A stretch of 64,000 bases of DNA from Balanoglossus misakiensis (lineage: Eukaryota; Animalia; Hemichordata): positions 10,242,894-10,306,893 of the forward strand of contig CM082589.2 in assembly GCA_040954595.2 (NCBI GenBank). The letters are read 5' to 3'. The notes under the pieces are model-generated. The model ran no database searches. It was given only the letters and a program-made list of their open reading frames with translations, and was not told the DNA's origin. Shown piece after piece: positions 1 through 64,000 of the stretch. Positions within the stretch are counted from its first letter, which is position 1, and each line of letters begins with the position of its first letter. The position numbers and the translations under genes are program-made.

Positions 1-3000
1 CAAAAGCACAGTAATTTGACATTGCGAATGCAACAGTGACATTTAATCTGATTCTTTGCATTAAGGCAAATGGCGAAGCATGCTTGACGATGCATCACAG
101 TAGATAGTGATGCAAACACTTCGCTTAGACATGGGTATAAAAAGCATATAGGGATTTCAAATAGATTATAAATCCCTGTGTTAATACGTGTCCAAAAGCA
201 CTGTAATTTGACATTGCTTATGCAATGGTGACACTATATCTGATTCTTTGCATCAGGGCAAATGGCGAAGCAGCTTGATGATGCATCAGGATAGATGGTG
301 ATGCAAGCTCTGCACTTTGACATGGGGATTAAATGCATGCTGAGGGGGATTTAAAGTTGTCAAAACAAACTTGATGATGCATCAGGGTAGATGGTATTTC
401 AAGCCCTTCACATTGACATTGGAATATAACGCATATGGGGATTTAAAGTTGATTGTAAATCCCCAGGTTGATACGTGGCCATAAGCACTGTAGTTTGACA
501 TTGCTAATGCTACCGTGACATTAAATCTGATTCTTTCCATCGGGGTAAATTGTGAAGCAAGCTTGATGATGCATCAGGACAGATGGTGTTTCAAGCCCTT
601 CACATTGACAATGGAATATAACGCATATGGGGATTTAAAGTTGATTGAAAATCCCTAGGTTAATACATGGCCAAAAGCACTGTAATTTACAATTGCAAAT
701 GCAATGGTGACATTGAATGTCATTCTTTGCATTAGGGGAAATGGCGTAGCGAGCATAATGGTGCATCAGAGTAGATGGTGATGCAAGCTATGCATTGTGA
801 CATAGGTATTTAATGCCTATGCATGGGTATTTAATGTTGACTGTAAATCCCCAGGTTAATACATGTCCAAAAGCACTGTAATTTAAAATTGCTAATGCAA
901 GGGTGATATTGAATCTGATTCTTTGCATCAGGGCAAATTCTGAAGAATGCTTGATGATGCACCAGGGTCAATGATGATGCAATCACTAAACTTTGACACC
1001 GGGGTTTAAAATGTATACAGGGGGATTAAAAGTTGACTGTAAATCCCCAGGTTTCAAGCCCTTCACATTGACATTGGAATATAACGCATACGGGGATTTA
1101 AAGTTGATTATAAATCCCCAGGTTAATACATGGCCAAAAGCAATGGTGACATTGAATGTGATTCTTTGCATTAGGGGAAATGGCGTAGCAAGCCTAATGG
1201 TGCATCAGAGTAGATGGTGATGCAAGCTCTGCATTTTGACATAGGTATTAAATGTATATGCAAGGGTATTTAAAGTTGTCCGTACATCCCGAGGTTAATA
1301 CGTGGCCATAGGCACTGTAATTTGACATTGCTAATGCTACCGTGATACTAAATCTGATTCTTTGCATCAGGGAAAATGGTGAAGCAAGCTTGATGATGCA
1401 TCAGGATAGATGGTGTTTCAAGCCCTTCACATTGACATTAGAATATAATGCATATGGGGATTTAAAGTTGATTGTAAATCCCCAGGTTAGTAAACGGCCA
1501 AACGAACTGTAATTTGACATTGCTAATGCTACAGTGACATTGAATCTGATTCTTTGCATTAGGGCAAATGGCGAAGCAAGCTTGATGATGCATCACGGTA
1601 GATATTGATGCAAGCACTTCGCTTTGACATAGGTATAAAATTCATATGGGGATTTCAAGTTGATTATAAATCCCTGGGTTAATATGTGGCCGAAAGCACT
1701 TTTATTTGCCATTGCTAATGCTATGGTGACACTGATTATTTGCATCAGGGTTAATGGCGAAACAAACTTGATGATGCATCAGGGTAGATGGTTTTTCAAG
1801 CCCTTCACATTGACATTGGAATATAATGCATATGGGGATTTAAAGTTGACTGTAAATCGCCAGGTTAATACGTGGCCAAAAGCACAGTAATTTGACATTG
1901 CGAATGCAACAGTGACATTTAATGTGATTCTTTGCATTAGGGCAAATGGCGAAGCATGCTTGACGATGCATTACTGTAGATAGTGATGCAAACACTTCGC
2001 TTTGACATGGGTATAAAAAGCATATGGGGATTTCAAGTTGATAATAAATCCCGATGTTTATACATGGCCAAAAGCACTGTAATTTGACATTGCTAATGCA
2101 ATGGTGACATTGAATCTGATTCTTTGCATCAGCGTAAATGGCGAAGCATGCTTGATGATGCATCACAGTAGATAGTGATGCAAACACTTCGCTTAGACAT
2201 GGGTATAAAAAGCATATAGGGATTTCAAGTAGATTATAAATCCCTGTGTTAATACGTGTCCAAAAGCACTGTAATTTGACATTGCTAATGCCATGTTGAC
2301 ATTATATCTGATTCTTTGCATCAGGGCAAATGGGGAAGCAGCTTGATGATGGATCAGGGTAGATGGTATTTCAAGCCCTTCACATTGACATTGGAATATA
2401 ACGCATATGGGGATTTAAAGTTGATTGTAAATCCCCAGGTTAATACGTGGCCATAATCACTGTAATTTGACATTGCTAATGAAATGGTGACGCTGAATGT
2501 GATTTTTTTGCATCAGGGTAAATTGTGAAGCAAGCTTGATGATGCATCAGGATAGATGGTGTTTCAAGCCCTTCACTTGACATTGGAATATAACGCATAT
2601 GGGGATTTAAAGTTAATTGCAAATCCCTAGGTTAATACATGGCCAAAAACACTGTAATTTAAAATTGCTAATGCAATGGTGACATTGAATGTGATTCTTT
2701 GCATCAGGGCAAATGGCGAAGCAGCTTGATGATGCATCAGGATAGATGGTGATGCAAGCTCTGCACTTTGACATAGGTATTTAATGCATATGCATGGGTA
2801 TTTAAAGTTGTCTGTAAATTCCCAGGTTAATACGTGGCCATAAGCACTGTAATTTGACATTGCTAATGCAACGATGATATTGAATCTGATTCTTTGCATC
2901 AGGGTAAATGGCGATGCAAGCTTGATGATGCATCACGGTAGATAGGGATGCAAACACTTCACTTTGACGTGGGTGTTAAATGCATATGGGGATTTGCTAA

Positions 3001-4730
3001 TGCTACCGTGACACTAAATCTGATTCTTTGCATCAGGGAAAATGGTGAAGCAAGCTTGATGATGCATCAGGATAGATGGTGTTTCAAGCCCTTCACATTG
3101 ACATTAGAATATAATGCATATGGGGATTTAAAGTTGATTGTAAATCCCCAGGTTAGTATACGGCCAAACGAACTGTAATTTGACATTGCTAATGCTACAG
3201 TGACATTGAATCTGATTCTTTGCATTAGGGCAAATGGCGAAGCAAGCTTGATGATGCATCACGGTAGATATTGATGCAAGCACTTCGCTTTGACATGGGT
3301 ATAAAATTCATATGGGGATTTCAAGTTGATTATAAATCCCTGGGTTAATATGTGGCCGAAAACACTTTTATTTGCCATTGCTAATGCTATGGCGACACTA
3401 AATCTGATTCTTTGCATCAGGGTAAATTGTAAAGAAAGCTTGATGATGCATCAGTATAGATGGTGTTTCAAGCCGTTCAAGTTAACATTGCAATATAATG
3501 CATATGGGGATTTAAAGTTGATTGTAAACCCCCAAGTTAATACATGGCCAAACGCTCAGTAAATTGACATTGCTAATGCTATGGTGGCACTGATTATTTG
3601 CATCAGGGTTAATGGCGAAACAAACTTGATGATGCATCAGGGTAGATGGTATTTCAAGCCCTTCACATTGACATTGGCATATAATGCATATGGGGATTTA
3701 AAGTTGAGTGTAAATCCCTAGGTTAATACATAGCCAAAAGCACTGTAATTTGACATGGCTAATGCTACTGTGATACTAAATCTGATTCTTTGCACCAGGG
3801 CATATAACGAAGCATGCTTGATGATGCATCAGGATCAATGGTGATGGAGACACTGCACTTTGACATGTGTATTTAATGCATATGCACTGATGTTTAAAGT
3901 TGACTGTAAATCGCCAGGTTAATATGTGGCCAAAAGCACAGTAATTTGACATTGCGAATGCAATGGTGACATTGAATCTGATTCTTTGCATTACGGCAAA
4001 TGGCGAAGCATGCTTGACGATGCATTACTGTAGATAGTGATGCAAACACTTCGCTTTGACATGGGTATAAAAAGCATATGGGGATTTCAAGTTGATTATA
4101 AATCCCGATGTTAATACATGGCCAAAAGCAGTGTAATTTGACATTGCTAATGCAATGGTGACACTACATCTGATTCTTTGCATCAGGGCAAATGGCGAAG
4201 CAGCTTGATGATGCATCAGGATAGATGGTGATGCAAGCTCTGCACTTTGACATGGGTATAAAATGCTTGCTGAGGGGGATTTAAAGTTGTCGAAACAAAC
4301 TTGATGATGCATCAGGGTCGATGGTATTTCAAGCCCTTCACATTGACATTGGAATATAGTGCATATGGGGATTTAAAGTTGATTGTAAATCCCCAGGTTA
4401 ATACCTGGCCAAAAGCACTGTAATTTGACATTGCTAATGCAATGGTGACACTATATCTGATTCTTTGCATCAGGGCAAATGGCGAAGCAGCTTGATGATG
4501 CATCAGGATAGATGGTGATGCAAGCTCTGCACTTTGACATGGGTATAAAATGCTTGCTGAAGGGGATTTAAAGTTGTCGAAACAAACTTGATGATGCATC
4601 AGGGTAGATGGTATTTCAAGCCCTTCACATTGACATTGGAATATGGTGCATATGTGGATTTAAAGTTGATTGTAAATCCCCAGGTTAATACGTGGCCAAA
4701 AGCACTGTAATTTGACATTTCTAATGATGG
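1..4730. repeat. Satellite DNA, ~192-bp monomer with diverged variants and truncated units; runs off the left window edge
   Basis: Motif CAAAAGCACTGTAATTTGACATTGCTAATGC...GATGATGCATCAGG...GGGGATTTAAAGTTG...CCAGGTTAATAC recurs at 1, 193, 480, 672, 868 and onward, mostly 192-196 bp apart, with 287-bp steps where a truncated unit intervenes. The short ORFs here are repeated translations of the same unit. Confidence 0.95.
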
Positions 4731-4864
4731 TGAGATGTTGTTTGCTCCCCAGGGAGTTGAATGGAATAGTAAGGTCCAACGACCTAGGTCAAATTACCAT
4801 GGGACAACTTTAAAGCATGTTGAGATTTAATGTGCTACATAAGTTATAAATATTATATTAATAT

Positions 4865-5500
4865 TTAGGGGTTATTACACGAATTTTGGTCGATAACGCG
4901 TCGTATTCGAGTGATGTCCGTATTTTGATGAGTTGCGCTTCGCAACGAGTCAAAATACAGACATCACGAGAATGCGTCGCGTTATCGACCAAAATTCGTG
5001 TAATAACCTCTTTATCATACATGCCTACCTATAAAACAGTACGATTTGCAGAAATGCGCCGAGAAAAATAATTTCAAATTTGAACCGGGCGCTGGGATCA
5101 CGGCAGTAGCCATGTTGTGACGTATGACGTGTGGGCCGTAGTATCATTTTAAGGGGGTTGGCAGCTTTCATTACGATGGGCACATCCACATTCTAAATAA
5201 AATTGTCTACGTTCTCTTTCAAAATATCATGTTAACAATTATTTTGCATTGAGAATTTCGAAGAACTAAAAATGATGCATTCAACATGACTAAACCGCCA
5301 GCTTTGAAAACTTTATTACAGCTTCTAATAACCGAATTTTACAACACCCCTCTCCACTATGCCCCGTGTGTCGCTCGCGCGCGCAGTGAACTGTCACGCC
5401 GAGACGTGGACGCGATATTTTCACATTGTGAAATACCGTAAAATATCTTCGGGGCGAGAACAATAGAAAGTGTTAAATACAGGCGTTGCATGTATGATAA
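4865..5500. mobile_element. Non-autonomous ~636-bp element with a long terminal hairpin and a subterminal inverted repeat (possibly Crypton-type)
   Basis: It interrupts the SINE tail ...TATTAATAT|TATTACATAAAC, which is intact at ~7495 and ~21420. Near-perfect palindrome at 4870-5008. TTATCATACATGC (5012-5024) is inverted at the far end (GCATGTATGATAA, 5488-5500). No clear TSD. The family assignment is inference. Confidence 0.7.
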
Positions 5501-5614
5501 TATTACATAAACAACACTCTTACTTAGCTAAGGAAGTGGTCAGATGAAATATATTTGCAGAGCTGACCAATTCTTTAAGGAAAATTAAAGTTGGGTATTT
5601 TGGATGTATTCATA

Positions 5615-6460
5615 CCTACAAACTGTGTTATGTATGGGACGTTGATGTTGCCTAATACGTCTCCACATTAACTTGAATTATTAACAGCAGCTATACAAGG
5701 CAGCGTATGGAAAGATCATTGTAAGACATACACAACACTTTTATGGAGCATGGGAAATGTTCATGAGAACTGTGTTCTCGGAGCTCAAAACTGTGTTATG
5801 AGAAATTCAAGCTGCTAAACTTGCGTGTCTCTAAATTTACTGAAACCGTGATAATGAGCAAAAGAAGGCAACGTATAGGAATGCCATTCTACCACATACT
5901 GTTACTCAACACTTCTATTAAGCATGGGAAATAGTATTGAGAACAGTATTCTCAAAGTTGACAAACTGTGTTATGTGTAGAATATCCAAATTGCCTAATT
6001 GGCAATCGTTAGCAACCAGTTGTCTTCAAGAGGGTTTGGGGCACCAACCTCAACATGCTTTAAGTCTTTAGTGATCTAGCAAGTTAGCCTGCATATCGAG
6101 CAACTGTTAATGGAGTGAGTTGCTCAATGATAGGAAACTCCTTTGTTCATTTTCAAAATAAAAACCAAAAATGTGAACAAAAAAAATGAATTATGTATGG
6201 GATATATGGGATTGCCTAATTTGCGTGTCTCCACATTTACTTAAACTCTCACAGGGAGACAAATGTCACAGCAGACGGAAAAATGATTATGCCACACACA
6301 GCACTTTTATTTAGCACGGGAACTGGTCTTGGGAAATGGGAGCTGACACACTGAATTTTTGGAAATTCAAAGAGCCTAATATGCATGTTTCCATATTTGC
6401 TTAAACCCTGACTGAGAGCTGAACAAGGCACTAAATGGAAAGGTCATTGTGCCACATAAA
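5615..6460. repeat. Old, degenerate ~170-bp tandem repeat; further copies at ~7680-8000, ~21600-22090 and ~25700-25820
   Basis: Recurring AAACTGTGTTATG...TTGCCTAATTTGCGTGTCTCCACATTTAC...CACACAACACTTTTATT...GGGAAATG at ~5620, 5788, 5963, ~6190 and ~6350. Confidence 0.7.
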
Positions 6461-6803
6461 GTCATAGTCCAGTCGTTAGAGCATCAGACCCATAATCAAA
6501 GAATCAAGGGTTTGATCCCTGGCATGGTTGTGGTGTTGTGGTGTTTACATCTCCTTGCCTCTCCCCGCCCATAAGAAAAGGTAATTTGGTGGATCCGATA
6601 TTGTAATGAGTATGTTTAGGTCTGCTGTGCTGATATAAAAGCTGCACATGTGAGCTGTTGTTTGCTCCCCATGGAGTGGGATGGAATATTTTAGGTCCAC
6701 CGACCTAGGTCAAATTACCATGGGAAACACTTTGAAGCAGCACATTGAGATTTATTGTGTAATGTGCTATATAAGTAATAAATATTATATTGATATCATT
6801 ACA
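6461..6803 (+). mobile_element. tRNA-derived SINE, copy 1 (small internal deletion)
   Basis: Pol III A-box-like TAGTCCAGTCGTTAGAGC and B-box-like GGTTTGATCCC. LINE-like 3' tail AAGCAGCACATTGAG...AATGTGCTATATAAG followed by a (TAT)-rich end. Nearly identical to 24521-24875. Confidence 0.75.
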
Positions 6804-6874
6804 TAAACAACACTCTTACTTAGCAAAGGAAGTGGTCAGGTGAACTATATTCGCAGAGCTGACCAATTGTTTAA

Positions 6875-7205
6875 AGGGGCAAAGTCTCTCTTTCGCCACC
6901 ATTGTTCAATTAAGTTTGATACATGAACCCATTTATGTTATTCTACATGTGGCTATATAGTGAATCAACATTCAACCAACAACTTTCATCCCGTTTGTAG
7001 AATCTGAGAGTAAAAATCTCGCAAAAATGAATAAATGGTAAACACCGATTATTCATTTTGGCGAGTTTTTTCATTCTTGTGTGTACAAGTGGGGTGGAAG
7101 TTGTGTTTGGTCGAACATTGATTCACTATACAGCCAACATAAACGATGTCTTGTATCAAACATAATTAATGGTAAAAAGGGCAGCGAGAGAGACACTTTG
7201 TCCCT
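6875..7205. mobile_element. Kolobok-type fold-back MITE, 331 bp, TTAA TSD
   Basis: TTAA|AGGGGCAAAG...CTTTGTCCCT|TTAA. The whole element is an imperfect palindrome. The empty site CCAATTCTTTAAGGAAAATT is at 5567-5586. The arms match the left end of the coding Kolobok at 8956. Confidence 0.9.
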
Positions 7206-7289
7206 TTAAGTAAAATTCAAGTTGTGTAATGTGGACATATTCACATTTACAAACTGTTTTATAGTCACATGGGGATTAAATGCATATGC

Positions 7290-8955
7290 ATGTGTATTTA
7301 AAGTTAACTGTAAATCCCCAGGTTAATACGTGGCCAAAAGCACTGTAATTTGACATTTCTAAAGATGGTGAGATGTTGTTTGCTCCCCAGGGAGTTGAAT
7401 GGAATATTTATGTCCAACGACCTAAATCAAATGACCATGGGACAACTTTAAAGCACATTGAGATTTAATGTGCTACATACGTTATAAATATTATATTAAT
7501 ATTATTACATAAAAAACACTCTTGCTTAGCAAAGGAAGTGGTCAGGTGAAAAATATTTGCACAGCTGACCAATTATTTAAGGAATATTAAAGTTGGGTAA
7601 TTTGGACGTATTCATACGGGTGTTGGTCAATGGAAAGTCCTTTGTTCATTTTCAAAATGGCAACCAAAAATGCGAACAAAACACACTGAATTCTGTACGG
7701 GATATTGATGTTGCCTAATTTGCGTGTTTCCACATTTACTTAAACTCTCACACGGAGACAAAAATGTCACAGCAAACGGAAAAATGACTATGCTACACAC
7801 AACACTTTTATTGATCATGGGAAATGTTCATGAGAATTGTGTTATGGTACTTTTCGGGGCTCACGAACTGTGTTATGGGAAATCTGACAAGGAATCTAAA
7901 CTGTACCACATACACAACACTTTTATTAAGCGTGGGACATGGTCCTGAGAACAATATTCTCAGAGCTGACAAACTGTGTTATGTGAAATTCATGTTGCCT
8001 ATTTCATGATAATGGCTTGTGGTACACAAGGGTTAACAGCAATCAGCAATTGCTTGTATGATAGGTATGATGATCGATTTATAAATTTCAATGGTATAAT
8101 AATGGGCAACACATGTGGAAGTGTTTAATAAACAGTTAACTAATGTGGTGATGGTTTGTGGTAAAATTGAGGGTACACAGATTATAATGGGCCAAAACAA
8201 TGAATATAATAGAGGTTGATGATGGTGAAGGGTTTCATATGAATGGTGTAATAAAGGTTAACAAATGTGGTGATAGCTTTGGTGTACAGGGCTGTTGATA
8301 TATTTAGTAATGACAAAGGTATAATAATGATAAAAGCTTAAATAAGTGTTGGGGCACAATCTTCACATTGGTTAATGTGTATATTTTATTAATATCATGC
8401 TATTGTTTATCAGTTAGATCATAATCAGGATTTTTCCATGCACATCGTCACCATGATTCAGCGGAATTCTTCTGAATAGTACCTGTGATCATTTTTCCGC
8501 ACCGACGCATTGTACGCGACAGACATGCAGAAAATATTAACATGTAACTCACAGGCATAATGTTAAATCTAAACGACTGTACGTTAGGTTAGCTTTACCT
8601 CCCCACCCCATCCAAATTCCAAATTTAGCTTGCCATGCAGTTTTCGGGTAGTACCAATTCGGAAACTTTCATGGTTCATTCATCGAACCAAATATTGGAT
8701 TTGACACACTGTGCCATGGGTGGGTAAAGCATGGTGAAATGTTGGCGGTAAACTTTAACCAGGCAGGTCACATGAAATGAAGATATTATCCTTTGAGTTT
8801 GATGACATACATGATAAGATATGTCAGTTTTGACACCTTTTTGCAGACATAGATGCTGATGTATTTTTTCCATTGGACACAGTAGTCAAAGTCCAGTCTG
8901 TGTTTAAAATGATACCCTGGTCACACACAGTGAGAAATATCAGCCTTTGACTTAA
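7290..8955 (+). repeat. Segmental duplication, copy A (satellite fragment + SINE tail + 170-bp repeat + AT-rich tract)
   Basis: Collinear and highly similar to ~21220-23055. Copy B has ~155 extra bp near 21900-22050. Confidence 0.9.
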
Positions 8956-11030
8956 AGGGACAAAGTCTCTCTCTTTTTGCCTTTTTTCCATTACTTTTGA
9001 TTCATTCAAGACACTGTGTATGTTATTTTAAATGTTGATATATAGTGAATCAACGTTCGACCACACACAAGTTCCATCCCGCTTGTAGACACGAGAGTAA
9101 AAAAATCACCAAAATGAATAATCGTTCTTTACCATTTATTCGAGCGCGGACGCGGGCCGGGCTTCGATCTTTACCAATGTGCGCATGTGCAAGGGTATAT
9201 ACACAAAATGAAACGTCATACATATAATTATAGCTGTAGCGACAGTCATGGCGGATGCTTTGGCGTCTGTTCCCAGTAGCAGTGGTAAACGTAAACGTGC
9301 TCGTGGCCGCCCACAAACCACTGCTTCGGCAAAAAAACGTAAACAATTGCTGAAACAAGTAGGTCAGATAAACATTTTCTCGGAAATTCATCGTTGGAAT
9401 GAAATCAAACGCTCCTTGGTATTGGAAACGAACCGCCAGGTCGCAAAGGTACTGATCGACCGGTAAGTACATATTCGTGCATTCACTGTGTACGTACTCC
9501 ATAGCCAAAGATACGGCATGAATTGTGTACATGAATTTAGAATCTGTGTCTCACAGAATCACTGCGAGCATCATCTCAATGTAATTCTAAATGTGCTGTT
9601 TCAAGTCGTATTTCACTTAGTGATTTTGCCCAGCGCATACCTCGCCCTCGACCAGCAGTTGTATGTAGTACGCTGGACCGTTTGTATCAATGTATGACTA
9701 TGCGAGATAAATTGTACGGTACTGCAATTTTTTTTTTTTTTCTTTTTTTTCCTCCGGACAATCTACATGTATTACTGTTATCGAACATACGAGACAATAT
9801 GCTTTTAGCGGAATTTGGTTGTTCTTTGTTCAGCTACAACTTCCGTTTTGTTATAGCCAGTTGTGTACATTTCTTGAGCTGTATATGAACTGAAGAAAAA
9901 TTTGGCTATTTTCTCGTAGTTATCTTATTCTCACCTTACGTGTCTGTAACCTGTCCTCTGAGGCAAATTATGGCTGTGTGTAATCCCTTCTAAAGACAGA
10001 AATTGGCTACGTAAACAAGCCATTGTAAAGGCAAAAAAGGTTCATTGTGTCTTATTATTTGTGTGGACAGGTATTATGAACATCAAGTTACAGCAACAAC
10101 AGATGCAGAATTTACCAGGCCTGCATCATCTCCAAGTGGCCAAGAAACACTGCAAGTATTTGCACCGTCTATGGAAACTAGGTACCAAATAAATTTTGAT
10201 CATGATACTTTGAGCTTTGTATAGTACACAATAGATTTTCATATTTGATGGGGCTCTTGCAGTATACATGATGTATATTGTTTTAAAGAGGTGACATGTT
10301 TTTATGGCTCATGAAAAGTAATTGTGTCCGTAATATAATTTATAGAAATGAAACAATGAAATGTTGCATTCCACATAGTTATCTGTGTGATAGATGGGAA
10401 TACCTAAAAGTATATATTTGTTTCTTAAAATTTATAGGCAACGTGATGATCAAGGACAAGCCACCCAAACATTTCCTATGACATCAACGCCAGGAAATGG
10501 CCATCTTTGTGATATCGAAAAAAATTTAGAAGAATTAGTTGCATCAGAAATATCATCAGTCAGGTAGGTGTTTAAGCACTGTTTTTTTACATTACATGAT
10601 AATTTCAATGCTTCTAGCCACAATCTGTAGTATGAGGAAAAGCCTCTGCTCAAACTCTCAGGTGACAATAATCAACATAACAATGGCGAAGTATACCTGA
10701 CATTTGCCCTCCAATAAACAACCAAAATCATCCTATACAATTTATTCAGTGTGTTGACCAAGACATTCACGTCTATGGTTTTAATCCAGCAAACATAGGT
10801 TTTTCACTGCTTACTGGTTGGGGGATTAGGGGGAACTGGAACCTACAACGTTTGTGCAGACCTAGTTTGTCATGTATCAAATTTTAGTCTTTTTTTTCTT
10901 TGTACAGGGTTTCTTCCATCTCTGGAATTGCAGAGATAGATGTTCAGGAGATAGGAGAATCATCACAAGAGAAACCTATGGAATCTACAGAAGGCCCATC
11001 ACAGCCAGTACAAAGTGAAAGGTATGACAC

Positions 11031-11452
11031 TATCTTTTCTTACACTCCCCGTACGCTGGGAGTGTGAGAACAGAGTGTGGGAACAAATTGTTCTCACAAT
11101 CTCACTGAATAGAAAGCTGTATATGACGTGAGTGCTGATTGGTTAACAAAGTGTTCTGTCGCTACGCGCACTAAATGTTATCCAATGGCGCGATGTGTAT
11201 TACAGGCACAGAGACTACAACGTGCCCCCAGACAACAATTCCAGAGTCATTTATTCAATGTTTTTAACGAACTTGGCTAATTTGTGACCGTGTGAGAAAA
11301 AGAATCTCACACACCAAGGACCTGGGATCATATTTCTCACACTCGTCGGGGATATTCTGTCCCACACGAGCCTGCGGCTCGTGTGGGACAGAAAATCCCC
11401 AACTCTTGTGAGAAATGTGATCCCAGGTCCTTGGGAGTGTGAGATTCTATTA
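11031..11452. mobile_element. Non-autonomous ~420-bp hairpin element in Kolobok intron 4 (same architecture as 4865-5500, opposite orientation)
   Basis: A ~145-bp palindrome at ~11302-11446 is centred on CACACGAGCCTGCGGCTCGTGTG. TCTTACACTCCC and GGGAGTGTGAGA motifs at the left end echo the hairpin arms. Boundaries are approximate. Confidence 0.65.
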
Positions 11453-12621
11453 ATCTGAAGATAAACTGTAGTTAGGTAAACTTTTATAGTGAAATGTGGC
11501 TTTCCCCCCTCTTTTGTACCTTTTGTGATAAACATTAATCTCCTGCTTTAGGACAAAAGCAGGAGCGACTGCTTTACATACATGTAAATGTACTAATTTC
11601 TAACTCCCTTGCTTATGCTTGTGTGAATAAGTTATTCTGTGTAGCTATCAACATGAAAATATTTCTTAGAAAGCAAAATGGCAAATGTTTACCAAGCACC
11701 CTAAATTTACTTGTGTGAAACCAAGATAGAGAGGAACCTGTAAAAATAAGCAGTGATGCTGCTGTCCCTGTGTGCCCCTGTCACTTTGTTTCAGAGTTCA
11801 ATTTTCATGTGTGTTATATTTAGTTCACAGCTGTAAATTAGTTCAGTACATATTGCCGTCTCATGTGTGCCTATTTTGTCATTTTTTTCTCCAGCGGCCG
11901 TGTAAGATTTCCAAGAAATTTGTCTGAGTCTTTCATCAATCCATTTGAGTAAGTTTTCCTTATTCTATTGTCATATACGGCATGCATGTATCCCTTGCTT
12001 GAGCAAGCCTTTTCGATTGCTTCTTTTCTCCTGTTACACTAAATTTAAATTTGTTGGGAAAATCAGTTTCATGACATGCATCACGTGTGTCAGAACATTT
12101 GCTTGTACTTAAATTCATGGGAAATGTTTTCTTTCTTTTTTGTGCTTATGAGTGACTATATGTATTTTTAGTGAGCAGCATTGTCCCACTATTCAGATTA
12201 ATTCCTTGGTTTTATTACTACCAGGTTGAGCATTGATATTTCTGAGGAAGACAAAGAGGAAGACATGAACCTATGTGACGATGATGATTATGACTATGAG
12301 CCCAGCTTTGATATTTCTATAATGTAAGTGCGCATTTATCACTATCATCAAAGTTCCTTATTGGATGGGTACACAACAAATGGAAAGCAAAATATCCTCA
12401 TGGTTAAAAAAAGCCTAAGTGTTGGACGCTAAAATTCATATATATGATAAATTTTCTTTTATGAATGAAACATCAACTTACAACATTTGTACTAACAGCT
12501 GACTGACAAACTCTGATGGACAAGTCATGAGCATTGTTAGGATTTTTTGTCCATTTCTCAGAACTAATGGCGTGCAGGTGGTTCCTGCCATTGGTGACGA
12601 CGATATTGAAAGTGACGGTGG

Positions 12622-12656
<35 letters not shown>
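12622..12656 (+). repeat. (GAT)n microsatellite encoding poly-Asp in transposase exon 7
   Basis: About 11 GAT units, in frame with ESDGGDDDDDDDDDDDETP. Confidence 0.9.
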
Positions 12657-12658
<2 letters not shown>

Positions 12659-13976
12659 ACACCATCACCGGGTCTGCAGAGAGTTGTCACAGAAGAAGAT
12701 GGGGAAAGCCTCCTTGGTGACTCTACAACATGTCTGTTTTTTTTAACCAGCTTCTGGCCCTTGGCAAAAAATCTATTAGGCAAGTCTGTGCATTGAAGTC
12801 TTGCAGTGGATTGATATCCTCTACTTCAAAGTTTGTTGGCTCAGCTTTATATCTAAAGTGGGTGAGTGTGAACTAAATATGGTATATTCTTGACAATTAT
12901 TGTTAAACTATACCAACTGTAGTGTGCATTGTATGGACAATCACTATGCCAGTATTATTTAGATGAACAGGAAACTCTAGTTATAATCCTATGTGGGTGC
13001 ACATTGTTCCTTTAGGTTTATAATAAAAAACAATAGTCAACTGAAATTACAAAGTTATCGGTATTAACATCTGTTTTATCGTGTCTTGGAGAAATCAACA
13101 TGAAATGATCAAATAAGCATGAATCTTTAAACTTTTTTTTTCAGGAATGCTCAGCTGGTCACCTTGAGTACGAATGGTGTTCACAACCAATTTTGAACAG
13201 GAGACTTCATAGTGGTGATCTCTTCACAGCAGCTGCCATTCTATTGTCTGGTAATAATTATGCCAAAATTAATTTTTTGGCAAGCATTCTGTCACTCAGA
13301 ATTTGCTCCCAGAATACTTACAATAGAATTCAGAAAGCTTATCTAATACCATGTCTTGATGAATTTTGGATACGACAACAACAAGACATCATTGATTCAT
13401 TTGATGGCCAAGAACTTGTTTTACTGGGTAATTTTTTAGCTTCATTGTTAATGACACGCACCTAATCTGATTGGCTCACCCCACTGATTATCCATCACAT
13501 GTCGGCCAATGCACTTGTAATTTATGTCTAAAAGTTTATACTTACACACTCTATTCTGCTGATTTAGAAAAGAATACAATAGTTATTATTTGGTGGCATT
13601 TACTTCCTCATTTGCATCATTTCATACTCATTGTAAAATCATTGAATTGGAAATGTTCTCACTTATGCATACTTATGTATAATTTGACTGACATATTTAC
13701 TTGATTATGTCTCAGGTGATGGGCGAATGGATTCCCCGGGTTTTTGTGCGCAATATTGCACCTATACTGTGATGGAGGAAACCACCAAGAAAATTCTGTC
13801 GATAATAACCATGGACAAAAGAGAAACAGAGAAGAAGTCAACAAACATGGAAAAGGCCTGCCTTGTTAAAAGTCTAAACCAGCTTCAGGAGAAAGGTGTA
13901 AATGTCAAAGAAGTCGTAACAGATGCCCACATGCAGATTACAGCTCTGATGAGTAAGTGTAATTTTATGATTTTAA

Positions 13977-14771
13977 GATGGGTCCCTAGGATCTTTTTGC
14001 CCGTTGCTATGGGCCTTTATAGGACATTACACCCCGATTTGGACTAAGCCGTTTTCAGAGTCTAACAAGGGGCTGGTAACTAGTTGAAAATCTGCACGAT
14101 TGTGAGCGCGCGCCCCCTGACGCCATTGATATGCAAATTAGCTAGGTCAAATTTCAAAAGCCTAAGGCTTTTTATTCCGTGACCTCAAAAACGAACTTGA
14201 TACGTATTCATTAGTTGCTTGAACCAGGGAAGATCGTGACGGATTTTGTTTTCGAATATTATCGTTGTATCCTACGATTTCAGCATACCCGTACCACACC
14301 TGAAAAAGTCATCGATTTTGGGTGTTTTTGGACGCACTCTTCCACCGGTATCGCTTCTTAGCACGACGAAAACCGAAAAAACGATCCGTCACACTATGCG
14401 GAAGTGCGTTCTCAACAAGCAGGTCAAATTTGGCTGGCCTACGTCGCCTATGAAAAAAGCCTTAGGGATTTTCGTGAACGGTACAAAATCTCTGTGTACA
14501 AAACATTGGATATTTAGCGTTCGATCCAGTTACTGTGGTTACAGGACGCGCACGCTATCGGTGACTGCTGCTTTGCCGTATTAGCGTGGCGGCCTATGGC
14601 CGGGCGGTAGCTGCCGTAACCATACTCGGACAGGGGGTGTGCACACAATCGTGCGTATTTTTAACTAGTTACAAGCCCCTTGTCGGACGTTCATAACGGT
14701 TTCGATCAAAATTGAGTGTAGTGTCCTATAAAGGCCCATAGCAACGAGCAAAAAGATCCTAGAGACCCATC
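13977..14771. mobile_element. Non-autonomous Kolobok-like element, 795 bp, long TIRs, TTAA TSD, in Kolobok intron 9
   Basis: TTAA|GATGGGTCCCTAGGATCTTTTTGCCCGTTGCTATGGGCCTTTATAGGACA...TGTCCTATAAAGGCCCATAGCAACGAGCAAAAAGATCCTAGAGACCCATC|TTAA. The imperfect TIR extends ~130 bp. RR...YY ends. Confidence 0.9.
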
Positions 14772-15257
14772 TTAACTTGGGTTATATGTTGCTTTGAAAT
14801 GCCAAAAGCAAAGCTGTTATACAGGTCAATGTTGATTTTGTTTTTCTGAGATAATGTATTTGGCAATCATAACACTGTCATTTTGAAGCTCCATTTGTAA
14901 TCACATTTACCCACTCTTATAGGAGACGATCACCCAGACATAAAACATTCTCATGACATTTGGCATGCTGCCAAGAACTTGTCAAAGAAGATCATAAAGG
15001 TTAGACAAACTTTTATTCTTGTATTCAGTTTTCATTTATCTTCTAAATATGTGTGACACTGACACATAACAATGTAAGGGTATAGAATGTTACTAACTGA
15101 TCCTTCTATCATTTTGGGTGGGGTGGGTGTCAAACTACCTTTGAAAATAGTTATGGCAATATTATAATTGTGCAGTTGTTATTTGCATCAGTAAATGTCA
15201 CAAACAAGTTCAGGTCTATGGTGAATAGTTATGAACCATCAGTTTATATCAGATCAT

Positions 15258-15411
15258 TGTGATAGTATTGTCATGATCACGTGATTGTCACATGGTCTGT
15301 ATACGTGATTTCCTGTAACTGTTAGTTCCCGCGTGGTTGTCATTCAATAAACATCACTTCTGTGGAACTCCGTCGTTGTCGACTGTCAATAACCCCTCCC
15401 CGGACATCACA
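15258..15411 (+). repeat. 5' LTR (154 bp)
   Basis: TG...CA termini, internal AATAAA, and apparently identical to 20105-20258. Confidence 0.97.
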
Positions 15412-15415
15412 TAAA

Positions 15416-15428
15416 TGGCGACGAGGAT
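15416..15428 (+). promoter_or_regulatory. Primer binding site, tRNA-Ser(GCU)-type
   Basis: TGGCGACGAGGAT follows a 4-nt spacer after the 5' LTR and is complementary to the 3' end of metazoan tRNA-Ser(GCU). Confidence 0.85.
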
Positions 15429-15511
15429 TTAGTTGTCTAAATTAACTATCGAAGAACATACGCAAGCAACCTTTACGAGATTTGGTGACTTTTTAGCCGT
15501 GATTTGAGTGC

Positions 15512-17143
15512 ATGAAAATGTCTACACCCGTAACGCTGTCCGGACTGCCAGGAGTGGCGGGATTCGACTGTGAAGGCGAACCGGAGGCTCTTCAGCAAAG
15601 GTGGGAGCGTTGGCTTCAGGAATTTGAACTGTTCGTAGCAGCTTCTGGTGTTTCAAATAATGCGCAGAAGCGTGCCTTACTTTTGCACATGGCTGGAGCG
15701 GGCATCAGAGACATTGTTAGCACTAAATCTGTAGATGAAACTGGTGACGTCACAAACTGCGCAACGTTGATAGCATGTTTGGATAAACACTTTCAACTGC
15801 AGAGAAACGTTCCTATGGCGAGACAGAAGTTTTACAGCGCAACTCCCACGTCCGGGGAGACGGTCGACAGCTACGTAATACGTCTCAAGAACCTACTGAA
15901 AGACTGTGATTTTCCCGAGACGGAAAAAGACAACCAGATAAGAGATCGTGTCTTGCTCTACATCAGCGACAAGGTGCTAAAAAGCAAGCTGTATCGTGAA
16001 AAGAATTTGGACACTACCAAACTACTACAAATCATACGGTCGTATCACGACAAAGATGCACTAGTTTTGGTGTCTGGTACTCAAGCTGTGAGTGCAAATG
16101 CAGTCAATATTGGCGGTAAACGTACGCGCGCCAAAAACAAAATGGCGGACTTAGCCTGTTTCCGTTGTGGAAGGAAAGGTCACATGCAACGTGAATGTCG
16201 CGCCAGTACAAGTGGTAGTTCTCGCAATGCCGAACAAAAATCCGACCGGTGTTTCCGATGTCAAAAACCGGGACACAGAGCTGCAGACTGTCGTGCTAAG
16301 TGGGAAGACTGTCCGTCTAAAGACAGTGAAAATGGCAACAGTCGAGGCAGTGGTGGTAACCGCAGCGCACGTGGACGTGGCCGTACGCGTGGTGATGGTC
16401 GCGGTACACACAAGGTAGCTCAGACGACTACTGATGCAAACGCCGATGGTGGCCATGCAGACGTCGAGACTGACGAGGAGAAAGCGTACTATGCTTTCAA
16501 TGCTGCTTTCCGTGCTTCCAGTGGGAAGGACCTCACTGATACAGGTATTCAGATCGAGAATCAACACGTGCCGGTTATCATCGACAGTGGTGCTACATGT
16601 AATCTCATTGGTGAAAGACAATTTCGCAGACTTGCTGAAAAGCGTGGTGTGAAAGTTCGAAATTGTAACAATAAAGTGTTTACCTATGGTTCTAGTAAAC
16701 CTTTAGATATATTGGGTAAATGTGCCTTACATGTTGAAGCGCCTACTAAAAAGAAATGTATTGCTGATTTTATAGTGATCAAGGCTGATCAACCGATTTT
16801 GTTGAGTCGGAGTACTTCTGAGAATTTAGATATGTTGAGAGTTGGAAATGTGAATCTGTACACGATAAATTCAATATCTGCTGATAATTCTTCGCCAATT
16901 CTTGCAGAATTGCGGAGGAAATATCCTGAGGTATTTAATGGGTTGGGTAAGTTAAAGGGCTACAAGCTCCATTTGCATATTGATGAGAGTGTCAAACCCA
17001 TAGCCCAGTACCGGCGAATTCCTTTCAACCGCCGTGCTAAAGTTGTTGAAAAAACTCAACGAGCTTCAAAAGCTGGGAGTAATAGAGAAGGTTTCGGGTC
17101 CGACCTCTTGGGTCAACCCCCTTGTAACAGTACAAAAGCCTGA
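15512..17143 (+). CDS. gag: Gypsy Gag (two CCHC knuckles) + aspartic protease; homology shifts frame at ~17050
   Basis: CFRCGRKGHMQREC and CFRCQKPGHRAADC knuckles, IIDSGATCN protease motif, and the RT N-terminal YPEVFNGLGKL...RRIPF. Confidence 0.93.
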   Translation: MKMSTPVTLSGLPGVAGFDCEGEPEALQQRWERWLQEFELFVAASGVSNNAQKRALLLHMAGAGIRDIVSTKSVDETGDVTNCATLIACLDKHFQLQRNVPMARQKFYSATPTSGETVDSYVIRLKNLLKDCDFPETEKDNQIRDRVLLYISDKVLKSKLYREKNLDTTKLLQIIRSYHDKDALVLVSGTQAVSANAVNIGGKRTRAKNKMADLACFRCGRKGHMQRECRASTSGSSRNAEQKSDRCFRCQKPGHRAADCRAKWEDCPSKDSENGNSRGSGGNRSARGRGRTRGDGRGTHKVAQTTTDANADGGHADVETDEEKAYYAFNAAFRASSGKDLTDTGIQIENQHVPVIIDSGATCNLIGERQFRRLAEKRGVKVRNCNNKVFTYGSSKPLDILGKCALHVEAPTKKKCIADFIVIKADQPILLSRSTSENLDMLRVGNVNLYTINSISADNSSPILAELRRKYPEVFNGLGKLKGYKLHLHIDESVKPIAQYRRIPFNRRAKVVEKTQRASKAGSNREGFGSDLLGQPPCNSTKA

Positions 17144-19631
17144 TGGGGATATCAGACTATGTCTGGACATGAGAAAAGCAAATCAAGCCATTGTTAGGGA
17201 AAGACACCCTGTTCCCACCATGGATGAAACGCTAGAGGAAATTTCAGGGGCCAAGGTATTTTGCAAGCTTGATATGAATATGGCTTTCCATCAAATTGAG
17301 CTCGATGAAAAGAGCAGGGATATTACAACCTTTTCAGGGCCCAACTCTTTGTATCGCTACAAGCGTTTAGTTTTTGGTGTGAACATGGCGACTGAAAAGT
17401 TTCAAAATCTAATTAGCCAGGTTTTGAAGGGCTGTGAGGGTGCCCACAACATGCATGATGATATTAGAGTAGTAGCTGAAAATTATGAGCAGCTGCATGC
17501 CAGAGTTGGGAAAGTGATCAAGCGTTTTAGTGAGCATGGTTTAACGCTGAACTTTACAAAATGTAAGCTAGGAGACAGTATGATATTCATGGGTCACTTG
17601 ATGACGGCCCAGGGTATGAAACTCACTGATGAGAAGGTCAAAGCTATTGTAAAAGCTCGAACGCCAACTGACAAATCAGAATTGAGAAGTTTCTTTGGGC
17701 TGGCTCAATTTTGCTCAAAATATGTCGATAAATTTGCAACAGTGACAAGCCCACTGTGGGATTTGACTCGCAAAGATGCAAAGTGGAAATGGCTTCCCAA
17801 GCATGAGAAAGTATTCAATCTCATCAAACATAAATTGACCACAAGTCCATTCATGGCTTATTTCAAGCAGGGTGCTAAAACTCGAGTCACTTCTGATGCA
17901 TCGCCCGTTGGTGTTGGAGCAATCCTTGAACAAATGCAAAGTAATGGTTCATATCAACCAGTGTACTATGTTAGCAGAAAGCTTACACATGTTGAGTCGA
18001 GGTACTCTCAGTTTGAGCGAGAGGCGCTTGGAGTTAAATGGGCATGTGAGAAACTTCAGCAGTTTCTGCTAGGCAGTCATTTTGAGGTCAGAACTGACCA
18101 TAAGCCTTTATTGAAAGTATTCAGCCCTAACTCCAGGCCCCCTTCAGCTAGAATTGAGAGGTGGCTGTTATATATGCAACAATTTGATTATCATATCACC
18201 CATATCAAGGGAAAGAATAATTATGCGGACATGTTGAGTAGATTGCCCGTGGACGAACCATCTGACAACTATTGTAGAGAGACTGAAGATTTTGCATGTA
18301 GTGTTGTTTTAGAGGCTATGCCATCTGCTATCACCCCACGTGATATTGAGAGAGAATCTGCAAAAGACCAGAGCTTGCAATTGGTTGAAAAGTGTATTAC
18401 CTCTGCAAATTGGTCAAAATTGAAGTCTTCACCCTATTGGCATGTGAAAGACGAATTATGGTTGTATGGCAGATTGATCATGCGTGGTAACAGATTGGTT
18501 GTTCCTCAAGTTTTGCAAAGAAAAATCTTGAAAATTGCACACCAGGGTCATCAGGGAATTGTGAGGACAAAGGCTCGTTTACGTGACAGAGTTTGGTGGC
18601 CAGGAATGGACAGGGATGTGGAAAAACTGATACGATCCTGTCATCCATGTCAATTGGTCAGTGCCAGGCCAAACCCAGAGCCATTATTACCCACACAGTT
18701 ACCTGAAGGACCATGGTTCGATTTAGCAGTTGATCTTTTGGATGTATGTGATGGTGAGAAATTACTAGTGGTAACTGATTTATACTCTAGATGGCCTGAA
18801 GTAGTTTTGTTAAAGAAAACAGATGCTGCCCATGTCATAAAAGCCATGGAAGCTATGTTTCTTACACATGGGTTGCCTTACTGTGTCAAATCAGACAATG
18901 GTCCACCTTTTACCTCAGCCGAGTTTGAAGGTTTCCTTGATTACTTAGGTATTGATCATGAATATTCCATTCCATACTGGCCTCAGAGCAATGGAAGTGT
19001 TGAGAGGCTGAATGAAATAATTTTGAAGTCTGTACGAATTGCTAAATTGCAAAAGAAAAGTTGGTACAAAGATTTGACACATTTTCTATTTGAATATAGA
19101 AATACACCCCATACTGTGACAGGCATATCTCCTGCTATGGCTCTGATGGGAAGAGAGTTTAGGGACAAAATTCCTAGACTGAGAATTCCATCCCAAACAA
19201 TCAATGAGTCTGATTGGCAAATCAAAATGAGAGAAAGAAACAACAGAATGAAAATGAAACAAAAGTTCTATGCCGACAACAGGAGACATGCCACTTCCTC
19301 AGATATCAGGGAAGGTGATACTGTTTTGCTCCAGCAAGCATTTAGGCAAAACAAACTCACTCCCAATTTCGAGACAGAACCATACAAAGTCATCCAGAAA
19401 GATGGAGGTGCGTTATTATTGGAAAACTCCAAAGGTGTAAAAAGAAGGTCCACTGGACATGTAAAGAAATATGTTGAGGAATATCCAGAATTTTCCTTCC
19501 AGGGCACTGAATGGAACTCCAAACATTTGACATATGAACAACCTCAAAGGGTTCAAAATGGTGTTCCATCCTGTAACCCCCATATCCATGATTTGTCTAC
19601 ACATAACAACCTGGATAACTTGCCAGTATAA
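17034..19631 (+). CDS. pol: Gypsy Pol: reverse transcriptase, RNase H, integrase
   Basis: RLCLDMR, KLDMNMAFHQ, NMHDDI (RT); SDASPVG, EREAL, TDHKPL (RNase H); HQGH..CHPC, VDLL, SDNGPPF, NGSVER (integrase). Confidence 0.95.
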   Translation: MLKLLKKLNELQKLGVIEKVSGPTSWVNPLVTVQKPDGDIRLCLDMRKANQAIVRERHPVPTMDETLEEISGAKVFCKLDMNMAFHQIELDEKSRDITTFSGPNSLYRYKRLVFGVNMATEKFQNLISQVLKGCEGAHNMHDDIRVVAENYEQLHARVGKVIKRFSEHGLTLNFTKCKLGDSMIFMGHLMTAQGMKLTDEKVKAIVKARTPTDKSELRSFFGLAQFCSKYVDKFATVTSPLWDLTRKDAKWKWLPKHEKVFNLIKHKLTTSPFMAYFKQGAKTRVTSDASPVGVGAILEQMQSNGSYQPVYYVSRKLTHVESRYSQFEREALGVKWACEKLQQFLLGSHFEVRTDHKPLLKVFSPNSRPPSARIERWLLYMQQFDYHITHIKGKNNYADMLSRLPVDEPSDNYCRETEDFACSVVLEAMPSAITPRDIERESAKDQSLQLVEKCITSANWSKLKSSPYWHVKDELWLYGRLIMRGNRLVVPQVLQRKILKIAHQGHQGIVRTKARLRDRVWWPGMDRDVEKLIRSCHPCQLVSARPNPEPLLPTQLPEGPWFDLAVDLLDVCDGEKLLVVTDLYSRWPEVVLLKKTDAAHVIKAMEAMFLTHGLPYCVKSDNGPPFTSAEFEGFLDYLGIDHEYSIPYWPQSNGSVERLNEIILKSVRIAKLQKKSWYKDLTHFLFEYRNTPHTVTGISPAMALMGREFRDKIPRLRIPSQTINESDWQIKMRERNNRMKMKQKFYADNRRHATSSDIREGDTVLLQQAFRQNKLTPNFETEPYKVIQKDGGALLLENSKGVKRRSTGHVKKYVEEYPEFSFQGTEWNSKHLTYEQPQRVQNGVPSCNPHIHDLSTHNNLDNLPV

Positions 19632-20091
19632 CCCGTCTGTTCTAGTCAGAAATCAACTGGACCAGCATGTCCTAGTCCTGTTTCACCTACTGGTACAGCA
19701 TCGTTGGAAACGATTGTAAATGTTCCTCCAACAATGCCAGTGACAAATTCACCTAAGACAAATGTAAACCCCAATAGTACTGATGTGAGACGCTCAACAA
19801 GAATAAAATCTAAACCTCCTTGGCACAAAGACTATTGCATGCCAGAAGGATAGATTATATTGACATAAGACTGTCCACAAACATTATGGAATGAGTTTCT
19901 GTAGAGCAAATTTTCTCTTGGAGATTTGTATTTTCCTAGTTATGAAGTTCTCAAGTTCTTGTTAAGGTTAAGGTTCTGTTTGTTTTCGTTTGTTAGAACA
20001 TGATCATTCACAAAGCATTACAATTTGACAGTGTTGGCAAATTTCATACTTTCCAAAGCGAGTTGTAAACTTAAAGTACAAGTTTTCTTCT

Positions 20092-20104
20092 AAAGTTGAG
20101 GAGA
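20092..20104 (+). promoter_or_regulatory. Polypurine tract
   Basis: AAAGTTGAGGAGA lies immediately before the 3' LTR. Confidence 0.75.
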
Positions 20105-20258
20105 TGTGATAGTATTGTCATGATCACGTGATTGTCACATGGTCTGTATACGTGATTTCCTGTAACTGTTAGTTCCCGCGTGGTTGTCATTCAATAAACA
20201 TCACTTCTGTGGAACTCCGTCGTTGTCGACTGTCAATAACCCCTCCCCGGACATCACA
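20105..20258 (+). repeat. 3' LTR (154 bp)
   Basis: Matches the 5' LTR and is followed by the TSD ATCAT. Confidence 0.97.
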
Positions 20259-20689
20259 ATCATGAGTGTATTCTGTGTTTTTTTAAGGCTGCACAAAACA
20301 AAGAGTGCAAACCACTGCTGAAATGGGTGACCCACATTGTGAACCACTTTTGGTATTGTTGTCAAAAAGCATCAGATATGGACAAGTTTCTGGTAAGTAT
20401 TACTTATCATCAGCTAGCCTAGATGTTAAAATGTGTGATACTATAGAGACTTCTTAGGGTAATCTTAAAAATTAATATTTGATAATAAATATTGAGACAT
20501 GTTTTAACATTCAATTGGATTGGTTGCTGCTGTTTTGCTGTGCATTGAACATGTCATAGTTCATGTTATTGCAATAGTGATTTATGGGATTGTAAACTTT
20601 ACTAGGGCAGAGAATAAGTACCCCTGGCCCTTGCTAGGGCAGAGAATTGGTACCCCTGGTTAATACTTGGCAAAAAGCAATTTTATTTT

Positions 20690-21295
20690 ACATTGCTAAT
20701 GAAATGGTGACACTGAATCTGATTCTTTGCATCAGGGTAAATGGCGATGCAAGCTTGATGATGCATCCCGGTAGATAGTGATGCAAACACTTCACTTTGA
20801 CATGGGTATTAAATGCATGTGGGGATTAAAAGTTGACTGAAAATCCCTGGGTTAATACAAGTCCAAAAGCACTGAAATTTGACATAGCTAATACAATGGT
20901 GACATTGAATGTGATTCTTTGCATTAGGGGAAATGGCGTAGCAAGCCTAATGATGCATCAGTGTAGATGGTGATCCAAGCTCTGCGCTTTGGCATACGTA
21001 TTTAATGCATGTGCATGGGTATTTAATGTTGAATGTAAATTCCCAGGTTAATATATGCATGGGTATTTAATGTTGAATGTAAATTCCCAGGTTAATATAT
21101 GCATGGGTATTTAATGTTGACTGTAAATCCCTAGGTTAATACATGGCCATAAGTACTGTAAGGGGTAGATGGTGATGCAAGCTCTGCACTTTGACATGGG
21201 GATTAAATGCATGCTGAGGGGGATTTTAAGTTGTCTGTAAATCCCCAGGTTGATATGTGGCCAAAAGCACTGTAATTTGACATTGCTAATGATGG
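20690..21295. repeat. About three monomers of the 192-bp satellite, with an internal 46-bp tandem duplication
   Basis: Same monomer as 1-4730. GCATGGGTATTTAATGTTGAATGTAAATTCCCAGGTTAATATAT is repeated at ~21013-21120. Confidence 0.9.
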
Positions 21296-23055
21296 TGAGC
21301 TGTACTCCCCAGGGAGTTGAATGGAATGTTTAGGTCCAACGACCTAGGTCAAATGACCATGGAACAACTTTAAAGCATGTTGAGATTTAATGTGCTACAT
21401 AAGTTATAAATATTATATTAATATTATTACATAAACAACACTCTTACCTAGCTAAGGAAGTGGTCAGGTGAAAAATATTTGCAGAGCTGACCAATTATTT
21501 AAGGAATATTAAAGTTGGGTAATTTGGACGTATTCATACGGGTGTTGGTCAATGGAAAGTCCTTTGTTCATTTTCAAAATGGCAACCAAAAATGCGAACA
21601 AAACACACTGAATTATGTACGGGATATTGGTGTTGCCTAATTTGCGTGTTTCCACATTTACTTAAACTCTCACAGGGAGACAAATGTCACAGCAAACGGA
21701 AAAATGACTATGCTACACACAACACTTTTATTGATCATGGAAAATGTTCATGAGAATTGTGTTATGGTACTTTTCGGGGCTCACGACCTGTGTTATAGGA
21801 AATCTGACAAGGAATCCAAACTGTACCACATACACAACACTTTAATTAAGCATGGGAAATGGTCCTGAGAACAATATTCTCAGAGTTGACAAACTGTGTT
21901 ATCTGCGTTATATTGATGTTGTCTAATTTACACGCCTGTACATTTATTTATACTCTGACTTTGAGCTTAATAAGGCAGCGCCTGCTAAGGTCAATTTCCC
22001 ACGTACACTTTTAATTAGCATAGATAATGATCATGATAACTTCATTTTCAGAGCTGACAAACTGTGTTATGTGAAATTCATGTTGCCTATTTCATGATAA
22101 TGGCTTGTGGTACACAAGGGTTAACAGCAATCAGCAATTGCTTGTATGATAGGTATAATGATCGATTTACAAATTTCAATGGTATAATAATGGGCAACAC
22201 ATGTGGAAGTGTTTAATAAACAGTTAACTGATGTGGTGATGGTTTGTGGTAAAATTGAGGGTACACAGATTATAATGGGCAAAACAATGAATATAATAGA
22301 GGTTGATGATGGTGAATGGTTTCATATGAATGGTGTAATAAAGGTTAACAAATGTGGTGATAGCTTTGGTGTACAGGGCTGTTCATATCTTTAGTAATGA
22401 CAAAGGTATAATAGTGATAAAAGCTTAAATAAGTGTTAGGGCACAATCTTCATGATGGTTCATTCATTGGTTAATGTGTATATTTTATTAATATCATGCT
22501 ATTGTTTATCAGTTAGATCATAATCAGGGTTTTTCCATGCACATAGTCATCATGAATCAGCGGAATTCTTCTGAATAGTACCTGTGATCATTTTTGCGCA
22601 CCGACGCATTGTACGCGACAGACATGCAGAAAATATTAACATGTAACTCACAGGCATAGTGTTAAATCTAAACGACTATATGTTAGATAAGCTTTACCTC
22701 CCCACCCCATCAAAATTCCAAATTTAGCTTGATGTGACGTTTTCGGGTAGTACCAATTCGGAAACTTTCATGGTTCATTCATTGAACCAAATATTGGATT
22801 TGACACACTGTGTCTTGGGTGGGTAAAGCATGGTGAAATGTTGGCAGTAAACTTTAACCAGACAGGTCACATGAAAGGAAGATTTTATCATTTGAGTTCG
22901 ATGGCATACATGATAAGATATGTCAGTTCTGACACCATTTTTGCAGACGTAGATGCTGTTGTATTTTTTCCATTGGACACAGTACTCAAAGTCCAGTCTG
23001 TGTTTAAAATGATACCCTGGTCACACACAGTGAGAAATGTCAGCCTTTGACTTAA
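21220..23055 (+). repeat. Segmental duplication, copy B (ends at the empty Kolobok TTAA site)
   Basis: Collinear with 7290-8955 and continues past TTAA (23052-23055) into different sequence. Confidence 0.9.
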
Positions 23056-23269
23056 TTATCTAATTTATGCATTGTTAACAATGCACTGTGACATTTACTG
23101 CATGTATTTTTCCCACTGTGGAAACTTACTATGCTTTGAATACATGTTCCCTAATGGGGTGTTAAAGGATACAGTAGGATCTGTTTCGGTAGCAAATATG
23201 ACACTGTTTTCAACATATTTGACTGGTGGCAATATGTGGTTTTACGTTGGTATCCATCATGTAACTCAG

Positions 23270-23748
23270 ATCACCTATATGAAGCTCCATAGTAAATTTC
23301 ACAGAAGTCGGCTGATCAATTCCAGAAAAGTAGATTTTTTACCAAAAATGTGGAAAAAGACAAAAAAATGCATAACAAGTAGAAAATTCACACTATTAGC
23401 TTAAAACATACAGAAATGTGTGAGGCTAATATAAGGTACTATCATACCATTTTTTCAAATCAACATGACCAGGACTTGTCGTGTTTCTGAGTTTTGACCA
23501 AATTAAGGTTTTCCCAGCTAATTTGTATATATTTTTGGCAATGACAACTTCGTTTGAACAAACTCCCATCTACAGCCTAGCATGCATCTACACACCAAAT
23601 ATCGAGGTTATTGGCGCAACGGTTTTCAAGTTTTTGATGTGTACGGACATACATCCATCTATCCGTCCATATGTCCATACATACATACAGACGCAACCAA
23701 ATCCATAAGGTCCCACTGTATATACCTATACAAATGGGACCAAATAAA
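23270..23748 (+). mobile_element. 3' part of a Helentron-associated (HINE/DINE-1-like) non-autonomous element
   Basis: An ACGG/ACAT/ATCC microsatellite (23644-23692) is followed by the stem-loop GGTCCCA.TGTATA...TATACA.TGGGACC (23709-23741) and an A-rich end, the usual HINE layout. The 5' boundary is uncertain. Confidence 0.6.
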
Positions 23749-24520
23749 ACACACAAAAAATAACACTTAACATCTTACAGTGCAGGGCCTTGCTAGTTGA
23801 TGTGGTACAATTCTATCATATCACTTCACAGCTGGTAGCCAAGGGCAGTGTTTGCACAGAGGAGCCTCCTGAATGTCTTCGCTCGTTCACACCTCTTCAG
23901 TGATAATGTCTGGATTACATTGACATGAAACTGTTTGTTCAGTAGTGTTTCAACTGCCAGCTACCTGGGTTCATTTTACACCCAAACACTGAAAATATTG
24001 TAGCAGTCAATAATATAACCTACACACTGTGTGAAATTCACCATGTTCTAAAGTAATGTTGATGTCTAATGTGCATTGTGACTTACAGGGCATGCACGGC
24101 TAAAGCTTGTCGAAAGTTGACAAAGCAAAAGACCAGACCAGTTGCCTGTTTTAAAATGTGCTTCATTCCAAGGACCTTGGCGATGAGTCATGAATTGGGG
24201 AACGTTCATGAGACCCATTTTTTTTCACTGGACCAGCACATTTAATGATATGACCTTGAAATTGAACTGTTCCCAGGAGCTACTGAGAGTTGCCTTGTTT
24301 CACCCCCAAGTTACTACCTGGGGTTTTTACAATGTCGACAGTAGTTCCAAAAAAAAAAACGTTGTACTTTTATGAATAATCGATTAGGGTAGATTTATTC
24401 ATGGTAGTAAAACTTTTTGGCCTGCAGTTGCCAAACAAAGACAATTACAAGTAAGGGACTGGACGTAAACTACCAGGGGGAGCGCAGGGAAATTGACGAA
24501 AGCGATGGCCTCAAATTAAT

Positions 24521-24875
24521 GTCATAGTCCAGTGGTTAGAGCATCAGACCCATAATCAAAGAATCAAGAGTTTGATCCCTGGCATGGTTGTGGTGTTGTG
24601 TCCTCTGGCAAGGCAATTTACATCTCCTTGCCTCTCCCCGCCTATAAGAAAAGGGTAATTTGGTGGATCGGATATTGTAATGTGTATGTATAGGTCTGCT
24701 TTGCTGATATAAAAGCTGCACATGTGAGCTGTTGTTTGCTCCCCATGGAGTGGAATGGAATATTTTAGGTCCAACGACCTAGGTCAAATTACCATGGGAA
24801 ACACTTCAAAGCAGCACATTGAGATTTATTGCATAATGTGCTATATAAGTAATAAATATTATATTGATATTATTA
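24521..24875 (+). mobile_element. tRNA-derived SINE, copy 2 (more complete)
   Basis: A box TAGTCCAGTGGTTAGAGC, B box GAGTTTGATCCC, central TTGTGTCCTCTGGCAAGGCAATTTAC resembling conserved metazoan SINE core domains, and a LINE-like tail. Tail-only copies at ~4731-4864, 7370-7507, 21296-21429 and 25395-25530. Confidence 0.78.
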
Positions 24876-24948
24876 CATAAACAACACTCTTACTTAGCAA
24901 AGGAAGTGGTCAGGTGAACTATATTCGCAGAGCTGACCAATTGTTTAA

Positions 24949-25290
24949 AGGGGCAAAGTCTCTCATCGCTGCCTTTTTTCAATTAATTATGTATGATACA
25001 AGACGCCATTGATGTTATTCTACATGTGGATATATGGTGAATCAACATTCGACCACACACAACTTCCGTCTCGTTTGTACGATATGAGAGTAAAAACTCG
25101 CCCAAAATGAATAAATGGTAAAGAACGATTATTCATTTTGGCGAGTTTTTCACTCTCCTGTCTATAAGAGGGATGGAAGTTGTGTGTGGTTGAACGTTCA
25201 TTCGCTATATATCCACATGTAGAATAACAAACGGTGTCTCTTATCAAATATAATATGGGAAAAGGGCAGCGAGAGAGAGACTTTGTCCCT
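24949..25290. mobile_element. Kolobok-type fold-back MITE, copy 2; right TSD lost to an adjacent deletion
   Basis: TTAA|AGGGGCAAAGTCTCTC...GAGAGACTTTGTCCCT. The next bases match position 7267 onward of the paralogous module, so ~60 bp including TTAA are missing. Confidence 0.88.
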
Positions 25291-25819
25291 CACATGGGGA
25301 TTAAATGCATATGCGTGTGTATTTAAAGTTAACTGTAAATCCCCAGGTTAATACGTGGCCAAAAGCACTGTAATTTGGCATTTCTAATGATGGTGAGATG
25401 TTGTTTGCTCCCCAGGGAGTTGAATGGAATATTTAGGTCCAACATCCTAGCTCAAATGACCATGGGACAACTTAAAGCACGTTGAGATTTAATGTGCTAC
25501 ATAAGTTATAAATATTATAAAAATATTATTACATAAACAACACTCTTCCTTAGCAAAGGAAGTGGTCAGGTGAAATATATTCGCAGAGCTGACCAATTCT
25601 TTAAGGAAAATTAAAGTTGGGTAATTTGGATGTATTCATACGAGTGTTGGTCAATGATAGGAAAGTCCTTTGTTCATTTTCAAAATGAAAACCAAAAATG
25701 CGAACAAAACACACTGAATTACGTATGGGATATTGATGTTGCCTAATTTGCGTGACTCTACATTTACTTAAACTCTCACAGGGAGACAAATGTCACAGCA
25801 AACGGAAAAATGATTATGC

Positions 25820-27792
25820 TAAGCAATACGCCAACCTTTAAAATATTACTTTAGAAAGTTTGTATTCATACTTTCTTCAAGTTGTCATAACGCTACCCCG
25901 AAATGTGTTTAAGTATTGCCTTTGTATTAATGGGCTAGATTCATGGCGTTATATGTCATAAATTAAAAAGCCAACCCTTATTGATTTTGATAATATTTAT
26001 GTCGGAGAATCCACAATGAAAAATATGTATTTCAATTTCATAACTCAAAATGATTTTCAAATCCATGACCTTATTTTCAACTCCAGTGATCGTACATCCT
26101 GAACCTTGTGCCAGTAAATGATTGGCCATTACAGGGTTAATGGGCACTCTCCCGTTCTCTTCCTCCGCAGTTTCATTCATGTTCTTGTTTGACGGAAATG
26201 GGTGTGACCAGACGCTTGAATGTTTTCATGTGGGTGTCGTTGTTCATCGGGATCGGTCTCCTGGTGTGTCTGTACAGGTACGCAAGGAGAAACTGCCCAC
26301 AAGAAGCTGCGAGTGAAACTATTTAAGGTAGTATGTGCCTCGCGGTCCGAGATTCAGACAAATGATAGTCCTCAAAACTTTTTCAAGTCTTTGATTTACT
26401 AAAGTGTATGGTGAGTCTCTTTGAAAACAACAAAAACATTACTCACCATATTGTTATTTTTTTGAAAGTTTAAAATGAAGTTGACAATGTACCAAACAGA
26501 TTCTATTTATTTCTTCATGACCATGTTCACCCCAAGGTCATATGGACCTGCAAGTATATGCCAGAGCCAGAGTCGACATTACCGAAGCCAGAGTTCAAAG
26601 CTTGCAGGTCACCCCTTGCCAGCTCATGTCTAGCTAAACTGCCATGGATGCCAAGAGATATAGGACTACAGTAACCTGTAGATGGTTTCAGTATGTTTGA
26701 AGAAAGTGGTGGCGCACGTTTGGCTACATTTGAAATGGCTATGGTACCAGTGGTTGAATTTGCAAAGGTGACCTTTGACCTGGTATCATTAAAGATATTA
26801 AAGAACGATTGAACATTCCTTGTTGTCGTAAAATGACATCTGTAATAACTTATATTTTATCTGTTCATCTTGAAGTACTATATATTTAAACGCCAATTTT
26901 CCATTGCCAATCAAGTTTTTACAAATAAATTGTAATATGCATGTTGATTTTACAAAAACTCCTTACTTCCAAGTGAATTCTGTTACACATCACGTAAATA
27001 TTTTCCCCACGAATTCTTCAGTTGCTGACTCGGAAATTTCATATATTGGGCAGAAATTGGATACATTACCGAGCCATTAAAATTACAGTTTTCTATTTTA
27101 ATTGATCTTCCATAACTTCAAGTACTTTGATTTGACATAAATTAAAAACATCATGGTGAATAAATAAAAAATCTTTGATTATCTAATTGTGCATGTTTAC
27201 ATGGTTTTATTTTAGTATGCTGGGTACTTAATGTCTAATTGCTCGCTGATTTTATACTGTTCAAGATGACAATCTAATTTTAGTTTTCAGCTGATAATGG
27301 AAATCACTGATTAAAAAAATTGAATTTTGTCATGAATAAACTTGTTGTTCATGGCAGTTGCTGTATTTTGTTTCATGTGTATTCAATTTTTGCAAGAATA
27401 CCATTGAGCACAGTTTGATTTGATTAAACACGTTTATCGGAAAATTTTGTCATTTGAAATATCTGTTTTTGCGCCCTCTACCATTTGACCAAATGATTCT
27501 CTTATTTTGGTGGCCTTTGTCTGTGTATATGAGAATACTATAGTACTCTCGCATCGATGATAGTAGAAGTTGAAAACGTCTCTTGCCACGTGGCCTAGAA
27601 GAAAGGTGATCTTTAGAGTAAAATAAAACAAACTATCCAGATAGGAAGCTAGAAAAGAAGTTGAATCGTTGAAATTTTATTTATTTTTATATTGTTAATA
27701 TCGTTGGTGATGTTGACTGGCCGACAATCTTTGTCACACCAGTATTTGCAGGTAGATTAAAACATTGCCTATTCCAGCAATAATCACAACAG
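25820..27792. repeat. ~1.97-kb dispersed repeat of unknown class, copy 1
   Basis: Highly similar, in direct orientation, to 42607-44578. It begins abruptly inside the 170-bp repeat. No long ORF. Confidence 0.9.
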
Positions 27793-28006
27793 TCTTACTT
27801 TTTCTATCTTTGTAAGCGTTAATCTTTATTGACCTCGCTTGTTGTTTTGTGTTTTTGTGTTGTTTTTGTTTTTGTTTTGTTTTTTTAGTAGTTTCATAAT
27901 TTTATTTGTATTTTTAAAATGTTTTCCTGTTTTTTGTTTACTTTTTTATTTTTTTTACTATTTGTTGATTGTAATGCTGTATGGGTCTCGACTGTCGGTC
28001 CCAACT

Positions 28007-29303
28007 TGTCATATAATTAGGTAGTACTGGAGTCAGTGGAAACCCAGGTGCCCGCATAATTTCAGGTGTAGTGACACCGTGTATTGTCATGTTAATGAAT
28101 AGGGCTTCGTTAGCTAAGTTTCGTGTAGTAAGAGAGCACACTTCAATTTAGGTCTTGAAGGGAGCAACAAGTCGGGTCTCCCTGCTCAGTGAGTAGAAAT
28201 ACTAGGGGAAATATTGCACCATACCTTGCTGTGTCCATGTAATGCTGTAGCACGCATTAGTGCTCTCAGGACCACTGTTTCTGCAATTCGAGTGGAAGTA
28301 AATTCAGTACTTCTAGAAAGCAGAATTGTGCTTATTCAGTGCAAACCGGTGTGGTCGGGCGATTGGCGTGGCTGGCATGGTCGTATGTGGTGTGGCTGGA
28401 AATTGCTCCAAGCAGAGTTCTGTGGAACCATCCTATAGACCCGGTATTGCTGAGCATGAAGTGTGGTGAAGAATTCTCGTGTAAGTAATGTATTTGTTTA
28501 TTTATTTACTATAACTTAAATTTATATTTTATGGATATTTATGTCAAATTCGACAATTTGTAAGTAATAGGACGGTCATAGTTAAAGCATAATTTTCCAT
28601 GATATCACATGTAATCATGACGCTTTAACTAGTCCAAATTTCTGATAATTATTATTGAGAAACGTCAGTATTCATTTGTGAACAGTTGCTAAGGTGGACA
28701 TTTCAGTCAATGTTTGTTGATTTTTCATTCAGCCATTTAACCCAAGACTTGCATCTAACAAGTCAGTCTTCAGTGTGTTTACTTGACTACTGGAGGACTA
28801 CAAGTGGTAGAAAACATGGTGTATCACAGATTGTATGTGTAATGTGGATCGTCGCTACATCGTTCATCTATACAGGACTCCATCCCATATTGTGGTTGAA
28901 TCATGATTGTTTACTATGAATGTTATATACAGCTAAGTGACACTTACCATTGTTTAGACAATATGCAATAGACAATAAACTATAGTGATATTGTGAATAT
29001 ATTCATTTATGTAATATATTAAGTAACCCATTGTATTGTATGACCAATTGTATCAGCATACCTGTACCTGCTAAATTGGTTAGGACAGAGACATTTGATA
29101 TTGTGCATATTGTGCACAAAAATTATATTCCTAGTATTATCTTTATATTATTTAATTGATTTAAATTAAATCAACTGTATTATTGTATCCGCACTGGTTT
29201 GTGTAGTTTCTCCCCATACCTTATCCACGGATGTTTACTCCTTGGCACTGAGAGCTGCTCAATATTTATCCTGGAATCAGAGGGGTGCCCTCCACCTCTG
29301 ACA
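28007..29303 (+). repeat. Putative 5' LTR of the Gmr1-like element (~1297 bp)
   Basis: TGTCA...TGACA inverted termini. It starts exactly where similarity to the uninterrupted sequence at ~44888-44911 (TGGGTCTCGACTGTCGGTCCCAACT) stops, and ends 2 nt before the PBS. Confidence 0.8.
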
Positions 29304-29305
29304 TT

Positions 29306-29322
29306 TGGGGGCTCGTCCGGGA
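29306..29322 (+). promoter_or_regulatory. Primer binding site, tRNA-Pro
   Basis: TGGGGGCTCGTCCGGGA is the canonical complement of the tRNA-Pro 3' end. Confidence 0.92.
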
Positions 29323-29641
29323 GTTTTATCGTTTTGTTGTGCATTTGTTTGTATACTATCATAAATTGTTGCCATATAGTGGAGACCATGGTTTTGATAG
29401 GTAGAGATTCTGCAAATTGTGAAGACGGTGCTGGGTCTGTAGGCTGGTACTGTTACTGTATGTGCGCTTGTGGTTTCCTGCTATATAATATGGGCCGTGT
29501 TGGTTTGCGTCGTGCGTTTGGCTGTGTTGACTTGTGCTGAATGCCCTGTACTGCTAGTGGTTGTCAAACTGGGGGTTGTAAATCGCGATACAGCAAAGCA
29601 TATATGCAGAAAGAATATCTAAGATAGGGAGAAAATTTGGG

Positions 29642-31403
29642 TTGGAAGGGACTGCTTTAAAAGATTATGTTAGAGAGGAACAAATTAGACAGAGGGATCT
29701 TAGGGCTACTGAGAGAGAGGAGCAGAGAGAAGATAATAGGCGGCGCGAGGAACATGAGAGAGAGATACTGAAAATGCAAATTCACTTACAAGAATTAAAA
29801 TTGAAAGGGGAAAATACAGAACAGCAGGTTACTGAAAATAATTTGGCCAAAGCGCGTGCTCCGAGACTACAGGGTTTTCGTGAGGATGTTGATGATATGG
29901 ATGCGTACCTTCAACGTTTTCAGCGCTACGCCACTGCTCAGAAGTGGGAAAAAGATGTCTGGGGGTGAATCTCAGTGCATATTGTTACAAGGTAAGGATG
30001 TATCCACATACAACCAAATGCCTGCAGCGTCTGCAAATAATTATGATGAATTGAAACCAGAGTTATTGAGGGCTTACCAGTTAAGTGAGGAGAGTTTTCA
30101 TGACAAGTTCCGTTCGTGTATGCCACATTATGATGAAAGTGCTCAAAAGTTTATGGACCGTATTGGTGACTATTTGGGCAGATGGGTAGAACTGGCTGGT
30201 ACTCCAAAGACGTACAATGGGCTTACAGATCTGTTACTTCGAGAGCAGTTTATTGGAGTATGTTCCAGAGACATGGCAATGTTCATTAGAGAGCGACGGC
30301 CAGAGAATGTCCAAGAGATGGTATCTACTGCCTCAAAATACTTAGATGCCCGAGGGTGGTGGAAACTGCCAAGTAATGCCAAGAATAATCCAAGGAGCCA
30401 GCCGACAGCAAATACCAAGCCTTCTGTATATCCAAATCAAGTAAATAAGTTTAATAACAAAACCAATGGTTCCCATGTTTTTAAAGGTACGTGCTTCGTA
30501 TGTGGTAAAGGTGGTCATATGGCCAAAGATTGTAGAAGTAAGCCAAAGATGCATAAGACGGCGGTATTGTTAACTGAAGAAGATAGAAACTATCCACCTA
30601 AACAAGAATGTACACATTGGGGCAACCGTCAACAGCCCAGGGGACTAGACACTGGTTATGCATGTATGGTGGTAGCAATGGAAATAGATAAAACAGATGC
30701 AACACTGAATAAGGAGTTCGTGTTACCATGTGGTCATAAGCTCCCAGTGATGAGTGCTGCTTGTAGTGCCCATGGAGTGAAGAAGATGCCGGTAATGAAG
30801 GGATTGCTCGATGGTAAGCTGGTTAGCGTTTTGCGTGATAGTGGGTGTAGTAGCGTGGTAGTTCGAAGAAGTCTGGTGTCAAGTAATCAGCTGACTGGTG
30901 AGTACAGGACGTGTGTTCTGATAGATGGGACTATTAGAAGAGTACCTGTAGCCTCTATAAAAGTTGATACCCCTTACTTTGTTGGTGATGTTACTGCACT
31001 GTGCATGATGAACCATGTGTATGATTTAATACTGGGCAACATTGATGGTGTATCTGACCCTTCGAATCCTGATACTACATGGCAGGAACCATTGCCGACA
31101 TGTAGACTGTGTACAACTGTTGGACAGGTACCAGGTTTAGCAAATGCTGTGGAGACCAGAGCCCAGAAGATAGCCAACCAAAAACCAATCAGAGAGCTTA
31201 AAGTACCTAAAGCTGTTGGTGAAGTGGTGATGCCAGGGAAGCTTCAACAAAGACTCCACTCTTGACAAACTACGTGAGAAGGCAATTTTGGGTGACGAGA
31301 AAGTGACTAGGAATGGAGGTAGGTTGAAGTTCATCATGAAAGATGGGATCCTGTACAGAGAGTTCAATTCGCCAATGGTCCAATTTGGTGAAAAGCTGTT
31401 ACA
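29642..31403 (+). pseudogene. gag: Gmr1-like gag-protease and start of integrase (frameshifted)
   Basis: DDMDAYLQRFQRYA, LLREQF, CFVCGKGGHMAKDC, LRDSGCS, ETRAQ and DGILYR. Frameshifts at ~29962 and ~31250. Confidence 0.88.
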
Positions 31404-31487
31404 CACTGCGGGAAATACTAGAGCTATGTTGGGCAGTATTCCGCGAAGCGCGAGCTCCCATGTTCACCATAGCAACGCATTGCCAAG

Positions 31488-32138
31488 ATGGCGGCGCCCG
31501 TGTTGATCGATGCCGAGAAAGTTATAAAACGCAAATTGCGAGAGGCAAAATCTGTGCTTAAACGTAAAAAATGCGTGTCGGACAATCTGTATATACACCC
31601 ACTCTTTGATGAACTTGAGGATGTGACAACAAGGGCCATATTTCGAAACGACAAGCTGTCAAAGGACAAGATTCGTTGGCGTGACGTCGCCGTATTTCCC
31701 ATGTTTCAGCGTGATATGACCTACTGGCAGAAGACCTTCTACGCTCGGCTGTCAACATCCCCGTCGTTAAGGTCACCATGGCAAAGCAGCTTTACACGAC
31801 AAATGCCGAGGGAAGTATTTGATGTTTTTCATCAGTTTGCTACTCGGACCGGTTTTGGTATCGACGAGAAGACCTCCAGGGCTATCATAACCTTGACCTT
31901 CACAAGTTCCTTGAAGCTATTGTATGTGATACGGAAAGGTTATTGCTACGAGGGCGCTATCGGTCAGCATACAGAGAATATCCTAGAGAAGAAAGTCCGT
32001 GGAAAGAGGGTAGCTGTTATATTCACACCTGAGAAGCCCTGTGTTGTGAAATATTTTATAAACAGGGAGACTGTTGCTGTTAGATTCAGCTTTGGTGCCT
32101 GGAACAAACATGGAATTCCATTACATCCAGAGAACTGA
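31488..32138 (+). CDS. Unknown 216-aa basic protein, second gene of the CACT transposon
   Basis: Intact single-exon ORF in a good start context (CAAGATGGCG), 84 bp from the left end, with AATAAA at ~32267. No recognisable domain. Confidence 0.75.
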   Translation: MAAPVLIDAEKVIKRKLREAKSVLKRKKCVSDNLYIHPLFDELEDVTTRAIFRNDKLSKDKIRWRDVAVFPMFQRDMTYWQKTFYARLSTSPSLRSPWQSSFTRQMPREVFDVFHQFATRTGFGIDEKTSRAIITLTFTSSLKLLYVIRKGYCYEGAIGQHTENILEKKVRGKRVAVIFTPEKPCVVKYFINRETVAVRFSFGAWNKHGIPLHPEN

Positions 32139-32990
32139 ACCCTATTGATTTTTCACACTGATTCAACCCATCTGAGGAACATTTTTTTCCTGATCTGTGG
32201 CACATGTTGTTCAGTGTAGATGTATCAGTCTGTCAAGACAGTCCTCTCACAATTGACATATATTCAAATAAAAAAAGGAAAATTAGAAGACTCAAAAATT
32301 CATCACTTGTCTTTATTTATCTACATTCAATACAAATGAACAGATAATGTTTACAAAATTTCCTAAACTGTAAAATTCTTTTTTTCCATCATTATTGTAA
32401 CATAGATTTTTCATTAGTTTCAGAAAAAAATGTATGTTACCTACAATCAACATTGATAAGTCAATCAAAACTGCTCATCTAACAGTTAACCAGGATTTCT
32501 GGTCTAAATTTAATTAATATTTACAATTAATTCCATGACAAAATTTATAAATATCAAGAATTTGATGAGACTTAATTCTTTATTTTTTCACAAATTCATT
32601 AAAATTTCGTGCAGGTGCAGAATAAACAACTCCTCAAGAAAAATGTAAAACTTTTCTATCAAGCTTATGTATGTCATACATTTTAATTTTGCAAAGCACT
32701 GCAATCACTATACGATTAAGGGTTTATTCACAATACTTAATAGTGGTAAGATAAGTTTCAATTTCCCTGTCCCCATACATGCACACATATACAAAATCCC
32801 ATAAGAAACATATCATCTCCAGTTCAAAAAGTGTGAATTCATGTGATTTGTGATCTCCATTTTTATTAAATGCAGCTCTCAACTACAGATGAGTCTTTAT
32901 AATTCTGTAATGTAATTAATACTATAGTTATCCTTTAATTCTAAAGTAGCACACAGTGACACAATCCACTGTTTCAAATTCAATCATTGT

Positions 32991-35900
32991 TCACAGCATA
33001 AGTTTCTTGAGTTTATTTGATATTTTACCAGTGACAGCTGCTTTTTTTATGTCATCCATAATTGGGTCAACACATATTTCACAGGCAGTCATTGTTTCAT
33101 TTTTTTAAATTGCCACACATACAGTAGCCTGCATTCTCATAATATCGACTGGGAATGTATTTTTCTTTTTCTTTAAGCTCAAATTGACCTACATTTGCAT
33201 TTCTATAGTTGTCAGCTTTTGGACTTTTGTTCCTCAGCCAAAAAAGCATCACATATTCGTGTCGAAATATGAGGGCCCACCTATTTTGAGGTGTAGAATT
33301 TTCACTGAATTCTAGCAGGCGTAGATGCTTTGCCTCTCTGCCTTCCATTGTGTTTAGGCCTAATCCCAGACTGAATTGCTTATAGATACTAGTGGTGTGT
33401 TTTGGGACTACATAACCAATGTGCCACACAGTATTATTGACATTCAGAAACAGGGAATGTAGATTAAAGTACCACCGACACTTATGCCTAAGTACAAGCA
33501 AATCTCCCTCATTTATGTTGAATCGTGAGAATAACAAAGTGATATCTCTAAGCAAGATACCAGTATATGTGTAGAGAGCTAATTGAGCCCGACGCTTTGG
33601 TCTGTCTGTATCGCTTCTCAATGCTAATACCAATCCTATGAAATGCCAAGCAAGTTTGCGAGACTCCTCACCAGTGAAGCGATAAACCACATTAATGTTG
33701 GCATTTGACTTGACACTATTTTCATTGAAGTATTTTACAATCTTATTATACAACTTTCCAGCTTTTACTTGATATTTTAGGGCAGACAGGAATTTGTACA
33801 GATATGACTCGTTAGGTAGATTCTCAATTTTAACTCCATTTTCACGACCCTTTTCCGAAGTGTGGGCAACTGCGTCAATCAGTAATCGTTGGAAGTAGTA
33901 TTGCCATGCATTGTTCTTTAAATGCAATGGCTCAGCCTTGGCACAATCAATAAATCTACCCAACGGTGGTACAAATTCCTGTCTTGACCTCAGACTGGCT
34001 ATAAATTGTGTGATTTTGGGTCGCACTGTTTTGGGCTTTCCAGTTTTAATTTTCTTAGTTGACTTCAACTTTTCAACAGCTTCTGCATCTTTAATTCTTT
34101 TCTGATATTTCCATTCATCCCACTTCTGACCTGGGCCAATTTCTGCTCCAATACAATCAATATCATTTTTGGAACGTTAGCAAATGAGCTGAAATACTTT
34201 GCTGCATTGCTTAGTTCTCCAGACACACTGGCCAATCCCTTCTGATCAAAGGGTAAAAGTGACACCTGAAAAGTTACATCAAGACTGCCAACTTTATATT
34301 TACGTTTCTCAATACACTCAAGGTCTTTTGACAATGCAATTGCAAATTCAATCATTATGGGGTCATCCTCTTTTATGTTTGCCCCTAATAGGAGAAAATT
34401 GTGGTCTGGGCTAGCAACACGGTGGGTCACATTCAAGAAACTAACTAGCCATGCAGTGGCCTGTCCATGTTTGCCAAACGGAGCCCCGTCAGCACCTATA
34501 CTGATTTGAAATGAGCCCTCCTGTTTACCGAACCAGTTAAGAATATCAGGCTGTGTTTCCCCCATATTTAAATATAAACTGGCAATCTTAATAAGCAACT
34601 CCTCAGGGTTTCTTTTTAAGCCGACTTGTTTGCCTTCAGATGATATAATTGGCTCAAGATTTCCAATGTCAAGGTTACTTACATACTGTACAACTTTTGT
34701 GTATGGGAGCAGTCTTGGTATTCTACAGCCAGAATGAATTTCTAATGCTTTCCTAGGATGTTTCAAGTTGGAGAACATCTGAAGTTCACTCTGCCTCAGA
34801 CAGTTATATTTTCGTTTGGATAGCACTCCGCCCTCATACATAGTTCTGACACTCCTCACCAAATTGTTCTCACTTTTCTCAAATTTACTGATGTATTTAT
34901 CAAATACTGATGGCATTACTTTTTTACTGATTTGGGGAGAGGTTCTGAAGAATGTTTTCATTTGGTCAGGAGTGGCAGAATTAACAAGAGTATACCACAA
35001 ACCATCAAGTGCTGCTTTTGGTGGATGTAGTACATTCGGTTTATTTATACCTTTGGCTGGGCTTACATCTGTAGTTGCTACATGAATATTTATGGCTGCT
35101 GATAAGGTTTCACACCTACGTTCATACTGTTGACGTCGCGACAGCTTCAAAGATTCACTATTATCTGCACATACTTCAGTGTTCTTGTGGACCCATTTAG
35201 AGCGTTTCACATTAACAACATCAACAGGAATCTGAAAGATTAAGTGTGTGATAAATATATACTAATTAGAATATAATCATTATATATAAAATAAAATCTT
35301 CTTACAAGTTAATCATTAATTTAAATGTCCTTGATAAGAAATACACACGTGTAGCCTGTATTTTTCTGACAACTTCTGCAATAAAAATCCTAAAAAATAT
35401 ACATAGTTTGTTGGAAAACCTAGATGTTTTGCATCAAAGCTGAACCCATTTTGTTATCATTGTTTACACAGGATCATGTGACATGAAGTTCAAAAAGCGA
35501 ATTTGGGCTAAAATTTGAAGAGGATTTATACAAATCTGAGATTTTTAAAATTATGACTAAGTCTATTTATCTGATCTAGCTTACCTTTCTCTTATTATTC
35601 TTTGTAGCTAAGATCTCACAAATCTTACTGTTCTTCTTCTCTAGTCTAGCTAGCTGGGTTGAGGATTTTTTACTAGTCTCCTAGCTGCACTCAACTTATT
35701 CAACTTATCCTGAATTATGCTTTCTTCCTCATCTCTCTTTCTCTTTCTCTGTCTACACCACTCTCCTAAGTTAAACCTGTGTTTAGTCTGTCCTCTCTTT
35801 GTTCTAACTACCAATAGGTTGTTGGCCACGCTCCCAGACAAAGATCTAGTCTTCAATTTCTCCTGATATAGTTGTTGTAAACACTTCTTTTCAGCTACCT

Positions 35901-36027
35901 GTCTCGCTATCTTTTGGTCCTTTGCCCACTGGCCTATGTTGAAGTAACTTTTCCCTTTTCTATTCGGCATAACAATAGACAAACTTTTAAGAAGTGCGCT
36001 ACTCCTGTTGAATAGTTTGCCCCACAT
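32991..36027 (-). pseudogene. RAG1/Transib/Chapaev-like DDE transposase (~900 aa when repaired; 2 coding exons; 3 frameshifts)
   Basis: Exons 36027-35585 and 35231-32991 (phase-0 GT-AG intron). Motifs IGADGAPFG (D1), PFDQK..SGEL (D2), EPLHLK, RFTGEE and GLGLNTMEGREAKH (E) parallel the RAG1 core motifs SCDGMG, GYDEK..VEGL, DALHC, MNGN and IGAWASEGNESGNK. Frameshifts at ~35680, ~34172 and ~33100; the repaired C-terminus has CxC...CxxC. Confidence 0.8.
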
Positions 36028-36879
36028 GGCTCTAAATCTATACCTGAAAAGGGTGAACAAGAGAAATATCTTTACAATAATTATCTATCCGAGGGAAGCA
36101 AAAACAAAACACCTGCTCATTATACTTCCTCCAGAAATTGAGGTCAAAGGTGACATAGAAAGAATGTGGGTAACCTTACCATAACAATCTCGCCCATTCA
36201 TTTTTTTCTTATTTCGTTTTCACCCTCGAATTTCCAGCGAATTATATCAAGAATATATTTTAGCACAAACTATTGGTTTCTGATTTTTCAGTTACGGTCT
36301 TATTTTCTGTCAATTCTATGAACAATATCACCATGTCGCCGAAAATTCGAAGCGCCGCCATTACAATCAATGTAACCCGTGCTGCTGCCAAGGAACACAC
36401 AGGGTCGTATATTTTCGCTTGGTATGATTTCGTCATATTGCTTGTAGCAGCATTTTAAACATGGAATCCTATGTTTACGTATAAAAGACTAAATTCGTAT
36501 GGTTTTCAAATTGAAAAAAACAATTCTGTGAAGCTGAATCGTTGTAATTTTTAGTGTTTGTTTATGGTTGCTTAGGACGGCTTCTGCTATAGCAACGGCC
36601 AGGGACTGTCAGCGGGTGATCAAAATGTTCAAGTTATTTGGCTGATACACATAAATAACACAGCAGAATCGCAACTTTATTTCATATTGTCTCTGACATC
36701 TTGCTAATTTTACTAAACAAAACTTGGAATAAAGCAATATTACTCACCGAATTATGCTGTGCATCGACAGCTGTGTTCGATCGCGAACGCCATTACTGTG
36801 TCTAATTAAATATTCATGAGCTTCATAGGCTGCCACGGAAATACTGCCCATAGGTGGCGTCGTTCAAGCTGTAGTGACA

Positions 36880-38888
36880 GGTGGTGGTTCCCAGAGTGTA
36901 TCGTAACCAGGTGATGAGACTAGCCCATGAATCAGTGCTGGGTGGTCACCACGGAACTCACAAGACCACAGACAAGATCCTCAGCAACTTCGTTTGGCCT
37001 GGGCTAACATCAGATGTTTCCCGTTACTGTCAGTCCTGTGATTCATGTCAACGGACACAACCAAAGGGACGGGTGACCAAGGTACCACTTGGAAGTATGC
37101 CACTAATAGATATCCCTTTCCTACGTATTGCAGTAGACCTGGTTGGCCCTATTCATCCATGCACTGAACGCAAGAATAGGTACATACTTACTGTTGTTGA
37201 TTATGCAACACGCTATCCGGAGGCTGTTGCATTGACTAACATTGATACCAAGACTGTTGCAGAGGCGCTCCTGGACATCTACTCAAGAGTGGGGTGTCCA
37301 CGTGAAATTCTGACAGATCAAGGAACTCAATTTACATCAGATGTGATGCGTGAGGTCAGCCGGCTTTTGTCTATAAAGCAGATGACTACCACCCCATACC
37401 ACCCAGCATTCAATGGTCTAGTGGAACGGTTCAATGGTACATTGAAACTCATGCTCAGGAAGATGTGTGAGGAACGTCCAACATATTGGGATCGTTATCT
37501 GAATGCTTTACTATTTGCCTACAGAGAAACGCCTCAATCGAGCACAGGATTCTCTCCGTTTGAGTTACTTTATGGGAGGAGTGTGCGTGGTCCAATGGCT
37601 ATCTTGAAAGAACTATGGACTGGAGAGATCAGTGAACCAGAAACCAAAACGACTTATCAATACATCCTTGATCTTCAAAAGAAATTAAAGAAGGCATGCG
37701 ATTTAGCAAGACAAGAACTGAAGATATCACAAGGCAAATACAAGTCCTACTACAATAGAAAGGCCAAATGGAGGAAGTTCAACAAAGGTGACGAGGTGTT
37801 ATTGCTACTACCTACTGACCATAATAAACTACTTATGCACTGGAAGGGTCCTTTTCCAGTGGTGGAGAAAGCGAGCAATATGGATTACAAGATTGACTTT
37901 GGTCATAGGGTGAAAACATTCCATGCCAACCTGTTGAAGAGGTACTATCGAAGAACTGATCAGCTAGATGAAGTATCAGCTGGACTTCTTGAGATTGTGT
38001 GTGTATCTGTGATAGATGAGCAGAGTTATGAATCTTCAGAAGTACAAGAGAACACAGGGGTTAAAGTAAACGATGACTTACTGCGGGTTCCTGCATTCAA
38101 GCAGAAAGAATTTGCTGCAGATGTGAATGTATGTGACAACTTGTCAGACATACAGAAGCAAGTGGTGAGGAGGTTGCTGATCAATTACAAAGATATGTTA
38201 ACTGATATTCGTGGTAACACCAACCTGGGTTTCCATGACATCAAGTTGATGGATCCAACACCAGTATGCAGTAGGCCATACCCCATCCCTCATGCACTCC
38301 GTGAAGCAGTGAAAGATGAAGTCAAAACGATGATTAAGATGGGAGTAGCTGAACCTTCAGAGAGTCCATATGCTGTTCCACTGGTAATGGTGAAGAAATC
38401 TGATGGGTCCAATCGTTGTTGTGTTGACATGAGAAAGCTCAATCGCATAACAGTGTTTGATGCAGAGCCTACACCAGACCTGAGTGAGCTTTTTGCTTTT
38501 TGCTAAGTTATCCAAGGATCACTATTTCACTAAAGTAGATCTCAGCAAAGAATATTGGCAAGTCCCGTTGACTGATAATTCTAAACAATTGACGGCATTT
38601 ATCACGCATGATGGGCTATACCAATTTATCAAAATGCCTTTCGGACTTGTAAATAGTGCTGCGACTTTTAGCAGAATTATGAGAAGATTGTTAAGAGATA
38701 TGAAGAACGTAGACAACTATATCGATCACATACTGATCCACACTGCATCATGGGAAGAACATATCAAGACAATTACAGATTTGATGAGCAGACTACGAAA
38801 GGCAAAGTTAACAGCGAGACCAACTAAGTGTTATGTGGGTTATGAGCAGATCGATTTCCTGGGTCATGTGGTTGGTCATGGTGAACTA
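36880..38888 (+). pseudogene. pol: Gmr1-like pol: integrase followed by reverse transcriptase (frameshifted, truncated)
   Basis: AHE..GGH..CDSC, AVDLVGP, TDQGTQF, NGLVER and WKGPF (integrase/GPF), then RCCVDMRKLN, KVDLSKEYWQ, MPFGL and YIDH (RT, YxDD mutated). A 7-bp duplication causes the frameshift at ~38490. Confidence 0.92.
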
Positions 38889-38904
38889 GTCCTGTTTCAA
38901 AATG

Positions 38905-39245
38905 ACCTACATTACAGGTCCTATGCACACGTATTACATGTTCTGATTGGTTTATCCACTTCTCTAAGGTCCACTTGCGGCTCGCTGATTGGAGGGACCT
39001 TATGTGTTAGGTCTTATTACTATGTATTATTCACCAGACCTTGTAGGTTAGGTCTTATTACAATGCATTATTCACTTTACAGCTCCCTGATTGGTTAATG
39101 TGTAGGTCTGGTCCTCCAGTGTTCACTGCCTCATTATGCAGGACCTTGTAGGTTAGGTCTTATTAATATGTATTTATTCACCATACAGCTCCCTGATTGG
39201 TTAACGTGTCAGTCTGGTCCCCCCAGTGTTCACTGCCTCATTGTG
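38905..39245. repeat. Short tandem array, ~105-bp degenerate unit, at the Gmr1 truncation point
   Basis: GACCTTGTAGGTTAGGTCTTATTA...TACAGCTCCCTGATTGGTTAA...GTGTTCACTGCCTCATT at ~39038 and ~39142, with partial copies upstream. Confidence 0.7.
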
Positions 39246-39587
39246 AAATGTCCCATGTGCTTCCTGGCTAGCGTTGTGGTAACATATTATTCGGGGTGTC
39301 CGCAGATCGTTCATTGATTTTCTGAGAAATAGCCTAACTGATACTATCTCCAACATAAACCGCACCCTGGAAAGATTAAATGATCTTTTAGGTGGACTTT
39401 GAAAATCTGATTAACTCATCTAAGCATTTTAGCTAAGTTGTATATTTTTTAATTATAATCATACAAAATACTTAAAAAATAAAAACAATGTTCAGTTTTA
39501 ATACCCACTGATGAGGGGAAACATCAGTTTCAAATTCTTTTCATGGGAGCGCTTGAGCAGAGTTATGAGTTTTGCTCTGTGAAAGAA

Positions 39588-39732
39588 AATGGGGGGATTT
39601 CAAAATTTTGGCAGTTCGGAAGGGGGATTTCAAAATATTTCGGGTTGTGAAAGGGGGGGGGGCATGTGAAAATTAGCGGTAAAAGATGAATTCCCCCCCC
39701 CCCCCTCCAGAGGTGTTTGTGAATGCAGCCTA
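39588..39732. mobile_element. Probable single terminus of a G/C-run-rich MITE
   Basis: Repeated GGGGATTTCAAAAT subunits and the end C(n)TCCAGAGGTGTTTGTGAATGCAGCC|TA. No partner end found. Confidence 0.4.
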
Positions 39733-40783
39733 AGAAAGAAAAAATGTGAAATGGGTCAAATATGGGCCGGACGTGCCCATTCAACTCAATTTACTTTTGT
39801 TTGCTTTAAGTAGGAATTGATCACAGCTATATTTATTTTGGACACCTGAGCGACAAGAAAACAATCTGATTCTACATTTTAAAAAGCGTCATTGGAAAAG
39901 CACTGCAATTTTGTTTCTTGCTTTAAAAAAGTTTGGGGTGGCATGTAATAATTAAGGTGTGTCTAAATTACTAATTTGGTGCACCTCAAAGCCCTTAGCC
40001 AATGTAAATTATATCCTGCATTGTATTCATGAAGGATATCCTCCCGCGAGGTCAATGCCATTCAATGTCAAACAGTCTCAACAAAGACCATTGGACACTC
40101 ATAGCCGTTTTGTATGAAAGTGACTGGAGTACGAGATGAGTTTCATGACAACAACAAATCATGCTCAGTCTCGCTGCAGGGTCTATAATTTCAATAACGG
40201 CTAGACGCTGGACACTATCTTAGGTAACACTTTAGGGTCATAGTGCTGGAACGACATGTTTAAACAGGTCGTTCCGGCACTCTGACCCTTTCGGCCCCAG
40301 TCGTTTCAGCCCCCATTTTCCACGACCCAAGTCGTTACAGCCCGGACAGTAACACCCCAAACATTTCAACACTTATCAGGGAAGACCTTAGCCCAACTAT
40401 TAAAACTTGGCTTGAACCTACTTAAGTTCTCCGCATGAAATATGAGCGAGCGTTGTCAGAGGACGACAGCTACGCACACTTTGGGCATGACCGAATCAAA
40501 CAGAATTGAATATTCTATATTCGGAAAAAACACCTTATCTCCGTTTTGCCGTTGACAAACCGATTTCTGTCATGACAGTTACTCCCGGGGACTGTGACAG
40601 ACCATATACAGACAGTAGAGGCCGCGCGCTGGGGGTCTACACAAGTCACTACAGCTGATGTAAGCAAGTACAACATGCTTTGCTTGCAGGAATGTTCCAT
40701 TTTCAATAGAGGGGTGTGTATATTCAGAGGGAATGTCAGTCGGGGCCCTGGCTGGCAACATGCGGCGTATATATTGACAATCT

Positions 40784-41711
40784 TAGCCGGGAGACCAGGG
40801 CGTCGATCTAAAATACAACGCTCGGGGACAGTCGAGCAAGTCCTGCTGAGCTGAAAGATAGTAGTCTTGGCAACGATCGAGGTCGCTTAGTAACAAATGG
40901 ATAACGAGTGATCTATCAAATGTTGACGGGCGCCAGTGGTTGGATGATATAATTAAAGGCACGTAAGCTGTAACTGGATAAAAAATTAAAGTTTTAAATA
41001 ATCTCATATATGCTTTTAATTATGTCTATTAAATGCTATTTCATGATAATATATCAAGCTCAACACTTATTTATGACAAAATGGCCAAAAATTAAAGAAA
41101 AACGAAAATTCCTGCAATTTTAAAAAAAGCGCAATATTGCAATGAAAAATGAAAATCTGATGTCTCAGTGGTGTACATTTACTTCCATGAGCTCAAGTGG
41201 ATGAGATCATGTTTTGTTTATGAAGTTTCACAACCGGAAATGCAACATTTTCATTGTTTCTTGCATTTTCCCACGGTGGCGGCCATAATCGCTTGCGGCA
41301 AAGCTTTATTATTTATCTGGTTAAAACTTGCATATGCACTCATACTTAGGGTTTATAATGCTTGTGTATTGTTCACTACCTCCATCTGCATGGACTAATG
41401 GTAGTGCAGTTTGAAACAAAAATTATGAAAATTATCCCAAAAGTTACACCTTACGTGCCTTTAACAAAGCTTGGTTATGAATATTCATACACTTTCAAAA
41501 CCACTCCCACATCCCATCGCGGGAATTTCACACATGACTCCACCTCTATTTCCTTATTTAGAAGGCGACGATGTCATGTGGTTAACATTGAGTGACCAAT
41601 TAGCTTACACGCAAGATTTACCACACGTGTCGTTCTACGAACAGAATTCTGTTCGTAAATAGAGACTGTCCCCGGGCGTTTCTTTTCCCCGACGCCCTGG
41701 TCTCCAGGCTA
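40784..41711. mobile_element. Non-autonomous TIR element with TAG...CTA ends and 9-bp TSD (hAT-like or MULE-like; unresolved)
   Basis: TGACAATCT|TAGCCGGGAGACCAGGGCGTCG...CGACGCCCTGGTCTCCAGGCTA|TGACAATCT, plus a second inverted block AACGCTCGGGGACAGTC / GACTGTCCCCGGGCGTT. Confidence 0.88.
40957..41460. mobile_element. Non-autonomous Kolobok-type element, 504 bp, TTAA TSD, nested in the 9-bp-TSD element
   Basis: TTAA|AGGCACGTAAGCTGTAACT...AGTTACACCTTACGTGCCT|TTAA. Confidence 0.88.
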
Positions 41712-42022
41712 TGACAATCTCGCTGATAGGCGCAGCTGGAATTTATGTTTCTGTGGTATGATTATTGTATTTTATCAATGCACAATCACGATGGGCGAGT
41801 TTCAAGCAAGCAATTGGATTCGCTTCAATCCCTCACTAAAATCTAGACTGCACCACTGTATAATAACACAATACAGTCTTCTAGCCTCATGGTATAAACA
41901 GGAACTCTTGTCTGCTGGACATCCGTGTACTTTGGTCTACTGAGTGAACGCGTTACGTATAGAGGTAGCGCAAAGTGAAAACCTATTTAAGGCAGCCACA
42001 ACAATCAGTGTTGACGTACATA

Positions 42023-42127
42023 CAATCTGACTAAAATCGCAGTTGGTATGACGACAGCATACTAATAATACTGTACCACATAAGTAAAAGACGTCGTCGT
42101 ACCATACATCTGATTTTATTCAGATTA
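42023..42127. mobile_element. ~105-bp hairpin mini-MITE, copy 1
   Basis: AATCTGACTAAAATC...GATTTTATTCAGATT inverted ends; related to 42387-42497. Confidence 0.6.
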
Positions 42128-42144
42128 CTGCATATTTGCATATA

Positions 42145-42351
42145 CTGTGAAACAAGTTATTTTCGCGAGCAATACATTTTCGCGAGATACGTGAGAGCCA
42201 AAATGGTATGAAAATAAGAGGTCGCATAATTATTTTTGAAGATAACGATGCAGTGAATGAAATAAGAGAACGCGAAAATTAATACTCGCGAAACAGTAGC
42301 CTCTCTCGATATCGTGAAAATTTCAACTCGCTAAAATAAAGTGTTTTACAG
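42145..42351. mobile_element. 207-bp MITE with TA TSD (Tc1/mariner/pogo-like)
   Basis: TA|CTGTGAAACAAGTTATTTTCGCGAG...CTCGCTAAAATAAAGTGTTTTACAG|TA, with internal TTTCGCG/CGCGAAA repeats. Confidence 0.8.
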
Positions 42352-42386
42352 TAGTTTATGTATGTAAAGTGTTCCTGATGTTAACA

Positions 42387-42497
42387 CAATCTGTTTGAAA
42401 TCAGATGTAGGCCTAGGGAATGGCGACGTAGTTTTTTGATGCTGCGACAGCATAAAAAACACGTCGCCGTTCCCTACATCTGATTTTAATCAGATTA
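42387..42497. mobile_element. ~110-bp hairpin mini-MITE, copy 2
   Basis: AATCTG.TT.AAATCAGATGTAGG..GGCGACGT.TTTTT.ATGCTG / CAGCATAAAAAACACGTCGCC..CCTACATCTGATTTTAATCAGATT. Possible degenerate TSD ATGTTAACA/GCGTTAACA. Confidence 0.7.
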
Positions 42498-42606
42498 GCG
42501 TTAACATAACTTTATCAGAATAAGTTAACGCCATAACTTTGACAGAATAAGAGTTGCCTCAAACGGCTCTAACCGAATTTCCATTAATAGCAGAACAAAC
42601 AAGCTG

Positions 42607-44578
42607 TAATCAATACGCCAACCTTTAAAATATTACTTTAGAAAGTTTGTATTCATACTTTCTTCAAGTTGTCATAACGCTAACCCGAAATGTGTTTTAG
42701 TATTGCCTTTGTATTAATGGGCTAGATTCATGGCGTTATATGTCATAAATTAAAAAGACAACCCTTATTGTTTTTGATAATATTTATGTCGGAGAATCCA
42801 CAATGAAAAATATGTATTTTCAATTTCATAACTCAAAATAATTTTCAAATCCATGACCTTATTTTCAACTCCAGTGATCGTACATCCTGAACCTTGTTCC
42901 AGTAAATGATTGGTCATTACAGGGTTAATGGGCACTCTCCCGTTCTCTTCCTCCGCAGTTTCATTCATGTTCTTGTTTGACGGAAATGGGTGTGACCAGA
43001 CGATTGAATGTTTTCATGTGGGTTGAGTTGTTCATCGGGAACGGCCTCCTGGTGTGTCTGTACAGGTACGCAAGGAGAAACTGCCCACAAGAAGCTGCGA
43101 GTGAAACTATTTAAGGTAGTATGTGCCTCGCGGTCCGAGATTCTGACAAATGATAGTCCTCAAAACTTTTTCAAGTCATTGATTTACTAAAGTGTGTGGT
43201 GAGTCTCTTTGAAAACAACAACAATATTACTCATCATATTGTAATTTTTTGAAACTATAAAATGAAGTTGACAATGCACCAAACAGATTCTATTTATTTC
43301 TTCATGACCATGTTCACCCCAAGGTCATATGGACCTGCAAGTATATGCCAGAGCCAGAGTCGACATTACCGAAGCCAGAGTTTAAAGCTTACAGGTCACC
43401 CCTTGCCAGCTCATGACTAGCTAAACTGCCATGGATGCCAAGAGATATATGACTACGGTAACCTGTAGATGGTTTCAGTATGTTTGAAGAAAGTGGTGGC
43501 GCACTTTTGGCTACATTTGAAATGGCTATGGTACCAGTGGTTGAATTTGCAAAGGTGACCTTTGACCTGGCATCTTTAAAGATATTAAAGAACGATTTAC
43601 CATTCCTTGTTGTCGTAAAATGACATCTGTAATAACTTATATTTTATCTGTTCATCTTGAAGTACTATATATTTAAACGCCAATTTTCCATTGCCAATCA
43701 AGTTTTTACAAATAAATTGTAATATGCATGTTGATTTTACAAAAACTCCTTACTTCCAAGTGAATTCTGTTACACATCACGTAACTATTTTCCCCACGAA
43801 TTCTTCAGTTGCTAACTCGGAAATTTCATATATTGGGCAGAAATTGGATACATTACCCAGCCATTAAAATTACAGTTTTCTATTTTAATTGATCGTCCAT
43901 AACTTCAAGTACTTTGACTTGACATACATTAAAAACATCATGGTGAATAAATAAAAATTATTTGATTATCTAATTGTGCATGTTTACATGGTTTTATTTT
44001 AGTATGCTGGGTACTTAATGTCTAATGGCTCGCTGATTTTATACTGTTCAAGATGACAATCTAATTTTAGTTTTCAGCTGATAATTGAAATCAATGATTC
44101 AAAAAAAATGAATTTTGACATGAATAAACTTCTTGTTCATGGCAGTTGCTGTGTTTTGTTTCATTTGTATTCAATTTTTGCAAGCATACCATTGAGCACA
44201 GTTTGATTTGATTAAACACGTTTATCGGAAAATTTTGTCATTTGAAATATCTGTTTTTGCGCCCTCTACCATTTGACCAAATGATTCTCTTATTTTGGTG
44301 GCCTTTGTCTGTGTATATGAGAATACTATAGTACTCTCGCATCGATCATAGTAGAAGTTGATAACGTCTCTTGCCACGTGGCCTGGAAGAAAGGCGATCT
44401 TTAGAGTAAAAAAAACAAACTATCCAGATAGGAAGCTAGAAAAGAAGTTGAATCGTTGAAATTTTATTTATTTTATATTGTTAATATCGTTGGTGATGTT
44501 GACTGGCCGACAATCTTTGTCACACGAGTCTTTGCAGGCAGATTAAAACATTGCCTATTCCAGCAATAATCACAACAG
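42607..44578. repeat. ~1.97-kb dispersed repeat of unknown class, copy 2
   Basis: Direct-orientation match to 25820-27792, with a further shared ~25-bp block at ~44888-44911 and ~27982-28006. Confidence 0.9.
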
Positions 44579-45562
44579 GAGTGTGTCACACAGGAGACAG
44601 TTGGGATTATAGTCATAATCTACCTTAGTTTGTTGTCAACAACCAGATGTGGTCGCATTCCGTGCATCCGTGCATATTTTGGAACAACGACTCTATCGAA
44701 CAGACGTATTTCAAACACCTTGGAGAAAAACATCGATGACCACTGGAATTGACTGTCGCTTGAAATCCGATAGGAATACACCTGTTTACGGTGGACGATA
44801 CCGACACTCCTCTGCTAACTTAATCTGCTCTGCTAACTATACCTGCTTTGATTAAGTTGCGTCTAAAACTTTCCTTACAATACAATGTGGGTCTCGACTG
44901 TCGGTCCCAACTATAGCGACGACAGCCTCGGTATGTTTCGCCGATAGCAATCCGGAGATGAAATTTGCATACAGCAATATCTTTCAAGATAAATAATTTA
45001 TGTCCTAAAGGTATTACTTTTAGTGGTCTGACGGAGACGTTTTCTGCTGTAACATGCAAAACCTGCGGCGGACCTGAGGTCATGTTGCGAACACTGTAGT
45101 TTTGTTACGCCCGCCATCCTTCGGACGTTTACCTCATCGGGGCTTCTTTGGGGAATCAGCCACGTCCGAAGGGTGAGAGTGTAAATTCTCTCCCTCTCCT
45201 TCTCCACCCAACATATTCATAGAGTCAGAGAGAGGTACCCGGCATATCGTAAACTTAACGAGAGGCATAACGAGACTTTCAACAAGTTTTCCGAGTAACA
45301 CAAATAGTTGTGGTTTATTACTGGTCACACGTAAGAATTACACGACTCTATCCATGCTCGTTGACTCCCGTCACGGATCTCCGGTGATAATAATGTGATA
45401 TCAAATTTCACCACCTCTTATTAATACGTTAGTCAAGTATTATGTCATAAAAGGAACACGTCATCTTAATATTTCTTAAACATGAACTTAGCGCGTGATA
45501 TCTCTATCTCGTTCTGACATGTATCAATTACACAATCTTGTTTACTCTGAGTCAAATACCTA

Positions 45563-48500
45563 TTTTTTTTTGGTGATTTTCACCGATGTTTTTTTTTTCA
45601 AAAATCGACGAACCAATGATTTTTTTCAAAATCGACGAAATTTTGAGATTATGCAAAGTCGAAAATTTTTCATTTTTTGATGATTTTCACCCATGATTTT
45701 TTTCAAAAATCTACGAAATTTTGAGATTTTGCAAACTCGAAAATTTGTCATTTTTTTATGATTTTCACCCATGATTTTTTTTTAAAAATCGACGAACCCA
45801 TAATTTTTTTCAAAATCGACGAAATTTTGAGATTTTGCAGTCTAAAATGTTTCATTTTTTGATGATTTTCACCCATGTTTTTTTTTCAAAAATCGACGAA
45901 CCCATGTTTTTTTTCAAAAGTCGACGAAATTTTGAGATTTTGCAGTCTTAAATTTGTCATTTTTTGATGGTTTTCACCCATGTTTTTTTAAAAATTCGAC
46001 GAACCCGTGATTTTTTTTCAAAATCGACGAAATTTTGAGATTTTGCAAAATCAAAAATTTGTCATTTTTTGATGATTTTCACCCATGTTTTTTTTTTCAG
46101 AAATCGACGAACGCATGTTTTTTTTCAAAAATCGACGAAATTTTGAGATTTTGCAGTCGAAAATTTGTCATTTTTTGATGGTTTTCACCCATGTTTTTTT
46201 AAAAAATCGACGAACCCGTGATTTTTTTCAAAATCGACGAAATTTTGAGATTTTGCAAAATCAAAAATTTGTCATTTTTTTGATGATTTTCACCCATGAT
46301 TTTTTTTCAAAAATCGACGAAATTTTGAGATTTGCAGTCGAAAATTTGTCATTTTTTGATGATTTTCACCCATGATTTTTTCAAAAATCGACGAACCCAT
46401 ATTTTTTTTCAAAATCGACGAAATTTTGAGATTTTGCAAAGTCGAAAATTTGTCATTTTTTGATGATTTTCACCCATGTTTTTTTTTTCAAAAATCGACG
46501 ATATTTTGAGATTTCGCAAAGTTGAAAATTTGACATTTGTTGATGATTTTCATGAGCTATAGCCTATGATTTTTTTTTCAAAAATCGACGAAATTTTGAG
46601 ATTTTGCAGTCGAAAATTTGTCATTTTGTTGATTTTCACCCATGTTTTTTTTAAACAATCGACGAACCCATGATTTTTTTTCAAAATCGACGAACTTTTG
46701 AGATTTTGCAAAATCGAAAATTTGTCATTTTTTGATGATTTTCACCCATGATTTTTTTTCAAAAATCGACGAACCCATAATTTTTTTCAAAATCGACGAA
46801 ATTTTGAGATTTTGCAAAGTCGAAAATTTTTCATTTTTTGATGATTTTCACCCATGTTTTTTTAAAAAATCAACGAACCCATGATTTTTTTTCAAAATCG
46901 ACGAAATTTTGAAATTTTGCAAAATCAAAAATTTGTCGTTTTTTTGAGGATTTTCACCCATGATTTTTTTTTCAAAAATCGACGAAATTTTGAGATTTTG
47001 CAGTCGAAAATTTGTCATTTTGTTGATTTTCACCCATGTTTTTTTTAAACAATCGACGAACCCATGATTTTTTTTCAAAATCGACGAACTTTTGAGATTT
47101 TGCAAAATCGAAAATTTGTCATTTTTTGATGATTTTCACCCATGATTTTTTTTCAAAAATCGACGAACCCATAATTTTTTTCAAAATCGACGAAATTTTG
47201 AGATTTTGCAAAGTCGAAAATTTTTCATTTTTTGATGATTTTCACCCATGTTTTTTTAAAAAATCAACGAACCCATGATTTTTTTTCAAAATCGACGAAA
47301 TTTTGAAATTTTGCAAAATCAAAAATTTGTCGTTTTTTTGAGGATTTTCACCCATGATTTTTTTTTCAAAAATCGACGAAATTTTGAGATTTTGCAGTCG
47401 AAAATTTGTAAATTTTTGATGATTTTCACCCATGTTTTTTTAAAAAATCAACGAACCCATGCTTTTTTTCAAAAGTCGACGAAATTTTAAGATTTTGCAG
47501 TCTTAAATTTGTCATTTTTTGATGGTTTTCACTCATGTTTTTTTAAAAAATCGACGAACCCGTGATTTTTTTTCAAAATCGACGAAATTTTGAGATTTTG
47601 CAAAATCAAAAATTTGTCATTTTTTTGATGATTTTCACCCATGATTTTTTTTCAAAATCGACGAAATTTTGAAATTTTGCAAAATCAAAAATTTGTCGTT
47701 TTTTTGAGGATTTTCACCCATGATTTTTTTTTCAAAAATCGACGAAATTTTGAGATTTTGCAGTCGAAAATTTGTAAATTTTTGATGATTTTCACCCATG
47801 TTTTTTTAAAAAATCAACGAACCCATGCTTTTTTTCAAAAGTCGACGAAATTTTAAGATTTTGCAGTCTTAAATTTGTCATTTTTTGATGGTTTTCACTC
47901 ATGTTTTTTTAAAAAATCGACGAACCCGTGATTTTTTTTCAAAATCGACGAAATTTTGAGATTTTGCAAAATCAAAAATTTGTCATTTTTTTGATGATTT
48001 TCACCCATGATTTTTTTTCGAAAATCGACGAAATTTTGAGATTTTGCAGTCGAAAATTTGTCATTTTTTGAAGATTTTCACCCATGATTTTTTTCAAAAA
48101 TCGACGAACCCATAATTTTTTTCAAAATCGACGAAATTTTGACATTTTGCAAAGTCGAAAATTTGTCATTTTTTGATGATTTTCACCCATGTTTTTTTTC
48201 AAAAATCGACGAACCCATGGTTTTTTTTCAAAAATCGACGATATTTTGAGATTTCGCAAAGTTGAAAATTTGACATTTGTTGATGATTTTCATGAGCTAC
48301 AGCCAATGATTTTTTTTTCAAAAATCGACGAAATTTTGAGATTTTGCAGTCGAAAATTTGTCATTTTGTTGATTTTCACCCATGTTTTTTTTAAACAATC
48401 GACGAACCCATGATTTTTTTTCAAAATCGGCGAACTTTTGAGATTTGGAAAATCGAAAATTTGTCATTTTTTGATGATTTTCACCCATGATTTTTTTACA

Positions 48501-49620
48501 AAAATCGACGAACCCATGATTTTTTTCAAAATCGACGAAATTTTGAGGTTTTGCAAAGTCGAAAATTTTTCATTTTTTGATGATTTTCACCCATGTTTTT
48601 TTTTAAAAATCAACGAACCCATGATTTTTTTTCCAAATCGACGAAATTTTGAGATTTTGCAAAGTCGAAAATTCACCCATGTTTTTTTAAAAAATCAACG
48701 AACCCATGATTTTTTTCAAAATCGATGAAATTTTGAGATTTTGCAAAGTCGAAAATTCACCCATGTTTTTTTTCAAAAATCGACGAACCCATAATTTTTT
48801 TCAAAATCGACGAAATTTTGAGATTTTGCAAAATCAAAAATTTGTCATTTTTTGATGATTTTCACCATGATTTTTTTCAAAAATCGACGAAATTTTGAGA
48901 TTTCGCAAAGTTGAAAATTTGACATTTGTTGATGATTTTCATGAGCTATAGCCCATGATTTTTTTTTCAAAATCGACGAACCCATGTTTTTTTTTCAAAA
49001 ATCGACGATATTTTGAGATTTCGCAAAGTTGAAAATTTGACATTTGTTGATGATTTTCATGAGCTATAGCCCATGATTTTTTATTTCAAAAATCGACGAA
49101 ATTTTGAGATTTGCAAAGTCGAACATTGGTCATTTTGATGATTTTCACCCATTTTTTTTTTTCAAAAATCGACGAACCCATAATTTTTTTTCAAAATCGA
49201 CGAAATTTTGAGATTTTGCAAAGTCGAAAATTTGTCATTTTTTGATGATTTTCATCCATGTTTTTTTTCACAATTCAACGAACCCATGATTGTTTTCAAA
49301 ATCGACGAAATTTTGAGATTTTGCAAGAACCCATGATTTTTTTCAAATTCGACGAAATTTTGAGATTTTGCAAAGTCGAAAATTTGTCATTTTTTGATGA
49401 TTTTCACCCATGATTTTTTGCAAAAATCGACGAACCCATGATTTTTTTCCAAAATCGACGAAATTTTGAGATTTTGCAAAGTCGAAAATTTGTCATTTTT
49501 TGATGATTTTCATCCATGTTTTTTTTTTCAAAATTCAACGAACCCATGATTTTTTTCAAAATCGACGAAATTTTGAGATTTTGCAAGAACCCATGATTTT
49601 TTTCAAAATCGACGAAATAT
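45563..49620 (-). repeat. 78-bp A/T-tract satellite, inverted block (~4 kb)
   Basis: Reverse complement of the monomer in the next block, with frequent 28-bp sub-units. Confidence 0.96.
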
Positions 49621-49622
49621 TG

Positions 49623-52600
49623 AGGGTTCGTCGATTTTTGAAAAAAAACATGGGAGAAAATCTTCAAAAAATGGGAATTTTGTCGATTTTTGAAAAAAAA
49701 AATCATGGGTGAAAATCATCAAAAAATGACAAATTTTCGACTTTGCAAAATCTCAAAATTTCGTCGATTTTTGAGAAAAATCATGGGTGAAAATCATCAA
49801 AAAATGACAAATTTTCGACTTTGCAAAATCTCAAAATTTCGTCGATTTTTGAAAAAAAACATGGATGAAAATCATCGAAAAATGACAAATTTTCGACTGC
49901 AAAATCTCAAAATTTTGTCGATTTTGAAAAAAGTATGGGTTCGTCGATTTTTAAAAAAAATCATGGGTGAAAATCATCAAAAAATGACAAATTTTCGACT
50001 TTGCAAGAACTTCGAGATTTTCGTCGATTTTTGAAAAAAAAAATCGTGGGGGGGGGGGAAATCATAAAAAAATGACAAATTTTCGACTTTGCAAAATCTC
50101 AAAATATCGTCGATTTTGGAAAAAAAAACATGGGTTCGTCGAAAAAAAAACATGGGTGAAAATCATCAAAAAATGACAAATTTTCGACTTTGCAAAATCT
50201 CAAAAGTCCGTCGATTTAAAAAAAAAACATGGGTGAAAATCTTCAAAAAATGACAAATTTTCGACTTTGCAAAAACTCAAAATTTCGTCGATTTTTGAAA
50301 AAAAATGGGTGAAAATCATCAAAAAATGACAAATTTTCGACTGCACAATCTTAAAATTTCGTAAATTTTTGAAAAAAAATCATGGGTAAAAATCATCAAT
50401 AAATGAAAAATGTTCGACTTTGCAAAATCTCAAAATTTCGTCGATTTTTGAAAAAAATCATGGGTGAAAATCATCAAAAAATGACAAATTTTCGACTTTG
50501 CAAAATTTTCAAAAATTCGTCGATTTTTGAAAAAAAAATGGGTTATAGCTGATGAAAATCATCAACAAATGACAAATTTTTGACTGCAAAATCTCAAAAT
50601 TTCGTCGATTTTTGAAAAAAAAACATGGATGAAAATCATCAAAAAATGACAAATTTTCGACTGCAAAATCTCAAAATTTTGTCGATTTTGAAAAAAGTAT
50701 GGGTTCGTCGATTTTTAAAAAAAATCATGGCTGAAAATCATCAAAAACTGACAAATTTTCGACTTTGCAAGAACTTCGAGATTTTCGTCGATTTTTGAAA
50801 AAAAAAATCGTGGGGGGGGGGGGGGGGGGAATCATAAAAAAATGACAAATTTTCGACTTTGCAAAATCTCAATATATCGTCGATTTTGGAAAAAAAAAAA
50901 CATGGGTTCGTCGAAAAAAAAACGGGTGAAAATCATCAAAAAATGACAAATTTTCGAATTTGCAAAATCTCAAAAGTCCGTCGATTTTGAAAAAAAACAT
51001 GGGTGAAAATCTTCAAAAAATGATTCTTGAAAAAAAAATGGGTGAAAATCATCAAAAATGACAAAGTTTCGACTTTGCAAAATCTCAAAATTTCATCGAT
51101 TTCTGAAAAAAATCATAGGGGAAAATCATCAAAAAATGACAAATTTTCGACTGCAAAATCTTAAAATTTCGTCAATTTTTGAAAAAAATCATGGGTAAAA
51201 ATCATCAATAAATGAAAAATTTTCGACTTTGCAAAATCTCAAAATTTCGTCGATTTTTGAAAAAAATCATGGGTGAAAATCATCAAAAAATGACAAATTT
51301 TCGACTTTGCAAAATTTTCAAAAATTCGTTGATTTTTGAAAAAAAAATGGGTTATAGCTTATGAAAATCATCAACAAATGACAAATTTTCGACTTTGCAA
51401 AATCTCAAAATTTCGTCGATTTTGAAAAAAATCATGGGTTCGTCGATTTTTGAAAAAAAACATGGGTGAAAATCTTCAAAAAATGACAAATTTTCGACTT
51501 TGCAAAAACTGAAAATTTCGTCGATTTTTGAAAAAAATAATGAGTGAAAATCATCAAAAAAGACAAAGTTTCGACTTTGCAAAATCTCAAAATTTCGTCG
51601 ATTTCTGAAAAAAATCATGGGTAAAATCGTCAAAAAAAGACAGATTTTCGACAGCAAAATCTTAAAATTTCGTCAATTTTTGAAAAAAAATCATGGGTAA
51701 AAATCATCAAAAAATGACAAATTTTCGACTTTGCAAAATCTCAAAATTTCGTCAATTTTTGAAAAAAAAATCGTGGGGGGGGGGGGGAAATCATCAAAAA
51801 AATGACAAATTTTCGACTTTGCAAAATTTTGAAAAATTCGTCGATTTAAAAAAAAAAACATGGGTTCGTCCATTTTTGAAAAAAAAAACATGGGTGAAAA
51901 TCATCAACAAATGACAAATGTTCAACTTTGCAAAATCTCAAAATTTCGTCGATTTTTGAAAAAAAAAATCGTGGGGGGGGGGGGAAATCATCAAAAAAAT
52001 TACAAATTTTCGACTTAACAAAATTTTCAAAAATTCGTCGATTTTTGAAAAAAAAAAACATGGGTTCGTCCATTTTTGAAAAAAAAAACATGGGTGAAAA
52101 TCATCAACAAATGACAAATGTTCAACTTTGCAAAATCTCAAAATATTGTCGATTTTTGAAAAAAAATCATGGGTTCGTTGATTTTTGAAAAAAAAACGGG
52201 TGAAAATCATCAAAAAATTACAAATTTTCGTCTTTGCAAAATCTCAAAATTTCGTCGATTTTTGAAAAATAAAATCATGGGTAAAAATCATCAAAAAAAT
52301 ACAAATTTTCGACTTTGCAAAATCTAAAAATTTTGTCGATTTTTGAAAAAAATCATGGGTGAAAATCATCAAAAAATGACAAATTTTCGACTTTGCAAAA
52401 TCTCAAAATTTCGTAGATTTTTGAAAAAAAATCATGGGTTCGTTGATTTTTGAAAAAAAAACATGGGTGAAAATCATCAAAAAATTACAAATTTTCGAAT
52501 TTGCAAAATCTCAAAATTTCGTCGATTTTTGAAAAAAAAACATGGGTGAAAATCATCAAAAAATGACAAATTTTCGACTTTGCAAAATCTCAAAATTTCG

Positions 52601-55600
52601 TAAATTTTTGAAAAAAAGTCATGGGTGAAAATCATAAAAAAATTACAAATTTTCGTCTTTGCAAAATCTCAAAATTTCGTCGATTTTTGAAAAAAAAAAT
52701 CATGGGTAAAAATCATCAAAAAATTACAAATTTTCGACTTTGCAAAATCTAAAAATTTTGTCGATTTTTGAAAAAAATCATGGGTGAAAATCATCAAAAA
52801 ATGACAAATTTTCGACTTTGCAAAATCTCAAAATTTCGTCGATTTTTGAAAAAAATCATGGGTTCGTTCAATTTTGAAAAAAAAACATGGGTGAAAATCA
52901 TCAAAAAATTACAAATTTTCGACTTTGCAAAATCTCAAAATTTTGTCGATTTTTGAAAAAAAATCATGGGTGAAAATCATTAATAAATGACAAATTTTCG
53001 ACTTTGCAAAATCTCAAAATTTCGTCGATTTTTGAAAAAAAATCATGGGTGAAAATCATCAAAAAATTACAAATTTTCGACTTTGCAAAATCTCAAAATT
53101 TCGTCGATTTTTGAGAAAAATCATGGGTGAAAATCATCAAAAAATGACAAATTTTCGACTTTGCAAAATCTCAAAATTTTGTCGATTTTTGAAAAAAAAT
53201 CATGGGTTCGTTGATTTTTGAAAAAAAACATGGGTGAAAATCATCAAAAAATTACAAATTTTCGAATTTGCAAAATCTCAAAATTTCGTCGATTTTGGAA
53301 AAAAAAACATGGGTGAAAATCATCAAAAAATTACAAATTTTCGACTTTGCAAAATCTCAAAATTTCGTAGATTTTGGAAAAAAAAAATCATGGGTTCGTC
53401 GATTTTTGAAAAAAATCATGGGTGAAAATCATCAAAAAATGACAAATTTTCGTCTTTGCAAATCCCAAAATTTGGTCGATTTTTGAAAAACAAAATCATG
53501 GGAAAAAATCATCAAAAAATGACAAATTTTCGACTTTGCAAAATCTCAAAATTTCGTAAATTTTTGAAAAAAAGTCATGGGTGAAAATCATCAAAAAATT
53601 ACAAATTTTCGTCTTTGCAAAAATCTCAAAATTTCGTCGATTTTTGAAAAAAAAAATCATGGGTAAAAAATCATCAAAAATTACAAATTTTCGACTTTGC
53701 AAAATCTAAAAATTTTGTCGATTTTTGAAAAAAACAATCATGGTGAAAATCATCAAAAAATGACAAATTTTCGACTTTGCAAAATCTCAAAATGTCAATT
53801 TTTTAAAAAAATCATGAGTTCGTTGATTTTAAAAAAAAAAACATTGGTGTCAATTTTTTAAAAAAATCATGGGTTCGTTGATTTTTAAAAAAAAACATTG
53901 GTGAAAATCATCAAAAAATTACAAATTTTCGACTTTGCAAAATCTCAAAATTTCGTACATTTTGAAAAAAAATCATGGGTGAAAATCATCAAAAAATGAC
54001 AAATTTTTCGTCTTTGCAAAATCTCAAAATTTCGTCATTTTTTAAAAAAAAATCATGGTGAAAATCATCAAAAAATTACAAATTTTCGACTTTGCAAAAT
54101 CTCAAAATTTTGTCGATTTTTGAAAAAAAATCATGGGTTCGTTGATTTTGAAAAAAAACATGGGTGAAAATCATCAAAAAATTACAAATTTCGAATTTGC
54201 AAAATCTCAAAATTTCGTCGATTTTTGAAAAAAAAAACATGGGTGAAAATCATCAAAAAATGACAAATTTTCGACTTTGCAAAATCTCAAAATTTCGTAA
54301 ATTTTTGAAAAAAAGTCATGGGTGAAAATCATCAAAAAATTAAAAAGTTTCGTCTTTGCAAAATCTCAAAAAAATCGTCGATTTTTGAAAAAAAAATCAT
54401 GGGTAAAAATCATCAAAAAATTACAAATTTTCGACTTTGCAAAATCTAAAAATTTTGTCGATTTTTGAAAAAAATCATGGGTGAAAATCATCAAAAAATG
54501 ACAAATTTTCGACTTTGCAAAATCTCAAATTTCGTCGATTTTTGAAAAAAATCATGGGTGAAAATCATCAAAAAATGACAAATTTTCGACTTTGCAAAAT
54601 CTCAAAATTTCGTAAATTTTTGAAAAAAGTCATGGGTGAAAATCATCAAAAAATTAAAAAGTTTCGTCTTTGCAAAATCTCAAAATTTCGTCGATTTTTG
54701 AAAAAAAAATCATGGGTAAAAATCATCAAAAAATTACAAATTTTCGACTTTGCAAAATCTCAAAATTTCGTCGATTTTTGAGAAAAATCATAGGAAAAAA
54801 TTATCAAAAAATGACAAATTTCGACTTTGCAAAATCTCAAAATTTCGTCGATTTTTGAAAAAAAATCATGGGTGAAAATCATCAAAAAATGACAAATTTT
54901 CGACTTTGCAAAATCTTAAATTCGTCGATTTTTGAAAAAAATCATGGGTGAAAATCATCAAAAAATGACAAATTTTTTGACTTTGCAAAATCTCAAAATT
55001 TCGTCGATTTTTGAGAAAAATCATGGGTGAAAATCATCAAAAAATGACAAATTTTCGTCTTTGCAAAATCTCAAAATTTGGTCGATTTTTGAAAAAAAAA
55101 ATCATGGGTAAAAATCATCAAAAAATGACAAATTTTCGACTTTGCAAAATCTCAAATTTCGTCGATTTTTGAAAAGAATCATGGGTGAAAATCATCAAAA
55201 ATGACAAATTTTCGACTTTGCAAAATCTCAAAATTTCGTCGATTTTTGAGAAAAATCATGGTGAAAATCATCAAAAAATTACAAATTTTCGACTTTGCAA
55301 AATCTCAAAATTTCGTCGATTTTTGAGAAAAATCATGGGTGAAAATCATCAAAAAATGACAAATCTTCGACTTTGCAAAATCTCAAAATTTTGTCGATTT
55401 TGAAAAAAAATCATGGGTTCGTTGATTTTTGAAAAAAAACATGGGTGAAAATCATCAAAAAATTACAAATTTTCGAATTTGCAAAATCTCAAAATTTCGT
55501 CGATTTTGGAAAAAAAACATGGGTGAAAATCATCAAAAAATTACAAATTTTCGACTTTGCAAAATCTCAAAATTTCGTAGATTTTGGAAAAAAAATCATG

Positions 55601-58600
55601 GGTTCGTCGATTTTTGAAAAAAATCATGGGTGAAATCATCAAAAAATGACACATTTTCGTCTTTGCAAAATCCCAAAATTTGGTCGATTTTTGAAAAACA
55701 AAATCATGGGAAAAAATCATCAAAAAATGACAAATTTTCGACTTTGCAAAATCTCAAAATTTCGTAAATTTTTGAAAAAAAGTCATGGGTGAAAATCATC
55801 AAAAAATTACAAATTTTCGTCTTTGCAAAATCTCAATATTTCGTCGATTTTTGAAAAAAAAAATCATGGGTAAAAATCATCAAAAAATTACAAATTTTCG
55901 ACTTTGCAAAATCTAAAAATTTTGTCGATTTTTGAAAAAAACAATCATGGTGAAAATCATCAAAAAATGACAAATTTTCGACTTTGCAAAATCTCAAAAT
56001 GTCAATTTTTTAAAAAAATCATGAGTTCGTTGATTTTAAAAAAAAAACATTGGTGTCAATTTTTAAAAAAAATCATGGGTTCGTTGATTTTTAAAAAAAA
56101 ACATTGGTGAAAATCATCAAAAAATTACAAATTTTCGACTTTGCAAAATCTCAAAATTTCGTACATTTTTGAAAAAAAATCATGGGTGAAAATCATCAAA
56201 AAATGACAAATTTTCGTCTTTGCAAAATCTCAAAATTTCGTCATTTTTTAAAAAAAAATCATGGTGAAAATCATCAAAAATGACAAATTGTCGACTTTGC
56301 AAAATCTAAAAATTTTGTCGATTTTTGAAAAAAAATCATGGGTGAAAATAATCAAAAATGACAAATTTTCGACTTTGCAAAATCTCAAAATTTCGTCGAT
56401 TTTTTGAAAAAAATCATGGGTGAAAATCATCAAAAAATGACAAATTTTCGACTTTGCAAAATCTCACAATTTTGTCGATTTTTGAAAAAAAATCATGGGT
56501 TCGTTGATTTTTGAAAAAAACATGGGTGAAAATCATCAAAAAATTACAAATTTTCGAATTTGCAAAATCTCAAAATTTCGTCGATTTTTGAAAAAAAAAA
56601 CATGGGTGAAAATCATCAAAAAATGACAAATTTTCGACTTTGCAAAATCTCAAAATTTCGTAAATTTTTGAAAAAAAGTCATGGGTGAAAATCATCAAAA
56701 AATTAAAAAGTTTCGTCTTTGCAAAATCTCAAAAAATCGTCGATTTTTGAAAAAAAAAATCATGGGTAAAAATCATCAAAAAATTACAAATTTTCGACTT
56801 TGCAAAATCTAAAAATTTTGTCGATTTTTGAAAAAAATCATGGGTGAAAATCATCAAAAAATGACAAATTTTCGACTTTGCAAAATCTCAAAATTTCGTC
56901 GATTTTTGAAAAAAATCATGGGTGAAAATCATCAAAAAATGACAAATTTTCGACTTTGCAAAATCTCAAAATTTCGTAAATTTTTGAAAAAAAGTCATGG
57001 GTGAAAATCATCAAAAAATTAAAAAGTTTCGTCTTTGCAAAATCTCAAAATTTCGTCGATTTTTGAAAAAAAATCATGGGTTCGTTGATTTTTGAAAAAA
57101 AACATGGGTGAAAATCATCAAAAAATTACAAATTTTCGAATTTGCAAAATCTCAAAATTTCGTCGATTTTGGAAAAAAAAACGTGTGAAAATCATCAAAA
57201 AATTACAAATTTTCGACTTTGCAAAATCTCAAAATTTCGTAGATTTTGGAAAAAAAAATCATGGGTTCGTCGATTTTTGAAAAAAATCATGGGTGAAAAT
57301 CATCAAAAAATGACAAATTTTCGTCTTTGCAAAATCCCAAAATTTGGTCGATTTTTGAAAAACAAAATCATGGGAAAAAATCATCAAAAAATGACAAATT
57401 TTCGACTTTGCAAAATCTCAAAATTTCGTAAATTTTTGAAAAAAAGTCATGGGTGAAAATCATCAAAAAATTACAAATTTTCGTCTTTGCAAAATCTCAA
57501 AATTTCGTCGATTTTTGAAAAAAAAAATCATGGGTAAAAATCATCAAAAAATTACAAATTTTCGACTTTGCAAAATCTAAAAATTTTGTCGATTTTTGAA
57601 AAAAACAATCATGGTGAAAATCATCAAAAAATGACAAATTTTCGACTTTGCAAAATCTCAAAATGTCAATTTTTTAAAAAAATCATGAGTTCGTTGATTT
57701 TAAAAAAAAACATTGGTGTCAATTTTTTAAAAAAATCATGGGTTCGTTGATTTTTAAAAAAAAACATTGGTGAAAATCATCAAAAAATTACAAATTTTCG
57801 ACTTTGCAAAATCTCAAAATTTCGTACATTTTTGAAAAAAAATCATGGGTGAAAATCATCAAAAAATGACAAATTTTCGTCTTTGCAAAATCTCAAAATT
57901 TCGTCATTTTTTAAAAAAAAATCATGGTGAAAATCATCAAAAAATGACAAATTGTCGACTTTGCAAAATCTAAAAATTTTGTCGATTTTTGAAAAAAATC
58001 ATGGGTGAAAATAATCAAAAAATGACAAATTTTCGACTTTGCAAAATCTCAAAATTTCGTCGATTTTTGAAAAAAATCATGGGTGAAAATCATCAAAAAA
58101 TGACAAATTTTCGACTTTGCAAAATCTCACAATTTTGTCGATTTTTGAAAAAAAATCATGGGTTCGTTGATTTTTGAAAAAAAACATGGGTGAAAATCAT
58201 CAAAAAATTACAAATTTTCGAATTTGCAAAATCTCAAAATTTCGTCGATTTTTGAAAAAAAAAACATGGGTGAAAATCATCAAAAAATGACAAATTTTCG
58301 ACTTTGCAAAATCTCAAAATTTCGTAAATTTTTGAAAAAAAGTCATGGGTGAAAATCATCAAAAAATTAAAAAGTTTCGTCTTTGCAAAATCTCAAAAAA
58401 TCGTCGATTTTTGAAAAAAAAAATCATGGGTAAAAATCATCAAAAAATTACAAATTTTCGACTTTGCAAAATCTAAAAATTTTGTCGATTTTTGAAAAAA
58501 ATCATGGTGAAAATCATCAAAAAATGACAAATTTTCGACTTTGCAAAATCTCAAAATTTCGTCGATTTTTGAAAAAAATCATGGGTGAAAATCATCAAAA

Positions 58601-61600
58601 AATGACAAATTTTCGACTTTGCAAAATCTCAAAATTTCGTAAATTTTTGAAAAAAAGTCATGGGTGAAAATCATCAAAAAATTAAAAAGTTTCGTCTTTG
58701 CAAAATCTCAAAATTTCGTCGATTTTTGAAAAAAAAATCATGGGTAAAAATCATCAAAAAATTACAAATTTTCGACTTTGCAAAATCTAAAAATTTTGTC
58801 GATTTTTGAAAAAAATCATGGGTGAAAATCATCAAAAAATGACAAATTTTCGACTTTGCAAAATCTCAAAATTTCGTCGATTTTTGAAAAAAATCATGGG
58901 TGAAAATCATCAAAAAATGACAAATTTTCGACTTTGCAAAATCTTAAATTTCGTCGATTTTTGAAAAAAATCATGGGTGAAAATCATCAAAAAATGACAA
59001 ATTTTTGACTTTGCAAAATCTCAAAATTTCGTCGATTTTTGAGAAAAATCATAGGAAAAAATTATCAAAAAATGACAAATTTTCGACTTTGCAAAATCTC
59101 AAAATTTCGTCGATTTTTGAAAAAAATCATGGGTGAAAATCATCAAAAAATGACAAATTTTCGACTTTGCAAAATCTTAAATTTCGTCGATTTTTGAAAA
59201 AAATCATGGGTGAAAATCATCAAAAAATGACAAATTTTTGACTTTGCAAAATCTCAAAATTTCGTCGATTTTTGAGAAAAATCATGGGTGAAAATCATCA
59301 AAAAATGACAAATTTTCGTCTTTGCAAAATCTCAAAATTTGGTCGATTTTTGAAAAAAAAAATCATGGGTAAAAATCATCAAAAAATGACAAATTTTCGA
59401 CTTTGCAAAATCTCAAATTTCGTCGATTTTTGAAAAGAATCATGGGTGAAAATCATCAAAAAATGACAAATTTTCGACTTTGCAAAATCTCAAAATTTCG
59501 TCGATTTTTGAGAAAAATCATGGGTGAAAATCATCAAAAAACGACAAATTTTCGTCTTTGCAAAATCTCAAAATTTCGTCGATTTTTGAAAAAAATCATG
59601 GGTGAAAATCATCAAAAAATGACAATTTTTTGTCTTTGCAAAATCTCAAAATTTGGTCGATTTTTGAAAAACAAAATCATGGGAAAAAATCATCAAAAAA
59701 TGACAAATTTTCGACTTTGCAAAATCTCAAAATTTCGTCGATTTTGGAAAAAAAAACATGGGTGAAAATCATCAAAAAATGACAAATTTTCGAATTTGCA
59801 AAATCTCAAAATTTCGTCGATTTTTGAAAAAAATCATGGGTTCGTTCAATTTTGAAAAAAAACATGGGTGAAAATCATCAAAAAATTACAAATTTTCGAC
59901 TTTGCAAAATCTCAAAATTTTGTCGATTTTTGAAAAAAAATCATGGGTGAAAATCATTAATAAATGACAAATTTTCGACTTTGCAAAATCTCAAAATTTT
60001 GTCGATTTTTGAAAAAAAATCATGGGTTCGTTGATTTTTGAAAAAAAACATGGGTGAAAATCATCAAAAAATTACAAATTTTCGAATTTGCAAAATCTCA
60101 AAATTTTGTCGATTTTTGAAAAAAATCATGGGTGAAAATCATCAAAAAATGACACATTTTCGACTTTGCAAAATCTCAAAATTTCGTCGATTTTTGAAAA
60201 AAATCATGGGTGAAAATCATCAAAAAATGACAAATTTTCGACTTTGCAAAATCTCAAAATTTCGTCGATTTTTGAAAAAAATCATGGGTTCGTTCAATTT
60301 TGAAAAAAAATATGGGTGAAAATCATCAAAAAATTACAAATTTTCGTCTTTGCAAAATCTCAAAATTTCGTCGATTTTTGAAAAAAAAAATCATGGGTAA
60401 AAATCATCAAAAAATTACAAATTTTCGACTTTGCAAAATCTCAAAATTTTGTCGATTTTTGAAAAAAAATCATGGGTGAAAATCATTAATAAATGACAAA
60501 TTTTCGACTTTGCAAAATCTCAAAATTTCGTCGATTTTTGAAAAAAAATCATGGGTGAAAATCATCAAAAAATTACAAATTTTCGACTTTGCAAAATCTC
60601 AAAATTTCGTCGATTTTTGAGAAAAATCATGGGTGAAAATCATCAAAAAATGACAAATTTTCGACTTTGCAAAATCTCAAAATTTTGTCGATTTTTGAAA
60701 AAAAATCATGGGTTCGTTGATTTTTGAAAAAAAACATGGGTGAAAATCATCAAAAAATTACAAATTTTCGAATTTGCAAAATCTCAAAATTTCGTCGATT
60801 TTTGAAAAAAATCATGGGTGAAAATCATCAAAAAATGACAAATTTTCGACTTTGCAAAATCTCAAAATTTCGTCGATTTTTGAAAAAAATCATGGGTTCG
60901 TTCAATTTTGAAAAAAAATATGGGTGAAAATCATCAAAAAATTACAAATTTTCGTCTTTGCAAAATCTCAAAATTTCGTCGATTTTTGAAAAAAAAAATC
61001 ATGGGTAAAAATCATCAAAAAATTACAAATTTTCGACTTTGCAAAATCTCAAAATTTCGTCGATTTTTGAAAAAAATCATGGGTGAAAATCATCAAAAAA
61101 TGACAAATTTTCGACTTTGCAAAATCTCAAAATTTCGTAAATTTTTGAAAAAAAGTCATGGGTGAAAATCATCAAAAAATTAAAAAGTTTCGTCTTTGCA
61201 AAATCTCAAAATTTCGTCGATTTTTGAAAAAAAAATCATGGGTAAAAATCATCAAAAAATTACAAATTTTCGACTTTGCAAAATCTAAAAATTTTGTCGA
61301 TTTTTGAAAAAAATCATGGGTGAAAATCATCAAAAAATGACAAATTTTCGACTTTGCAAAATCTCAAAATTTCGTCGATTTTTGAAAAAAATCATGGGTG
61401 AAAATCATCAAAAAATGACAAATTTTCGACTTTGCAAAATCTTAAATTTCGTCGATTTTTGAAAAAAATCATGGGTGAAAATCATCAAAAAATGACAAAT
61501 TTTTGACTTTGCAAAATCTCAAAATTTCGTCGATTTTTGAGAAAAATCATAGGAAAAATTATCAAAAAATGACAAATTTTCGACTTTGCAAAATCTCAAA

Positions 61601-64000
61601 ATTTCGTCGATTTTTGAAAAAAATCATGGGTGAAAATCATCAAAAAATGACAAATTTTCGACTTTGCAAAATCTTAAATTTCGTCGATTTTTGAAAAAAA
61701 TCATGGGTGAAAATCATCAAAAAATGACAAATTTTTGACTTTGCAAAATCTCAAAATTTCGTCGATTTTTGAGAAAAATCATTGGGTGAAAATCATCAAA
61801 AAATGACAAATTTTCGTCTTTGCAAAATCTCAAAATTTGGTCGATTTTTGAAAAAAAAAATCATGGGTAAAAATCATCAAAAAATGACAAATTTTCGACT
61901 TTGCAAAATCTCAAATTTCGTCGATTTTTGAAAAGAATCATGGGTGAAAATCATCAAAAAATGACAAATTTTCGACTTTGCAAAATCTCAAAATTTCGTC
62001 GATTTTTGAGAAAAATCATGGGTGAAAATCATCAAAAAACGACAAATTTTCGTCTTTGCAAAATCTCAAAATTTCGTCGATTTTTGAAAAAAATCATGGG
62101 TGAAAATCATCAAAAAATGACAATTTTTTGTCTTTGCAAAATCTCAAAATTTGGTCGATTTTTGAAAAACAAAATCTTGGGAAAAAATCATCAAAAAATG
62201 ACAAATTTTCGACTTTGCAAAATCTCAAAATTTCGTCGATTTTGGAAAAAAAAACATGGGTGAAAATCATCAAAAAATGACAAATTTTCGAATTTGCAAA
62301 ATCTCAAAATTTCGTCGATTTTTGAAAAAAATCATGGGTTCGTTCAATTTTGAAAAAAAACATGGGTGAAAATCATCAAAAAATTACAAATTTTCGACTT
62401 TGCAAAATCTCAAAATTTTGTCGATTTTTGAAAAAAAATCATGGGTGAAAATCATTAATAAATGACAAATTTTCGACTTTGCAAAATCTCAAAATTTCGT
62501 CGATTTTTGAAAAAAAATCATGGGTGAAAATCATCAAAAAATGACAAATTTTCGACTTTGCAAAATCTCAAAATTTTGTCGATTTTTGAAAAAAAATCAT
62601 GGGTTCGTTGATTTTTGAAAAAAAACATGGGTGAAAATCATCAAAAAATTACAAATTTTCGAATTTGCAAAATCTCAAAATTTTGTCGATTTTTGAAAAA
62701 AATCATGGGTGAAAATCATCAAAAAATGACACATTTTCGACTTTGCAAAATCTCAAAATTTCGTCGATTTTTGAAAAAAATCATGGGTGAAAATCATCAA
62801 AAAATGACAAATTTTCGACTTTGCAAAATCTCAAAATTTCGTCGATTTTTGAAAAAAATCATGGGTTCGTTCAATTTTGAAAAAAAATATGGGTGAAAAT
62901 CATCAAAAAATTACAAATTTTCGTCTTTGCGAAATCTCAAAATTTCGTCGATTTTTGAAAAAAAAAATCATGGGTAAAAATCATCAAAAAATTACAAATT
63001 TTCGACTTTGCAAAATCTCAAAATTTTGTCGATTTTTGAAAAAAATCATGGGTGAAAATCATCAAAAAATGACAAATTTTCGACTTTTCAAAATCTCAAA
63101 ATTTCGTCGATTTTTGAAAAAAAAAACATGGGTGAAAATCATCAAAAAATGACAAATTTTCGACTTTGCAAAATCTCAAAATTTCGTCGATTTTTGAAAA
63201 AAATCATGGGTTCGTTCAATTTTGAAAAAAAACATGGGTGAAAATCATCAAAAAATTACAAATTTTCGACTTTGCAAAATCTCAAAATTTTGTCGATTTT
63301 TGAAAAAAAATCATGGGTGAAAATCATTAATAAATGACAAATTTTCGACTTTGCAAAATCTCAAAATTTCGTCGATTTTTGAAAAAAAATCATGGGTTCG
63401 TTGATTTTTGAAAAAAAACATGGGTGAAAATCATCAAAAAATTACAAATTTTCGAATTTGCAAAATCTCAAAATTTTGTCGATTTTTGAAAAAAATCATG
63501 GGTGAAAATCATCAAAAAATGACACATTTTCGACTTTGCAAAATCTCAAAATTTCGTCGATTTTTGAAAAAAATCATGGGTGAAAATCATCAAAAAATGA
63601 CAAATTTTCGACTTTGCAAAATCTCAAAATTTCGTCGATTTTTGAAAAAAATCATGGGTTCGTTCAATTTTGAAAAAAAACATGGGTGAAAATCATCAAA
63701 AAATTACAAATTTTCGACTTTGCAAAATCTCAAAAATTTGTCGATTTTTGAAAAAAAATCATGGGTGAAAATCATTAATAAATGACAAATTTTCGACATT
63801 GCAAAATCTCAAAATTTCGTCGATTTTTGAAAAAAAAATCATGGGTGAAAATCATCAAAAAATTACAAATTTTCGACTTTGCAAAATCTCAAAATTTCGT
63901 CGATTTTTGAGAAAAATCATGGGTGAAAATCATCAAAAAATGACAAATTTTCGACTTTGCAAAATCTCAAAATTTTGTCGATTTTTGAAAAAAAATCATG
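49623..64000 (+). repeat. 78-bp A/T-tract satellite, main block (over 14 kb, runs off the window) with higher-order repeats
   Basis: Consensus ATCATGGGTGAAAATCATCAAAAAATGACAAATTTTCGACTTTGCAAAATCTCAAAATTTCGTCGATTTTTGAAAAAA (78 bp, seen as a 26-codon period in the ORF track), interspersed with 28-bp ATCATGGGTTCGTCGATTTTTGAAAAAA units. Confidence 0.97.

Follow-up and report, generated by a model that had tools for sequence, protein, structure and literature searches.

Structure of the insertion

The window, a stretch of 64,000 nucleotides from Balanoglossus misakiensis, carries an insertion of 5,473 bp (31404-36876) flanked by ACA on each side, with the same bounds and duplication as in the original prediction. 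The features of the locus are as follows.

29582..39098, plus strand: host, a broken Gypsy-type retroelement split by the insertion (SCAN, zf-CCHC, protease, integrase, then RT-like frames)
31401..31403, plus strand: left copy of the target site duplication (TSD), ACA
31404..31440, plus strand: partner-side end, CACTGCGGG, with subterminal TGGGCAGTATT at 31430-31440
31488..32138, plus strand: partner gene, 216 aa, single intact ORF, pI 10
32139..32990, no strand: AT-rich spacer between the stop codons of partner and transposase, with AATAAA/ATTAAA on both strands
32991..35231, minus strand: main exon of the transposase, with the D codons at 34490-34488 and 34247-34245, the PLH His codon at 33924-33922 and the E codon at 33336-33334
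35584-35232, minus strand: predicted GT-AG intron, 353 nt, phase 0
35585..35970, minus strand: predicted first coding exon, whose product starts basic and has the motif F-N-(I/L)-G-(Q/E)-W twice and a coiled coil
36044..36179, minus strand: possible 5' UTR intron, suggested solely by splice-site patterns
36840..36876, minus strand: transposase-side end, CACTACAGC, with subterminal TGGGCAGTATT at 36850-36840
36877..36879, plus strand: right copy of the TSD, ACA

At the left junction TTACA is followed by CACTGCGGG from position 31404, and at the right junction GCTGTAGTG, ending at 36876, is followed by ACAGG. The probability of such a 3-bp flank match by chance is about 0.018. The left and right flanks form one frame in register (..FGEKLL / QVVVPR..), and the right-hand host frame matches Pfam Integrase_H2C2 from residue 4 with an E of 2e-20, so that removal of the element restores the host integrase frame as proposed. 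The terminal inverted repeat (TIR) is weak, being perfect over 4 bases with an identity of 22/40, and TGGGCAGTATT lies at +27 to +37 of each terminus. The ends had been described as CACT...AGTG; imperfect and degenerate CAC ends are indeed what this copy has, but the consensus of the family is CACGCYGGG rather than CACT. Contigs of runs X1 and X2, possibly from the same sample as the window assembly, span the left and right junctions and also contain a diverged relative in which CACTACGGG stands in exact register with the partner-side end. A search of the window's first 45 kb gave no second copy of the element.

The transposase gene

The transposase is a spliced DDE enzyme of about 875 aa, encoded on the minus strand and facing the 216-aa gene, and its motifs GADG, PFDQK, EPLHLK, FTGE and MEGRE follow one another in the order first reported. 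In relatives the first coding exon is likewise short and its GT donor similarly placed. Translation probably begins at the ATG at 35970 (MPNRKGKSYFNIGQW), as the starts of homologs, MPPRKGQKNRFPVNRF and MPKRTRSRERFPIGEW, are alike. The main exon encodes a C-terminal CxC..CxxC, a four-cysteine motif conserved in the family. The three frameshifts counted originally were recovered, one near 35666 in the predicted first coding exon and two, near 34173 and 33099, in the main exon. At the break near 35666 a one-base insertion is present in the X1 contigs, at that near 34173 in the X2 contigs only, and at that near 33099 in neither. The copy in the window is probably inactive.

The partner gene and its protein

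The plus-strand ORF at 31488-32138 is open and lies tail to tail with the transposase, in agreement with the original reading, and the spacer between them may serve as a shared 3' end region. A full HMMER search returned 81 partner homologs, and a word-seeded search returned zero. The pI exceeds 9 in 52 of 68 members; in the alignment K/R columns are conserved and no acidic column rises above about 70%. The C-terminus is the family motif G-x-W-N-x-x-G-x-P-(Q)-H. The model (pLDDT 91) consists of a helical hairpin and an alpha/beta domain; three helices make up its N-terminal part, and the alpha/beta part is small. Fold searches with this whole-protein model showed no clear match: the best E of Foldseek against the PDB was 0.024, the wide structure search with VIA reached Z 7.6 at most, on the N-terminal helices, a further look gave Z of 5.1 at most over the alpha/beta part, and the best TM in a viral structure library was 0.27. 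No Pfam family recurs among 58 partners and none of them has a kelch or PHD match. Neither the transposase nor the partner had a match in Pfam, NCBIfam or PDB sequences. Transposase-partner fusions numbered 0 among the 307 proteins fetched, and a profile-profile comparison of the two proteins gave a probability of 0.6%. The partner is a basic protein, not RAG2-like, without a match to a known family or fold in these searches.

Its charge would also suit a regulator acting outside the transpososome: a protein, RNA-binding or anti-silencing, by which expression of the same element is protected or tuned. The feature look-alikes of the partner in the ESM Atlas are Argonaute N/L1/PAZ clusters (0.92-0.93), and in six of the nine related families that have a left end and whose partner is known, a piece of the element's own partner gene (98-340 bp, 88-96% identical) lies upstream of the transposase start, where it could bring both RNAs under shared control. 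However, the Atlas itself rates its hint as weak (recognition 1361 vs 2300; shared features 140/256), the Foldseek matches to Argonaute-system chains are no more than weak (E 0.12-0.14, TM 0.16), and the Pfam result above offers no recurrent family. The copied pieces vary from family to family, their mismatches fall on different codon positions, and the window element has none. We regard a purely regulatory partner as rather unlikely.

Linkage, co-divergence and selection across relatives

Related loci were found by the transposase alone. The related proteins are those of corals, anemones, a hemichordate, a nemertean and an annelid; no relative was found in viral contigs or phage records. The single match among prokaryote genomes, L081, carries the label of an Anaerolineae MAG, and a bacterial origin was rejected because its flanks are satellite arrays without an ORF of 120 aa. 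Where the downstream sequence extends for at least 1.5 kb, the partner is present in 30 of 34 related loci; with 2 kb the count is 22 of 24 and with 3 kb 15 of 16, every one of them convergent. Constant linkage of the two genes had been put forward as a check, and copies without the 216-aa gene as evidence against the prediction; the former describes these 30 loci, and the latter were met with in four (L014, L033, L039 and L052), which gave no partner even at a relaxed threshold.

Over 17 families with transposase identities of 30-68%, the divergence of the two proteins is correlated (Spearman 0.47, permutation p 0.0001). The transposase and partner trees have 8 of 14 splits in common, a number reached by 0 of 10,000 shuffles; the well-supported conflicts, L028+L032 (98) and L016+L063+L081 (96), are both in the partner tree. 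Codon comparisons show the partner to be under purifying selection, with dN/dS of 0.20-0.35 across five pairs of moderate divergence, L036 being a member of three. In the young pair L057/L059 the partner dN/dS is 1.5, from 1 synonymous and 5 non-synonymous changes. The transposase dN/dS for L016/L024 was left out owing to misalignment. Judged from these sequences, the partner is not a capture by this one element but belongs to the lineage of old and diverges along with it, a point that the original reading missed. The accessory gene unlike RAG2 that was originally suggested stands and is linked across the family. Linkage and co-divergence are what is expected for any useful gene riding in an element.

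That the 216-aa gene is a host fragment captured recently and without a role for the element is extremely improbable. In Tubulanus a 613-aa protein (P0141) carries a partner homolog at its end, and the linkage counts rest on loci found from the transposase side. Position and orientation are nevertheless fixed in 17 families, the trees are congruent and dN/dS is well below 1; co-divergence largely refutes such a capture.

A TIR and a TSD, both required of a DDE cut-and-paste transposon, are present, and CAC stands at 16 of 16 partner-side ends. The 3-bp TSD first seen as ACA in the window recurs in four of the ten relatives with both ends testable (GAT, TAG, ATT and ATA) and never exceeds 3 bp among them; in L081 the insertion lies within a satellite unit, and the empty unit, AAACTAATACCACC, recurs to the left and right of it. 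The TSD is mismatched in the other six (L002, L007, L009, L043, L047 and L069). A single flank is common to L069 and L072 and another to L043 and L047, which suggests chimeric short-read joins. L044, with its outer left end truncated, was left out of the TSD matches, and the flank of L063 is one base long. In four loci (L003, L072, L075 and L081) each end is present, the TSD copies match and neither main ORF is interrupted.

Fold and motifs of the transposase

The fold was modelled on the homolog P0001 (pLDDT 91), which is 75% identical to a 359-aa piece of the window transposase. The top Foldseek matches of this model are to RAG1 (E 6e-12, TM 0.53/0.65). With VIA, the Z values are 22.5 for RAG1 (457 aligned, rmsd 3.5), 20.0 for HzTransib (6pqx), 19.9 for BbRAG1L, 11.5 for the P element and 5.7 for Hermes; the structural comparison proposed with the original prediction does give a match to the RAG1/Transib core. 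The transposase is predicted by this model to have a RAG1/Transib-type core fold. The catalytic columns are kept (D181 in 75/76, D262 in 75/75, H370 in 76/76 and E566 in 76/76), so that the enzyme has the RNase H fold and the D, D and E of DDE cut-and-paste transposases, the fold as predicted. The C(2)C zinc motif located after the second D and ahead of the E, at a site placed by its spacing relative to the positions that we take the RAG1 motifs to occupy, was found in 0 of 156 sequences, and the consensus there is YFSPFANV. In the H(3-4)H before the catalytic E, the first His is present in 60/140 and the second in 135/140, with Tyr in the window. The Chapa motif CRxC was found in 0 of 147 N-termini, many of them from N-terminally incomplete gene calls, and is absent from the first exon of the window and from those listed for eight complete relatives. 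The GRP motif was found in 0 of 147, and a cysteine-rich C-terminal tail in 137 of 160.

Is the element then a true sister of RAG1L and Transib, with RAG2L replaced or never gained and the convergent layout shared with ProtoRAG by descent? RAG1 outranks HzTransib among solved structures, and the feature matches listed include RAG1_RNase_H clusters at 0.92-0.95 and no CACTA-family row. The PDB matches listed include no CACTA- or Chapaev-type structure. The cysteine-rich tail recalls CTT1, which RAG1L has in common with subgroup I Transib (PMC9435367). Like ProtoRAG/RAGL, the element has a convergent gene pair between TIRs, CAC ends, a RAG1-type core fold and marine invertebrate hosts. However, structural identity to RAG1 is 8-13%, against a RAG1L-Transib mean of 26% (PMC9435367), and by TM the predicted models of a cnidarian Transposase_21/CACTA cluster (0.62), DUF1258/Mirage (0.61), Plavaka (0.59) and DUF1280/Chapaev (0.58) are all tied with RAG1 (0.63). 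The TSD is 3 bp and not 5 bp (PMC7204232), ZnC2, the GRP motif and the N-terminal zinc fingers are absent, the tail motif is CxC..CxxC and not CCGHC, and in place of RAG2L, a six-bladed kelch with PHD, the partner is a helical hairpin with an alpha/beta domain. Descent in common with ProtoRAG is quite improbable. Of the CMC-Transib assignment first suggested, the RAG1/Transib-type fold is supported, and a special kinship is not demonstrated.

Placement among known transposons

Transib (HzTransib, the Nozomi/Hayabusa group) shares the core fold and CAC ends with the element. It differs in having a single gene and usually a 5-bp TSD, although TSD length varies and is 3 bp in some (bioRxiv 10.64898/2026.08.26.747230). 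The present transposase is longer, has an N-terminal coiled-coil exon and lacks C(2)C, and a profile search of PDB sequences gave no RAG1/Transib match for it. EnSpm/CACTA resembles it in the 3-bp TSD, the CAC start, the transposase with an accessory protein (TnpD and TnpA) and, by predicted models, the TM to the Transposase_21 cluster. In contrast, TnpA is co-oriented or alternatively spliced (PMC13547354) and the present partner is convergent on the opposite strand, C(2)C is lacking here, and none of 30 homologs matched Transposase_21 with E as high as 1 allowed.

It is rather doubtful that the lineage already stands in Repbase or Dfam as EnSpm, Chapaev or unclassified, with the partner as the only new description. 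CAC ends and a 3-bp TSD fit the EnSpm/Chapaev filing rules in PMC4079192 and PMC12730594, the former giving Chapaev/Chapaev3 5'-CAC..GTG-3' ends and TSDs of 3-4 bp; an LH motif is also shared with them. DUF1280, which is Chapaev (PMC3985635), occurs in 16% of members of the nearest outside ESM Atlas cluster by features (0.97), and well-studied corals are among the hosts. Against this, the element has neither Chapa nor C(2)C at the counts given, and TWA was the duplication in 0 of five retained cases (ACA, GAT, TAG, ATT and ATA). From Chapaev/Chapaev3 it differs as well in keeping H(4)H only partly and in its constant second gene. Thirty homologs gave no meaningful Pfam match, and the related proteins among the matches listed are all named 'uncharacterized', 'hypothetical' or 'unnamed'. 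C(2)C and H(3-4)H are common to all Repbase CMCT lineages (Kojima 2025).

Of the CMCT clade traits (Kojima 2025), the element has the 5'-CA..TG-3' termini, a TSD within 2-5 bp and the RAG1/Transib/CACTA core likeness, but not C(2)C. Since C(2)C and Chapa are absent and the rival models are tied, the element is, on sequence grounds, a distinct CMCT lineage, set apart from the Repbase lineages by their published descriptions, and kinship with ProtoRAG is not demonstrated. The suggestion of a poorly described lineage is supported in that no description was found in the published literature, preprint supplements lying outside that search; a search for motifs in the Tao 2022 supplement gave no match and likewise missed a control motif.

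Proposed mechanism and implications

The reading that we consider fairly probable is a two-gene cut-and-paste transposon of a distinct CMCT lineage, with a predicted RAG1/Transib fold and a partner that is likely a nucleic-acid-binding cofactor. Judging from the fold, a transposase dimer would bind the CACGCYGGG ends, the element would be cut out by RAG/Transib-type chemistry, a nick followed by a hairpin on the flank, and its ends would be joined to target strands 3 bp apart. Linkage, selection and charge suggest that the basic partner of 200-250 aa, made from the opposite strand, joins the transpososome or helps to build it. Its role would resemble that of RAG2 for RAG1L, or the one modelled for TnpA with En/Spm TnpD, and it may stabilise the transposase insertion domain that lost the zinc site. 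A further-reaching reading, which we hold to be unlikely, is an unrecognised superfamily-level branch of the RAG1 fold in which the RAG design evolved independently, the zinc site was dropped and the transposase depends on a convergent new-fold cofactor docking where RAG2 docks.

The path from a one-protein Transib-type transposase to the two-protein RAG machine that assembles antibody genes has long been a question, and RAG2L is the sole partner for the RAG1 fold that we found described in animals in the literature surveyed. Another widespread lineage that shares this core fold and tail-to-tail layout and has an unrelated, co-diverging partner offers a natural comparison. The core of the fold can lose a zinc motif reported as common to all CMC/Transib/RAG1 transposases. 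The partner question is open to direct test in L003, L072, L075 and L081, and the comparison bears on why RAG1-fold enzymes take partners, of which this may be a second enzyme-plus-helper case.

Boundaries and state of the copy in the window

The element spans 5,473 bp, from ACA followed by CACTGCGGG at 31404 to GCTGTAGTG followed by ACA at 36876, the same insertion position and ACA duplication as in the original prediction. The inverted repeat at its ends is imperfect (4 perfect bases, 22/40 identical), and TGGGCAGTATT lies at +27 on both ends. The interruption of a host integrase frame was likewise recovered: the two flanks are in-register halves of a single Gypsy-type frame, and a Pfam search places the start of the integrase zinc-binding domain directly after the right-hand ACA. 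Both junctions are spanned by contigs of two sequencing runs from one sample, which is possibly the source of the window and hence not independent; these contigs contain no empty site. The host retroelement (29582-39098) carries SCAN, zf-CCHC and protease domains, then the integrase ahead of RT-like frames, presumably the domain order of Gmr1-like Gypsy elements.

Features of the element in the window
31488-32138, plus strand: partner ORF, 216 aa, intact, starting 84 bp inside the element end
35970, minus strand: likely transposase ATG, from resemblance to homolog N-termini
35584-35232, minus strand: putative transposase intron, 353 nt, GT-AG, splicing predicted from sequence
ending at 32991, minus strand: main transposase exon

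The partner frame is open, as had been reported, and the transposase is predicted to total about 875 aa. Its three proposed frameshifts are all present. At the first, contigs of run X1 have a one-base insertion; at the second, only contigs of run X2 do; at the third, the run contigs agree with the window. Since this third break cuts the conserved C-terminal CxC..CxxC motif, the window copy is probably inactive. Homopolymer errors common to reads and assembly may be an alternative source of the apparent frameshifts.

The same sample contains diverged relatives, seen as run contigs about 80% alike at 31429-31542, 32089-32136, 33717-33802 and 34181-34277, at a depth 6- to 15-fold lower than the window locus; one has its CACTACGGG end in register. 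The host flanks are as deep as the element in the run reads, at the same high depth, so the whole block may have been multiplied. A second Gypsy-type element (15258-20258; gag 15503-17143, pol 17004-19631) is flanked by two 154-bp direct repeats, whose 100% identity points to recent insertion. The host retroelement region lies between two copies of a direct repeat of 1,975 bp (25820-27792 and 42607-44578), which are 96.8% identical, and satellite arrays occupy the window ends (192-bp unit, 366-4733; 78-bp AT-rich unit, 45612-64000, strand switch near 49600).

Linkage, ends and target duplications in related loci

A metagenome scan by the transposase alone gave 206 stretches; the best 80, plus one from genome contigs, make 81 loci. 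Among these, 72 extend to the C-terminus of the transposase, and 34 have the partner. The partner is present in 30/34 loci with at least 1.5 kb downstream, 22/24 with 2 kb and 15/16 with 3 kb, and it is convergent to the transposase in every linked locus (distance 245-3,976 bp), which bears out on further copies the tail-to-tail linkage originally described. Four loci with at least 1.5 kb downstream have no partner even at a relaxed threshold; among these four, L033 is 5'-truncated, L039 is frameshifted, and L014 ends before 4 kb, the partner distance in its close relative L081. Two independently found transposase/partner protein pairs on equally sized contigs (P0003/P0088, 36,827; P0304/P0091, 545,840) are suggestive only.

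At an 85% identity cutoff, the linked loci and the window fall into 17 families, across which the pairwise identities of transposase and partner are correlated (Spearman 0.47, p 0.0001). IQ-TREE trees of the two genes have 8/14 splits in common, where none of 10,000 shuffles gave more than 6; two well-supported splits are in conflict. This co-divergence shows long residence and usefulness of the partner, not physical contact.

CAC begins 16/16 partner-side ends (one per family, window included; consensus CACGCYGGG). The predicted 3-bp target-site duplication recurs in four of the ten relatives with both ends and flanks (GAT, TAG, ATT, ATA; L044 and L063 left out of the count); one other flank match is 2 bp and none exceeds 3 bp, the chance of a 3-bp match being 0.018 per locus. 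The cleanest case is L081, where an 8.5-kb element splits satellite unit AAACTAATACCACC into AAACTAATA and ATACCACC, with empty units either side. The six relatives with mismatched flanks include pairs having one flank in common, and chimeric assembly of repeats may be the source of the mismatches. The L081 contig (CBDAUV010000034.1), labelled an Anaerolineae MAG, contains satellite DNA (134/160/294-bp units) and a complete element of this family, and is probably eukaryotic host DNA binned into that MAG.

Nine related families have both a left end and a known partner. In six of them, part of the partner gene (98-340 bp) recurs upstream of the transposase start; it is 88-96% identical to the element's own partner, a different stretch per family, and inverted within the element. 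It ends at most 75 bp from the predicted transposase ATG in four families. No such piece occurs in L003, L075, L040 or the window element. The pieces may stem from template switching between paired ends, or may serve RNA-level control.

Upstream partner-gene pieces, by locus
L002: 569-746
L007: 1014-1168
L043: 3128-3234
L063: 282-472
L072: 806-903
L081: 8777-9115

The transposase family

The 359-aa transposase piece matched 76 longer homologs, the best a Ptychodera flava protein (75% identity) and the others at 32-44%; hosts by name are Acropora, Porites, Actinia, Desmophyllum, Lineus and Owenia. At E up to 10, a profile search reached 247 proteins, and none of the 120 listed has a Pfam domain. 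D181, D262, H370 and E566 (numbering of P0001, a homolog 75% identical to the piece) are near invariant. The C(2)C motif is absent in 156/156 transposases (160 examined, four without the anchor motif), and in H(3-4)H the first His is kept in 60/140 and the second in 135/140 (of 160), both positions being assigned by spacing to what we take to be the RAG1 motifs. Neither Chapa CRxC nor the NBD GRP motif occurs in the N-termini (0/147 each); the C-terminal CxC..CxxC is present in 137/160.

The predicted structure of P0001 (pLDDT 91) matches RAG1 at E 6e-12 in a structure search, the model giving Z scores of 22.5 for RAG1, 20.0 for HzTransib, 19.9 for BbRAG1L, 11.5 for P element and 5.7 for Hermes. 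Because no CACTA- or Chapaev-type structure is among the matches listed, this match confirms the fold, not kinship. ESM Atlas TM scores are tied among RAG1 (0.63), a cnidarian Transposase_21 cluster (0.62), DUF1258 (0.61), Plavaka (0.59) and DUF1280 (0.58), whereas the family's own clusters score much higher (0.82-0.85); the nearest clusters by features are DUF1280-bearing (0.97) and RAG1_RNase_H (0.95). DUF1258 is Mirage and DUF1280 Chapaev, according to PMC3985635. The RAG1/Transib core originally proposed is supported as a fold but, since predicted models of other families tie, not as a special kinship.

The partner gene

In a full HMMER search the partner has 81 homologs, which share 20-39% identity with it. 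Most are 140-250 aa long, and the family's C-terminal motif is G-x-W-N-x-x-G-x-P-Q-H. The protein is basic (pI 10 in the window, >9 in 52/68) with conserved K/R columns. Five moderately diverged pairs of partner genes have a dN/dS of 0.20-0.35, and for one near-identical pair the value is 1.5. The protein model (pLDDT 91) predicts three helices at the N-terminus followed by a small alpha/beta domain, and is not a kelch propeller, in agreement with the proposed non-RAG2 accessory gene. Pfam, NCBIfam and PDB sequence and structure searches returned no known family or fold; ESM Atlas gives a weak hint of Argonaute-N by features. In Tubulanus polymorphus, a host protein model of 613 aa (P0141) ends in a partner-family domain, possibly by domestication or gene-model fusion.

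Placement and proposed mechanism

ProtoRAG has RAG2L and a 5-bp TSD (PMC7204232), whereas the element has no RAG2L and a 3-bp TSD; Chapaev and Chapaev3 have the Chapa motif and a TWA target (PMC4411706, PMC4079192), neither of which the element family shows; and EnSpm has Transposase_21 and a co-oriented TnpA (PMC13547354), in contrast to a family without Transposase_21 whose partner is convergent. Kojima 2025 describes C(2)C and H(3-4)H as common to all CACTA/Mirage/Chapaev/Transib (CMCT) lineages of Repbase; of these two motifs, C(2)C is also missing. On its motifs, TSD and gene layout, we therefore class the family as CMCT-like but place it outside the named families. In itself a TSD of 3 bp is nothing unusual, as some Transibs have one (bioRxiv 10.64898/2026.08.26.747230; further papers are 10.1101/2021.09.26.461848, PMC4455052 and PMC8245031). 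No description of the lineage was found in the literature searched, which excludes Repbase Reports and most subscription journals.

We hold with high confidence that this is a mobile element of two genes that has a DDE core and makes a 3-bp stagger. It resembles RAG/Transib-type transposons in how it works, and has an accessory gene in addition. By analogy with RAG/Transib chemistry, a transposase dimer would bind the element ends, excise the element by nick and hairpin, and carry out strand transfer into the target. We consider it rather likely that the partner is a cofactor of transposition; the main rival is a regulatory role instead. As a cofactor, the partner would most likely bind nucleic acid and the transposase. 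With RAG2 binding located in ZnB (PMC9435367) and the ZnC2 ligands lost here, the insertion domain is a candidate place for the partner to dock. The two-gene element family is real and widespread.
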